Of a stretch of 60,574 nucleotides of DNA, positions 1 to 60,574 are shown piece by piece. Position numbers and translations under genes: made by a program. Every line of letters starts with the position of its first letter. Position 1 is the stretch's first letter. The notes under the pieces are model-generated. The model was not told the DNA's origin and did no database searches. It saw only the letters and a list, made by a program, of their open reading frames with translations. Origin of the DNA: an uncultured Salinisphaerales bacterium (lineage in GTDB: Bacteria > Pseudomonadota > Gammaproteobacteria > Nevskiales > CAZYIP01); assembly GCA_964646895.1 (NCBI GenBank), contig CAZYIP010000001.1, positions 1 to 60,574 of the forward strand. Reading direction: 5' to 3'.

Positions 1-130
1 GGGTCGGTTGCCTCACTCGCGAGCATTGTGAACATACGGCGCAACGGCTTCTTGGCGGACTCAAGCATCGCGATTCTGATTCAGATAAAAAAAATTATTT
101 GTAATCTCATATAAATAGGAGGAGAAACTC

Positions 131-1213
131 ATGTTATCGTGCAACTTCAGATCCGTATTGCGCTTTGCGTCCACCATCGCTCTCGGGCTGGCGGTGCTTG
201 GAATTTCGGTCGCATCATACGCGCAGACTCAGCAAGCCGATCGCTTTCGTGGAATCGTGAAGCCGATCGTCGCCAAGAAACCAATCAGGATCGGTGTCAC
301 GCTCGTTCACCTGAAGGACGATTTCTGGAAAGGGATTGCCTACGGCATCGTGGACGAGGCGAAGCGCTCCAACGTAGAGGTCGTGCAGGTGTCGGTTGCC
401 GGCGCTTACGGCAACGTCACGGCGCAGTTCGGCCAGCTGAGAACCCTGCAGTCCCTCGGGTCCGACGTGGTGGTCGTCGGCGCGGCCGCGTTCGACGGTT
501 ACAATGCGATCCTCAAGCGTCTCAAGAAAAGCGGTATCACGGTCATTGCCGCCGGAATCCCGGTCAATAGTTCGAGTGTCGCCTTTGGCGTAGCTCAGGA
601 CGATAAAGCGATCGGCGTGACGCTGGGCGACATCGTTTGCAAGGCCAAGGGCGCTGCCAAAGCGGCCGCCATCACCATTCCCGGGCCCGCGGGTGCGGAA
701 TGGGCACGGCTGCGCAACGTCGGATTTCTCGAACGCGCAAAGGAGTGCCCGGGGCTGACCGTCGTCAAGGGCACCGTCGGCGGTAGTCTCAGTCTGGAAG
801 ACGGGCTGGCACAGAGTTCGGATTTGCTTTTGAGAACCCCTGATGCGCGGTTCATCTTCACGCCGCAGATCTCGCTTGGCATGGGCGCCGCGCAGGCAGT
901 CAAGCAATTGAATAAAACCGACGTCGACGTGGTAACCAGCGCTGTCGTACGTGAAGCCATTCCCATGCTGAAGGAAGGGCGCCTGCTCGCCGTCGTGTCC
1001 GAGCCCGGTATTCTGATCGGCCGGCTCATCGTCCAGTACGCGATCCGTAAGGAAGAGGGCTTGCCGATGCCGCGTCTGAGCGAGTCGGCTAGTCTGCCCT
1101 ATCCAGTGCTGACCGTTCCCAACAAGGTGATTACCACTCAGGACGCAAGCACATATCCGTTCGACGTTTACGATTTGCCGCCCAAGGACTGGTCGATCAA
1201 GGCAATCCAATAG
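131..1213 (+). CDS. Periplasmic substrate-binding protein of a sugar-type ABC transporter (PBP type-1, RbsB/TorT-like)
   Basis: ATG at 131 preceded by AGGAGG. N-terminal signal peptide (ASTIALGLAVLGISVASYAQ). 'IRIGVTLVHLKDDFWKGIAYGIVDEAK' is typical of LacI/RbsB-fold binding proteins. First gene of an SBP-ATPase-permease operon. Confidence 0.75.
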   Translation: MLSCNFRSVLRFASTIALGLAVLGISVASYAQTQQADRFRGIVKPIVAKKPIRIGVTLVHLKDDFWKGIAYGIVDEAKRSNVEVVQVSVAGAYGNVTAQFGQLRTLQSLGSDVVVVGAAAFDGYNAILKRLKKSGITVIAAGIPVNSSSVAFGVAQDDKAIGVTLGDIVCKAKGAAKAAAITIPGPAGAEWARLRNVGFLERAKECPGLTVVKGTVGGSLSLEDGLAQSSDLLLRTPDARFIFTPQISLGMGAAQAVKQLNKTDVDVVTSAVVREAIPMLKEGRLLAVVSEPGILIGRLIVQYAIRKEEGLPMPRLSESASLPYPVLTVPNKVITTQDASTYPFDVYDLPPKDWSIKAIQ

Positions 1214-1236
1214 CGGTCGGGCCGCCAGGGAGGTAC

Positions 1237-2799
1237 ATGATGAACTCCTCGGTCGATGCAACCCGTCCGGTTCTCGTATCACTGCAGAAAGTGTCGAAGC
1301 AATTCGGCGCGACCCGGGCGCTGAATGACGTTTCGCTTGGCTTTTCGCGCGGTGAGATTCATTGCCTGCTGGGCGAGAACGGCGCCGGCAAATCCACGAT
1401 CGGGAAGCTGCTTGGTGGCATCCATGAACCGGATTGCGGTGAACTCCGCATCGACGCTGTGCAGGTTCGCCTGCGCAGCGTGGCCGAGGCGAGGGCGCAC
1501 GGTATCGGACTGGTCTTTCAAGAGCTTTCTCTAGCGCCGGATCTGACGGTGCGGGAAAACATCTGCCTCGGCACGGAGCCGCGCCGCCATCCGTTGACTC
1601 TGCTACGGCGCAAGGCGGAGGAGCAACGTTGTCAGATGCTGCTCCGTGAGTTTGGGTTGGACACGGATCTTTCCGCCCGGGTTGGCGATCTGCCGGTCGC
1701 GAGTCAGCAGATGATCGAAATCGCGAAAGCTCTGGCTCTCGCCCCTCGAGTGCTGGTGCTCGACGAGCCGACCGCCATGCTCGGGGCGCCGGAGAAGCAG
1801 AAGCTATTCCGGATTCTCCGGCAACTGAAGAGCCAAGGCACGACTTTCATCTTTATTACGCACCACGTTGATGAAGTCATCGAGATAGGGGACCGCGTGA
1901 GCATCATGCGGGACGGCGCACTGATCGAATCCTTCGCGGTCGAGGATGGCGTCGACGCGGAATATATCGTGGAAAGGCTCACCGGCAAACGTAGCAAGCG
2001 GGCTCTGCCAGAGTCGCGGACAGTGGATACCGCGAACATGCTGAGCATCTGCAATCTGCGCAGCCGCAATGGCTCCACTGCCGAGATCAGCGCCCATCGC
2101 GGCGAGATTGTGGGGCTCTATGGCGTCATGGGCTGTGGCCGTGAGCGGGTCGTTCACGCCCTGGTCGGCTTGCAGAAATGCTCCGATCTCACGTTTGCTC
2201 TGGACGGTACTTCCTATCGACCGCGCACGCCGGCCGCGGCCGCCAGGCAGGGCGTGGCTTATCTACCCGTAGGCAGAGCCAGCAATTGCATCCTGCCGAC
2301 CCGCTCGATCAAGGAAAACCTGATGCTGACGCAATTGCACAAGTGGCAGCGGGGCGGTGTTCTGACGGGTGCAGCGGAGCGCGCTGCCGCGAGGGAGCAA
2401 CTCACCCGCCTGCACACCCGCTTGGCCTGCGAAGATGACGCCATTACGAGCCTCAGTGGAGGCAATCAGCAGAAAGTCGTCTTCGGCCGATGTCTCGGGC
2501 ACGCCAGCCGCCTGCTTGTTCTCGAAGAACCCACCGCGGGAATCGATATCGCGGCCAAGCAGGAAATCCATGACCTGATCCGTGAAAGGGCCAACCATGG
2601 CCTGACGGTCATTCTCATGTCCAGTGATCTGGGGGAGACGATGGCGCTGTGCGATGTCGTCTACACATTCTTCGCTGGACGGGTGTTCGGGGTCTACCGG
2701 CAGCCGATCGTGGCTTCCGAAGGGGACATCATCGCCGACGTCCTCGGCAATGCCGAGCAGCAGGTCCAACGACACGACAATGTTTCGAGGGTATGCTGA
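1237..2799 (+). CDS. Sugar ABC transporter ATP-binding protein with tandem ATPase domains (RbsA/MglA-like)
   Basis: Walker A 'GENGAGKST'. Second-domain ABC signature 'LSGGNQQK'. ~520 aa duplicated NBD architecture, located between the SBP and permease genes. Confidence 0.85.
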   Translation: MMNSSVDATRPVLVSLQKVSKQFGATRALNDVSLGFSRGEIHCLLGENGAGKSTIGKLLGGIHEPDCGELRIDAVQVRLRSVAEARAHGIGLVFQELSLAPDLTVRENICLGTEPRRHPLTLLRRKAEEQRCQMLLREFGLDTDLSARVGDLPVASQQMIEIAKALALAPRVLVLDEPTAMLGAPEKQKLFRILRQLKSQGTTFIFITHHVDEVIEIGDRVSIMRDGALIESFAVEDGVDAEYIVERLTGKRSKRALPESRTVDTANMLSICNLRSRNGSTAEISAHRGEIVGLYGVMGCGRERVVHALVGLQKCSDLTFALDGTSYRPRTPAAAARQGVAYLPVGRASNCILPTRSIKENLMLTQLHKWQRGGVLTGAAERAAAREQLTRLHTRLACEDDAITSLSGGNQQKVVFGRCLGHASRLLVLEEPTAGIDIAAKQEIHDLIRERANHGLTVILMSSDLGETMALCDVVYTFFAGRVFGVYRQPIVASEGDIIADVLGNAEQQVQRHDNVSRVC

Positions 2800-2800
2800 C

Positions 2801-3784
2801 ATGCTTCGCGACAAAGCACTCCAGAGAACTCCTTCCCTTCGCGTTCCACGCCTGGCAAAGCTCAAGCTCGCCAATTTCGCACTACCGGCATTCATTGTGT
2901 TGCTGGCGCTGATCGCGGGCACGGTCGAGCCGCGTTTCCTTTCAGCAAGCAATCTCGATAATCTCGCGCGTCAGATGGTGCCCTTGTTGATCGTTTCGGT
3001 GGGGCAGGCTTTCGCGATCATCAGTGGTGGTCTGGATCTTTCGGTCGCTGCCGTGCTGTCCCTGGCGGGCGTCGCCGGCATCCTTGCGATGCAGCAGGCA
3101 GGGTTGGCTGTGGGTCTGGCAGTCATGCTGCTGGCCGGGTTCGCGATGGGGCTGGCCAGTGGCGCCGTCATTGCCTATTTGCGGACGTCGCCGCTGATCG
3201 TGACTCTCGGGATGATGTCGATCAGTCAGGGCCTGGCCCTCATCCTCTCGAACGGAGTGCCAATCTACAATGTACCGGAGGCCCTGACCGAGCGGGTCGG
3301 CTTCGGTGAACTCTACGGCATCCCGGTCACTGTATTGATCGGTGTTTTCACCCTCGCCGTCGGATGGTTCGTGCTGCGGAAGACGGTCTTCGGGCGCTAT
3401 GTCTATGCAATCGGCTCCAGCCATTCCGCAGCGACGAAGTCGGGTATCAATGTTCGCTTCTATACCATGCTCGTCTACGGGTCTGCCGGTCTCGCTTCCG
3501 GCGTCGCCGCGGTCGTACTGACGGCCTGGGTTGGTGCCGCGCAACCGATCGCCGCACCGAGCCTCACACTTGAATCCCTGGCTGCCGTCGTTCTTGGAGG
3601 CGTCGCCCTGACCGGCGGGACTGGCGGCATGCTTCAGGTCATCTATGGCGTGATCATTCTGGCAATGCTGTCGAATGCGATGAACATGATGGGAATATCC
3701 GCGTATTTCCAGATGCTTGCGGTGGGCATCGTCATCATATTGGCGGTCGTGCTTGACCGCTTCCGGCGTGGTCGCCAAGCATGA
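2801..3784 (+). CDS. Sugar ABC transporter permease (RbsC/AraH family)
   Basis: Multi-pass hydrophobic protein (GGLDLSVAAVLSLAG..., LTGGTGG motif region). The tracked ORF starts at 2624 but overlaps the ATPase. The in-frame ATG at 2801 lies 1 nt after the ATPase stop (alternative ATG at 2780). Confidence 0.8.
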   Translation: MLRDKALQRTPSLRVPRLAKLKLANFALPAFIVLLALIAGTVEPRFLSASNLDNLARQMVPLLIVSVGQAFAIISGGLDLSVAAVLSLAGVAGILAMQQAGLAVGLAVMLLAGFAMGLASGAVIAYLRTSPLIVTLGMMSISQGLALILSNGVPIYNVPEALTERVGFGELYGIPVTVLIGVFTLAVGWFVLRKTVFGRYVYAIGSSHSAATKSGINVRFYTMLVYGSAGLASGVAAVVLTAWVGAAQPIAAPSLTLESLAAVVLGGVALTGGTGGMLQVIYGVIILAMLSNAMNMMGISAYFQMLAVGIVIILAVVLDRFRRGRQA

Positions 3785-3827
3785 ATACAGTTGACTATCC
3801 GATGAATAAACCGACGGGGAAGATGCG

Positions 3828-5183
3828 ATGAAAGCAAAAGGTTACCGAATCCGGGGGAAAATTGTCGATGGCAGCAAGAACGCACCGATCGAGCGTGGTG
3901 CCGTGGTTACCGAGGGCGAGCGCATCGCATGGGTCGGCCCGGAAGCGGATTTGCCGGTCGCGCTGTCGTCGCAGGACTATACGGAAATCGACCTGCCGGG
4001 CCGGACGGTGATGCCCGGGATCATCGACGGCCATACTCATATTTCCTTCGGCGAATCACGCTCGGAAGAAGAGGCCGCGCTCTATACGCCAGTCGAATTT
4101 CGCACCCTCAAAGCAGTATGGGCGGCCAAAAAGGTCCTGCAAGCAGGGGTCACCAGCGCCTTCGACGCAGCGTCCAGCTACAACATCGCGCAGGCGGTGC
4201 GCGATGCGATCGATACCGGGATGTTCGATGGTCCGCGCTTCGCCGTATCGGGCCGCCAGCTAACGAACCATCAGGGGCTGGAGGACTCCTTCCCGAACAA
4301 TATGGAGTTTCCACCAGGGCAGGCCGCGGTCCTTATCAAGACGAAAGACGATCTGGTGGAAGCGATCCGTCTGCAGGTTAAGGATGAAGTCGACGCTATT
4401 AAAGTGTCTGGATCGAACGACAACCTGATTACGCCCGATGCGCTCGGTGCGTCCGCCTATACTTTGGAGGAATTCAAGATCATCGCCGATGAAACGCACC
4501 GGTTGGGCAAGATGTGTACCGTGCATGCCCGTTCCCGCCAATCGGCCCTTGACACCGCGAAGGCAGGATTCGACGTAATCTTTCACGCTTCCTACATCGA
4601 TGATGAAGGAATCGATTGGTGCCTCAAGAACAATTGTACGATTACCCCCACCCTGACACTGCTGGTCAATCTGATCGAGGCCGCCCAGGGAAACGCCGGA
4701 GTCTCTCACATCGATGCGTTTCAACGCGAGGTGGATGCAGCCGCGACCAATCTGCGCAAGGCCTATGACGCGGGTGTTCCGCTGGTTGCTGGAACCGAAA
4801 GTGGTTGGTCACCGATTCCCTATGGAGATTGGCATGGCCGTGAAATGCAGATCTTTGTGGATATTCTCGGAATGTCGCCGCTCGAGGCGATCCATGCCAG
4901 CACCTTGGCCGCGACGCGCATGTTCAAACGCTTTGGCCATGAAGTCGGCAAGCTGGAAGCAGGCCGTCTGGCCGATATTCTAGTCGTCAACGGCGACCCG
5001 ACCAAAGATATCAGGTTGCTGCAGCAAAAGAGCAAGTTTGATTACATTCTGAAAGGCGGTGAGGAAATCGATCGCACCCCGGTGCCGCCGCGGAAACGCA
5101 AATGGTACGAAAAGCACAAGATTTTCCTGAATGGCCTGTTCCGTTATGACGAGGAAACCGGAAAGGGCTACCTCGTTCCTTGA
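3828..5183 (+). CDS. Amidohydrolase-superfamily metal-dependent hydrolase
   Basis: 'PGIIDGHTHISF' HxH metal-binding motif near the N-terminus. Later His/Asp motifs (TVHARS, FHASYID, VAGTESG). ~450 aa, typical of the family. Confidence 0.75.
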   Translation: MKAKGYRIRGKIVDGSKNAPIERGAVVTEGERIAWVGPEADLPVALSSQDYTEIDLPGRTVMPGIIDGHTHISFGESRSEEEAALYTPVEFRTLKAVWAAKKVLQAGVTSAFDAASSYNIAQAVRDAIDTGMFDGPRFAVSGRQLTNHQGLEDSFPNNMEFPPGQAAVLIKTKDDLVEAIRLQVKDEVDAIKVSGSNDNLITPDALGASAYTLEEFKIIADETHRLGKMCTVHARSRQSALDTAKAGFDVIFHASYIDDEGIDWCLKNNCTITPTLTLLVNLIEAAQGNAGVSHIDAFQREVDAAATNLRKAYDAGVPLVAGTESGWSPIPYGDWHGREMQIFVDILGMSPLEAIHASTLAATRMFKRFGHEVGKLEAGRLADILVVNGDPTKDIRLLQQKSKFDYILKGGEEIDRTPVPPRKRKWYEKHKIFLNGLFRYDEETGKGYLVP

Positions 5184-5222
5184 GCGCGGTTTGGCGGAAC
5201 CCTCACAACGTCTGGAGTGAAG

Positions 5223-6095
5223 ATGAAACTGGCGACGATCGACTACCATGGAATAACGCGGGTCGCTCTGATTGAGGGAGAGCGCCTGACCAGATTGCTT
5301 CGCCCGGAGTACCGTGACGTGCTGGCCGTGGTGATCGCGGCGAGTAATAGCAAGGCCGAAGTTTTGGCCGTCAGTGAATCGCTGGGTGATGAAGATCCAC
5401 CGCTGCTGGCTCCGATTCCGCGGCCCCGGCGCAACATTTTTTGTGTGGGCAAGAACTATCGCGAGCACGCCCGCGAATTCGCCGACTCGGGTTTCGATTC
5501 GAGCGCATCATCCAGCGCCGTACCGGAGGCGCCCATCATTTTTTCCAAGGTGCCCGAATCGGTGATCGGCTCGCATCAGCCAATCCGTTACGATCCGGCG
5601 ATATCGCAAGCGATCGACTACGAGGGAGAGCTTGCCGTCATAATCGGCCAGGGCGGTCGCCACATTTCGCGCGAGCAGGCGATGGATCATGTCTGGGGTT
5701 ACACGATCGTCAACGACGTCACGGCGCGCGATGTTCAGGGCCGGCTGAAGCAGTGGTTGATCGGCAAGTCGTTCGACACGTTCTGCCCGATGGGACCGTA
5801 TGCCGTGACGGCAGATGAAATAGACCTGGCTGATACGACCCTACGCACCTGGGTCAACGGTGAACTGCGCCAGCAGGCGAATACCCGCGACCTCATCTTC
5901 GACGTCGCGACAGTCATCGAGACGATTTCCGCCGGCGTCAGCCTGTATCCCGGCGATGTGCTTGCAACGGGCACGCCGGTCGGTGTCGGTATCGGTTTCG
6001 ATCCGCCGAGGTTCCTGAAGAACGGCGATGTTGTAGCCGTAGAAATTTCGGGTATCGGCAGACTGGAAAATTCCGTTCAATGGGTCTCCCGCTGA
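5223..6095 (+). CDS. Fumarylacetoacetate hydrolase (FAH) family protein
   Basis: 'IFCVGKNYREHARE', 'IDYEGELAVIIG' and 'GDVLATGTPVGVG' are FAH-fold signatures. The tracked ORF begins at GTG 5217. ATG 5223 sits 5 nt after GGAG. Confidence 0.8.
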   Translation: MKLATIDYHGITRVALIEGERLTRLLRPEYRDVLAVVIAASNSKAEVLAVSESLGDEDPPLLAPIPRPRRNIFCVGKNYREHAREFADSGFDSSASSSAVPEAPIIFSKVPESVIGSHQPIRYDPAISQAIDYEGELAVIIGQGGRHISREQAMDHVWGYTIVNDVTARDVQGRLKQWLIGKSFDTFCPMGPYAVTADEIDLADTTLRTWVNGELRQQANTRDLIFDVATVIETISAGVSLYPGDVLATGTPVGVGIGFDPPRFLKNGDVVAVEISGIGRLENSVQWVSR

Positions 6096-6099
6096 CAAC

Positions 6100-6300
6100 G
6101 AATGCCACCACTGCTTATCACCCTCCCGACATGGAAGGGTGATGCTGCGAATCCCCTGTACGCAAAAACCTCGAAATGACTTGACATCCTCCTCTCCCTG
6201 AAGGGAGAGGATTCTCCTACGTTGTTACCAGCGTAGGGTGAGTGGTGTTATCGATACCGAATACCGGTATCTCCCACGGTTCCTGCTTCTCGACCGAATC
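6100..6300 (-). ncRNA. Candidate omega-RNA (reRNA) scaffold overlapping the tnpB 3' end and right end
   Basis: Established TnpB biology places the guide-RNA scaffold over the tnpB 3' end and RE. Three stem-loops are seen here (6215-6238 spanning the stop codon, 6190-6211, 6117-6143). No transcript evidence. Confidence 0.25.
6117..6143. terminator. Hairpin after the FAH gene (terminator, or part of the IS right end)
   Basis: ATCACCCT-N11-AGGGTGAT, 8-bp stem, 21 nt after the FAH stop. No T-tract, so the assignment is ambiguous. Confidence 0.3.
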
Positions 6301-7551
6301 GGTCTTGGACGGGTGCCCAGCGGCATTGCCCTCCACAGGCTTCAACCCCATGCCCTGGGGCCGTGTTGCTTTGGTGTTGCGCACAAAACGTCGGGCCTCG
6401 TCCTCAATCATGCCGATTGTGACCAGCCCTCTGATCAGGATATTACGGGCCGCGTTGATGTCCGCATTGGCTGAAAAATGACATGCGGTGCAGGCAAACA
6501 CCGCCTGGCTTGGGCGGTTACCGGCAGCCGTATGCCCACACTGCGAGCAACGCTGACTGGTGTAGGCCGGCGCGACCTTAACCAGCTGCCCGCCGAGTCG
6601 GGCGAGCTTGTAGTCGAGTTGGCGTCGGAACTCACCCCAGCCCTGATCGAGAATGGCCCGGTTCAGTCCGGACTTGGCTTTGACGTTTTTTCCCGGTGCC
6701 TCCACTGTGCCTTTGGCCGAGGCCGACATGTTTTGAATGCGCAGGTCTTCCACCGCAATCATGGCGTGGTTTTGGCTCAGCGCCGTGGAGAGCTTGTGCA
6801 GAAAATCGGCCCGGATGCAGGCGATTTTGTGGTGCACCCGGTTGATTTTGGCTTTGGCTTTCCTCCAGTTGGCAGAGAATTTCACCCGTCGCGAAAACGT
6901 GCGCTGCAAGCGCGCGAGCTTCGCCTGGGCGGATTTGAAGGCGTTGACCGGGGCGATCAGCTCGCCCGCGGCGGTGGCGGCAAAGGCGGCCACTCCGGCA
7001 TCGATACCCTCGACGCTCGTCGATGGGTGCACGGGCTCGGGTAGTTCCCGTTCGGTTTGCACCGATACATACCAGTGCCCCGCATCGAGCGAGACGGTGA
7101 CGTTTTTCGCGGCGCCCTCGATCGGGCGGGAATCGAAGTAGCCGACCCACCCAACCTTGGGCAGGTAGATCCGCTTGGTGCCCAGTTGAAAGCCCTGCGG
7201 ATAGCGGAAGCTGTCGCGGACGCCTTTCTTTTTGAACCGTGGCAGGCGCTTGTTGGGCTGCGTCGGATCAAACGCATCCTGGAAGGCGCGGGCCTGGTTT
7301 CTCAACGTTTGTTGCAGCGCCTGGGAATGGGCTTCGCGAAGGAAGCTGCGCTCATCGGTCGCCTTCCATAGCTTCGCCAAGCCGCACAAATCGGCGTACC
7401 ACAGCAGAGGCACGCCCTGCTCCAGCCGGGCGAGATTCAGCCTCAGTGCCTCGTTCCACACGAAGCGGCAATGCCCAGCCTGCACCCGAAGCTGATGCTC
7501 GATCTCGGGCGTGGTCTTGAGGCGATAGCGATAGCCTTGGCGGACAATCAT
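6217..7551 (-). CDS. tnpB: TnpB (OrfB) RNA-guided endonuclease/transposase accessory protein, IS200/IS605 family (IS1341-like, no tnpA)
   Basis: 'QGYRYRLKTTPEIEHQLRVQAGHCRFVWNEAL' N-terminus. RuvC triad contexts 'GIDAGV', 'IAVEDL' and 'NADINAARNI'. Zn finger 'CSQCGH...CTACHF'. No Y1 transposase gene nearby. Confidence 0.9.
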   Translation of the reverse strand: MIVRQGYRYRLKTTPEIEHQLRVQAGHCRFVWNEALRLNLARLEQGVPLLWYADLCGLAKLWKATDERSFLREAHSQALQQTLRNQARAFQDAFDPTQPNKRLPRFKKKGVRDSFRYPQGFQLGTKRIYLPKVGWVGYFDSRPIEGAAKNVTVSLDAGHWYVSVQTERELPEPVHPSTSVEGIDAGVAAFAATAAGELIAPVNAFKSAQAKLARLQRTFSRRVKFSANWRKAKAKINRVHHKIACIRADFLHKLSTALSQNHAMIAVEDLRIQNMSASAKGTVEAPGKNVKAKSGLNRAILDQGWGEFRRQLDYKLARLGGQLVKVAPAYTSQRCSQCGHTAAGNRPSQAVFACTACHFSANADINAARNILIRGLVTIGMIEDEARRFVRNTKATRPQGMGLKPVEGNAAGHPSKTDSVEKQEPWEIPVFGIDNTTHPTLVTT

Positions 7552-8327
7552 GGTTGGGAGCCTACACGACTTTCCAAATGCAGCAAGTGGTCTTTTCCCC
7601 TACCTGAAATACTTCGTTTCAGGGCGCCTTATATCCCTGACCTGAAGGACGGGGCCTTACGGCGCAATACGGTAAAGTTGTACGGGCATCTGCCGCTATG
7701 CATGGTGCAGCAATGAACTTGGTCTGAGCGCTGCTGTCACTGATTTAACCGGCGTGCGGTAGGTGCGCGGCGGTGTGACAGTGCCATGAAATCAGCAGAG
7801 AGGATCCCGCTTTGGACGAATCGCAGCATGACAGGGACGTCGGTTACAGCTCTCCGATAGATGTTGAGGATGTCGACGTCGGCAACGATTGTGATTGGGG
7901 TGATGAAGACGAGGCACCCGATCCTCGCGTTGCGGTCGTCGGGTACAACTGATTATGCCGTGACGGTGGCGCCCCTGCCTTTGTGCCGGGGCGCCTGCCG
8001 CAACCACGCAACCGGTCTCCGGTACAAAAGCCCTCTGCCATTTTGCTGCGGCCTGCGACCCAAGGTCGCACACAGCCCGGATGCGGCGGATCACCTTATC
8101 AACAGAAGCTGTGGATAACACTGTGTACATTAGCCGGAAATCAGTCCCAATCGGTGATGGGGCCGTGCTTTTTTCCGCCCGTGGTCGAAAACTCGCCAAA
8201 CAGTGTGGGCAGGAACAGTTTGTCTTAAAACTGAACGAAAAGGCGAGGCTGGACAGGGTTCTCCGCCTCGGCGAATATATCGCCATGTTGATGATCCCGA
8301 GCGAGCGGCCACACCCGCGAGCCGTTC

Positions 8328-9068
8328 ATGAGCGATAGCGGACCGCTGGCGGCGGCCGCACCGAGCTATCGCATCCGACGCAGTCACCGCGCGCGCCACG
8401 GACGCATCATCGTGCGGCCGTCCGGTGTGGAAGTCGTGGCGCCACTGGAAATGCCCGCGGCGCGCATTCACGCCTTCGTCCAAGAGAAAAGCGACTGGGT
8501 TCAGCGCAAGAGCGAGCAGTTCCGGCGCCAGCTCACCGCCGCAGCCGCCTACCTGCCGGCCTGCTATGCCAGCGGCGCGACCATTCTGTATCGTGGCGAG
8601 CCGGTGCAATTGCAGGTGCTGGGCGCGAAGCGCCGCGGCGCCAGCGTGAAGGCGGAGCACGGCAGGCTGATCGTCACGTTGCCCCGTACCGACCAGGCAC
8701 AGCAGGACCAGCGTGTACGCAGCGCGCTGGAACAATGGTTCCGGAGCGAGTTGCGTCAACTCGCCACATCCCTCGCTGCACGGTATGCGTTTCGCATGGG
8801 CGTGAGAGTGCGCGAGATCCGCGTCAAGAACCAGCGTCACATCTGGGGCAGCTGCGGTCCCACCGGCATCATCAACCTCAATTGGCGGCTCGCCTGCGCG
8901 CCCGAGCGCGTGGTTGAATATGTGGTGGTTCACGAGCTGAGTCATCTGGTGCACCGCGATCATTCGCGTGCATTCTGGGCGCTCGTGGAACGCTACCAGG
9001 CCGATTACCGGATCAACCGCCGCTGGCTGCGGGATCATGACGTGGTGCTGAGCCGTGCCCTCACCTGA
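8328..9068 (+). CDS. YgjP/DUF45-family zinc metallohydrolase (M48-like, HExxH)
   Basis: 'YVVVHELSHLVHRDHSRAFWALVERY' HExxH motif near the C-terminus. Overall ~245-aa DUF45 layout. Confidence 0.8.
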   Translation: MSDSGPLAAAAPSYRIRRSHRARHGRIIVRPSGVEVVAPLEMPAARIHAFVQEKSDWVQRKSEQFRRQLTAAAAYLPACYASGATILYRGEPVQLQVLGAKRRGASVKAEHGRLIVTLPRTDQAQQDQRVRSALEQWFRSELRQLATSLAARYAFRMGVRVREIRVKNQRHIWGSCGPTGIINLNWRLACAPERVVEYVVVHELSHLVHRDHSRAFWALVERYQADYRINRRWLRDHDVVLSRALT

Positions 9069-9501
9069 GCGAGCGCAGCACATAGCGCCCTGCGTGGGCG
9101 CGGTGGTACTGGACGATGCACGGCGGGTACTTTTGATCCAGCGCCGCGACAACGGCTTGTGGGCGTTGCCGACCGGGCACGTTGAACCCGGCGAAACGGT
9201 GAGCGCGGCGGTGGTTCGCGAGTTGGGCGAGGAAACGGGGCTTGCGGTCCGCATCGAGCGCCTGGTTGGTCTGTACTCCAATCCGGCGACCCAGGTGCTG
9301 ACCATGCCGAGCGGGCGGGTGGAGCATTTCGTCACCGCGTGCTTTCTGTGTGTGCCATCCGCGGGTACGCTGCGCCTGCAGGTGGATGAGGTGACGAACG
9401 CTGATTTTTTCCCGCCCGACGATCTGCCGTCGCCTCGCGTCGAAGGGCATGTGGCATGGATACGGGCGGCCCTGGCGGGCGGCGCACCGGTGGTGGACTA
9501 G
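9055..9501 (+). CDS. NUDIX hydrolase
   Basis: Nudix box 'GHVEPGETVSAAVVRELGEETGL'. GTG start overlaps the ygjP-like stop by 14 nt, so the start is uncertain. Confidence 0.8.
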   Translation: MPSPERAQHIAPCVGAVVLDDARRVLLIQRRDNGLWALPTGHVEPGETVSAAVVRELGEETGLAVRIERLVGLYSNPATQVLTMPSGRVEHFVTACFLCVPSAGTLRLQVDEVTNADFFPPDDLPSPRVEGHVAWIRAALAGGAPVVD

Positions 9502-9516
9502 GACGAGGGAAACGAC

Positions 9517-10335
9517 ATGAAGGTCTGTGTGACCATCGCGGGCAGCGACTCCGGCGGCGGTGCCGGCATTCAGGCCGACATCAAGTCGATGCAGGCCAAT
9601 GGCGTGTTCGCGGCGTCGATCATCACCGCGGTGACGGCGCAGAACACGACGGCTGTTACAGCAGCCTACGAGCTGCCGGTGGATGTGATCGCGGCGCAAA
9701 TCGACGCGGTGTTCGACGATCTGCCCGTGGCCGCCACCAAAACCGGCATGCTGGCCTCGGCGGCCATTATCGAAACCGTCGCCGAGCGGGTACGTGCGCG
9801 CCGCATCGCTCCGTTCATCGTCGATCCGGTCATGATCTCCAAAACCGGATTCGCGCTGCTCCGCGATGATGCGGTGGATGCATTGCGCGACCAGCTCCTG
9901 CCGCTGGCGACACTGGTCACGCCCAATGCCCACGAGGCGGAGCGGCTGACCGGGGCCCCGGTGCGTACCGTTGACGAAGCGCGCACGGCGGCCCGGGCAA
10001 TTCATGCCCAGGGCCCGCGCGCCGTGCTGATCAAGGGCGGCCACCTGGATGATCGCGACGAGGCGGTAGATGTCCTGTTCGACGGCCATGGTTTCGAGCT
10101 TTTTGGCGCGGAGCGTATCGACACGCCGCATACCCACGGCACTGGCGATACCTATGCCTCGGCCATCACTGCCAATCTGGCGAAGGGTTATACGCTGGTC
10201 GACGCAATCACCCGTGCCAAGCGCTACCTGACGGAAGCGATCCGCCATGGCCTCGCGATTGGCCATGGCCAGGGGCCCACCCACCATTTCTATGCGCTCG
10301 ACGCCAATCCGGGGTTTCCTTACGGCGGCGGGTGA
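9517..10335 (+). CDS. thiD: Hydroxymethylpyrimidine/phosphomethylpyrimidine kinase
   Basis: 'VTIAGSDSGGGAGIQADIK' and 'HTHGTGDTYASAI' are ThiD signatures. 272 aa. Confidence 0.9.
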   Translation: MKVCVTIAGSDSGGGAGIQADIKSMQANGVFAASIITAVTAQNTTAVTAAYELPVDVIAAQIDAVFDDLPVAATKTGMLASAAIIETVAERVRARRIAPFIVDPVMISKTGFALLRDDAVDALRDQLLPLATLVTPNAHEAERLTGAPVRTVDEARTAARAIHAQGPRAVLIKGGHLDDRDEAVDVLFDGHGFELFGAERIDTPHTHGTGDTYASAITANLAKGYTLVDAITRAKRYLTEAIRHGLAIGHGQGPTHHFYALDANPGFPYGGG

Positions 10336-10375
10336 CCTACGCTGACGCGAATGCCCGTCCACCCGCGGGGCCGTC

Positions 10376-13057
10376 ATGACCGTCCGTAATCTCAAGTATT
10401 TCTTCGCACCCAGTTCGGTGGTCCTGGTCGGTGCCAGCGACGAACCCGGCTCTCTCGGTCACGTGGCGGCCTGCAATCTGCTGAATGGCGGATTCCCCGG
10501 CGAGGTGGCATTGATCAGCCAGCAGAACGAGATCGAGGGGCGTCGGACCTATCGTCGGGTCGACGAGTTGCCGCACGCCTTCGACCTGGCGCTGCTGGCG
10601 CTTCCCGAGGACGCGGTTCCAACCATGCTGCGTTCACTCGCCGAACAGGGCACACGCGCGGCAATCGTGTTCAGTACCGCCAGTCCACGTGGAGCGCACG
10701 CGCGCAGCATGAATGCACACGCGGATATGCTGCGCGCTGCACAACCGTTTCTGATGCGCATCATCGGCCCCGACGCCCTTGGGGTGATTTCGAGCCCGGC
10801 ACAACTGAACGCCAGCTACGCACCGCTGTACCCGCACGAGGGCCGGCTGGCTTTCATCGCCCAGTCGGGTGCAACCATGACCGCGGTCGCTGACTGGGCG
10901 ATGGCCCGCGGTATCGGATTTTCGCGCCTGATTTCCCTGGGCGAGATGGCGGACGTGGATACCGGCGATCTGCTCGACTATCTCGCCGTCGATCCGGAAA
11001 CGCGGGCGATTCTGCTTTACCTCAGGGAGGTTACCCACGCGCGCAAGTTCATGTCGGCCGCGCGCGCGGCGGCACGCCTGAAACCGGTCATCGTGCTTCG
11101 CGGCGGGCGTTTCCATCGCGACGAGCCCGTGGCGTCGTCGCCGATTGCCCAGCTGGTCGATCCCGATTCGGTGTTCGATGCCGCATTCCGCCGGGCTGGC
11201 ATGCTGCGTGTGCACTCGCTGGAGACCTTCTTCGACGCGGTGCAAACGCTGGCTCACACGCCGCGGATTCACGGCGAGCGCCTCGCCATCCTCGGCAACG
11301 GCTATAACACCGGGCTTCTGGCTGCCGACGCACTGGTGGCGGCCGGTGGCCAGCTCGCCGAGCTGTCGGCGGCTACACGCAATAATCTCGACAAGGCCTT
11401 GTCGCGGCAGTGGTGGGGCGAAAATCCGGTCCACCTGACGGTCGATGCCGACGCCGGCCATTACTCGCACGCACTCGAGACACTGCTCGATGCGCCCGAG
11501 GTCGATGTGGTTGCCGTGCTGCATTGCCCCAGCGCGCTGAGTTCGGGACTGGACATCGCGCGGGCGGTCAGCCGCATCGCGACCAGGTATTCACCGCGCG
11601 TGCTGACCAACTGGCTGGGAGGTGAAGCGACGCGCGCCAGCCGGCAGCATTTTGCCGATGCGCAGATCCCGACGTTCGATACCCCGGAGCGGGCGGTTGC
11701 GGCCTTTCTGCACCTGGTCGAATACCGGCACAACCAGGCGATGCTGATGGAGACGCCGCCGTCCATCCCCAGGCTGTTCGAACCGCGCATCGGGATAGCG
11801 CGCCATGTGATTCAGGCGGCGCTGGACTGCGGCCGCGAGTGGCTGGACGAGGCGGAGGCGCGCGACGTGCTCAAAGCCTACGGCATCGAAACCGTCGACA
11901 CCCTGCGTGCTGCCGACGCGGAGGAGGTGCGCCGCTGTGTGGCGCGGATTGGCGGGCCGGTCGCGGTCAAGATTCTCTCGCCGGACGTGCATCACAAAAG
12001 CGACGTCGGTGGCGTCACGCTCGGGGTGACCACACCCGCGGGCGCGGCGGTCGCGGCGACCGCCATGGCCGAGCGGTTACAGCGCCTGCGGCCCAACGCG
12101 CGCCTGACCGGCTTTGTCGTGCAGCCGATGGCCGGGCATCGCGGCGCATTCGAGCTGATTGCCGGCATCGTGAACGATGCGACCTTCGGGCCGGTGCTGT
12201 TCTTTGGCGAGGGAGGGATCGCGACCGAAGCGCTGGCGGATATCGCCACCGCCTTGCCGCCACTGAATCTGCATCTGGCCCGGGAGCTGATTGAACGTAC
12301 GCGCGTTCACCGCCGGCTGCAGGGGGTGCGCAGCCAGCCGCCGGCCGATGTCGATGCGATCGCGCTGGCACTGGTCCAGATCGGTCAGATCGCGGCGGAC
12401 CTTGCCGAAGTCGTCGACCTGGTGGTCAACCCGCTGATGGCCGACGGCAAGGACATACTGGCACTGGATGCTCGCATACGCATTCGCCGCTGCGACGCCC
12501 GGGCCGCCGATCGCCTCGCCATCCGGCCGTATCCCTCGGAGCTGGAGCGCGAATTCGTGCTCGCCGACGACAGCAGGGCATGGCTGCGCCCGATCCGCCC
12601 GGAGGACGAGCCGGCAATCGTCGAGACGTTCCGGCGCATGGATACGCGCGAACGCTATTTTCGCTTTTTCGCCTCCCTGGCCGAGCTCCCGCACTCCATG
12701 GCCGCGCGCCTGACCCAGATCGACTACGATCGCGAAATGGCATGGGTGCTGACCAGCCATGAACCGCCCGGCCGCGCGCCCATCTACGCCGTGGCCCGCC
12801 TCACTGCCGAACCGGACAACGAGCGCGCCGAGTTCGCGCTGACCGTGCGCGGTGACCACGCCGGTCAGGGACTGGGCACACGGCTGATGGAAATCATCCT
12901 GGATTATGCCCGCGAGCGCGGCATCGGCGAAGTTTACGGCGAGGTGCTGCGGGAGAACCATGCCATGCTGCGCGTTTGCGAGAAGCTGGGTTTCGAGAGC
13001 CGGCATTGTGCGGGCGAGATGGGCGTGGTCCACGTCCGCAAGAAAACCTCCGGCTGA
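10376..13057 (+). CDS. pat: Protein lysine acetyltransferase, Pat/YfiQ type (ADP-forming acetyl-CoA synthetase-like domains fused to a C-terminal GNAT)
   Basis: ~890 aa. N-terminal CoA-binding region 'PSSVVLVGASDEPGSLG'. ATP-grasp region in the middle. C-terminal GNAT 'VRGDHAGQGLGTRLME'. Confidence 0.85.
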   Translation: MTVRNLKYFFAPSSVVLVGASDEPGSLGHVAACNLLNGGFPGEVALISQQNEIEGRRTYRRVDELPHAFDLALLALPEDAVPTMLRSLAEQGTRAAIVFSTASPRGAHARSMNAHADMLRAAQPFLMRIIGPDALGVISSPAQLNASYAPLYPHEGRLAFIAQSGATMTAVADWAMARGIGFSRLISLGEMADVDTGDLLDYLAVDPETRAILLYLREVTHARKFMSAARAAARLKPVIVLRGGRFHRDEPVASSPIAQLVDPDSVFDAAFRRAGMLRVHSLETFFDAVQTLAHTPRIHGERLAILGNGYNTGLLAADALVAAGGQLAELSAATRNNLDKALSRQWWGENPVHLTVDADAGHYSHALETLLDAPEVDVVAVLHCPSALSSGLDIARAVSRIATRYSPRVLTNWLGGEATRASRQHFADAQIPTFDTPERAVAAFLHLVEYRHNQAMLMETPPSIPRLFEPRIGIARHVIQAALDCGREWLDEAEARDVLKAYGIETVDTLRAADAEEVRRCVARIGGPVAVKILSPDVHHKSDVGGVTLGVTTPAGAAVAATAMAERLQRLRPNARLTGFVVQPMAGHRGAFELIAGIVNDATFGPVLFFGEGGIATEALADIATALPPLNLHLARELIERTRVHRRLQGVRSQPPADVDAIALALVQIGQIAADLAEVVDLVVNPLMADGKDILALDARIRIRRCDARAADRLAIRPYPSELEREFVLADDSRAWLRPIRPEDEPAIVETFRRMDTRERYFRFFASLAELPHSMAARLTQIDYDREMAWVLTSHEPPGRAPIYAVARLTAEPDNERAEFALTVRGDHAGQGLGTRLMEIILDYARERGIGEVYGEVLRENHAMLRVCEKLGFESRHCAGEMGVVHVRKKTSG

Positions 13058-13085
13058 CCTGCTGCGTGCCGGCCCGTTGCCGGAC

Positions 13086-14591
13086 TCAGCCGCCGGAGCG
13101 ATCCCGGTCACGGATCCGCTCTACCGACCGATGCCAGCCGTCGAGCATGGCGGTACGGACCGTGGCATCCAGTGTCGGCGTAAACCGCGCATCGCGCCGC
13201 CAGCGCGTGGCGATATCGTCCAGCGAGTCGAACATGCCGGCTTCCAGTCCGGCGAGGAAAGCCGCCCCGAGGGCCGTGGTTTCCACCGTATGCGGGCGCT
13301 CTACCGGTACGCCGGTGATGTCGGCCAGCGCTTGCAGCATCCAGCCATTGGTGGCCATGCCCCCGTCCACGCGCAGCGCCACCGGCTCGGTGCCCGCGTC
13401 CTTGATCATCGCCTGCAGCAGGTCGTGAGTCTGGTAGCACACGGATTCCAGCGCCGCCCGCGCGATCTCGGCAATTCCGGTGTTGCGGGTAAGGCCGAAG
13501 ATTGCGCCCCGCGCCATCGGGTCCCAGTACGGCGCGCCCAGCCCGGTAAACGCCGGCACCAGATATACACCATGGTTGGATTCCAGGCCCGCGGCCAGGT
13601 GTTCCGTCTCCGCGGCCGTCCCGATGATGCGCAGGTAATCACGCAACCACTGCACCGCCGCGCCGGCGACGAAGATCGAGCCTTCCAGTGCGTACACGGG
13701 CTTGCCGTTCACACGGTAGGCAACGGTCGTCAACAGGCGATTGCGCGAGCGGATCGGGGTTTCGCCGGTATTCAGCAGCGCGAAACAGCCGGTGCCATAC
13801 GTGCTTTTCAGCATGCCCGCGCGAAAGCAGGCCTGGCCTATCGTGGCCGCCTGCTGATCACCCGCCATGCCGCAGATCGGCAGCGATCGGCCGAGGACGT
13901 CCGCATCGCAGTCACCGAAGTGATGGGCGCAATCCTCGATTCGCGGCAGCATGACGGCGGGAATATCCAGGCAGCGCAGCAGCTCCTCGTCCCAGTCCTG
14001 CTCGTGAATGTTGAAGAGCATGGTGCGCGAGGCATTGGTGGCATCCGTTGCATGCACGCGCCCGCCGGTCAGACGCCAGAGCAGAAAGCAGTCGATGGTC
14101 CCGAACAGCAGCTCCCCACGCGCTGCGCGGGCGCGGCCGTCCTCGATGTGGTCCAGGATCCAGCCCAGTTTGGTCGCTGAAAAGTAGGGATCGACGACCA
14201 GCCCGGTGCGTGCGCTTACCGTCGCTTCCAGGCCATTCTCGCGCAGCCGCGCGCAGGTGTCGGCGGTGCGCCGGTCCTGCCATACGATGGCGTTGTAGAC
14301 GGGACGGCCGCCATTGCGTTCCCAGACCACCGTGGTCTCGCGCTGATTGGTGATCCCGAGCGCGGCGATCGGCCTGTTCTTTGCGTCGAGGCGATCGATG
14401 ACCTCGCGACATGTCTTCAGGGTGGTCGACCAGATCTCCTCGGGATCATGTTCCACCCAGCCGTCATGCGGAAAGAGCTGCCGGAATTCCGCCTGCGCGC
14501 TGGCGATATCGTTGCCGGCGGCGTCAAAGGCAATGGCCCGGCTGCTGGTCGTGCCCTGGTCGATCGTCAGAATACATGGCTGGCGATCCAT
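13086..14591 (-). CDS. glpK: Glycerol kinase
   Basis: '[14 protein letters not shown]', '[12 protein letters not shown]' and 'GDQQAA' FGGY-kinase motifs. The tracked ORF extends to 14687. The ATG at 14591 (MDRQPC...) is preceded by GGAGGA. Confidence 0.95.
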
Positions 14592-14633
14592 GATGGTTTC
14601 TCCTCCATCGTTTCGCGCATCAGAGATGCAACA

Positions 14634-14649
14634 TTTTCGCATACGAAAA
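14634..14649. promoter_or_regulatory. Candidate GlpR operator in the glpK-glpR divergent region
   Basis: Perfect palindrome TTTTCG-CATA-CGAAAA. Extra TTTCG half-sites near 14612 and 14662. The TTCG...CGAA core resembles the enterobacterial GlpR operator. Confidence 0.55.
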
Positions 14650-14696
14650 GATAGACTAGACTTTCGTGCACCACAAACGCATCGCAATCCGGACTA

Positions 14697-15488
14697 TTGA
14701 ATACCAAACGATCCACGACGACACTGGCCCTGGGGCCGCGGCAGGCGCAGATTCTCGAACGGGTGGAGCGCAACGGCTTCGCGTCCATCGACGAACTGGC
14801 GCGCGCATTTGCCGTCACCCCGCAGACCGTACGCCGCGATATCAACCTGCTGTGCCAGAGTGGCCTGCTGCGCCGTTACCACGGCGGGGCCGGACTCCCC
14901 TCCACGGTAGAGAACGTCGCCTACAACGCCCGCCGCATTCTCAACCTCGAAGAAAAGCGGCGGATTGCCGAGCTGGTTGCGAGCCATATCCCGGACCAGG
15001 CGTCGCTGTTCATTACCCTGGGCACGACCACCGAAGAAGCTGCGCGTGCGCTGCGCGACCACAACGGATTGCGAATTATTACCAACAATATCAATGTCGC
15101 CGCAATGTTGCGTGAAAACCCGAGCTGCGAAGTCATGATTACCGGCGGCGTGGTGCGTACGCGCGATGCCGGTGTCACTGGCGAGGCAACCATCGATTTC
15201 ATCCGCCAGTTTCGCGTCGACTACGCGCTCATGGGCATCTCCAGCATCGAGTGGGACGGAACGCTGTACGAGTTCGATTACCGCGAGGTGCGGGTACTGC
15301 GCGCGATCATGGCCAACTCGCGCAAGACTTTTCTGCTCGCCGACCACAGCAAGATCGGACGCAATGCGCTCGTTCGGCTGGGCAACGTGTCGGAGGTCGA
15401 CGCGCTGTTCACCGACCGCCCGCCGCCGGAAAGTCTGCGCGCTGCCCTGAACGAAGGCGCCGCCACCCTGTATGTGCCGACACCGTGA
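14697..15488 (+). CDS. glpR: DeoR-family repressor of the glycerol-3-phosphate regulon
   Basis: N-terminal HTH 'RQAQILERVERNGFASIDELARAFAVTPQTVRRDIN'. DeoR C-terminal sensor domain. Divergent from glpK and upstream of glpD. TTG start, position uncertain. Confidence 0.85.
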   Translation: MNTKRSTTTLALGPRQAQILERVERNGFASIDELARAFAVTPQTVRRDINLLCQSGLLRRYHGGAGLPSTVENVAYNARRILNLEEKRRIAELVASHIPDQASLFITLGTTTEEAARALRDHNGLRIITNNINVAAMLRENPSCEVMITGGVVRTRDAGVTGEATIDFIRQFRVDYALMGISSIEWDGTLYEFDYREVRVLRAIMANSRKTFLLADHSKIGRNALVRLGNVSEVDALFTDRPPPESLRAALNEGAATLYVPTP

Positions 15489-15512
15489 ACCCGATGGTTT
15501 CGACCTCTCTGC

Positions 15513-15535
15513 AAATGTTCGCTTTCGATGATATT
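15513..15535. promoter_or_regulatory. Candidate GlpR operator upstream of glpD
   Basis: AAATGTTCGCTTTCGATGATATT contains tandem TGTTCG/TTTCGA half-sites ~90 nt upstream of the glpD ATG. Confidence 0.45.
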
Positions 15536-15621
15536 GCGCGACTTGCAAACCATTTATGGTCTGCTAATGTAAGTTAACGAATATCCAAAGCGGCATAGAC
15601 GCCACGCGGAGTTGTGACGGC

Positions 15622-17133
15622 ATGGCGGGTGGGGAGACGAAGTACGATCTGCTGGTGATCGGCGGCGGCATCAATGGTGCCGGGATTGCGCGCGACGCAA
15701 CCGGCCGCGGATTGCGCGTGCTGCTTTGCGAACAGCATGATCTGGCGGCGCACACCTCATCCGCGAGTACCAAGCTCGTGCACGGGGGGCTGCGCTATCT
15801 GGAACACTACGAGTTCCGGCTGGTTCGCGAGGCCCTGCGCGAACGCGAGCGCCTGCTGCACATGGCGCCGCACATCATCTGGCCACTCCGCTTTGTGCTC
15901 CCGCACGATCGTCACCTGCGCCCGGCGTGGATGATCCGTCTCGGGCTGCTTTTGTACGATCATCTGGGAGGTCGCGGACACCTGCCGGGCTCGCGGGGTA
16001 TCGATCTGCGCCGGCATCCGGCCGGCGAGCCGCTGGATACCCACTTGCGCAAGGGCTTCGCTTATTCCGACTGCTGGGTGCAGGATGCCCGTCTGGTGGT
16101 GCTCAATGCCATGGATGCCCGCTCGCGCGGTGCCACCATCCTGACGCGAACACGCTGTGAACGGGCGAAGCGCGAAGGCGCTGCCTGGCGGGTTCATTTG
16201 CGCGAAGGTGAAAGCGGTGCCGAGCGCACGGTGCGAGTCCGTTGCCTGGTGAACGCGGCCGGACCCTGGGTCGGGCAGTTGTTCGGCAGCGTCATATCGG
16301 ACACGCCACCGGCCGGCATGCGCCTGGTCAAGGGCAGTCATATCGTGGTCCCGCGCCTGTATCGGCATGACCACGCCTACATCTTCCAGAACAGCGACCG
16401 GCGCATTGTCTTCGCCATTCCCTACGAACGTGAGTACACCCTCATCGGCACCACCGACGTGGATTACCAGGGCGAGCCGGCGAAAGTGCATATCGCCGCC
16501 GCCGAGGTCGAGTACCTGTGCGCGGCGGTCAATCGTTATTTTCGCAAGCCGGTTGCACCGGAGGACGTGGTCTGGAGCTACTCGGGGGTCCGCCCCCTGT
16601 ATGACGATGCCCATGAAAGCGCCGCCAGCGTAACCCGGGATTACACGCTGGAACTGGAGGGCGGCGAGGGGCAGCCTCCGCTGCTGTCGGTCTATGGCGG
16701 CAAGCTGACCACCTACCGCAGCCTCGCCGAACACGCGCTGGAGCGGCTGCAGCCGAAGCTGGGGTTTACCGCCGGTACCTGGACCGCAACCGCGCCGCTG
16801 CCGGGCGGCGATATCGAAAATGGCGACTTTGACGCCTTCCTGGACAAGCTGCGGCGCAACCGGCCCTGGCTGCCCCCGGACCTGGCCTGGCGCCTGGCAC
16901 GCAACTACGGCACCTGTGTCGAGCACATCGTGGGTCAGGCGCGATGCATCGAAGACCTTGGACAGTGTCTGGGCGCCGACCTGTTCGAAAGCGAAGCGCA
17001 ATATCTGATGGACCACGAATGGGCCTGCACCGCGGAAGACATCCTCTGGCGGCGTTCGAAGCTGGGATTACGCTTTAATAAAGTCGAAAGGGCGAATCTG
17101 GAAGCCTGGCTGCAACGATCCGCGGCGGCCTGA
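15622..17133 (+). CDS. glpD: FAD-dependent aerobic glycerol-3-phosphate dehydrogenase
   Basis: 'YDLLVIGGGINGAGIARDATGRGL' dinucleotide-binding fold. 'STKLVHGGLRYLE' motif. ~500 aa. Confidence 0.9.
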   Translation: MAGGETKYDLLVIGGGINGAGIARDATGRGLRVLLCEQHDLAAHTSSASTKLVHGGLRYLEHYEFRLVREALRERERLLHMAPHIIWPLRFVLPHDRHLRPAWMIRLGLLLYDHLGGRGHLPGSRGIDLRRHPAGEPLDTHLRKGFAYSDCWVQDARLVVLNAMDARSRGATILTRTRCERAKREGAAWRVHLREGESGAERTVRVRCLVNAAGPWVGQLFGSVISDTPPAGMRLVKGSHIVVPRLYRHDHAYIFQNSDRRIVFAIPYEREYTLIGTTDVDYQGEPAKVHIAAAEVEYLCAAVNRYFRKPVAPEDVVWSYSGVRPLYDDAHESAASVTRDYTLELEGGEGQPPLLSVYGGKLTTYRSLAEHALERLQPKLGFTAGTWTATAPLPGGDIENGDFDAFLDKLRRNRPWLPPDLAWRLARNYGTCVEHIVGQARCIEDLGQCLGADLFESEAQYLMDHEWACTAEDILWRRSKLGLRFNKVERANLEAWLQRSAAA

Positions 17134-17154
17134 GGGGAGGGGAGAGAACGACCA

Positions 17155-18276
17155 ATGGCGCTGACCCTGGACCACATCACCAAGCAGGTGGGCGACGAGA
17201 TTCACATCGATGACGTATCGCTCGATCTCGAACCGGGATCGCTCAACGTGCTGCTCGGCCTCACCCTGTCCGGCAAGACCACCCTCATGCGCCTCATGGC
17301 CGGCCTGGACAAACCCACCGCTGGCCGGGTGCTGTTCGACGGGCGCGACACGGCGCGCATCCCGGTACGCAAGCGTAACGTTGCGATGGTCTACCAGCAA
17401 TTCATCAACTATCCGTCACTGACGGTATACGAAAATATCGCCTCGCCGCTGCGCATTGCGCGATTGTCGAAAACCGAAATCGACCACCGGGTCCGGGCCG
17501 AAGCCGAGCGACTCAAGATCGACGGCTTGCTCGACCGCCTGCCGGCGGAGCTCTCCGGCGGACAGCAGCAGCGCGTTGCCCTCGCCCGCGCGCTGGTGCG
17601 CGACGCCAGTCTGGTCCTGCTCGACGAGCCGCTGGTCAACCTTGACTACAAGCTCCGCGAAGCCCTGCGTGAGGAGCTGCCCCTCGCACTCGAGGGCCGC
17701 CAGTCGATCGTGGTCTACGCGACCACGGATCCCTGGGAGGCATTGTCGTTCGGCGGCAGGACTGCGGTGCTGCAGCAAGGCCGATTGCTGCAGTTCGACG
17801 TTGCCGGCCGGGTCTATGCTGCGCCGGCGACGACCCACGTGGCCCGCGTGTTCAGCGACCCGCCCATGAACCTGCTGGAAGGCACGCTGGAGAACGGCAT
17901 GCTGAAACTGGGCGATGCCTTCTCCACCCGGCAACCCGGGACATTGTCCACGCTTCGCGATGGCCACTATCTTTTCGGCCTGCGGCCCGAGCATCTGCGG
18001 GCGGTGGAGCCTGAAAGCGCGGACAACCGGATCCGGACGACGGTCGACGTCACCGAGATCAGCGGCTCCCAGACCTACATTCACTTCCCCGTTGCACGCC
18101 AGTCCTGGGTCGCGATCGAAAACGGCGTGCACAGCTACGGACTCGGCGAGCCGGTGGCCCTGGATTTCGATACCGAACATCTGTTTGTTTTCTCTACCGA
18201 CGGTAGCCTGCTGTTTTCGCCGGAGCGCAGCGGGGCGACTCATGATGACCAGGTAGTGGCCAATGGCGCTCATTAG
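17155..18276 (+). CDS. ABC transporter ATP-binding protein 1 of a glycerol-type importer (MalK/UgpC fold; GlpS-like)
   Basis: Degenerate Walker A 'GLTLSGKTT'. Signature 'LSGGQQQR'. Walker B 'LLDEP'. C-terminal regulatory domain. Confidence 0.85.
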
Positions 18277-19372
18277 ATTCGACCAGGTGGCGCATTCCTA
18301 CTCCCGGCATCCGCGTTCGGAGCGCGACTACGCGTTGCAAAAAATGGACTTCCGCTGGGAGGACGGCGGCGCCTACGCCTTGCTCGGCCCGTCCGGGTGC
18401 GGCAAGACCACGCTGCTCAATATCTGCTCCGGGCTGTTGACGCCGTTCGAAGGCCGGGTGTGGTTCAACGATACCGACGTGACCGATCTGCCACCGGAAA
18501 AACGCAATATCGCGCAGGTCTTCCAGTTTCCGGTGCTCTACGACTCCATGACCGTGTATGACAATCTGGCCTTTCCGCTACGCAACCGCCGCGTCGACAA
18601 GAACCATATCCGGAAACGCGTGCAGGAAGTCGCCGCCATGCTCGATCTCGGCGCGGTACTCAAGCGCCGCGCCAGCGGTCTCGGCGCCGAACTCAAGCAG
18701 AAAATTTCCATGGGTCGCGGCCTGGTGCGCGACGATACCTCGGCGATTCTGTTCGACGAGCCCCTGACGGTGATCGATCCGCAACTGAAGTGGGAATTGC
18801 GTCGTCAGCTCAAGGAGATTCACCAGCGTTTCAACCACACCCTGATTTACGTCACCCATGATCAGACCGAGGCGCTGACCTTCGCCGAGAAGGTCGTGGT
18901 GATGTCGGAGGGCCACATCGTTCAGGTGGGCACGCCGCAGGCACTGTTCGAACACCCGGAGCATACCTTTGTGGGCTACTTCATCGGGAGTCCGGGCATG
19001 AACTTCCTGCCCTGTCGCGTGGACGGCGGCGATGCGGTGGTGGCGGGACAGAGAATCCCGCTGTCCGAAGCGCAAACGGGCCCGGCGGCCCGTGTCGAAG
19101 GGGGCACGCTCACGCTGGGTATCCGGCCGGAATTCGTGGAACTTGCCGAGAAGGGTCGCGGGCTGACATTACGTTTGCAGCAGGTCGCGGACATGGGCCA
19201 GTACCGGCTGGTCACCGCATCCCTGGCCGATCATCGCATCCGGCTGAAGGTACCGCGCGATCGCGGGCCGGTCGAAGGCCCGGAAATATCGGTAATTTTC
19301 CCGCCGGCCTGGATTCGTCTCTACGCCGGCGAGCGTCTCATCGATACGCAGGACGAGGCCGCGCATGGATAA
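18263..19372 (+). CDS. ABC transporter ATP-binding protein 2 (GlpT-like)
   Basis: Walker A 'GPSGCGKTT'. Walker B 'LFDEP'. MalK-type C-terminal domain. Overlaps the upstream ATPase gene by 14 nt. Confidence 0.85.
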
Positions 19373-20246
19373 CCGGTTTGCCGACAACAGGGCGTGGTTT
19401 CTGGTGCTGCCGGCCGTACTGCTGGTGGTGTTTACCTCGTTCATTCCGTTCATGGCGATCGTGAACTACAGCTTTCAGGTCGTCTTTGGACTGCAAACGC
19501 ATGTTTTCGTCGGCTGGGAGCCGTTTCACGATGCGCTGACCAACCCGGAATTCTATGGCGCCCTGAAACGGCAGATCATCTTCACGGCGATCGTGCTGGC
19601 GATCGAAATACCGCTGGGCATCGCGGTTGCGCTCACCATGCCACGCTCCGGGCGGGCAGTCGGCCCGGTACTGGTCGTCCTCGCGCTGCCGCTGCTGATT
19701 CCCTGGAACGTGGTCGGTCTGATCTGGCAGATCTTCGGGCGCGGCGATATCGGCCTGTTCGGCTCGTTCGTCAACAATACGCTGCACATTCCCTACAACT
19801 ACGCCACCGGTCAGCTCTCCGCCTGGTTCACTGTCGTCATCATGAACGTGTGGCACTGGACTTCGCTGGTTGCGTTGCTGTCGTACGCCGGGCTGTGCGC
19901 GATCCCCAGCGCGTACTACCAGGCGGCGCGCATCGACGGTGCTTCGCGCTGGGCCGTGTTTCGCTTCATCGAGCTGCCCAAGCTCCGGGGCGTACTCACC
20001 ATCGCGGTGCTGCTGCGCTTCATCTACAGCTTCAAGAACTACGCAGAAACACTGATCGTCACCGGTGGCGGGCCCGGCTCCAGCACCACGTTCATGACCC
20101 AGATGCTGCAAAACTCGGCAGTCAGCCAGTTCGAATACGGCAAGGCCGGCGCCTACGGCCTGCTTTATTTCCTGATCATCCTGCTGGTCAGCTACATCTT
20201 TTACGTCGTGCTGACGCGTGTGGGCACCGGCGGGGGAGGCACCTGA
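19365..20246 (+). CDS. ABC transporter permease (MalF/UgpA-like; GlpP-like)
   Basis: Six-TM binding-protein-dependent permease with an EAA-like loop 'YYQAARIDGASRWAVFRFIELPKL'. Confidence 0.85.
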   Translation: MDNRFADNRAWFLVLPAVLLVVFTSFIPFMAIVNYSFQVVFGLQTHVFVGWEPFHDALTNPEFYGALKRQIIFTAIVLAIEIPLGIAVALTMPRSGRAVGPVLVVLALPLLIPWNVVGLIWQIFGRGDIGLFGSFVNNTLHIPYNYATGQLSAWFTVVIMNVWHWTSLVALLSYAGLCAIPSAYYQAARIDGASRWAVFRFIELPKLRGVLTIAVLLRFIYSFKNYAETLIVTGGGPGSSTTFMTQMLQNSAVSQFEYGKAGAYGLLYFLIILLVSYIFYVVLTRVGTGGGGT

Positions 20247-20247
20247 C

Positions 20248-21114
20248 ATGAGTACGCTGTCCGACGTCGCACCCCGCACCCGGCGCAGAAGTCACGCGAT
20301 GAGTCTCAAAACGAGATTCCGCGCGCGCCATATCGGTCTGATCGCATTCATCCTGTTCATTCTGGCGCCGACGTACTGGCTGATCGCCATGTCGTTCAAG
20401 CCCAACACCGAGATCATCACCCGGCTGACCTATTTTCCGCACGAGGTGACGCTGGAGCATTACCGGGAGATCTTCACCAATTCGTACTGGTGGGGCGCGT
20501 TCCTGCACTCGCTGGAATACACCGTCCTCAACGTGGTGATCACCATACCGCTGGCCGTGGTCGCGGCGTATGGCTTTTCCCGCTACCGGTTCATCGGCGA
20601 CAAGCATCTGTTCTTCTGGTTGCTGACCAACCTCATGTCACCGCCGGTGGTGTATCTCATTCCCTACTTTTCGCTTTCTCACAGCCTCTACATCTACGAC
20701 ACCATTTTTGCGGTTGCCATTTTCGACACATTGTTCACGTTGCCGCTCACGATCTGGATCCTGGAAGGCTTCATGTCCGGCGTGCCTCACGAGATCGACG
20801 AGACAGCCTATCTGGACGGCTATTCGCTGCCACGCTTTTTCGTCCGCATCTTCATTCCGCTGATCAGTGCCGGCATCGGCATCGCGGCGTTTTTCGCCTT
20901 CATGTTCAGCTGGATCGGGGTGATCATCGCGCAGGCGCTGACGACTTCGAACGCGACCCCCATCAGCACCGTCATGAGCAGCGCCTACACCACCCAGGGC
21001 ACCAACTGGGGCATCCTCGCCGCCGCCGGGACACTGACCATGATTCCCGGCGCGATCGTGATCTGGTTCGTGCGCAACAAGATCGCATCCGGCTTTGCGC
21101 TGGGTCGGGTCTAG
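20248..21114 (+). CDS. ABC transporter permease (MalG/UgpE-like; GlpQ-like)
   Basis: EAA loop 'EIDETAYLDGYSLPRFFVRIFIPL'. ATG 20248 lies 1 nt after the upstream stop and is preceded by GGGGGAGG. The tracked ORF starts at 20218. Confidence 0.85.
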   Translation: MSTLSDVAPRTRRRSHAMSLKTRFRARHIGLIAFILFILAPTYWLIAMSFKPNTEIITRLTYFPHEVTLEHYREIFTNSYWWGAFLHSLEYTVLNVVITIPLAVVAAYGFSRYRFIGDKHLFFWLLTNLMSPPVVYLIPYFSLSHSLYIYDTIFAVAIFDTLFTLPLTIWILEGFMSGVPHEIDETAYLDGYSLPRFFVRIFIPLISAGIGIAAFFAFMFSWIGVIIAQALTTSNATPISTVMSSAYTTQGTNWGILAAAGTLTMIPGAIVIWFVRNKIASGFALGRV

Positions 21115-21123
21115 GAGAACGGC

Positions 21124-21399
21124 ATGCAGTGGATGCTCTGGACTCTGCCGACGGCTCTGTTTTTCGTGTCCATCGGCGTTTTACTGATTGCCATGACGGT
21201 CTGGGAAATCCTTCAGCCGAGCGTCGAGCGCCGCGGCTGGATTATTCCCATGACAACCACCCGGGGCGATCGGCTGTTTATTGCGTTGCTCGCGTCAGCC
21301 TATATCTGCGCTTTCTGGGTCGCCGTGGTTGCCGCCAGCATGTGGTGGATGGTCGTCATCACCGTCCTTCTGATCGTCGTTCTGCTGCGCTGGGGGTGA
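21124..21399 (+). CDS. Small integral membrane protein (DUF2160-like) of glycerol ABC transporter loci
   Basis: 91 aa with three hydrophobic helices. It occupies the same position as the DUF2160 gene in rhizobial glpSTPQUV loci. Confidence 0.6.
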   Translation: MQWMLWTLPTALFFVSIGVLLIAMTVWEILQPSVERRGWIIPMTTTRGDRLFIALLASAYICAFWVAVVAASMWWMVVITVLLIVVLLRWG

Positions 21400-21470
21400 T
21401 GGCCACGCAACTGTCTTGCTGATGAAAAGCTTCATCAGTGCTGTCCGCGATGGGAAGAGGAGTGATAGAG

Positions 21471-23393
21471 ATGAGTGATACAGAAAACGAACCAGAAGAA
21501 GGCGAGGGCGAAACCTCGGAGACCGGTTTCAATATCAGACGGCGGAATTTCCTGCGGGCCGGCGTTACTGCCGCGGCATCCGTCGGTGTCGCCTCCGTGA
21601 TCAGGCCAACCGGCGCCTTCGCCGCGTCCGGCTCGGCCAGCGAGAAGCTGCCGCCGCTGGGCCAGATTCCCGAATACAAGGACTACGGCAAGGGCAAGAG
21701 CGGCATGGACGCGGCCAAGCTGTGGGTGGAGAACTTCTTTCAGCCGTCGACCCTGACCAGGGACGAGCAGATGGCGGAAATGAAGTTCCTGCATGATGCC
21801 GCCAAGCCGTATCAGGGGCTGAGCGTCAATGTCGCCTGTGAAACGACCGGCAACCATCGTTTCGAAGCCAACATTCTGTCCAAGGCCTTCGAGCAGATTA
21901 CCGGCATTCACGTCAACCACGACCTCATGGACGAGGGCGAAGTCGTTAACAAGCTGGCGACGGAAATGGCCACCGGCCGCGACGTGTACGACATTTTCAT
22001 GAACGATTCGGACTTCATCGGCACTCACCCGCGCATGCAGGACCTGATCCCGGTGTCCGACTACATCACCGGCGATGGCAAGGATGTCACCCTGCCGCAT
22101 CTCGATGTCGACGACTTCATCGGCAAGAGCTTTGTGACCTGGCCGCTGGACGGCAAGATGTACCAGATCCCCGACGGTCAGTTCGCGAATCTGTACTGGT
22201 ACCGCAAGGACTGGTTCGATCGACCGGAACTGAAAAAACGGTTCAAGGACAAATACGGCTATGAACTCGATGTGCCGGTCAACTGGTCTGCCTACGAGGA
22301 CATTGCCGAGTTCTTCACCAACGACGTCAAGCATCTTGACGGCAAGCGCATCTACGGCCACATGGACTACGGCAAGAAGTCGCCGTCGCTGGGCTGGCGA
22401 ATTCACGACTCATGGTTGTCGATGGCCGGCTGCAGCGACAAGGGCGTTCCGTTCGGTCATCCGGTCGACGACTGGGGCATTCGCGTCAACAACTACAAGG
22501 ACCTCAATCCGGTTGGCGCCAGCGTCGAGCGCGGCGGCGCCACCAACAGCCCGGCCGCGGTCTATGCCATCACCAAGTACGCGGAGTGGCTCAAGAAGTA
22601 CGCACCGCCGGAGGCCGCGGGCATGACGTTTACCGAAGCGGGGCCGGTGCCGGCGCAGGGCCACATTGCCCAGCAGATCTTCTGGTACACCGCCTTCGCT
22701 TCGAGCATGACGGCGCCCGGCCTGCCGGTGGTCAACGATGACGGCACGCCCAAATGGCGCATGGCGCCATCACCGCACGGCGCGTATTGGGAGCCGGGCA
22801 TGAAGCTTGGTTATCAGGATTGCGGCTCATGGACGATGCCCAAGTACACACCGGCGGACAAACGCGCCGCAACCTGGCTGTATGCCCAGTTCTGCATCTG
22901 CAAAACGATCTCTCTGCGCAAGACGCTGGCGGGGCTGACACCGTTCCGCGCCTCGGACATCCACTCCAAACCGATGGGAGAAGCCGCGCCGTATCTCGGC
23001 GGACTGGTGGAGTTCTACCGCAGCCCGGCGATGAAATACTGGACCCCGACCGGCGTCAACGTGCCCGCGTACGCCCGGATGACCACCTCCTGGTGGAAGA
23101 ACATCGCCCGGATCAACAGCGGCGAACTCACGCCCCAGCAGGGCATGGACGCGGTTGCCGAAGGCCTGGACGACGTGATGCACAAAATCCAGCTTGCCAA
23201 GCTGCAGAAGGTCGCGCCGCCCAAGCTCAACCCGAAGAAGAGCAAGGACTACTGGCTCAAGCAGCCGGGCTCGCCGAAGCCGAAGCTGGACAACGAAAAT
23301 CCGCCGGGGAGAACACTACCCTACGAACAGTTGCTCAACGCATTCAACAATCCGGAATCGTTGGGCAGGCAGAACTCCGGCAGTTCGAGCTAA
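21471..23393 (+). CDS. Extracellular solute-binding protein with Tat signal (GlpV-like)
   Basis: Twin-arginine motif 'RRRNFLRAGVTAAAS'. Large family-1 SBP. Last gene of the ABC operon. ATG 21471 follows a GGAAGAGGAG Shine-Dalgarno sequence. Confidence 0.8.
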   Translation: MSDTENEPEEGEGETSETGFNIRRRNFLRAGVTAAASVGVASVIRPTGAFAASGSASEKLPPLGQIPEYKDYGKGKSGMDAAKLWVENFFQPSTLTRDEQMAEMKFLHDAAKPYQGLSVNVACETTGNHRFEANILSKAFEQITGIHVNHDLMDEGEVVNKLATEMATGRDVYDIFMNDSDFIGTHPRMQDLIPVSDYITGDGKDVTLPHLDVDDFIGKSFVTWPLDGKMYQIPDGQFANLYWYRKDWFDRPELKKRFKDKYGYELDVPVNWSAYEDIAEFFTNDVKHLDGKRIYGHMDYGKKSPSLGWRIHDSWLSMAGCSDKGVPFGHPVDDWGIRVNNYKDLNPVGASVERGGATNSPAAVYAITKYAEWLKKYAPPEAAGMTFTEAGPVPAQGHIAQQIFWYTAFASSMTAPGLPVVNDDGTPKWRMAPSPHGAYWEPGMKLGYQDCGSWTMPKYTPADKRAATWLYAQFCICKTISLRKTLAGLTPFRASDIHSKPMGEAAPYLGGLVEFYRSPAMKYWTPTGVNVPAYARMTTSWWKNIARINSGELTPQQGMDAVAEGLDDVMHKIQLAKLQKVAPPKLNPKKSKDYWLKQPGSPKPKLDNENPPGRTLPYEQLLNAFNNPESLGRQNSGSSS

Positions 23394-23404
23394 GCCGTGC
23401 AATC

Positions 23405-23440
23405 AGCGGTTCGGCGCCTGGCGTCGGACCGCTTTCCGTC
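23405..23440 (+). terminator. Probable intrinsic terminator of the glycerol ABC operon
   Basis: ~12-bp G/C-rich stem AGCGGTTCGGCG...CGTCGGACCGCT followed by TTCCGTCT, starting 12 nt after the SBP stop. Confidence 0.5.
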
Positions 23441-23564
23441 TGGCCTGTTCACGATGGCCGGCGCGCTCGTGATGTTTACCCGAAAGGTCTGCCGGGTTTA
23501 GGATTGGGCTGACCTGCCGATCGGTTTCGCGATGCGGCGGGATCGGTTTTCCGAGGTCCACACC

Positions 23565-24227
23565 ATGGCGCAAAAGCCGCCCGACAAAGAAGCGCTGGCG
23601 CTGCACGTCGGGCATTTTTTCGCCACACCCGTGGCGGCAACGATGCTCCCCGACGCCGAGGCCCGCAACGCGGAACTCAAGGAGCGCATTTTCGCCGAAC
23701 GCGAGCGTGAGGCGTCGATCACGGCATCCAACCTGGGCGGTTGGCACTCCGGGCGGCCGCCGAGCCAGTGGGGCGGGCCGCGCATTGACGAAATCATTGC
23801 CGCAGCAAAGCATGTCGCCGCGCAAATCACCTTTGACCGCTCGGGCCAGCCCGCGCATCCGAAGTGGGCGGTCCGGGCATGGGCGAACGTCAACGAATAC
23901 GGACACGCCAACGCCTTTCATTATCATCCGGGGGCGTACTGGTCCGCCACCTATTACGTCGACGACGGCGGCCGCCTGACCGATGAATCGCTGGGCGGCG
24001 AATTCGAAATCATGGATCCGCGCGGTCCCGGCGTCGCGATGTATGCGCCATCGCTCGTCTTCTCCGACGGCGGCCAGAACACCGGCGGCACCACCGTGCA
24101 GTTCACGCCGCGCCCGGGGCTGCTGATGTTGTTTCCTGCCTGGTTGCAGCACCAGGTCCGTCCGTATCTCGGGCCGACGCAACGGATATCCATCGCCCTC
24201 AACCTGAGCCTGGATCATCGAACCTGA
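23565..24227 (+). CDS. 2OG-Fe(II)-oxygenase-like protein (TIGR02466/2OG-FeII_Oxy_5-like)
   Basis: 'WANVNEYGHANAFHYHPGAYWSATYYV' and 'LLMLFPAWLQHQVRPY' resemble the HxD...H cupin/2OG fold of that family. Assigned from memory, not by search. Confidence 0.55.
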   Translation: MAQKPPDKEALALHVGHFFATPVAATMLPDAEARNAELKERIFAEREREASITASNLGGWHSGRPPSQWGGPRIDEIIAAAKHVAAQITFDRSGQPAHPKWAVRAWANVNEYGHANAFHYHPGAYWSATYYVDDGGRLTDESLGGEFEIMDPRGPGVAMYAPSLVFSDGGQNTGGTTVQFTPRPGLLMLFPAWLQHQVRPYLGPTQRISIALNLSLDHRT

Positions 24228-24244
24228 CTCACGGGAGCGAATGA

Positions 24245-25009
24245 ATGCACGTAATCTTTCGCTGCGATCCCCGTCTCGCCGATCACCTGCCGCGGCCGCA
24301 GCCGGCGCGTGCGGTGCTGCCCGAGTGGCTGCGAAAAATGCCGAGCAGGGCATATTCCGACATGCATGGTACCGACGTTCGTACCGTCAAGCAGTGCCCG
24401 CCGTTCGTCGACGCCATGACCCACGGATTCGTCCTTACGCTCCCGTGCGACGTCAGGGTCGAGGAGGGCGTGTTTTCCTGGGACTGGCCGGTACCGGATC
24501 CCGCCGCCCACATGCATCCGCGGGCGCCCCTGAGTTTTCATGTGCCGGCGCAGGTCAGCGGCACGCCGTTTCATGCCGGCGATCGCGTCATCGTGAAATT
24601 CAACAGCTTCTGGACCGTCGAGCTCCCCGAGGGCTGGTCGCTGTTCGCGATGCCGCTGGTCAATCGCAGTGATCTGCCGTTTCGCGCCTTGTGCGGTCTG
24701 GTGGACGCCGATCGGTACCACGACGTGGGCATTCTTTTTCCGGCCCTGTGGACACAACCGGACTTCGAGGGTGTGCTGGCGCGCGGCACGCCGTTCGTGC
24801 AGTGTTTCCCGGTGCCGAGAGCCCCGCTGGAATACAGTTTCGATGTCTTCGATGATGCGGAAACCACCGCATACGATGCACTCGGTCAGCGGCTCCTCGA
24901 TGGACCGGGAGTCTATCGCAAGCAATACCGCGCGCCGCGTTCACGTCCGACAATCCAGGGTACGCCTCAGCGCAGCGGGATCAAGCCAGAGACGTCCGGT
25001 CGCGGCTGA
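24245..25009 (+). CDS. Conserved hypothetical protein (function unknown)
   Basis: ATG preceded by GGGAG, 17 nt after the upstream stop. Coding-like composition. No recognisable catalytic motif. Confidence 0.5.
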   Translation: MHVIFRCDPRLADHLPRPQPARAVLPEWLRKMPSRAYSDMHGTDVRTVKQCPPFVDAMTHGFVLTLPCDVRVEEGVFSWDWPVPDPAAHMHPRAPLSFHVPAQVSGTPFHAGDRVIVKFNSFWTVELPEGWSLFAMPLVNRSDLPFRALCGLVDADRYHDVGILFPALWTQPDFEGVLARGTPFVQCFPVPRAPLEYSFDVFDDAETTAYDALGQRLLDGPGVYRKQYRAPRSRPTIQGTPQRSGIKPETSGRG

Positions 25010-25681
25010 GGATAGCGCGTGGGCGACGCGGCTGAAACACGCCGGGCGCAGCCGCACGGCACATGCGTAGGCGTCCAGAGCAGCCTCCATGGCACCGGAC
25101 GCCTGCAGGCTGATACCCAGATTGAGCGCGGCCTCGAACAGGTCGGGGCGAATCGCCAGCGCCGATCGATAGGCCGCGGCCGCCTCGTCCGGGCGCCGCA
25201 GATCCTGCTCGACCAGGCCGAGATGAAACCAGGCTTCGGCAAGGTCCGGAGCCCGTTCGACTGCCTCACGCAAGGATTTTCGGGCCGCTTCGAGGGCGCC
25301 CGCGTGATAGCAGGCGCGCCCCTGCCTGTGGGCGAGTCGCGCGTCGGCCGGCCAGCGCTCGCGGATGGCGGCCAGCCAATCGGCAGCCTTGCAGGCATCG
25401 CCGCAAGCGATCATCAGGTCGGCTTTTTCGAGGGCCGCTTCAACCGGTGCCGAAGCCGCTGCCAGCGCCTGATCGAACGCGACCAGGGCTGCCTTCGGCT
25501 GGTCAAGATCCCTCAACGTCCGCGCAAGTGCCAGCCAGCCGATCGCATACTGCGGATATCGCTGCAGTTGCGGCAGCAGGTCGTTGGCGCGTGAATCACC
25601 GCAGCGTAACAAGTTGCAAGCGGAACTGAACAGTCCCGCCGGACCGCCTGTGGCACCGGACATTCGCCGCTCTCCAGTCAT
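24941..25681 (-). CDS. Tetratricopeptide-repeat (TPR) protein
   Basis: Repeated A/L-rich 34-aa units (e.g. 'AEAWFHLGLVEQDLRRPDEAAAAYRSALAIRPD'). Convergently overlaps the preceding gene by 69 nt. Confidence 0.7.
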   Translation of the reverse strand: MTGERRMSGATGGPAGLFSSACNLLRCGDSRANDLLPQLQRYPQYAIGWLALARTLRDLDQPKAALVAFDQALAAASAPVEAALEKADLMIACGDACKAADWLAAIRERWPADARLAHRQGRACYHAGALEAARKSLREAVERAPDLAEAWFHLGLVEQDLRRPDEAAAAYRSALAIRPDLFEAALNLGISLQASGAMEAALDAYACAVRLRPACFSRVAHALSSAATGRLWLDPAALRRTLDCRT

Positions 25682-25743
25682 CGCGCAATATCATCCGTAC
25701 ACGAACAGTATCTTGAGAACGAATCGCGCGAAAGGTAAGCTGA

Positions 25744-25757
25744 GCCGCAATTGCGGC
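25744..25757. promoter_or_regulatory. 14-bp perfect palindrome GCCGCAATTGCGGC in the TPR/XRE divergent intergenic region (candidate operator)
   Basis: Read directly from the sequence. Centred ~24 nt upstream of the XRE-type gene ATG (25775). Confidence 0.5.
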
Positions 25758-25774
25758 AGGGAAGGGGGATTGCA

Positions 25775-26179
25775 ATGCGCGCATACGCTAATGAACAAAC
25801 ATGGCAATACCTGCAACGGGCGTTCGAATATCACTGCGCGAAAACTGGTGAAACCATGGAAACGGTTGCAGCGCGGGCCGGCTTTTCGGCGGATTATCTC
25901 GCTTCTCTGGCACGGGCCGGCGGATCGAATATCGGGTTGTCGGAAATCATGCCGCTGTGCGAAGCGGTCCCGGCGCTATTGCCGCATGAACTGCTCTATC
26001 TGCGCCTGCGCGAGCAGGACGACGAAGAGCTGCTGCGCCCCCGTGATCTCAACGCCATGCGTCGTGAGTTTGCCGAGCGCAGGCGTGCCGGCGCCCTGCA
26101 GCGCGGTGAAAACACCAGCTATCCCGATTGGCTGCGTCGACGCCGGGAAAGCGCTCGGCGTGAGAGCGACCCGGCCTGA
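25775..26179 (+). CDS. Small XRE/Cro-type helix-turn-helix protein (putative transcription regulator)
   Basis: 'METVAARAGFSADYLASLARAGGSNIGLSEI' matches the XRE HTH pattern. ATG 25775 is preceded by GGGAAGGGGGA. A 14-bp palindrome lies 18 nt upstream. Confidence 0.55.
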   Translation: MRAYANEQTWQYLQRAFEYHCAKTGETMETVAARAGFSADYLASLARAGGSNIGLSEIMPLCEAVPALLPHELLYLRLREQDDEELLRPRDLNAMRREFAERRRAGALQRGENTSYPDWLRRRRESARRESDPA

Positions 26180-26249
26180 TCCTGAACCCGACAACAGGCT
26201 CCTGAACCCCGCTATCCGACTCCGGCCGTGTTGGCCCACGCCCCTTGCC

Positions 26250-26330
26250 CGCACCCTCCGAAGGAGGGAATCTTCTCCCTGTGCGCGGATTGACACCATA
26301 GTCTCTCTCCCTCGTCCGCGAAGGGTATTT
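26250..26330. repeat. GC-rich short hairpins of the same 'CCCTCC...GGAGGG' style
   Basis: CCCTCC-GAA-GGAGGG at 26254-26268 and a weaker CCCT-N9-AGGG at 26309-26325, in a non-coding stretch downstream of the XRE-type gene. Confidence 0.3.
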
Positions 26331-26481
26331 CAAGGAAAATTCAGGTCTTCCAGGCTACTGTAATTCAAGAAAAAATTAAATAGGCCTGCGACTGTTTGTC
26401 GCACTCTCTTGCTGCGGCGCACAACAGCCCTTAGATTACGCATCACACAAACGCGAAACCGATAACTTGCGGGTAACTGAC

Positions 26482-26643
26482 ATGTCCAGAAACAAGCGCC
26501 TCACCCTCACTCTCCGTAAAGATATTGACAGTGCCCGCTCGCGTTCACGCCTGCGTCGCCGGCAGCGTTCCCTGGCGCGTTTCGCGCAGTGCGAGCGCAA
26601 CCCTGATGTCATATTTCTGCCGCACGGCCTGAACTTCAAGTAA
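26482..26643 (+). CDS. Possible small basic protein (53 aa), unknown function
   Basis: ORF below the track threshold, read by hand: MSRNKRLTLTLRKDIDSARSRSRLRRRQRSLARFAQCERNPDVIFLPHGLNFK. AT-rich upstream region. A hairpin follows it. Confidence 0.2.
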   Translation: MSRNKRLTLTLRKDIDSARSRSRLRRRQRSLARFAQCERNPDVIFLPHGLNFK

Positions 26644-26664
26644 GCGCAGCGGCTGAAAGCCACA

Positions 26665-26700
26665 GGGGGCCAGAGGGATGCCAGCGGTTCGTCGGCCCCC
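26665..26700. terminator. Possible bidirectional hairpin between the small ORF and the cysteine synthase gene
   Basis: GGGGGCC-N22-GGCCCCC. The large loop makes this weak. Confidence 0.25.
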
Positions 26701-26710
26701 GCACCAGTCC

Positions 26711-27709
26711 CTATAGCCAATCCGGCACCGGCAGGCCTTTTTGACGCAAAAAGTCCGGATTGAACAAACGCTGGCGATAACGTACTCCGCTGTCGCATAG
26801 CATGGTAACGATCGTGCGCCCCGGTCCCATCTGTCGCGCCAGGCGGATGGCGCCGGCTACGTTCACGCCGCTGGAGCCGCCGAGGCAGAATCCTTCTTCC
26901 TTCAGCAGGTCGAACACGATGGGCAGGGATTCGCTATCCGGAATCTGAAACGCCTCGTCCACCGGCGCTCCCTCCAGATTGCGGGTAATGCGGCTGTTGC
27001 CGATACCTTCCGAGATGGAGCCGCCCTCGATGATGGGTTCGCTGCCACCCAACTGGCCGTAGAGACCGGAACCGACCGGATCGGCGAGGGCGATCGTGAC
27101 CGCGGGTTCGCGCTCCTTCAACGCCATGGCAACGCCGGCCAGGGTACCACCGGTACCGGCAGCGCACACGAAGCCATCGATCCGCCCGGCGGTCTGCTCC
27201 CAGATCTCGGCGCCGGTGGTCTCGTAGTGGATACGCCGGTTGGCCACGTTGTCGAACTGATTGGCCCATATCACGCCGTGCTCTTCCGTCGCGGCGAGTT
27301 CCTGCGCCAGATGCTCGGAGATGTGCACATAATTCTTCGGGTTGCTGTAGGGTACCGCGGGTACCGTGCGCACCTCGGCGCCGCACAGCCGCAGCATGTC
27401 GATTTTTTCCTGACTCTGGGTCTCCGGTACGACGATGATCGTGCGGTAACCGCGGGTATTTCCAACCAGCGTCAGGCCGATTCCGGTGTTGCCGGCCGAC
27501 CCCTCCACCACCAGACCACCGGGCTCCAGGGCGCCCCGTGCCTCGGCGTCGAGGATGATGCCGAGGGCGGCGCGGTCCTTGACCGACCCGCCGGGATTGG
27601 CAAATTCGGCCTTGCCCAGAATATCGCAGCCGGTGGCCTCGGATGCGCCGCGTAAGCGGATAAGAGGCGTATTGCCGATAGTGCCGAGAAATCCGTCGCG
27701 TATGTCCAT
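26711..27709 (-). CDS. PLP-dependent cysteine synthase / cystathionine beta-synthase family enzyme
   Basis: 'GNTPLIRL', 'KAEFANPGGSVKDRAA' (PLP lysine) and 'GTGGTLAGV'. ATG at 27709 (MDIRDG...). The tracked ORF extends to 27928. Confidence 0.85.
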   Translation of the reverse strand: MDIRDGFLGTIGNTPLIRLRGASEATGCDILGKAEFANPGGSVKDRAALGIILDAEARGALEPGGLVVEGSAGNTGIGLTLVGNTRGYRTIIVVPETQSQEKIDMLRLCGAEVRTVPAVPYSNPKNYVHISEHLAQELAATEEHGVIWANQFDNVANRRIHYETTGAEIWEQTAGRIDGFVCAAGTGGTLAGVAMALKEREPAVTIALADPVGSGLYGQLGGSEPIIEGGSISEGIGNSRITRNLEGAPVDEAFQIPDSESLPIVFDLLKEEGFCLGGSSGVNVAGAIRLARQMGPGRTIVTMLCDSGVRYRQRLFNPDFLRQKGLPVPDWL

Positions 27710-27853
27710 GCTCTGTCTCCGCTGAACCTGTCCTGAAAATGGTAGCGTGTCGTGACCACTGCGTGGCTGTTTTCCGCATCGGGCAACGGCCACGCCAGCG
27801 TATACTTTACCGCTGATTGGACCAATATCGATAAATGAAGAGGGCTTGTCCGC

Positions 27854-29092
27854 GTGATTACCATCGATGACGTACGCCTCGCGGCGGAAACCATTCGTGG
27901 CGGCGTTGTCCGCACCCGCTGCGTGCATTCACGGACGCTGTCGGAATTATGCGGCGCGCAGATTTACATCAAATATGAAAATCACCAGTTTACGGCGTCT
28001 TTCAAGGAACGCGGGGCGCTTAACAAATTAATCAGTCTCAGCGAGGCAGAGCGGGCGCGCGGCGTGGTGGCCATGTCAGCGGGCAATCATGCGCAGGCAG
28101 TGGCACGACACGCCCGGGCGCTCGACATACCGGCGACGATCGTCATGCCCCGCCACACGCCCCATGTAAAGGTACGCAACACAGCCGCCTTCGGCGCCCG
28201 CATCATCCTCGAAGGCGAAACAGTCAGCGAAGCAGGCGAGAGCGCGGCGCGCCTGGCGGAAAGTCATGGCTACTGCTTCATTCACCCATATGACGACGAG
28301 CGCATCATGGCCGGGCAGGGCACGATCGGTATCGAGATGCTGGAGGAGTGCCCGTTCCTCGATCAGATCATCGTGCCGATCGGTGGCGGCGGTCTCATTT
28401 CCGGAATAGCCGTTGCAGCCAGAGCGCTCAAGCCGGACGTCCAGGTAATCGGCGTTCAGACTACGCGCTTCCCTGCCATGCGTCAGGCACTTGCGGGCGA
28501 GCCGGCGTGCTTCGGCAACTCCACCATTGCCGAGGGTATCGCCGTCAAGCAGCCAGGGCGGCTGACGCAGGCGATCGTGCGTGAACAGGTGAACGACATC
28601 GTGCTGGTGGACGAACCGGAGATCGAACGCGCCATTCTCCTGTTGCTGGAAATCGAGAAAACGGTTGCCGAGGGTGCCGGCGCGGCAGCGCTGGCTGCGG
28701 TGCTGAGGGCGCCGGATCGGTTTCAGGGCCAGCGCGTGGGCATCGTCCTGTCGGGCGGCAATATCGACCTGCTGCCACTTTCGGCCGTCATCGAACGTGG
28801 CCTTGTCCGCACGCAGCGCGTGCTGCGGGTACGCGTGGGCATCCCGGACATTCCCGGAGCGCTGGCCGACCTTACCCGATTGCTGGCGGATCACAATGCC
28901 AATGTCGTTCAAATCGCCCACCAGCGCGCCTTCACGGATCTGTCCATTCGCTCGGTGGAGGTGGAAGCCGTACTGGAAACACTGGGCGGAGATCATATCC
29001 GGGAGGTGATCCAGGCTCTGAGCGACAACGGCTACGATGCCGTCGTCACCGACGGCGCACCGCACCCCGATGAACGTAATGTCAGAGTATAA
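27854..29092 (+). CDS. Threonine ammonia-lyase (threonine dehydratase), short form with one C-terminal ACT-like domain
   Basis: 'HQFTASFKERGALNK' PLP-lysine motif. 'PIGGGGLISG'. ~410 aa. GTG start. Confidence 0.85.
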   Translation: MITIDDVRLAAETIRGGVVRTRCVHSRTLSELCGAQIYIKYENHQFTASFKERGALNKLISLSEAERARGVVAMSAGNHAQAVARHARALDIPATIVMPRHTPHVKVRNTAAFGARIILEGETVSEAGESAARLAESHGYCFIHPYDDERIMAGQGTIGIEMLEECPFLDQIIVPIGGGGLISGIAVAARALKPDVQVIGVQTTRFPAMRQALAGEPACFGNSTIAEGIAVKQPGRLTQAIVREQVNDIVLVDEPEIERAILLLLEIEKTVAEGAGAAALAAVLRAPDRFQGQRVGIVLSGGNIDLLPLSAVIERGLVRTQRVLRVRVGIPDIPGALADLTRLLADHNANVVQIAHQRAFTDLSIRSVEVEAVLETLGGDHIREVIQALSDNGYDAVVTDGAPHPDERNVRV

Positions 29093-29589
29093 TATTGCGC
29101 ATAACATAGGTTATGTTAAATAATATTCGTCTGACAATAATCTCAAACCTGTTGCGACCATTACCTCAAGGGTTTCCCCTCACCCGGTTATTCAATACGC
29201 CGTTAAGGCAGGTCACCTAATCGACGGTGACCGGGTGCTCCCGGATCAGGGAAGGAATGCCAGTCGGGTTTCAACATGCAGAATGTCAATAAAAGCCGGT
29301 TTCCGATAAACCGGATGGCATCGGAAACCAGCTTTTATCTGCCTGACCAGCAACGGGTGAATGCGCCTGGTATCTCGTTCCGCATTCCCGCACAAGAAAC
29401 CGGCAAAGACCTGTTGGATATGCCACACCGGCGATACCTGTATCCGGTCCGATCAGGTGTCAGCAGATGTCTGACATTCAATCGCCCGGTATTCAGATCT
29501 TCGCCGGTGTGGCAACGCTATTGATCAGCGAATCCCCAACAAACAGCCAGCTCGTTGGGTCGTATCTTCGGCGACGGGAAGAACACGGT

Positions 29590-29991
29590 TCAGACGCGGA
29601 AATCGTCCAGGGTCTTGCCCTTGTCCAGTGCTTCCTTTAGCCAGTTGGGCGGACGGCCCGTTCCGGCCCATGTTTTGGACGGGTCTTTCGGATCACGAAA
29701 CCGAACTGTCTTGCCGGCGCCGGATTTGGACGAGCCCGCCCGGCGGCCCGTCGTACCGGACAGTTTGACACGCATGTTGGCAGCGATCGCATTCAGCACA
29801 TCGGTGCGCTTGACCTTCATTTCGTCCGCCACCTGCCGAATGTCATTGGCAATACGGACAACGTTCTCATCCGATGATTTCACCGTTTTCCGGCTTGCCT
29901 CCTTCTCAATGCGGCGCATCTGCCGTGTTGCCTGCCTTACGATCTTCCTCAGCTCGGCTTTGTTCAGTTCCTTAACATTGATGTCGTTCAT
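29590..29991 (-). CDS. H-NS-family nucleoid-associated DNA-binding protein
   Basis: N-terminal coiled-coil region. C-terminal 'TWAGTGRPPNWLKEAL' matches the H-NS 'TWxGRGRxPxW' DNA-binding motif. ATG 29991 (MNDINVK...). Embedded in AT-rich DNA. Confidence 0.75.
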   Translation of the reverse strand: MNDINVKELNKAELRKIVRQATRQMRRIEKEASRKTVKSSDENVVRIANDIRQVADEMKVKRTDVLNAIAANMRVKLSGTTGRRAGSSKSGAGKTVRFRDPKDPSKTWAGTGRPPNWLKEALDKGKTLDDFRV

Positions 29992-30446
29992 ACGCACTTT
30001 GCTTCCAATGATTTGTAGAGGTAGAGAGTCAGGATGTATCAACCACTATACAATAGCACATCATTTTGTACGCGCGGAGATTAACATACCTGCGATTATG
30101 CTAAAAGGGGTTATCGCCATTCTCAATCCGCAAATGGCCAACCTTTCGCCATGGTAACGCGGCTTCAAAAGGCGCCTTTCGCTATCGATGATCCACATTG
30201 CACAGAAGACACGATTTAGCGCTCGCGGTTCAATCTCCTGACGGGAAAAGGCAGGACGAAAGCTCTTTCAAACCACCTGCGCCCGGAAACGAGATCAATG
30301 GCCATTGCCACGCCGCTCGGGATTCCATTCGCCACGCCCGTCGGCTGCGTCTGACCCGACAGGCCGGTATCGGGCATACTGTTATCGGCGTGCGCTCCGC
30401 GCGGGGCCGGTGAATACAGGCAAACAGGGATAGTTGGCTCATAACC

Positions 30447-32528
30447 ATGGACGGAAACCACGGCACACCGCTGGTCATCGTTTCCATTATCGTGGCCATC
30501 ATGGCCTCGTATGCCGTATTCGATCTGGGACGGCGCGCGAGTTCCACGGCGGGGCGATGGGCCTGCGGGTGGCACCTGGGCGGTGCACTGACGGTGGCCA
30601 TCGGCCTATGGACCATGCACGTCATCGCCATACTGGCGTCGCCGCAAGCGCTCGCGATAGCACAACAGCCGCCGCTCGTACCGGTTTCGCTCATTGTCGC
30701 CGCTGCTTGTGCCCTGCCCGCGCTTGCCCTGGTGGCGCGCCCGCGCCCTTCCGTCATACGCGTTGTGGTTGCAGGCATGCTGCTGGGCATCGCGCTGGCC
30801 AGCATGCATTACACTGCGATGGCGGCGGTGCGGTTGCCCCACATCCGTTACGATCCCTGGCTGGTTGCAGCATCGATCGCCATCGCGATTATCGGCTCGA
30901 TTTCCGCCTTGTGGCTTGCGTTTCGACTCGGCAACGGTGACTCGCCGCGGTGCGTGGCAATTCGCGCGGGCGCGGCCGGAGTGCTCGGTATTGCCGCAAC
31001 CGCCTTGCACTACATGGCAGTGGCCGCTATCCCTCTCGCGCCTCTCGGCGGCTGGCCGGCGGAGCTGATCCACGGCGAAACGGTGTCGGGCGTGTCGGAG
31101 CTGGCGGTACTGGTTTCGTTATTCAGTTTCGCCATCTTCATCATCATCGTTCTGGCATCCATGTTCGATGCCCGTCTGGCCAGCCGCACCCGCCAACTGC
31201 TGGCGCGGATTCAGTACGCCAATGGTCAGCTCAGACGAGCGTTGCGAGCGCTCGAAAACAGCCAGCAGCGCTATCGCTCCCTGTTCGAAAATCATCCGGA
31301 TGCCGTGTATTCCCTGGATTTGCGCGGTCGTTTCACTGCCGCCAATCAGCAGGCGTTCGAGCTTCTGGGCGTCGGCAAGGACGATCTCGATAAACTTCGC
31401 TTCGAGAGCTGCGTGGCGCCGGAGGACGCAGCGCGTGCCAAAAGCCTGTTCGAGAAGGCCTGCGCGGGCACGTCGCAAAATGTGGATATCGACTGTCTTC
31501 ATGCGGATGGCAGCCGTTTTCGCGCCAATGTCACCCACGTGCCCATTATCGTCGGCAAACGCGTGACCGGTGTGTACGGCATCGCGAAAAACGTAAGCCG
31601 CCGTCATCAGGCGGAACAAGCGCTGGTATTGGCAGCCAATGCGTTGGAAAACACGCGGGAAGGCGTGGCCATCATCGATCCCGATCATCGGGTGGTGTTC
31701 CTCAACCGCGCGTACCACCGCATCACCGGGCGCGCGTCCCGCTCCCTGCTTGGACGGCGGCTCGATTACCCGGAGCTGCCGCGGCAATCGGCCGCATTCA
31801 TCGCCGGTGTCTGGAAACAGGTCGCCGAGCAGGGCCATTGGGAAGGCGAGATCTGGAACCGCCGTGAGAGCGGCAAACTGTATCCTGAACTGCTGAGCAT
31901 CAGCACGGTTACGGATGAGGATGACCAGATCAGCCATTATGTGCTGGTATTCAACGATATTTCGTCGTCGAAGAATTATGTGTCCCGGCTCAAATTCATA
32001 GCGCACCACGACACGCTGACAGGCATGCCGAACCGCGCCAGCCTGTGGGACCGCGGACGCGGCGCAATTGCCCGCGCAGCGCGCAACGCCAGCCTGCTCG
32101 CAATCCTGTTCATGGATCTGGATCAGTTCAAGGCGATCAACGACTCGCTGGGTCATGCGGCGGGCGACGAGGTCCTCAGGCAAGCCGCCATCCGGCTCAA
32201 GAGTTGCCTGCGCGACACCGACACTCTCGCGCGGCTGGGCGGTGACGAGTTCGTTCTGATGCTGGAGGGCCTGAAACGCCCCGAAGACGCCGTGCGCGTT
32301 GCCGAGGCAGTGCAGCATGGCTTTGCCCTGCCATTCCAGTACGCCGACCGGAAACTGTTCCTTTCGGCCAGCATCGGGATCAGTTGCTATCCCCGCGACG
32401 GGACCGATTTCGATACTCTGATGAAATGCGCCGACGCAGCGATGTACCAGTGCAAGCGTGACGGGGACCGCTGGTATCGTTTTTTCTCGTCGGAATCGGC
32501 TGCCGATGCCGCTGAAGCGCCGGCATGA
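30447..32528 (+). CDS. MHYT-domain / PAS / PAS / GGDEF diguanylate cyclase
   Basis: Three membrane MHYT-type motifs ('MHVIAI', 'MHYTAMAAV', 'LHYMAVAAI'). Two PAS-like segments. 'LGGDEFVLML' active site with 'FKAINDSLGHAAGD'. No EAL domain. Confidence 0.9.
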   Translation: MDGNHGTPLVIVSIIVAIMASYAVFDLGRRASSTAGRWACGWHLGGALTVAIGLWTMHVIAILASPQALAIAQQPPLVPVSLIVAAACALPALALVARPRPSVIRVVVAGMLLGIALASMHYTAMAAVRLPHIRYDPWLVAASIAIAIIGSISALWLAFRLGNGDSPRCVAIRAGAAGVLGIAATALHYMAVAAIPLAPLGGWPAELIHGETVSGVSELAVLVSLFSFAIFIIIVLASMFDARLASRTRQLLARIQYANGQLRRALRALENSQQRYRSLFENHPDAVYSLDLRGRFTAANQQAFELLGVGKDDLDKLRFESCVAPEDAARAKSLFEKACAGTSQNVDIDCLHADGSRFRANVTHVPIIVGKRVTGVYGIAKNVSRRHQAEQALVLAANALENTREGVAIIDPDHRVVFLNRAYHRITGRASRSLLGRRLDYPELPRQSAAFIAGVWKQVAEQGHWEGEIWNRRESGKLYPELLSISTVTDEDDQISHYVLVFNDISSSKNYVSRLKFIAHHDTLTGMPNRASLWDRGRGAIARAARNASLLAILFMDLDQFKAINDSLGHAAGDEVLRQAAIRLKSCLRDTDTLARLGGDEFVLMLEGLKRPEDAVRVAEAVQHGFALPFQYADRKLFLSASIGISCYPRDGTDFDTLMKCADAAMYQCKRDGDRWYRFFSSESAADAAEAPA

Positions 32529-32794
32529 TGAAAAACAACTCTGCCCAGGCCGGCGCGCAGCATGATCCGCCACCGCCGAACATGGCACTGCAGTACGCCA
32601 ATGATCGGGCGAAACTAACCGTTTGTCGTAACGTTTTTGGCGGAATTTCGCGTATTGCGGCCATGCAAGCCCAGGCCCGGAACCGGATCTCCCGCGTTAA
32701 GTGCCCAATCGCAAGCCTGATCGTGCAGTAACGACACGATATTTGCCCCGAACGTCCGAATCGAGCCGCGAATTACGCGATATTGTGCGGCAAG

Positions 32795-32821
32795 CCCAAT
32801 TGCGGAGCCCGCAATTGCGGG
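32795..32821. promoter_or_regulatory. Tandem AATTGCGG palindromic sites upstream of tagH (candidate operator pair)
   Basis: Perfect 14-bp palindrome CCCGCAATTGCGGG at 32808-32821 plus a degenerate copy GCCCAATTGCGG at 32794-32805, with centres 14 bp apart, ~110 nt upstream of the tagH ATG. The core 12-mer CCGCAATTGCGG is identical to the site at 25745-25756. Confidence 0.5.
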
Positions 32822-32929
32822 CACGCCGGCGCATGGAGTAAATTGCCGCGCAAGGGCCGTGCACCAAACAAAAGCCGAAGCAGACGCGCGCGCTCCGTTA
32901 TCCGCCCTGGCCATCAAAATGAGTCACAC

Positions 32930-34384
32930 ATGTCGTTGACGCTGCAGGTCGTCCGCTACCAGGGTGCGACGCCGGCGCACCCGGTGTCGGTCTCTGTCAA
33001 TCAGCAGCCGGTCATCATCGGACGGCGGCCGGACTGCGATTTGCTTCTGGCCGACCCCGAACGCTTCATTTCCAGCCAGCACGCACAGGTATCGTGGAAT
33101 AACGGCGCCTATTATCTGGCCGACACCAGCACCAATGGCACCTACATCAACCACGCGGAGACACCGGTCGGGCAGGACGGTGCGGTACAACTCAACGACG
33201 GCGACGAAATCACCATAGGCGACTACGACATACAGGTTCACGTCAGCGCTGCGACTGCGCCCGAAGTTGCCACCATTCCACCCGCGCCGCAGGACCCTTT
33301 CGGCAGCGTGGCACCGCCACCGCCAGCCGCACCACCGCCACCTGACGCCGGCATGAGCTCGCCGCCGTTCGCGCCGCCTCCCCTGATACCGGAGGATCCC
33401 GTGGTCGGTGGCGATGAACCGCTCGATCCATTGCAACTGATCGACGGTGTAGCGGACGAATTTTCCAGCCCTGGGCAGCCCTGGCCGGGCGCACAGTCCG
33501 ATCCGTCGTCGGTGCTGCACGACGTCGACCATGCGCAGGAACCGCCAGCGGATGCCTGGCTCGGCCAGTCCGGCTCCGTGCCCGACGATATTCCGGCCGA
33601 TCAGGCGTACTTCGCGCCGCCACAAGCCATCCCCGAAGATTGGGACGTGCTTGACGACACATCCGAGCCACCGCCACCGCAGCCGGCACCACAACCCGCG
33701 CCTGTTGCACCACCACAACCCGAGCCGCCGCCTGCCGCACCAGTGGCCGCGCCGGCAACACCGGCGACGCCACCCGCTGTCGACGCCGATGCCGCCCGTG
33801 CGCTGCTTGCGGGTCTGGGGCTGGAAAAGGTCCAGCTCGACAGTGCGGAAACAGCCCGGCTGATGCAGCTGGTCGGCGAATTGCTGCGCGAAATGACCAC
33901 CGGCGTCATGCGCATTCTGGCCAATCGCGCCAGCCTCAAGAATCAGATGCGCATGGACATGACCACGATCAAGGCGGCGGAAAACAATCCCCTCAAGTTT
34001 TCCAGCGGGGCCGAAGATGCCCTCAACCGCCTGCTGATCAACCCGGGACAGGGCTATCTGCCACCGCGGCGCGCGGTGCGCGAGGCGATCGACGATCTGC
34101 AGGTGCACGAGCTGGCCCTGATGGCCGGTCTGCGGGCCGCGTTGACGGCACAGTTCGAACGCCTGGCGCCGCAGCAGGTGGAACAGCGGGTAAAGCGATC
34201 ATCCCTGCTCGGCTCATCGCGCAAGGCCCACTGCTGGGAACAGTACATCACCTTGTACAAGCAACTGCGCAACCAGGCCGAGGACGATGCGCTGCGCCTG
34301 GCCGGCGATGCATTCATGGAAGCCTACGAAGCCCAGGTACGGCAGATCGGAGCGGCGCGGGACAAGGGTGACGACGAGCGCTGA
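32930..34384 (+). CDS. tagH: T6SS FHA-domain protein TagH/Fha (ImpI/VasC family)
   Basis: FHA core 'IIGRRPDCDLLLADPERFISSQHAQVSWNNGAYYLADTSTNGTYIN'. Pro-rich linker. Conserved ImpI-type C-terminal domain. ATG 32930; the tracked ORF starts at 32783. Confidence 0.85.
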   Translation: MSLTLQVVRYQGATPAHPVSVSVNQQPVIIGRRPDCDLLLADPERFISSQHAQVSWNNGAYYLADTSTNGTYINHAETPVGQDGAVQLNDGDEITIGDYDIQVHVSAATAPEVATIPPAPQDPFGSVAPPPPAAPPPPDAGMSSPPFAPPPLIPEDPVVGGDEPLDPLQLIDGVADEFSSPGQPWPGAQSDPSSVLHDVDHAQEPPADAWLGQSGSVPDDIPADQAYFAPPQAIPEDWDVLDDTSEPPPPQPAPQPAPVAPPQPEPPPAAPVAAPATPATPPAVDADAARALLAGLGLEKVQLDSAETARLMQLVGELLREMTTGVMRILANRASLKNQMRMDMTTIKAAENNPLKFSSGAEDALNRLLINPGQGYLPPRRAVREAIDDLQVHELALMAGLRAALTAQFERLAPQQVEQRVKRSSLLGSSRKAHCWEQYITLYKQLRNQAEDDALRLAGDAFMEAYEAQVRQIGAARDKGDDER

Positions 34385-34442
34385 GCACAGGCGCCACAGA
34401 ACAGCGAATCTCAACCAACCGACAACGATCCGGGGATCCTTC

Positions 34443-34940
34443 ATGAAAATTTCGCGTCACATGCTCGCCGCCCTGCTGTGGCTGACCCTGCCGGCCGCCC
34501 TCCTCTCCCTCGGTGGCTGTTCGTCCCTCAATCCGTTCGGCCCTGGTCCCACCAGCGTTGCGGCGACGGTAAGCGCGACTCCCAACGTCAACCCCAATGC
34601 CGACGGGCGTCCATCGCCCATCGTGGTGCGCATTTATTACCTGAGCGACAAGGCACCCTTCGAGAATGCGGATTTCTTCACCCTGTTCGACAAGGACGCG
34701 GCGGCGCTCGGCAGCGCCATGCTCAGCCGGCATGAATACGAACTGAAACCCGGCGCCAGCCGGAAGCTCGAAGAGAAACCACCGCAGGGCGCCAACTATA
34801 TTGCAGCGCTGGCCGCATATCAGGACATCGACGGCGCCCGCTGGCGCGCCGTCTACCCGATCGAGCCGCATCAGGACAACCGCATCACGATCCAGATCGG
34901 TGCGGATGCAGTATCCGTTATCGCCGCGACCGACGACTGA
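34443..34940 (+). CDS. tssJ: T6SS outer-membrane lipoprotein TssJ
   Basis: Lipobox 'LSLGGCSS'. ~165 aa. 'PIVVRIYYLSD...FFTLF' is typical of TssJ/SciN. Positioned between tagH and tssK. Confidence 0.75.
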   Translation: MKISRHMLAALLWLTLPAALLSLGGCSSLNPFGPGPTSVAATVSATPNVNPNADGRPSPIVVRIYYLSDKAPFENADFFTLFDKDAAALGSAMLSRHEYELKPGASRKLEEKPPQGANYIAALAAYQDIDGARWRAVYPIEPHQDNRITIQIGADAVSVIAATDD

Positions 34941-34978
34941 CATAGCCAGGGCCTGTTGACGGGCCCCAGGAGAACGAA

Positions 34979-36313
34979 ATGTCCTGGCGCAACAAGGTCG
35001 TATGGTCGGAAGGCTTGTTCCTGCGACCACAGCACCTGCAGCAGCACGACCGCTACATCGAACACCTGATCCACGCCGCCGGCCGCGGGCGGGTCTGCGC
35101 ATGGGGAGTCGATGCGCTCGAAATCGACCGCGACCTGCTCGCGCTGGGCAAATTCTCGCTGGCGCGGTGCCGCGGTGTCATGCCGGACGGCACCCCTTTT
35201 AATGTCCCCGACGACGACCCGCCGCCACCCCCCCTGGAGCCCGGCACCGATGTGCACGGGCAGATCGTGTATCTCGCACTGCCGGTGCGCCAGGCGGGCA
35301 CGGCCGAGGCCGCCCTCGACGAGTCCGTCACCGGCATGCATCGCTATCGCGCCGAGCCGCTGGATGTACGCGACGGCATCGCCGGCATGAACACGACGGC
35401 CAGCGTCGCGGTCGGCCGCCTGTGTCTGCGCTCGATGCTGCAGCAGGAGGACCGCAGCGGCTATGCCTGCATTCCCGTGGCCCATATCGCGGAATGCCGC
35501 GCCGACAAGCAGATCATCCTCGACGAGGAGTTCATGCCCACCAGCCTGGACTACAAGGCCACGCCGCGGCTGGCGAGCTTCATGACCGAGTTGCGCGGAC
35601 TGCTGCGCTATCGCGCCGAGTCCCTGGCCGGGCGCATCAGCGCCTCGGGGCGTGGCGGCGCGGCGGAAATTGCGGATTTCATGCTGTTGCAGGCCGTCAA
35701 TCGCATGGAGCCGCTGATCGCCCACCTGGGCAACGTGCGTGGTTTGCACCCGGAACAGGTCTACCGCCAGTTCGTCCAGATCGCCGGCGAACTCGCCACT
35801 TTCACCAGCAAGGAAAAACAGGCACCGGAGTTTCCGGCCTATCAGCATGAAGATCTGCGCGCCACCTTTACGCCCGTGATTGCCGCGCTGCGCCAGTCCC
35901 TGTCCATGGTGATGGAGCAAAACGCCATCCCGGTTCCGCTCCAGGAGCGCAAATTCGGGGTACGCGTGGCGCCCATCGCCGACCACAAGCTGTTGCAGGA
36001 TGCGACCTTCGTCCTGGCCGTCAATGCCGACGTTCCGAGCGACACGCTGCGCAGCCGGTTTCCTACCCAGATCAAGATCGGCCCTACCGAGCAGATCCGG
36101 CAACTGGTCAACCTGCAGCTGCCGGGCATCGGGCTGCGGCCGCTACCGGTCGCGCCCAGGCAGATTCCTTATCACGCCGGTTTTACCTATTTCGAACTGG
36201 ACCGGAGCAGCCAGTTCTGGAAGCAGCTGGAGAGTTCCGGCGGCTTTGCGATGCACATTGCGGGTAATTTTCCGGGGCTGGAACTCGAATTCTGGGCGAT
36301 CAGGGCCCGTTAA
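34979..36313 (+). CDS. tssK: T6SS baseplate/membrane-complex connector TssK (ImpJ/VasE)
   Basis: 'VVWSEGLFLRPQHLQQHDRY' is the hallmark TssK N-terminus. 444 aa. Confidence 0.9.
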   Translation: MSWRNKVVWSEGLFLRPQHLQQHDRYIEHLIHAAGRGRVCAWGVDALEIDRDLLALGKFSLARCRGVMPDGTPFNVPDDDPPPPPLEPGTDVHGQIVYLALPVRQAGTAEAALDESVTGMHRYRAEPLDVRDGIAGMNTTASVAVGRLCLRSMLQQEDRSGYACIPVAHIAECRADKQIILDEEFMPTSLDYKATPRLASFMTELRGLLRYRAESLAGRISASGRGGAAEIADFMLLQAVNRMEPLIAHLGNVRGLHPEQVYRQFVQIAGELATFTSKEKQAPEFPAYQHEDLRATFTPVIAALRQSLSMVMEQNAIPVPLQERKFGVRVAPIADHKLLQDATFVLAVNADVPSDTLRSRFPTQIKIGPTEQIRQLVNLQLPGIGLRPLPVAPRQIPYHAGFTYFELDRSSQFWKQLESSGGFAMHIAGNFPGLELEFWAIRAR

Positions 36314-36339
36314 CGATTACCCACTGGGGATGAGCGGCC

Positions 36340-37272
36340 ATGAGTGACGACGATAAAACGGTGATGCGGCAGCCTCTGGCCGACGACCGCACAGTGATGC
36401 GCCCACGCCCCGGCGGCAACCGCGGCGCGACCCCACCGCCATCGGCGCCGCCACCAACGGCACCGGCCGCACCGCCGCCGCCGCAAACAGGCGCGGCGCC
36501 CGTGCCGCTACCGCTGTCCACGGCTGGCATCAATCCGCTGGTGGCCGCGGCCTCGACCCTGCTGGCGCTGATCAATCAGTTGCGCGGTACCGCGCAACAG
36601 GGCGATGTCAACCTGCTGCGCACCCAGATCATGCACGCCATACGCGCATTCGAACGCGATGCGCAGGGCGCGGGCGTCAGCCGCGAGATGACGCTCACCG
36701 GGAGATACATTCTGTGCGCCGCGCTCGACGAAACCGTGCTCGGGACACCCTGGGGCAGCAACAGCTTCTGGAGCAGTCACAGCCTGCTGAGCACCTTTCA
36801 CAACGAAACCTGGGGCGGCGAAAAAGTCTTCATTTTGCTCGAGCGTTTCAGTCAGGCGCCGGCGGCACACCTGGACATGCTTGAGCTGATCTACCTCTGC
36901 CTCAGCCTCGGCTTTCGCGGCAAGTACATGATCATGCAGGGTGGCGCGGAGCATCTGGAAACGGTGCGCCTGCGCCTGTACGAGCAGATCCGCGCCCAGC
37001 GACCGGCGTTCGAGCGCGAGCTCTCACCCCACTGGCAACCGCAGGCGAGCGCCCGCGGCGGGCTGCGACGCTACCTGCCGCTGTGGGTGGTGGCCGCCTG
37101 TGCGGGTGCGGTACTGGTACTGGTGTATATCGGACTCACCTTCTGGCTCGGCACCCTGGCCAGCCCGCTCGAACACGAACTGCAACGTATCGGCACTGAA
37201 TATGCCGCGGTCTCGACCGCGCCTCCTCCAACGCAGGATGTCGCCGGCGCTGGCGCGGGGGCACACGAATGA
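36340..37272 (+). CDS. tssL: T6SS inner-membrane protein TssL (DotU/IcmH family), no OmpA/PG-binding extension
   Basis: Pro-rich N-terminus, DotU core ('NPLVAAASTLLALINQLR...YLCLSLGFRGKY') and a single C-terminal TM helix. Stop overlaps the tssM start (ATGA). Confidence 0.85.
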   Translation: MSDDDKTVMRQPLADDRTVMRPRPGGNRGATPPPSAPPPTAPAAPPPPQTGAAPVPLPLSTAGINPLVAAASTLLALINQLRGTAQQGDVNLLRTQIMHAIRAFERDAQGAGVSREMTLTGRYILCAALDETVLGTPWGSNSFWSSHSLLSTFHNETWGGEKVFILLERFSQAPAAHLDMLELIYLCLSLGFRGKYMIMQGGAEHLETVRLRLYEQIRAQRPAFERELSPHWQPQASARGGLRRYLPLWVVAACAGAVLVLVYIGLTFWLGTLASPLEHELQRIGTEYAAVSTAPPPTQDVAGAGAGAHE

Positions 37273-40200
37273 AGGCGGTGAAGGACTTCTTCAGGCAGCG
37301 ATGGGTCATCACGCTGATCGGACTGATCGCGCTGATCATCCTGGTCTGGTTCGGTGGCCCCTACCTGGGGCTGGGGTCTTCGCAGCCCCTGGCGAGCCGG
37401 TTCAGCCGCCTGTTGCTGGTGCTGATTCTGGTGATCATCTGGGGGTTGCACAATCTGTGGCTGCAGTTGCGCAGCCGTCAGACCAATGCCCGCATGGTCG
37501 AAGACATGGGGCAGGCGGAGGACGACGGGGCGGCACTCACCCAGCAGTCGGCCGAAGAAGCGGCCACCCTGCGCGAGCGCTTCGGCGAAGCCATGGCGAT
37601 CCTCAAGCGCACCCGGATGCAGGGCAGCCGCGGCCGGCACTATGTTTACGAGTTGCCCTGGTACGTCATCATCGGCCCGCCCGGCGCCGGCAAGACTACC
37701 GCGCTGGCCAACTCGGGCCTGGAGTTTCCGCTGGCCGAGCACTTCGGCAAGGACGCGGTGCGCGGGGTCGGCGGCACCCGCAACTGCGACTGGTGGTTCA
37801 CCAACGACGCGGTCCTGCTGGACACGGCCGGCCGCTACACCACCCAGGACAGCCAGCAGAGCGTTGATAGTGCCGCCTGGCACAATTTTCTGTCATTGCT
37901 CAAAAAGTTCCGCCCACGCCGCCCCATCAATGGCATTCTCGTCGCCATCAGTCTGGATGACGTGGCGCAGCAGGGCAGCGAGGCACGTGAGCAGCATGCG
38001 CGTGCGATCCGCCAGCGCATCGGCGAGCTGTATGAACGCCTCGGCGTGCAGGTTCCGATCTACCTGATCTTCACCAAGGTGGACCTGCTCGCCGGTTTTA
38101 CCGAAGTCTTCGACGACATGGATCGCGAGCAGCGTGCCCAGGTCTGGGGGGTCACGCTGGATGGCTCGGAGGCGCCGGGGGCCGACGGAATCGCCGCCCG
38201 CTTTGGCGCCGAATACGACGCCCTGCTGGCTCGCATCAACCAGCGCATGCTGTGGCGCCTGCAGGAAGAACGGGATGTGACCCGGCGCGGTCTGATCCAT
38301 GGCTTTCCGCAGCAAATGGCGACCATCAAGCCGGCGCTGGAAAACTTTCTCGAAATCGCGTTCCGCTCCAACCGCTATGAGCAGAAAGCACCCCGGGTGC
38401 GCGGCATCTACTTCACCAGCGGAACCCAGGAAGGCGCGCCGATCGATCGCATCATGGCGTCGCTGGCGCGCAACTTCGGCGTTGGTGCACAGGCACTGGC
38501 CGCGCATCGCAACCAGGGGCGCAGTTACTTTCTCACCCGTTTGCTGCGCGATGTCGTATTCCACGAAGCAGAACTGGTAGGCACCAATCGCCGCTTCGAG
38601 AAGCAACTGCGCCTGCTGCGGATCGGCGGCTACGCCGTCGTGCTCGGGCTGGGTGCGCTGGTGATCGTCGCCTGGGCGGCCGGTTTCGCACGCAATCAAA
38701 GCTATCTCAGCGCGCTCGATCAGCGCGTCAACGATTATCACACGGCTGCTCACGCCCTGACACCGCAGGCGGATCTGACCCAGGCATTGCCGGTACTCAA
38801 TGCCGCTGGCAACCTTGCAGGCACTTACACTCAAAATGGCGATCACAGCCCGTGGACGCTGGGCATGGGGCTGTTCCACGCACGCGAACTCGCGAGCGAG
38901 TCGCGGGCCGCCTACCGCCGGGTGCTCCAGGGCTTGCTGTTGCCTTACCTGGATCGGCGCGTCGAGTCGGCACTCATTCGCGATGCCGAGCACCCGGAAG
39001 CTCTGCAAAAGGCGCTGACCGTTTATCTCATGCTGGGCTCGCCGGACACCCTGCAGCCAACGGTCGTCCAGCGCTGGGCATTGCAGGACGTGGCGTCATC
39101 GCTGGGCGATGGCACCCAGGGCCGCACCCAGTTTCAGGGTCATCTGGAAAACCTGTTTTCCGGCCCGGTGCCCGCGAGCCAGCCCGACCCGCAGCTGCTC
39201 GCCCAGGCCCGCCAGGCCGTATGCCGCATTCCGCTGGCGGATCAGGTCTATAGTCGTCTTGTGCAGTTGGCCGAAGGCGCGAAGCTGCCGTCCTTCTCGC
39301 TGAATACCGCAGGCCCGGACGTGGCGCGCTATTTCCGTGCGAGTGCCGGCGGCGAAATACCCGGCCTGTACACGGCGCACGGCTATCAAACGATCATGGT
39401 CAAGGAAACGCCCGCGCTCACGTCGCAGGTCATCGACCAGAATCGCCGGGTGTGCGAAGGCTTCGACACCGCATCAGCCGATGCCAAAGCGATATCCAGC
39501 CAGATCCAGAAACGTTATTTTTCAGAATATACAACCAAGTGGGATACATTCCTAAGTAACCTTCACATCACCGGTTTCGAGGGCGCCGCACAATCGGCTA
39601 CCACCCTCAAGGCTTTGTCCGGCGACGACTCTCCCATGGCGAAGCTGCTCACCGCGATTGCCGGGCAACTGGCCTTGCCGGCCGCCGCACCCGCGGCTTC
39701 GCCCGCAGCCAGCGACGAAAGCAAGAAGGCGCCGGAAACGCAACTGGTCAGTGCGCATTATCGCGATCTCGTCGCCCTGACTGCTGCGAAAGGCGACAAT
39801 CCACCACCGCTCGCGGGCCTTCTCGCTACCCTGGGCGAGGTACGCGACTACCTGTTTACCATTACCGCCAGCGCCGACAGTGGCAAGGCGGCCTACACGG
39901 CGGCGGCCCAGAGCATGGCCAGTGGCGGTGATGCCAGCATCGCCAAGCTGCGGCGCATGGCGGCTGACCTGCCCGCTCCGGTCGCCGGCTGGATGAACGT
40001 GGCTGCGACGCACGTCTGGGGCAGTGTGCTCGGCGGCGCGCACCACTACGTCAATCAGCAATGGCGGGCCATCGTGGTGGAGCCCTACCGCGCCAGCCTG
40101 CAAGGCCGCTATCCCCTGTCCCGCGATGCTTCCAAACAGGCCACCCTCGCGGATTTCGGCCGCTTCTTCGGTCCCGGCGGGATTCTTCCCGGTTTCGTCA

Positions 40201-40736
40201 AGGATTACCTGCAACCGTTCGTCGACACCCGTACCTGGCGGCTCAACTCCGCTGGCCACGGTACTCTCGGCCTGTCGTCGGCCAGTCTCCGCATGCTGCG
40301 TAACGGCGCGGCGATCGGGAGGTTGTTCTTTCATGAGGGTGGGCAGCAGCCGGAGATCAAGTTCAGCCTCACGCCCGTCGATCTCAGCGCCGGCGCAAGC
40401 CGGTTCACGCTCGATGTGGGCGGCCAGTCCATCGAGTACCGGCATGGGCCCAGGCGGCGCTCGAACATGCAGTGGCCGGGCCCGGACGGTCAGGGCGCGC
40501 GCCTCGTCTTCCGGCAGATCGGCGGCGGTGACCTCACCAGCGCACAGGATGGGCCATGGGCATGGTTCAAGTTGCTGGATGCGGCGAAGCTGGAGGCAGG
40601 CGGCAGTGCCGATATCGTCAAGGTGACCTTCAGCGCCGGCAAGCTGCAGGCGCGTTATCAACTGCGCGCCAGCAGCGTGAACAATCCGTTCAGCAGCGAC
40701 GCACTGCGGCAATTCCACTTGCCGGACGCCCTGTAA
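37269..40736 (+). CDS. tssM: T6SS inner-membrane protein TssM (IcmF/VasK) with Walker A
   Basis: 1155 aa. N-terminal TM helices. 'GPPGAGKTT' P-loop. IcmF-type periplasmic C-terminal region. Confidence 0.9.
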   Translation: MKAVKDFFRQRWVITLIGLIALIILVWFGGPYLGLGSSQPLASRFSRLLLVLILVIIWGLHNLWLQLRSRQTNARMVEDMGQAEDDGAALTQQSAEEAATLRERFGEAMAILKRTRMQGSRGRHYVYELPWYVIIGPPGAGKTTALANSGLEFPLAEHFGKDAVRGVGGTRNCDWWFTNDAVLLDTAGRYTTQDSQQSVDSAAWHNFLSLLKKFRPRRPINGILVAISLDDVAQQGSEAREQHARAIRQRIGELYERLGVQVPIYLIFTKVDLLAGFTEVFDDMDREQRAQVWGVTLDGSEAPGADGIAARFGAEYDALLARINQRMLWRLQEERDVTRRGLIHGFPQQMATIKPALENFLEIAFRSNRYEQKAPRVRGIYFTSGTQEGAPIDRIMASLARNFGVGAQALAAHRNQGRSYFLTRLLRDVVFHEAELVGTNRRFEKQLRLLRIGGYAVVLGLGALVIVAWAAGFARNQSYLSALDQRVNDYHTAAHALTPQADLTQALPVLNAAGNLAGTYTQNGDHSPWTLGMGLFHARELASESRAAYRRVLQGLLLPYLDRRVESALIRDAEHPEALQKALTVYLMLGSPDTLQPTVVQRWALQDVASSLGDGTQGRTQFQGHLENLFSGPVPASQPDPQLLAQARQAVCRIPLADQVYSRLVQLAEGAKLPSFSLNTAGPDVARYFRASAGGEIPGLYTAHGYQTIMVKETPALTSQVIDQNRRVCEGFDTASADAKAISSQIQKRYFSEYTTKWDTFLSNLHITGFEGAAQSATTLKALSGDDSPMAKLLTAIAGQLALPAAAPAASPAASDESKKAPETQLVSAHYRDLVALTAAKGDNPPPLAGLLATLGEVRDYLFTITASADSGKAAYTAAAQSMASGGDASIAKLRRMAADLPAPVAGWMNVAATHVWGSVLGGAHHYVNQQWRAIVVEPYRASLQGRYPLSRDASKQATLADFGRFFGPGGILPGFVKDYLQPFVDTRTWRLNSAGHGTLGLSSASLRMLRNGAAIGRLFFHEGGQQPEIKFSLTPVDLSAGASRFTLDVGGQSIEYRHGPRRRSNMQWPGPDGQGARLVFRQIGGGDLTSAQDGPWAWFKLLDAAKLEAGGSADIVKVTFSAGKLQARYQLRASSVNNPFSSDALRQFHLPDAL

Positions 40737-40741
40737 GCGCG

Positions 40742-49700: not shown

Positions 49701-51326
49701 GGAACTCACATTTACGGTGGCATCACCAGAAGGTTTGTACACCCCATCCGCAGGAAGATCGTCTCCTGCATTCTCAATCGTGATGTTGTAAGGATCGAGT
49801 AACCACGAGCCCGATTCACCCTGCATCGCACTCGCGTCCACCGAGCCATTGGCAGTCAGGCCGGTATGGGCCGACGTTTCCACCCAGCCGCCGTCGCCCC
49901 CGCCCGGGCCGCCTCGGGCGCTGACAGCGCCGAAGAAGTTATTGGCATGCGTGCCCCACACCACCACCTGACCGCCGTCACCACGGCCAGTCGCATCGGC
50001 TGAAAGGAAAGCATCAGAGCCGAGATAGGTCGCGTCTGCCAATTGCACGGTACCCACACCATGTGCGTCGCCGCCGACCAGGATGGTGCCGCCGCCGGAC
50101 GCGCCATTGGCGTTGACCAAGGAGAAATCAAACAAGCCCACATGGTATCCGAGAATTTCTGCGGTACCACCACGCGCGCTCGCCGACGATACGTCGATGC
50201 GACTGTTGCCGGTCAGTTCGGTCGTGCCATCGGATTGGATCGTTATTTCGCCGCCGTTACCGCTGCTTCCTTTGGCACTGGTTACACTGCCGCCATCCAG
50301 CGCCACTGTGTCCGCCGCAATCACGTTGACGGAACCGCCATTGGTACCGTCGGCATACAAGTTACCGGACTGGATGATGCTGTTGGCGGTCACGACAATG
50401 GTGCCACCCTGGTCTGAACCGGTACGTGCGGAAGCGTCCAGGGTGCCAGTGTTGACCACGCCCCCGCCCGTTGCCGTCAGGCGAATCACTCCACCTTCAT
50501 TTTCGATGCGCCCGGCCCGGATCACTCCGCTGTTGTTGACCACCTGGCTGAAGACATCGCGTGACTGGTTGCCGGTCAGGAGCACCTGGCCGCCGTCCGC
50601 GTCGATGGTGCCGCTGTTGCTGACCGCTGCGGTGAGATCCGCGGCTTTGTCGATCACGCCCTGATCGATGCGGAAACGCAGCAGCCCGTCGCCATTGAAA
50701 TCGAGGGTGGCGGCGCGGCCGGCACCGAGATTGACATGGCCGTAGCGGGCCAGGATCAGGCCCTCGTTGGCAACCGCACCCCCCATCAGCGTCACCGATC
50801 CGCCGGTCGCGGCCTGGATGAGCCCGCGGTTGATCACCACGCCGGGCACGGTACCGGGCGGCGCTGCGAAACGATAGTCGCCACGCATGAAATCGTCGGT
50901 GGAGATATCCAGCGTGCCGGCCATCAGGCTGCCCACGTTGACACGCGCACCAGCGCCGAAGATGAGCCCGTTGGGATTGATCAGGAACACACGCCCGTTG
51001 GCGTTGATGGTGCCGAGAATCGTGCTGGGATTCTGATCGTAGATACGATTCAGCGCCGCGGCCGAAGCGGATGGCTGGCGAAAGTTCACCACGTCATCGG
51101 GCGCGAGATTGAAACTGCGCCAGTCGATCGCCATCGAGGAGGAGTGCTGGTCGATCACCGTATGCCGGGCATCGGGCCGGCTGATCGTGCCCTGCCCGCC
51201 GACAACCGTACCGCCCTGCGGGGACGCAAGCGCGGAACCCGCGAAGAGCAGGCCGAGCAGAAAAGCGCCCACTCCGGCGAGCCGCCGGCATGCGGGCCCG
51301 TGGAGCACTTCATTTCCCGGTGACAT
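43725..51326 (-). CDS. TpsA-type large exoprotein (filamentous-haemagglutinin family) with N-terminal TPS secretion domain and long beta-helical repeats
   Basis: TPS domain 'IDWRSFNLAPDDVVNFRQPSASAAALNRIYDQNPSTILGTINANGRVFLINPNGLIFG'. ~2500 aa of G/T/S/D/N-rich repeats. ATG 51326 is preceded by GAGAGGGA; the tracked GTG start is 51341. Confidence 0.9.
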   Translation of the reverse strand: MSPGNEVLHGPACRRLAGVGAFLLGLLFAGSALASPQGGTVVGGQGTISRPDARHTVIDQHSSSMAIDWRSFNLAPDDVVNFRQPSASAAALNRIYDQNPSTILGTINANGRVFLINPNGLIFGAGARVNVGSLMAGTLDISTDDFMRGDYRFAAPPGTVPGVVINRGLIQAATGGSVTLMGGAVANEGLILARYGHVNLGAGRAATLDFNGDGLLRFRIDQGVIDKAADLTAAVSNSGTIDADGGQVLLTGNQSRDVFSQVVNNSGVIRAGRIENEGGVIRLTATGGGVVNTGTLDASARTGSDQGGTIVVTANSIIQSGNLYADGTNGGSVNVIAADTVALDGGSVTSAKGSSGNGGEITIQSDGTTELTGNSRIDVSSASARGGTAEILGYHVGLFDFSLVNANGASGGGTILVGGDAHGVGTVQLADATYLGSDAFLSADATGRGDGGQVVVWGTHANNFFGAVSARGGPGGGDGGWVETSAHTGLTANGSVDASAMQGESGSWLLDPYNITIENAGDDLPADGVYKPSGDATVNVSSIASALKGGSEVRIFTNDESAGNSTGNITLESAITASGEGSLYLEAVGSIYVNAGISSDGNAPLNVYLWGNYGGDAEDTSYSANANCPSCEVIIGQNNVANITTTNGDVDVRTGADSGDNSGGSIKVNGEIDTGTGSLAMITGSGDIDAASGKLVIGGASTFDTGEGAITLNNDGNDFSGVVTLKGGNTEIRDSANLTLGTVNSGALTVIGDEITLTGPLTSTSNVNLSAATAGTINLHHGNISADGSVTFNSAVTLGTDVTISSNGITFAHAVNGPYALELDGLAGGVELTSAGADEALSKLTVTSSTASTGSLNIGSGGLSITVTAGDFTQDGEFTVAGASKFDAGEHDINLNDSNNDFQGSVSLIGNNITLVNDGALKLGASTIGGTFDVTAVGDITQNGALTVTGASDIDAGNGAITLTDGGNDFTGAVSLSNSGNHDVALSNGNNALILGDVHVGEGTLEASGAGITQTAGTSITQTAGAGPATFKAGAGVLALGNNGNDFTGTVKLSNSGDHHVTLDNGGNPLTLGVVNTGSGTLTLQNYGGSLTLSQDIKTAGGAIDFSGPVFVDGTSIAIDTTSGGAAGADITFGGDVNGASMDSDGLNLTAGDGAVAFNGALGNSARLQNLTTSSSTFTLASTLDIANNLSITTTGGGIAQSGVWKVGGTSNFDAGDHAINLNGFDNVFTGAVSLSNSGDNEVTLHNNGALQLGASTTGGKLSVTAAGDITQSGKLDIGGEAGFDAGSGTIELNQGENDFRAAVTLKGHGIAVQDANNLTVALLDNGTNGAVSLIAGGTLTLTDAAAAIDTGNSDLTLASNGGALTISNELTGAHVSLTGHSGVTLGSDVTADTLTLRSTDSAIEQTGGSALTVTGTSDIDAGSGAITLNGSGNDFQDSVALIGGKTQIVDSDDLALGALHTGDLIVTSDGPLNLGSGNVGSLTAKSNGGTITQSGALTVAGASDIDADGGTITLQQLDNEFGDAVTLSGGATKIIARNNLTLGMLDTGNLTVTSTGALVLGSGHVGGTLDATSNDGPISQSDALVVTGASAIDAGTGTIELDTPGNDFQAAVTLTGGKTQVVDSNGLILGALQTGDLIVTSGGSLDLGSGSVGSLTAMSDGGAITQSGALTVIGASDIDAGGGAITLQQSDNEFGDAVTLSGGTTKIIARNDLTLGVLDIGNLTVASTGALVLGSGTVDGTLSATSNDGSISQADALTVTGATALDAGTGTIQLDASGNHFGDVIDLVGSAATIAGTDTLKLGQVDTGDLTVKSSGKISQSDSKALKALTVSGISDINGSSIALTNPGNDFQGAVSLTTAGSATIVDANDLTLGVLDTGNLTVISHGNLDLGSVGTGSVGSLSATSNNHDVTQSGALLVTGVSDIDAGSGAITLGQSGNDFGGAVTLRGAAAEIADRNGLTLGAFDTGDLVVTSHGLLDLGSGTTGGDLTATSNGGAISQSGALTVGGTAVIDAGVGAITLNGSGNDFQGPVILTGGKTQITDDKDLTLGVLDTGDLTVTSHGALDLGSGHMGALVATSNGGAITQSGTLAVAGTSDIDAGGGTITLQQSDNDFGGAVALSGGTIRITDNNNLTLGRGEAGDLTVAADMTTLADDIDATGSVRFNSRVQLDGGDVHVQGKRLFFTGSIDATAGNQHLTLTSGEDGVTLNGPVGGTNPLGSLTLDGTGVKTLNSSIHVRGPVTIEGATQLNGGSVTTDGGQIAFNGPVSLSKDTAINSNGGALLLSNAPITGAGQALSLDAGGGDVTLASIGSASDPLGRLSVARAGSLRLSGNVYTQGAIDLNAGGDIQQSGNIDSGGQNVSVGTTHGRITMASQAVTRTHGGDIRYAADNGSVTLGTLDAAQGNATVSALGGSILSNGARPNVIAFNANLEALTEIGKFDTPIYFDVPDDGHITLALGAGIAYIDSRSAATVTSNSAVTNIAGQILQGAAKGEVASLASLGYVDWSAFSPDLRLFGVRSGGLLLPPDQREE
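44900..48750. repeat. Array of ~86-87-aa (~260-bp) degenerate tandem repeats inside tpsA
   Basis: Recurrent unit 'ITQSGALTVxGxSDIDAGxGxITLxxxxNDFxGAVTLxGGxTxIxDxNxLTLGxLDTGxLTVTSxGxLDLGSGxxGxLxATSNGG' read at least a dozen times in the translation. Confidence 0.8.
45980..47100. repeat. Near-identical 519-bp (173-aa) tandem duplication, ~2.1 copies, within the tpsA repeat array
   Basis: 'GCCGCCGCTCAGCGTGACCGCATCACCGAACTC' occurs at 46215 and 46734 (offset 519). 'TCATTGCTGGTGGCG' occurs at 46081 and 46600 (same offset). Long stretches between them align with few substitutions. Confidence 0.8.
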
Positions 51327-51365
51327 GGATGTCCCTCTCACTATCGCAGAGGTACGATATCTTCG

Positions 51366-51424
51366 GTGGGAGCGACTTCAGTCGCGATTCCTGCGCTTCA
51401 ATCGCGGCTAAAGCCGCTCCCACA
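51366..51424. repeat. REP-type palindromic element, copy B (opposite orientation to copy A)
   Basis: GTGGGAGCGACTTCAGTCGCGAT-N12-ATCGCGGCTAAAGCCGCTCCCACA. Its left arm is the exact reverse complement of the right arm of copy A. Spacers differ. Lies in the tpsB-tpsA intergenic region. Confidence 0.85.
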
Positions 51425-51508
51425 ACGGCGGCCGATTCATACATAAAGCTGTACCAGATCAACCGGGCCCGTTGCCCGTGGCCGGATGCCGGGTCGCAAA
51501 TTCCCCGT

Positions 51509-53521
51509 TCAGAAGTCATAGTGGGTCGTGAAATAATATTGAGGCCCATTGCCATCCGAAGGCTCGTCGCCACCGATCGATTTCGCCGCATCGAAACGCA
51601 GGCTCAGAGAGCCGGGCAGATTGAAGCGCAGACCGAGGCCGGCGCCCGCCAGATGTACGGTTTTCTGCTCATTGTTCAACGGCTCGTTGAGCGTGCCTAT
51701 TCCATAATCCACGAAAACAGCGAACTGCAGGATTTCGCCCCAGGTCAGATTATTGAACGCAGGATGACTGGCGAAACCCGGCGCATTGATCAGCCAGTCC
51801 AGTGATGCGAACGCGCCGCTGTCGCGCAGGTATTCCGCCACCGGATAGGCGCGTACGCTGTCAGGCCCGCCCAGCGCCATCTGCTCGATCGAGGTCAGCA
51901 GATCATCCGAATACTGGCCCCGCACGCGGAGCAGCAGCGACTGATTTCGCGTCATCGACTGCAGGCGCGAGAAATTCAGATTGAAACGGGTGAACTCACC
52001 CCCCGCCCGGGTACCGTCGCTACCGACACGGCTGGAATCTTCACTGCCGCCTGCCGGCATCGCACCCAGGAAACCCGGAATGCCCTGGCTGATGCTCAGG
52101 TTGCCCTGGTTGATTCCGTGCAAACGGGTATCGACCAGATCGAATCCCACGCTGGCGCTGAGAACGGACAAATCGTCCCGTGCCACGTCCTGTCCGCTCT
52201 GGGTGATGGTGGCCCGCTTGCGGCTCAGGTCCAGCGTGGCATACAGGTTGGCATTGCGCCCGCGCTGAAAATACTTGCGCAGGTAAAGGTGGCCCATGTC
52301 GGTGACGCCCTCGATGTCGAAGGTCGCGAGATCCTGGCCGACCGAAAAGCTGTTGCGACTGGCCCCCAGGCCCAGTGTCAGGCTCGGTGTGAACAGGGGG
52401 CGCTCATAGAGCACCGATCCGAACAGCCCGTCGGTCGGGTCGAACGTTTGCAACGCGCTCAGGGCGAGCTGGTCCGCAGCACCGGTCGGATTGTTGACTG
52501 CCACGTTGACCTGGCCGCGATACTTGCCGGTGTAGTCGGTGCCGTAGTTGTCGAAGCCGACCCCGACGCTGAAGCGCTGCTCGCGCTGGGCCTTGAGGAC
52601 GAGATCGGTCGTTCCGACGGTTTCACCGGGCTGAAAGACCCCGAACGCGGTCAGGCCGGGATCATCGTTCAGGTACAGCAGCGAGCGATTGATGCCGGCC
52701 TGATCGACCGGCTTGCCGATCAGCGAGGCAAACGGCCGTTGCAGCATCTCGTCGGAATACATCCGGTTGTCTTCCGGCAGTACCCGGCCCAGCTTGCCTT
52801 CCAGCACCCGAATCACGACTTTTCCATCGGCAACCGTCTGCGCCGGCACGTAAGCCTGGGCCAGAATGAAACCATGCTCGCGGTAGTAATGCGTGATCCG
52901 GTTGGCGGTTGCCTGCAACTCGCCCAGCGTGAAACCCTGTTCATCGAATTGCCGCGTCGTGGCGGCGGACTGCTCCAGTTCCCGCAGCGCGGAAGACAGC
53001 TTTTGCTGATCCGCGGCACTGAAGCCCTGAGCATCCGGCTGTTTCTGCTGCGCGATCAGTGCCTGAATCTCCGCCACGCGCCGGCTCATCTGGTCCAGCT
53101 GCTCCGGCGTCACGTTGCGCGAATGGGTTTTCAGGCTCTGCTCGAGGATCGCCTCGATATCCGCCCGCCGGATCCCGGCCTCCGGACGATCCTGCACACC
53201 CTTGAGCACGAAAGCGCGCACACGAATGCGCTTGCCTTCCGTCAGCCCCAGCGGACGCTCGGCGACTGGCGGAATGGGGAAGATACCGGGCTCGGCCGGT
53301 TTCGGCACCGAGGGTTGCGTCAAAACCGGTTGCGCGCCGCCCGGCGTAGCGCCGGCAGGCAAGGTCAAGGGCGGTGCGGCAGCCACGGCACCGGCCACGA
53401 TCAGACCGATGCACGCGAACACCCCCCGGAATGCGAACAACCACCGCCTGTGAGCCGTCAACGCCAAATTTTCATTCCTTGTTTTCGTCGCTACGATACG
53501 GTAGTCACCGCTGCGCAGCAA
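51509..53521 (-). CDS. TpsB outer-membrane transporter (ShlB/FhaC/HecB family, POTRA plus 16-strand barrel)
   Basis: POTRA pattern 'IRVRAFVLKGV...YYREHGFILAQAYVPAQTVADGKVVIRVLEGKLG'. C-terminal barrel ending in '...YYFTTHYDF'. Start is TTG at 53521; an alternative TTG at 53467 is preceded by AAGGAA. Confidence 0.9.
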   Translation of the reverse strand: MLRSGDYRIVATKTRNENLALTAHRRWLFAFRGVFACIGLIVAGAVAAAPPLTLPAGATPGGAQPVLTQPSVPKPAEPGIFPIPPVAERPLGLTEGKRIRVRAFVLKGVQDRPEAGIRRADIEAILEQSLKTHSRNVTPEQLDQMSRRVAEIQALIAQQKQPDAQGFSAADQQKLSSALRELEQSAATTRQFDEQGFTLGELQATANRITHYYREHGFILAQAYVPAQTVADGKVVIRVLEGKLGRVLPEDNRMYSDEMLQRPFASLIGKPVDQAGINRSLLYLNDDPGLTAFGVFQPGETVGTTDLVLKAQREQRFSVGVGFDNYGTDYTGKYRGQVNVAVNNPTGAADQLALSALQTFDPTDGLFGSVLYERPLFTPSLTLGLGASRNSFSVGQDLATFDIEGVTDMGHLYLRKYFQRGRNANLYATLDLSRKRATITQSGQDVARDDLSVLSASVGFDLVDTRLHGINQGNLSISQGIPGFLGAMPAGGSEDSSRVGSDGTRAGGEFTRFNLNFSRLQSMTRNQSLLLRVRGQYSDDLLTSIEQMALGGPDSVRAYPVAEYLRDSGAFASLDWLINAPGFASHPAFNNLTWGEILQFAVFVDYGIGTLNEPLNNEQKTVHLAGAGLGLRFNLPGSLSLRFDAAKSIGGDEPSDGNGPQYYFTTHYDF

Positions 53522-53546
53522 TCACCGCGCCGGCCGCCTCCTATAG

Positions 53547-56500
53547 TCATTTGGAGGCGACGCTCAGAGAGCGCACGACGCGAAAACCGGTAACCGGGTC
53601 AGGCGCGGCAGTCGCCTGGCGCTGCAACGAAACCTGACATCTGGAAAGAGGGTCCTGATAGGACCCGCCGAGCGCCGCCAAACCCGAGCCGTCGCGCGCC
53701 CACTCCTGCGCGTTGCCGAGATAGTTGACCAGCCCCCAGCCATTCTCGTCGCCGGTTTGTACCGAAACCAGATCGAACCCCTTGACCAGTTTGCCGCCGT
53801 CGCGGACCTGGCAATTGAATCCCCCTGCCGGCTGCTGGCCGCTGGCCTCCGCCGCATACTGCCACGCTGCAACACTGGGAATGCTGTAATGGTACCCCGT
53901 ACCCTCGCTGAGCCATTGCGTGTAACGCGTCGCGTCCTTGAAGGAGATATTGGTTACCGGCAGGCTGGAGTCGCTGCCCGCCAGCGCCTTGCACTGCCCG
54001 CTGGCCTTGCAGTACGCGTTGTATTCGGCGATCGAAATTTCATACTTGCTGACCGCGAGAGGTGCGCTCAGGGGGCCACCGGGGGGGACTACAACCATGA
54101 GCGGGCCGCGGACGTTCGGGCCGAGCACATCGTAGCAGGTGCCGCGCGCACGGCGGCCGTAACCGGCCAGATCGGCACGGCAGGGCCGCGGCGACGCGGA
54201 ACCGGCGGCCGCCGCAGGGCCGGCAGACGAGGCCACCGCGCTGCCAGCCCGGGAAAACAATGTGCGGGCGATCACCTCGCGCCGCTGTGCCGCGGCGGGA
54301 GTTTTTTTCGCCAGACGCTGGATGCTGCCATCGAGCGCCGCGATGAAGCGCTTCTCGGCTTCCGGATACAGGGAGGGCTGTTCCGTGCGCAGCTTTTTGA
54401 GGGCCGCCTCGATGCCCGGTTCGTTCAGCGCCTGATCACCGCTCAGCGCGGTCTCGACCTGCTGCGCCAATACCTGCCATTGATACCGGGCCAGGGCGCT
54501 CTTCAGATCGGCATCCTCCGGCGCCAGCTTGAGGCCGGCACTGATCAGCTTTTCCGCGTCCGCATACTTGTGGCCCCGGGCCCGCTGGCTGGCCAGGCGC
54601 GCGTAAGCGGCGGCGATCGTCTGCGGCGCGACCGTGGTAACGAACGGATCATCGCTCGGCATGAGCTTCCTCAATTCGGTCAGCGCCGTGTTGGCGGCGG
54701 ATACGTCGCCCCCCTTCGCGGCGGCGGTCAGCGTCTGCTTGAGCGATGCGATGCGGGCGGTGCGCGCCTGTTGCTCGTTCCTTTCCGCTTGAGCCGCCTC
54801 GGCGGCTTTCAGCGATTTCTCCACCTCGGCAAAGGCGGGCAGGTCCGCGAACGCGCGGGCGCGCGACAGCATTGCGCCGGCGTCCGCAAACTGCTGTTCC
54901 TGCACCGACGTCCGGATCCGCTCCAGGTACAGGCCGGCGATGTGGCCTCGCATATCGTCGACCCATTGCGATCCGGCCGGCAGCTCCGACGCCAGCTGCT
55001 GTAGCTGCTCGTGAAGCTCGGCAGCCCATGACTCATCGAACTTCGGCGTGGCGATCAGATCACTGATGGCCTGCTGTTGCTTGCGTGCCTGCACGAAGCC
55101 GGCCAGGCCGTTGCGATCGCGCAGTTGTGTGCGCGTGTGTGCCAGGGCCTGAAGCAGCACGCTGGATTCCGGTAGCAATGCCACCGACGCTTGCAAGGTC
55201 TGCTGCGCGCGGCGCCAGTTGCCGGCGTGGCCGTCGGCATCAGCCGCCGCAACCAGCTTGCCCGGCAATTGCGCCCGGGTTTCCGCCACGAGAGGATCAT
55301 CAGGTGCCAGCTCCGCAAGCTGGCCCGCAGCGGCCAGCGCATTCTCTGCCTGGTGGGGCATCACCTGATTTTTCTCAAGTATTTCATTCAGAATCTTGTG
55401 TAACCCCATGACTCGCCAGTGGTCAGCCGCGGGTGGCGTCTTCTCGGCCTGGGTAATGGCAGCATATTCGGCGTCCAGCGTGGCACTCAGCGCGGCGTCC
55501 ACGGATTGGGCACGGGCCGCCTCGACCGCGTGCTTGGCGTCCGCCAGTTGCCCGTCTGCACGCGCAGCGCGCGCACGGGCGAGCCAGGCGACCGCAAGGC
55601 TGCTGCGTGCCCAGGACAGATGCTCGCTGTCCACGCCGATTCGGTGCAGTTCATCCAGCAGCGCGGCGGCGTTCGGCTCGTTCGGACCGGCAAGCTGTCC
55701 TTGCGTCAGCGCAGCGGAAAAAGCGGCCTCCAGTTGCGTGACATGTCCCCGCCATTGTTCCCGGGCCGTCGCCAGGCGCTGCGTGCGCTGCTTCAGGAAG
55801 GCCGGTTTCAGTATCCCTCCATAGCGCTGGAGTTCGGCATTTGCGGTGTCCCAGTCGAAACGGTCGGTCGCCCGCATCAGCGCCGCCTCCAGTGCCGGCC
55901 TCAGACGGGCACGGAGATCAGCGACAGTCGGGCTGTCCGGAGCCAGCGCCGCCAGTCGTACGGCAGCGTCATGTACAGCGCTGAAATCCTCCAGCCTTTC
56001 CAGTGTTGGAGTTGATTGCTTGAGTTTTTCATCAAGTTCCGCTACCAGCGCTGCGCGGTCGACCTGCCCGAGCTGGATGCGAGCCTTGTCCTGCACGCTG
56101 AGCAAGGCGTCGTCGTGCGGGAAGCGCTGCAGGCCCATCGTCGCGATCGCCGCGGCACGCTGGTCGTCCGACGCGGCAAGCGCGGTTCGGGCGGCATCCG
56201 CAAACGCGAGGGACACGGCGGAATCGTGCAACAGCGGGTTGGTCGGGTCGATCTGAGCGATCGTATCCAGGAGCTGATCGACACCCGGCTGATCCCCGGA
56301 CGCCAACAGACGCTGTTCGAGCAGGCGCTGATTGAGCTGCCGGACGTAGCTGTCCAGCAACTGATTGCGGTGGTCGACGAGCTGCTGGCCGAGTTGGGTC
56401 AGTTCCGCCGAATCCGGGTACAGATCCCGCACCTGCTTGAGCAGGGCGATTGCCGAGGGGAAATCGTAATGCCCCTGACCGGTGTCCGTTTTGTCGGCAA

Positions 56501-58049
56501 TACGGGTTTTGAAATAGGCCACCAGTTGCGGTCTCACCTTCTGAATCACGATGATGCGTTCATCGTGTTTCAGTCCGTCCAGCTTCTTGAGCGCCTGCGT
56601 CACGACCTCCGGCTTTCCGCTGGTAAGCTCGGTGACAAGGTCGTTCGTCTTGCGCGGGGACACGTAATTAGGCGCCACCACAAACGCCGCTACTCCGCCC
56701 AGTGCAGCAATGACCAGCACCGCTGCGAGTGCGAACGGCCAGCGCGAACGACGCTTCACCGTGAGCTCGCGCAGAAAGTCCTCCACGCTGGCGCTGCGAT
56801 CGTCACGCCGGAATGCCAGCGCCCGATTCAGCGCCTGCTGTTGCTGGCGAGATAACCCGGGCACGGGCGCCGGCTGGAGTTTTTGCTTCAATGCCTCGTC
56901 GGCCGGCAATTTGTTGAACGGATGCCGTCCGGTCAGCAATTCGTAGGCGACGCAGCCCAGTGCATAGATATCGTCACGCGGGTCGGGCTCCTGCCCCTCC
57001 AGCATTTCCAGGCTGGCGTAGGCCGGCGTGAGCGCACCCAGGCTGCCCGCATCGAACAGTGTGTGGTCGTCGTCATTCGCGCCGTCCAGGTGCTTGGCCG
57101 CCTGCGCGATCCCGAAATCGAACACCTTGACTCCGCCGTCCTTGTTCAGGAAGACGTTGCCGGGCTTGAAGTCGGAATGCACCACTGCATTCTTGTGCGC
57201 ATAGGCGAGTGCCTGCGCCATCCCCCGAACAATGGGCAGCGCTTCCGCAACCGCCAGGCCACTCTGGTATTCATTGCGCAACAGGCGATTGAGCGGCTGG
57301 CCGTCGAGGAACTCCATGGTCATGAACACGGTCGCGCCGTCGCGATCGAAATCGAACACGTTGACCACGTTAGGATGCGCCAGAGTCTGCGATTTACGCG
57401 CCTCGCGCTGCAATGCTTTCAGGGATTCCGGATGGCGCTTGAACTCCTCGTTGAGCACCTTGATCGCCACATAGGGGTTGCGATCCTGCGCCTCTTCCTT
57501 GCGCAGGTCGAGCGCCTTGAACACCACCCCCATGCCGCCGCGACCCACGACTTCCTGCAGAACGAAGCGACCCTTGATGGTCATGCCCGTGCGGATTTCA
57601 CCGGCGTCCGGGCCTTGCCACCTTTCCGGATGGGTCCAGCCGGAACCGGTGCTGGAATGCTCCCCCGCGGTGGTGGCATGATCCGCACCCGTGGCATCAT
57701 CCGCCGCGGTATCCGCCTGCCTGGAGACGGGCGGCGGCGGCCGTCGAACGACGGTTTCGTCCCCACCTGCATCCTGGGAGACGATGCGGGTCGCGTCTTC
57801 CGCGGCTCCCGTACCGTGCCCGTCGGCCACCTCGTCGACAATCGCCGCGAGCGCGCGCCATTCTTCTTCCGTCACGCTGTCATTGGCACGAGCCGCCCCG
57901 GCCACGGCGAGCAATTCGTTACGCTGCGACGGCGCGGCCTCCACAGCCTCACGCAACACCGCAAAAACAACCGGCGCTTCGCACTCCCCTCGCACATAGC
58001 GCTCCAGTGCGCGCGCAAAACGCGCGACCGGATCAGCGTCGTGGATCAT
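53547..58049 (-). CDS. Transmembrane Hanks-type Ser/Thr protein kinase with long helical periplasmic region and C-terminal FGE/SUMF1-like domain
   Basis: Kinase motifs 'GRGGMGVVFKA', 'VAIKVL', 'HSDFKPGNVFL' and 'DFGIA'. TM helix 'WPFALAAVLVIAALGGVAAFVVAP'. ~800-aa A/L/Q-rich repeats. C-terminus 'VSKYEISIAEYNAYC...GNAQEWARD...GGSY...GFRVVR' is FGE-sulfatase-like. Confidence 0.9.
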   Translation of the reverse strand: MIHDADPVARFARALERYVRGECEAPVVFAVLREAVEAAPSQRNELLAVAGAARANDSVTEEEWRALAAIVDEVADGHGTGAAEDATRIVSQDAGGDETVVRRPPPPVSRQADTAADDATGADHATTAGEHSSTGSGWTHPERWQGPDAGEIRTGMTIKGRFVLQEVVGRGGMGVVFKALDLRKEEAQDRNPYVAIKVLNEEFKRHPESLKALQREARKSQTLAHPNVVNVFDFDRDGATVFMTMEFLDGQPLNRLLRNEYQSGLAVAEALPIVRGMAQALAYAHKNAVVHSDFKPGNVFLNKDGGVKVFDFGIAQAAKHLDGANDDDHTLFDAGSLGALTPAYASLEMLEGQEPDPRDDIYALGCVAYELLTGRHPFNKLPADEALKQKLQPAPVPGLSRQQQQALNRALAFRRDDRSASVEDFLRELTVKRRSRWPFALAAVLVIAALGGVAAFVVAPNYVSPRKTNDLVTELTSGKPEVVTQALKKLDGLKHDERIIVIQKVRPQLVAYFKTRIADKTDTGQGHYDFPSAIALLKQVRDLYPDSAELTQLGQQLVDHRNQLLDSYVRQLNQRLLEQRLLASGDQPGVDQLLDTIAQIDPTNPLLHDSAVSLAFADAARTALAASDDQRAAAIATMGLQRFPHDDALLSVQDKARIQLGQVDRAALVAELDEKLKQSTPTLERLEDFSAVHDAAVRLAALAPDSPTVADLRARLRPALEAALMRATDRFDWDTANAELQRYGGILKPAFLKQRTQRLATAREQWRGHVTQLEAAFSAALTQGQLAGPNEPNAAALLDELHRIGVDSEHLSWARSSLAVAWLARARAARADGQLADAKHAVEAARAQSVDAALSATLDAEYAAITQAEKTPPAADHWRVMGLHKILNEILEKNQVMPHQAENALAAAGQLAELAPDDPLVAETRAQLPGKLVAAADADGHAGNWRRAQQTLQASVALLPESSVLLQALAHTRTQLRDRNGLAGFVQARKQQQAISDLIATPKFDESWAAELHEQLQQLASELPAGSQWVDDMRGHIAGLYLERIRTSVQEQQFADAGAMLSRARAFADLPAFAEVEKSLKAAEAAQAERNEQQARTARIASLKQTLTAAAKGGDVSAANTALTELRKLMPSDDPFVTTVAPQTIAAAYARLASQRARGHKYADAEKLISAGLKLAPEDADLKSALARYQWQVLAQQVETALSGDQALNEPGIEAALKKLRTEQPSLYPEAEKRFIAALDGSIQRLAKKTPAAAQRREVIARTLFSRAGSAVASSAGPAAAAGSASPRPCRADLAGYGRRARGTCYDVLGPNVRGPLMVVVPPGGPLSAPLAVSKYEISIAEYNAYCKASGQCKALAGSDSSLPVTNISFKDATRYTQWLSEGTGYHYSIPSVAAWQYAAEASGQQPAGGFNCQVRDGGKLVKGFDLVSVQTGDENGWGLVNYLGNAQEWARDGSGLAALGGSYQDPLSRCQVSLQRQATAAPDPVTGFRVVRSLSVASK

Positions 58050-58114
58050 GAAACGTTATATTCCCCATATACATCCGTTACGGCTCAAAACCGGATCACC
58101 CGACTGATTTATAT

Positions 58115-58197
58115 CCCCTCCCCCGCGAGCGGGAGAGGGTGGATCGGGATTTGACCCCCTCTCCCCAGCCCTCATCCCCCAAGGGGGGGCGAGGGGG
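58115..58197. repeat. GC-rich nested hairpin (REP-like) element between PAAR and kinase genes
   Basis: CCCCTCCCCCGCGAGCGGGAGAGGG imperfect hairpin. CCCCCTC(58155-58161)...GAGGGGG(58191-58197) enclosing CCCCCAAGGGGG. Confidence 0.6.
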
Positions 58198-58231
58198 TTC
58201 AATAGACAAGGCGCGTGGACGCCCTGCCCTG

Positions 58232-58519
58232 TCAGCCGATCAGCACGGTAGGCGCGCCGGCAACGATGACTCCGCCGTGGGCGGTTTGTGATGCCAGTTG
58301 TGCCGCCGGCTTTTTGCCGATGAGCACGGTTGCGCTGCCCTTCATGATCGTATCCGGCGGACCGACGCAGGTGACCGGATCGCCCATCCGCGCCGCCGGA
58401 AGCTTGCAAATCAGCACGGTCGGCTCACCCATGGTGACCGGACCGCCCACGTGCGGCTTGGGCCCGTCGAACATGGGGCACGTGTGCATGTCAGTCGCTC
58501 GTGCTGCCGGCATTCCCAT
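58232..58519 (-). CDS. PAAR-domain protein (minimal, 95 aa)
   Basis: 'MPAARATDMHTCPM', 'LPAARMGDPVTCVGP' and 'KPAAQLASQTAHGG' are three PAAR repeats. GGAGGA lies 8 nt upstream. Starts 24 nt after the autotransporter stop. Confidence 0.9.
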   Translation of the reverse strand: MGMPAARATDMHTCPMFDGPKPHVGGPVTMGEPTVLICKLPAARMGDPVTCVGPPDTIMKGSATVLIGKKPAAQLASQTAHGGVIVAGAPTVLIG

Positions 58520-58543
58520 AGCGTGTCTCCTCCGGGTTGGGTC

Positions 58544-60574
58544 TCAGAATTCGAGCCGGATTCCGCCCTGAATCGCGTTACGATGGTAGTTGTTCTGGCC
58601 CAGTGTCGACTCGAAGAACAGAAAGGCCGAGCGGCCCTGAGCGAACTGCGCCGACAAACCTGCCCCCAGATTCAGATAGTCGCGATCCGGGTTATCCGTG
58701 CGCGCCTTGAAGGTCGTTTGTGTCGGATCGTTGACAAAACGGGCGGAAATCCACTGGCTGTCCTGCAGGAACTCGTGTACCCAGCCCACGCGCGTGGTCG
58801 GGGAGAACACGCCAATGCGGGTGGATATCGCGTAGGAAGCCTGCACCAGCAACTCCGTCGTCAGCGAATCGGCATGCTGCGAATCGACGTGCAGCAGTGC
58901 GCCGGCTCCCGGCGCCGTCGGATCCGATGCGGTCTCGTCGTAACCGTCGATATGGGTGGCGAAATAGGTGGCGCGCGCCTGCACGCCGATGGTCAGCGCC
59001 TTGCGGTAGAAATCGTAGCCACCGTCGACACTTACAAGATATTGGTTACCAAGAGGTCCGGCTTCCGCATCGAAGCCGTCGCCACTCAGGTCAACCCGGC
59101 GCGACACATCATAATCATCGCGGCCGTAGGTGAAGATGGCGTCGAAATAATAGCCGTCGGGGTGGTAATAGCTGCCGTACAGCGACAGCATGTAGCTGTC
59201 CAGGTCAACGCCGCCGGAGCGGCCATCGTAGCTGGTATCGTTGCGGGCATAACCCAGTGCCACACCGGACACCCAGCGATCCGTAAAACGATAGTCGCTG
59301 CCCAGGGTGAGATTCCAGATGTCGGTATCGTAGCCCTGCTCGCGCTCGGTGCTGTCGCGCCCGCCGCGAACAACGCTGCCGTTGATATAAACCCCGAGCC
59401 GGCTGAAAGCGCTGACGTTCGTATCGGCAGTCGCCTGCCCCACATCCGGCAGAACGCCATTGGCGGCATACTGCAGCAGGGCACCCGGGATGAAGCCCCC
59501 ATTGAAACGCACGTTCAGCCCGGAGAGATCCAGCCCGGAGGCACCATGGCGCAAATTGCTGAGGCGACCACCGAGATTGGTCAGCTGGCCTTGCAGCATG
59601 CTCAGCGCCATCCGCCGCTGGCTTGCCACTGCCCGCTGGGAAAGCTGGTCGAGCATGCTCCCCTGTGTACCTGACTCCTCCACCATCTGGCAGGTTTCCA
59701 GCAGGCGTTGCTGGCCCGGCGTGCGCTGCTCCGCAGGCATGGCACCGATTGCGGAGCAGGCGGAGTCCAGCGCCCCGGCGACACGCCGCTGGCGATCGTT
59801 GAGGGAAGGATTGTCGGCGATGCCGCCGACGGTAATTTTAACCGGTATGGTGGTGGGTTCCTCACTGTCGGAGTAGCTGTCCCACAGTTCGATCTTGCCC
59901 GATACAGTCTGCCCGACGGTGGCCTCTGCCGGAATCGTATAACTGAAGGTGATGGTGCCACTGCCCCCTTCGATTGCCTCCGGCGTCACCGAACCGAGAT
60001 CGCTGGAAACGGTGATATACGGCGAACCGCTCACCTGGACGTTGGTCGTCACGGTCTGGCCGGGCTTTCCGCTGAGATTCAACGAGCCGGGATCCACGGT
60101 AAGTGGGGACTGATCGTTGTCCTCGATCGAAAGCGTCGCGGGAGAAGAGCTGACGGTAACGTTAAACCCCAAGTCGGAACAGGAGTCCGAATCCTTCACA
60201 ATGGTAAGATTTACAATTTCGGTGGGTTCGACTTCCGAGTCGTCAATTGTAGCGATGGTGGCCGTAGCCGTAGCCAGTGGATCCATCTGCCACACATTCT
60301 GACCATCGTTCGGTCCCGGAACATTGAGCGTAAAATATGATTGTGCGGTCGTGTAGTCTTCGCCAGCGGGCTCCAGATGACCGGTAACAGTGCATGATCC
60401 TTGAGGAACATCTTCCACATTGCCAGGGTCCTTGGCCAGCTCGATGGTGAAGCTTGTCTGATCCCCCTCCGTTACCGACCGACTCGAACTTTCACTGGAA
60501 AACTGAAGCACGCCCGCCGCGGCCGGCACCACCCAGCCAACAGCGGTCATGGTGAAGGCAAGAATGAACCCTGC
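58544..60574 (-). CDS. Autotransporter with Calx-beta-like and Ig-like passenger domains and C-terminal beta-barrel; 5' end probably beyond the window
   Basis: Passenger 'SVTEGDQTSFTIEL...GEDYTTAQSYFTLN...ATIATIDDSEVEPTEIVNLTI' fits a Calx-beta pattern. C-terminal ~300 aa of alternating-hydrophobic strands end in 'GGIRLEF'. The reading frame stays open to the window edge (…AGFILAFTMTAV…). Confidence 0.8.
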   Translation of the reverse strand, partial: AGFILAFTMTAVGWVVPAAAGVLQFSSESSSRSVTEGDQTSFTIELAKDPGNVEDVPQGSCTVTGHLEPAGEDYTTAQSYFTLNVPGPNDGQNVWQMDPLATATATIATIDDSEVEPTEIVNLTIVKDSDSCSDLGFNVTVSSSPATLSIEDNDQSPLTVDPGSLNLSGKPGQTVTTNVQVSGSPYITVSSDLGSVTPEAIEGGSGTITFSYTIPAEATVGQTVSGKIELWDSYSDSEEPTTIPVKITVGGIADNPSLNDRQRRVAGALDSACSAIGAMPAEQRTPGQQRLLETCQMVEESGTQGSMLDQLSQRAVASQRRMALSMLQGQLTNLGGRLSNLRHGASGLDLSGLNVRFNGGFIPGALLQYAANGVLPDVGQATADTNVSAFSRLGVYINGSVVRGGRDSTEREQGYDTDIWNLTLGSDYRFTDRWVSGVALGYARNDTSYDGRSGGVDLDSYMLSLYGSYYHPDGYYFDAIFTYGRDDYDVSRRVDLSGDGFDAEAGPLGNQYLVSVDGGYDFYRKALTIGVQARATYFATHIDGYDETASDPTAPGAGALLHVDSQHADSLTTELLVQASYAISTRIGVFSPTTRVGWVHEFLQDSQWISARFVNDPTQTTFKARTDNPDRDYLNLGAGLSAQFAQGRSAFLFFESTLGQNNYHRNAIQGGIRLEF

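What the first reader, a model, noticed from the sequence alone, without database searches (positions are those of the whole stretch)
25744..32821. The same 12-bp palindrome CCGCAATTGCGG sits upstream of a small XRE-type regulator gene and upstream of the T6SS tagH operon
CCGCAATTGCGG occurs exactly twice in the window, at 25745-25756 and 32809-32820. The first lies within the 14-bp palindrome GCCGCAATTGCGGC, ~20 nt before the HTH gene ATG, in a 93-bp divergent intergenic region. The second lies within the 14-bp palindrome CCCGCAATTGCGGG, ~110 nt before tagH, next to a degenerate second copy 14 bp away. A given 12-mer is one of about 1.7e7 possibilities, so two intergenic hits in 60 kb are unlikely by chance. 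Dimeric XRE/Cro proteins typically bind such dyads and autoregulate. This suggests the 134-aa HTH protein both autoregulates and controls the T6SS membrane-complex operon.
Basis: partly seen in the sequence, partly recalled or inferred. Interest (0 to 1): 0.6.

Follow-up and report, generated by a model that had tools for sequence, protein, structure and literature searches.

The report
Shared palindrome: XRE-like gene, T6SS promoter
The same perfect 12-base palindrome sits on the predicted start site of a rare helix-turn-helix gene and on the conserved -35 region of the type VI secretion tagH promoter 7 kb away, which fits a shared repressor site, but relatives keep neither palindrome, so the link is plausible and unproven.

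Summary
CCGCAATTGCGG occurs exactly at 25745-25756 and 32809-32820. The only other copy in the 3.54-Mb genome lies inside a coding region. It is not a dispersed repeat.

A repeated non-coding 12-bp palindrome is expected in roughly 1% of windows, not 1 in 10^7.

The 134-aa protein matches no sequence family. Only two homologue clusters exist in 5.8 billion proteins. Its AlphaFold model is nevertheless a five-helix XRE/lambda-repressor-like HTH.

Site 1 covers the predicted +1 of the gene's own promoter. Site 2 is a 16-bp perfect palindrome whose right arm is the -35 hexamer of the only sigma-70-like promoter before tagH. That promoter block is the best-conserved part of the region in two relatives. 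Both positions are classical repressor positions.

Against the link:
- The relatives' tagH block is not palindromic.
- Orthologous HTH genes (71% and 64% identity) carry no such dyad upstream.
- In the relative the HTH gene and the T6SS lie on different contigs.
- A different conserved dyad next to the HTH gene is a better-supported candidate operator.

Verdict: a lineage-specific shared operator is the single most likely reading (about 0.35). Coincidence is nearly as likely. Interest is modest.

The parts
25713..25741 (+). Predicted sigma-70-like promoter of the HTH gene, TTGAGA-N17-TAAGCT. The inferred +1 is near 25748.
   Evidence: It is the only match to TTGNNN-N16-19-TANNNT in 25640-25790 on either strand. 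The genome density of this loose pattern is 0.31 per kb. Not verified experimentally.
25744..25757 (.). Site 1: the 14-bp perfect palindrome GCCGCAATTGCGGC, which contains the 12-mer at 25745-25756. It spans about -4 to +9 of the predicted HTH promoter and lies 18 nt before the ATG.
   Evidence: It is intact in five strain-level variants at 99.6-99.9% identity. It is absent from the orthologous loci L002 and L003.
25775..26179 (+). Gene for a 134-aa orphan protein with an XRE/lambda-repressor-like five-helix HTH domain (helices 9-24, 28-35, 39-46, 55-64, 70-82) and two Arg-rich C-terminal helices.
   Evidence: No Pfam or NCBIfam family matches. There are 3 clusters in 5.8e9 proteins and one 50%-identity cluster in the exhaustive HMMER search. 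The AF2 model has pLDDT 78, and above 90 over residues 11-50. All top Foldseek PDB hits are XRE-fold regulators. The gene is under purifying selection.
32794..32805 (.). Degenerate neighbouring copy GCCCAATTGCGG, with two mismatches. Its centre lies 15 bp upstream of the centre of site 2.
   Evidence: It is not alignable in relatives. It may be a diverged 15-bp tandem duplication (inference).
32807..32822 (.). Site 2: the 16-bp perfect palindrome GCCCGCAATTGCGGGC, which contains the 12-mer at 32809-32820. Its right arm, TTGCGG, is the predicted -35 hexamer of the tagH promoter.
   Evidence: Positions 32811-32822 form one of the two best-conserved 12-nt blocks of the 400-bp upstream region (10/12 three-way identity against a 37% background). 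The relatives read CTGCGATTGCGG and GCGCGATTGCAG, which are not palindromic.
32815..32844 (+). Predicted sigma-70-like tagH promoter, TTGCGG-N18-TAAATT. The inferred +1 is near 32851.
   Evidence: It is the only TTGNNN-N16-19-TANNNT match in the 401-bp upstream region. It is conserved with identical spacing as TTGC[GA]G-N18-TAGATT in L029, L030 and L031.
32838..32849 (+). Conserved block GTAAATTGCCGC, which holds the -10 region and a third AATTGCSG copy.
   Evidence: 10/12 three-way identity. Together with the two sites it forms the only cluster of three or more AATTGCSG words in the whole genome.
32930..34384 (+). tagH (FHA plus T6SS_FHA_C), the first gene of the T6SS membrane-complex operon tagH-tssJ-tssK-tssL-tssM-tagF-pppA.
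   Evidence: Pfam. The genes are 61-86% identical to the L031 operon.

Best explanation
The palindrome is a lineage-specific operator shared by two promoters. It is most probably bound by a dimer of the adjacent 134-aa XRE-fold protein acting as a repressor.

At its own gene the dyad covers the predicted transcription start, which would give autorepression. At tagH the dyad covers the -35 hexamer of the only recognisable, and conserved, promoter. A weaker second dyad lies 15 bp upstream. Bound protein would therefore exclude RNA polymerase from the T6SS membrane-complex operon.

Shown here: the sequences, their uniqueness in the genome, the HTH fold (as a prediction), and the conservation of the tagH promoter block.

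Inferred: the promoters and start sites, binding by this protein, and the sign of regulation.
For: - Exact 12-mer at both sites. Each extends independently to a longer perfect palindrome of 14 and 16 bp.
- These are the only two intergenic copies in 3.54 Mb. They are also the only intergenic clusters of AATTGCSG words, and the tagH region is the sole cluster of three or more in the genome.
- A shared 12-mer between these two particular regions has p about 0.003.
- Site 1 abuts the start of a gene whose product is predicted to fold as an XRE/lambda-repressor-like HTH. Top PDB fold matches are lambda cI, C.BclI, ClgR, C.AhdI, DdrO and SinR. There is also a marginal profile hit to C.BclI.
- Each region holds a single loose sigma-70-type promoter match in the right orientation. 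The dyads fall at +1 and at -35.
- The tagH promoter block is phylogenetically conserved, so site 2 lies in functional DNA.
- No other obvious transcription factor gene lies between 23 and 43 kb apart from an H-NS-like gene.
Against: - Orthologous HTH genes at 71% and 64% identity have no such dyad, or any alignable element, upstream.
- The relatives' tagH block keeps the sequence GCGATTGC[GA]GGC but only 4/6 and 3/6 symmetric pairs. What is conserved there is therefore a promoter element, not a dyad.
- In metagenome SRR6877289 the HTH orthologue and the T6SS lie on different contigs. Their upstream regions share nothing beyond chance (8 nt, p = 0.68).
- A different dyad, TGCGAC-N5-GTCGCA, is conserved in all three relatives just upstream of the promoter of the small ORF that follows the HTH gene. 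It is a better-supported candidate for this protein's operator.
- The outermost palindrome positions differ between the sites (G..C against C..G). A protein reading those bases would not be expected to allow that.
- Post-hoc chance is about 1% per window.
Confidence: 0.35

Rival explanations
1. Coincidence built on a promoter element. The tagH copy is the conserved -35 block of the tagH promoter. One to three lineage-specific substitutions and a small tandem duplication happen to make it palindromic. The copy before the HTH gene is an unrelated chance match, and no common factor binds both.
For: - Relatives conserve GCGATTGC[GA]GGC without dyad symmetry. The window's 12-mer differs from theirs at only 2-3 positions.
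- Repeated 12-bp palindromes are common in shuffles, at 8-41%.
- 14 of 140 distinct non-coding palindromic 12-mers recur in this genome.
- GCAATTGC shows no intergenic enrichment: 14 of 97 copies are intergenic, against about 11% non-coding DNA.
- Neither site is conserved as a dyad in relatives.
- While following another lead I found a second, equally 'improbable' pair of perfect 12-specified-base dyads in the window's non-coding DNA. So such pairs do turn up.
Against: - Both copies are non-coding, 7 kb apart, and each is independently extended to 14 or 16 bp.
- One abuts a DNA-binding gene and the other sits on a -35 hexamer.
- p is about 0.003 for this pair of regions.
- The tagH region holds a genome-unique cluster of four AATTGCSG words.
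Confidence: 0.3
2. Both palindromes are operators of a transcription factor encoded elsewhere in the genome, not of the adjacent XRE-like protein.
For: - The HTH family's conserved neighbouring dyad, TGCGAC-N5-GTCGCA, is unlike the palindrome.
- The HTH gene is syntenic core DNA, whereas the T6SS arm is at a lineage-specific place.
- The recognition helix (SADYLASLAR) is poor in the polar residues usual for base contacts, as read from the sequence.
Against: - A factor with only two intergenic sites in the genome, one of them 18 nt from the start of an HTH gene, is most simply that gene's own product.
- No relaxed version of the motif marks other promoters.
- In the relative, the other T6SS promoter region has no RATTGC word.
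Confidence: 0.15
3. The palindromes act as nucleic-acid hairpins, either RNA 5'-UTR or read-through stem-loops or DNA cruciforms, and not as protein-recognition sequences.
For: The outer stem positions differ between the sites but stay complementary within each (G-C against C-G, plus one extra pair at site 2). That pattern is what base pairing would give. The stems are predicted to form.
Against: - Folding energies are no better than shuffles, with z of -0.13 and -0.51.
- No Rfam family matches.
- No T-tract follows either stem, and no terminator-like site was called at either palindrome.
- With the predicted promoters, neither hairpin would be fully transcribed from its own promoter.
- There are only three copies in the genome.
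Confidence: 0.05

Closest known systems
Autoregulated XRE/Cro-cI-type repressors (phage 434 and lambda repressors, SinR, ClgR, DdrO)
   Same: Predicted five-helix HTH fold. Small dimer-sized protein. A perfect 14-16-bp dyad with a central AATT overlaps the predicted +1 of its own promoter, and a second site overlaps a -35 hexamer.
   Different: No sequence membership in HTH_3 or any related Pfam model. It is an orphan family of three clusters. The operator is not conserved in orthologues. Binding is untested.
Restriction-modification controller (C) proteins (C.AhdI, C.BclI, C.Esp1396I) and their C-boxes
   Same: They are among the best fold matches, and C.BclI gives the only marginal profile hit. 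From my own knowledge, C-proteins bind paired dyads about 15-16 bp apart just upstream of their own genes. The two tagH dyads here are 15 bp apart.
   Different: No restriction or methylase genes are nearby. The paired dyads are at tagH, not at the regulator's own gene, where there is a single dyad.
Known direct transcriptional controls of T6SS clusters (sigma-54/VasH-type activators, plasmid TetR repressors in Acinetobacter, H-NS/MvaT silencing, Fur boxes)
   Same: A dedicated cis-element sits in the promoter of a core T6SS operon. An H-NS-like gene and a GGDEF gene lie just upstream.
   Different: There is no GG-N10-GC sigma-54 spacing at tagH (read from the sequence). The candidate regulator has an XRE fold. 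A full-text search for XRE-family regulators binding T6SS promoters returned eight papers. I read only their titles and abstract openings, and none of these pointed to a precedent.

Membership tests
XRE / Cro-cI HTH family (Pfam HTH_3 PF01381 and relatives) | Significant sequence match to an XRE-type HTH model | tested here: not met
   No Pfam hit at E<=0.01. At E<=10 only HTH_AraC appears, at 0.22. NCBIfam gives nothing relevant. The PDB profile search gives C.BclI at E=0.75 only.
XRE / Cro-cI HTH family (Pfam HTH_3 PF01381 and relatives) | Five-helix lambda-repressor-like fold with helix 2-turn-helix 3 | tested here: met
   The AF2 model has pLDDT above 90 over residues 11-50 and helices at 9-24, 28-35, 39-46, 55-64 and 70-82. 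The top 50 Foldseek PDB hits are almost all XRE-fold regulators, with probability about 1 and TM (target) 0.55-0.77, although E-values are only 0.04-0.3. This is a prediction from a 3-sequence alignment.
XRE / Cro-cI HTH family (Pfam HTH_3 PF01381 and relatives) | Dimer binds a dyad-symmetric operator, typically overlapping its own promoter | not testable with these tools
   A perfect dyad lies at the predicted +1, but it is not conserved in orthologues. There is no binding assay.
R-M controller (C) proteins | Encoded within or next to a restriction-modification operon, with C-boxes upstream of the C gene | tested here: not met
   The neighbours are TPR, 2OG-oxygenase-like and PALP enzymes, H-NS and GGDEF genes. 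There is a single dyad upstream of the gene.
Dispersed repeat (REP/MITE-like palindromic element) | Many copies genome-wide, mostly intergenic, with conserved flanks | tested here: not met
   There are 3 exact copies in 3.54 Mb, one of them coding. The core GCAATTGC is not enriched in intergenic DNA.
Intrinsic terminator | GC-rich stem-loop followed by a T-tract | tested here: not met
   No terminator-like site was called at either palindrome. No T-run follows either stem.
Sigma-54-dependent T6SS promoter | GG-N10-GC (-24/-12) element upstream of the operon | tested here: not met
   Read by eye. GGCACG...GCA is off by one from GG-N10-GC, and TTGC at 32843 has no GG at the required distance. 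The conserved element instead fits TTGNNN-N18-TANNNT.
Conserved T6SS operator | The same motif upstream of tagH in related T6SS loci | tested here: not met
   There is no CAATTG-centred match upstream of tagH in 14 loci with 30-42% TagH identity. The two relatives at 64-65% identity keep a non-palindromic version.

The most novel reading that the evidence does not exclude
An orphan XRE-fold regulator family, known from only three sequence clusters worldwide, was recruited in one lineage as the repressor of a type VI secretion membrane-complex operon. The recruitment happened after that operon was relocated next to it. A perfect operator evolved de novo on the pre-existing -35 block of the tagH promoter, and a matching one evolved on the regulator's own start site. 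This would be a datable example of regulatory rewiring by operator gain.
Probability: 0.3. Interest if true: 0.45.

Novelty: new member of a known kind. Interest (0 to 1): 0.3.

Why it matters
If true, it would name a direct, locally encoded repressor for a T6SS operon in an uncultured bacterium. It would also assign a function to an orphan HTH family, and show a recent operator gain on an otherwise conserved promoter. This is an ordinary kind of control circuit, so the value is mainly as a testable annotation. If false, it is a useful caution that exact palindrome pairs in GC-rich non-coding DNA are far less improbable than 4^-12 suggests.

Tried and rejected
- Dispersed repeat: rejected, with only 3 copies.
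- Global regulon: relaxed motifs show no promoter bias. Neighbours of the few one-mismatch intergenic sites are unrelated to T6SS.
- Conserved T6SS operator: absent from 14 distant tagH loci. It is also absent from the relative's other T6SS promoter region.
- Relatives in the species-representative genomes: none of 40 same-order genomes encodes the HTH protein, and no genome of the same family is held.
- Metagenome pattern scan for the conserved tagH promoter block: one hit, a chance match inside ABC-transporter genes.
- Weak exhaustive-HMMER hits: these are LysM-repeat proteins, spurious look-alikes of the HTH motif.
- Small ORF homologue search: nothing found.
- RNA explanations: no Rfam hit, and folding z-scores are not significant.
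- My first two home-made gene callers mis-called the TPR and PALP genes. The third is adequate for coding versus non-coding tallies but still mis-calls the TPR gene. I patched this by hand.
Full report
**Observation.** The 12-mer CCGCAATTGCGG occurs at 25745-25756 and 32809-32820. It occurs nowhere else in the window, even allowing one mismatch.

Site 1 is the 14-bp perfect palindrome GCCGCAATTGCGGC (25744-25757). It lies 18 nt before the ATG of a 134-codon ORF, in the divergent spacer shared with a TPR gene.

Site 2 is a 16-bp perfect palindrome, GCCCGCAATTGCGGGC (32807-32822). It lies 109 nt before the tagH ATG at 32930. A two-mismatch copy, GCCCAATTGCGG (32794-32805), has its centre 15 bp upstream.

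In the whole 3.54-Mb assembly (63.4% G+C) there is one further exact copy. It lies inside an ABC substrate-binding-protein gene on contig C130.

- Composition alone predicts about 0.4 copies per genome.
- Conditioning on the observed counts of GCAATTGC (97) and CGCAATTGCG (10) predicts about 1 copy. Three are seen.
- 41% of dinucleotide shuffles of the window hold some non-overlapping repeated 12-bp palindrome. About 8% hold one with at least 4 A/T.
- The real window has 18 palindromic 12-mers. Only four are non-coding, and two of those four are this pair.
- Genome-wide, 163 non-coding palindromic 12-mers include 14 recurring sequences. That gives an empirical probability of about 0.002-0.003 that two of them are identical.
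- The result is about 1-2% for this window. This is the only recurring pair that lies on one contig within 7 kb.
- For the two specific regions, a shared 12-mer has p about 0.003.

The pair is therefore suggestive, not compelling. In a scan of very many windows, coincidences of this kind must occur.

**The gene at 25775-26179.** It is a real gene. Against its orthologue in L002 it shows 46 codons with synonymous-only differences and 39 with amino-acid changes. Differences are concentrated at third positions.

It has no Pfam or NCBIfam family. It has only two homologue clusters among 5.8 billion proteins, at 71% and 64% identity. An exhaustive profile search of 1.84 billion representatives found only the same family plus spurious LysM-repeat hits.

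The AlphaFold2 model has mean pLDDT 78, and above 90 over residues 11-50. It shows a five-helix N-terminal bundle followed by two Arg-rich helices. Foldseek against the PDB returns almost only XRE/lambda-repressor-fold regulators: lambda cI, C.BclI, ClgR, C.AhdI, DdrO and SinR. Probability is about 1 and target-normalised TM is 0.55-0.77, although E-values are only 0.04-0.3. A profile search of PDB sequences gives C.BclI at E = 0.75.

'XRE-type HTH' is therefore supported at the level of predicted fold and not at the level of sequence family.

**Position of the two sites in promoters (inference).** I used a loose sigma-70 pattern, TTGNNN-N16-19-TANNNT, which occurs at 0.31 per kb genome-wide.

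- It matches once in the HTH/TPR spacer, as TTGAGA-N17-TAAGCT (25713-25741). That places site 1 at about -4 to +9.
- It matches once in the 401-bp tagH upstream region, as TTGCGG-N18-TAAATT (32815-32844). The right arm of site 2 is therefore the -35 hexamer, and the degenerate copy is centred near -51.

Both are classical repressor positions. The stricter built-in scan called no promoter in either region.

**Comparative evidence at tagH.** The GTDB representative genomes hold only distant TagH relatives (42% identity or less). None of them has the motif upstream.

The protein collection gave two closer TagH proteins, at 65% and 64% identity. Their contigs are L029/L030 and L031. The three upstream regions align over about 330 bp.

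Overall three-way identity is 37%. Two blocks stand out at 10/12:
- 32811-32822, GCAATTGCGGGC, which reads GCGATTGC[GA]GGC in the relatives.
- 32838-32849, GTAAATTGCCGC, which reads GTAGATTGCCG in the relatives.

The spacing between the blocks is identical in all three. The element reads TTGC[GA]G-N18-TA[AG]ATT in each.

Site 2 therefore lies in functional, conserved promoter DNA. But the relatives' 12-mers, CTGCGATTGCGG and GCGCGATTGCAG, keep only 4/6 and 3/6 symmetric pairs. The sequence is conserved and the dyad symmetry is not.

In the window lineage both blocks carry A where the relatives carry G (AATTGC against GATTGC). An extra CAATTGCGG copy also lies upstream. Together these make the only cluster of three or more AATTGCSG words in the genome.

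**Comparative evidence at the HTH gene.** The orthologue in L002 comes from sample SRR6877289, the same sample as the T6SS contig L031. Flanking genes are 66-89% identical to those of the window.

L002 sits in a syntenic block: glycerol ABC transporter, 2OG-oxygenase, HTH, small ORF, PALP, H-NS. No T6SS lies within 10 kb.

Neither its upstream region nor that of L003 has the palindrome or any alignable dyad. The L002 HTH and L031 tagH upstream regions share nothing beyond chance, with a longest word of 8 nt and p = 0.68.

In L031 the tagH operon is paired divergently with tssA-tssBC-hcp-tssEFG. In the window's genome the orthologous membrane arm (61-86% identity) stands alone next to hns and a GGDEF gene. 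The best TssC matches elsewhere are only 38-40% identical.

If the regulatory link exists, it arose in this lineage.

**A competing operator for the same protein.** A 53-codon Arg-rich ORF (26482-26643) follows the HTH gene in all three loci, at 74% and 52% identity. Its promoter region is conserved.

Directly upstream of the putative -35 hexamer is a 17-bp dyad, TGCGAC-TGTTT-GTCGCA (26387-26403). It is perfect in the window and retained with one mismatch per arm in L002 and L003. L003 has a second similar dyad about 180 nt upstream of its HTH gene.

This dyad is unlike CCGCAATTGCGG. By conservation it is the better-founded candidate for the operator of this HTH family. That lowers the odds that the protein reads the palindrome.

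**Other readings tested.**
- Not a dispersed repeat.
- Not a terminator.
- No Rfam match, and no exceptional folding energy.
- No sigma-54 geometry, read.

The outer palindrome positions differ between the sites yet stay complementary within each. That hints at base pairing. With two sites this is only an anecdote, and the predicted start sites would leave both stems untranscribed.

Strain-level variants at 99.6-99.9% identity all keep site 1, but the region has no SNPs at all, so this says nothing.

**Conclusion.** Comparative data do not corroborate it, and there is a rival candidate operator for the protein.

My odds:
- About 0.35 for a lineage-specific shared operator of the adjacent HTH protein.
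- About 0.30 for coincidence built on a conserved promoter element.
- About 0.15 for another factor binding both sites.
- About 0.05 for a hairpin role.
- The rest is unassigned.

A full-text search returned no clear precedent for an XRE-family protein binding a T6SS promoter, judged from titles and abstract openings only. The circuit would still be an ordinary kind of local repression.

Noticed in passing
window 26387-26643: An unannotated, conserved 53-aa Arg-rich small ORF (26482-26643, MSRNKRLTLTLRKDIDSARSRSRLRRRQRSLARFAQCERNPDVIFLPHGLNFK) follows the HTH gene in the window, L002 and L003 (74% and 52% identity). It has a conserved promoter-like block (TTGCTG-N17-TAGATT, 26409-26437). A perfect 17-bp dyad, TGCGAC-N5-GTCGCA (26387-26403), lies just upstream. 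The ORF matches no family and no homologues were found.
   Followed up: partly
window 8054-8070: A second perfect copy of the dyad TGCGAC-N5-GTCGCA (TGCGACCCAAGGTCGCA) lies in non-coding DNA between the IS605 OrfB/TnpB-like gene and a YgjP-like gene. These are the only two perfect copies in the genome, and both are non-coding and in this window. The meaning is unknown. It also shows that such 'improbable' pairs do turn up.
   Followed up: no
window 6217-7551 (-): TnpB/OrfB_IS605 gene with an HTH_OrfB_IS605 domain and a Cas12f1-like TNB domain. No adjacent tnpA was seen.
   Followed up: no
window 32930-42205 versus L031: In the closest relative (L031) the tagH-tssJKLM-tagF-pppA arm is paired divergently with tssA-tssBC-hcp-hcp-tssEFG and preceded by a PAS-GGDEF-EAL gene. 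In L029 it is preceded by pqqD and radical-SAM genes. In this genome the arm follows an MHYT-PAS-PAS-GGDEF gene, and no orthologous sheath arm was found. The best TssC matches are 40% on C156 and 38% on C112. The arm travels with about 330 bp of its own upstream region.
   Followed up: partly
genome contigs C23:21930, C40:3906, C43:11417, C43:22010, C58:18960, C218:4242: The palindrome TCGCACGTGCGA has six non-coding copies genome-wide, by far the most recurrent non-coding 12-bp palindrome. It is a candidate regulon motif or small repeat family.
   Followed up: no
window 26187-26384: Strain-level variants from five metagenomes (99.6-99.9% identical) concentrate their SNPs in the spacer between the HTH gene and the small ORF. 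The SNPs stop 3 nt before the TGCGAC dyad. There are none between 25227 and 26172.
   Followed up: no
window 26711-29092: Two PLP-dependent (PALP) enzyme genes face each other head to head. One is on the minus strand (26711-27928). The other is a PALP+ACT threonine-dehydratase-like gene on the plus strand (27854-29092, as called). The called starts overlap by 75 nt, so one start is probably later.
   Followed up: no
window 30168-30307: The only other non-coding 12-bp palindromes of the window, AAAGGCGCCTTT (30168) and CAATGGCCATTG (30296), both lie between the hns-like gene and the GGDEF gene. They are 140-280 nt upstream of the GGDEF start.
   Followed up: no
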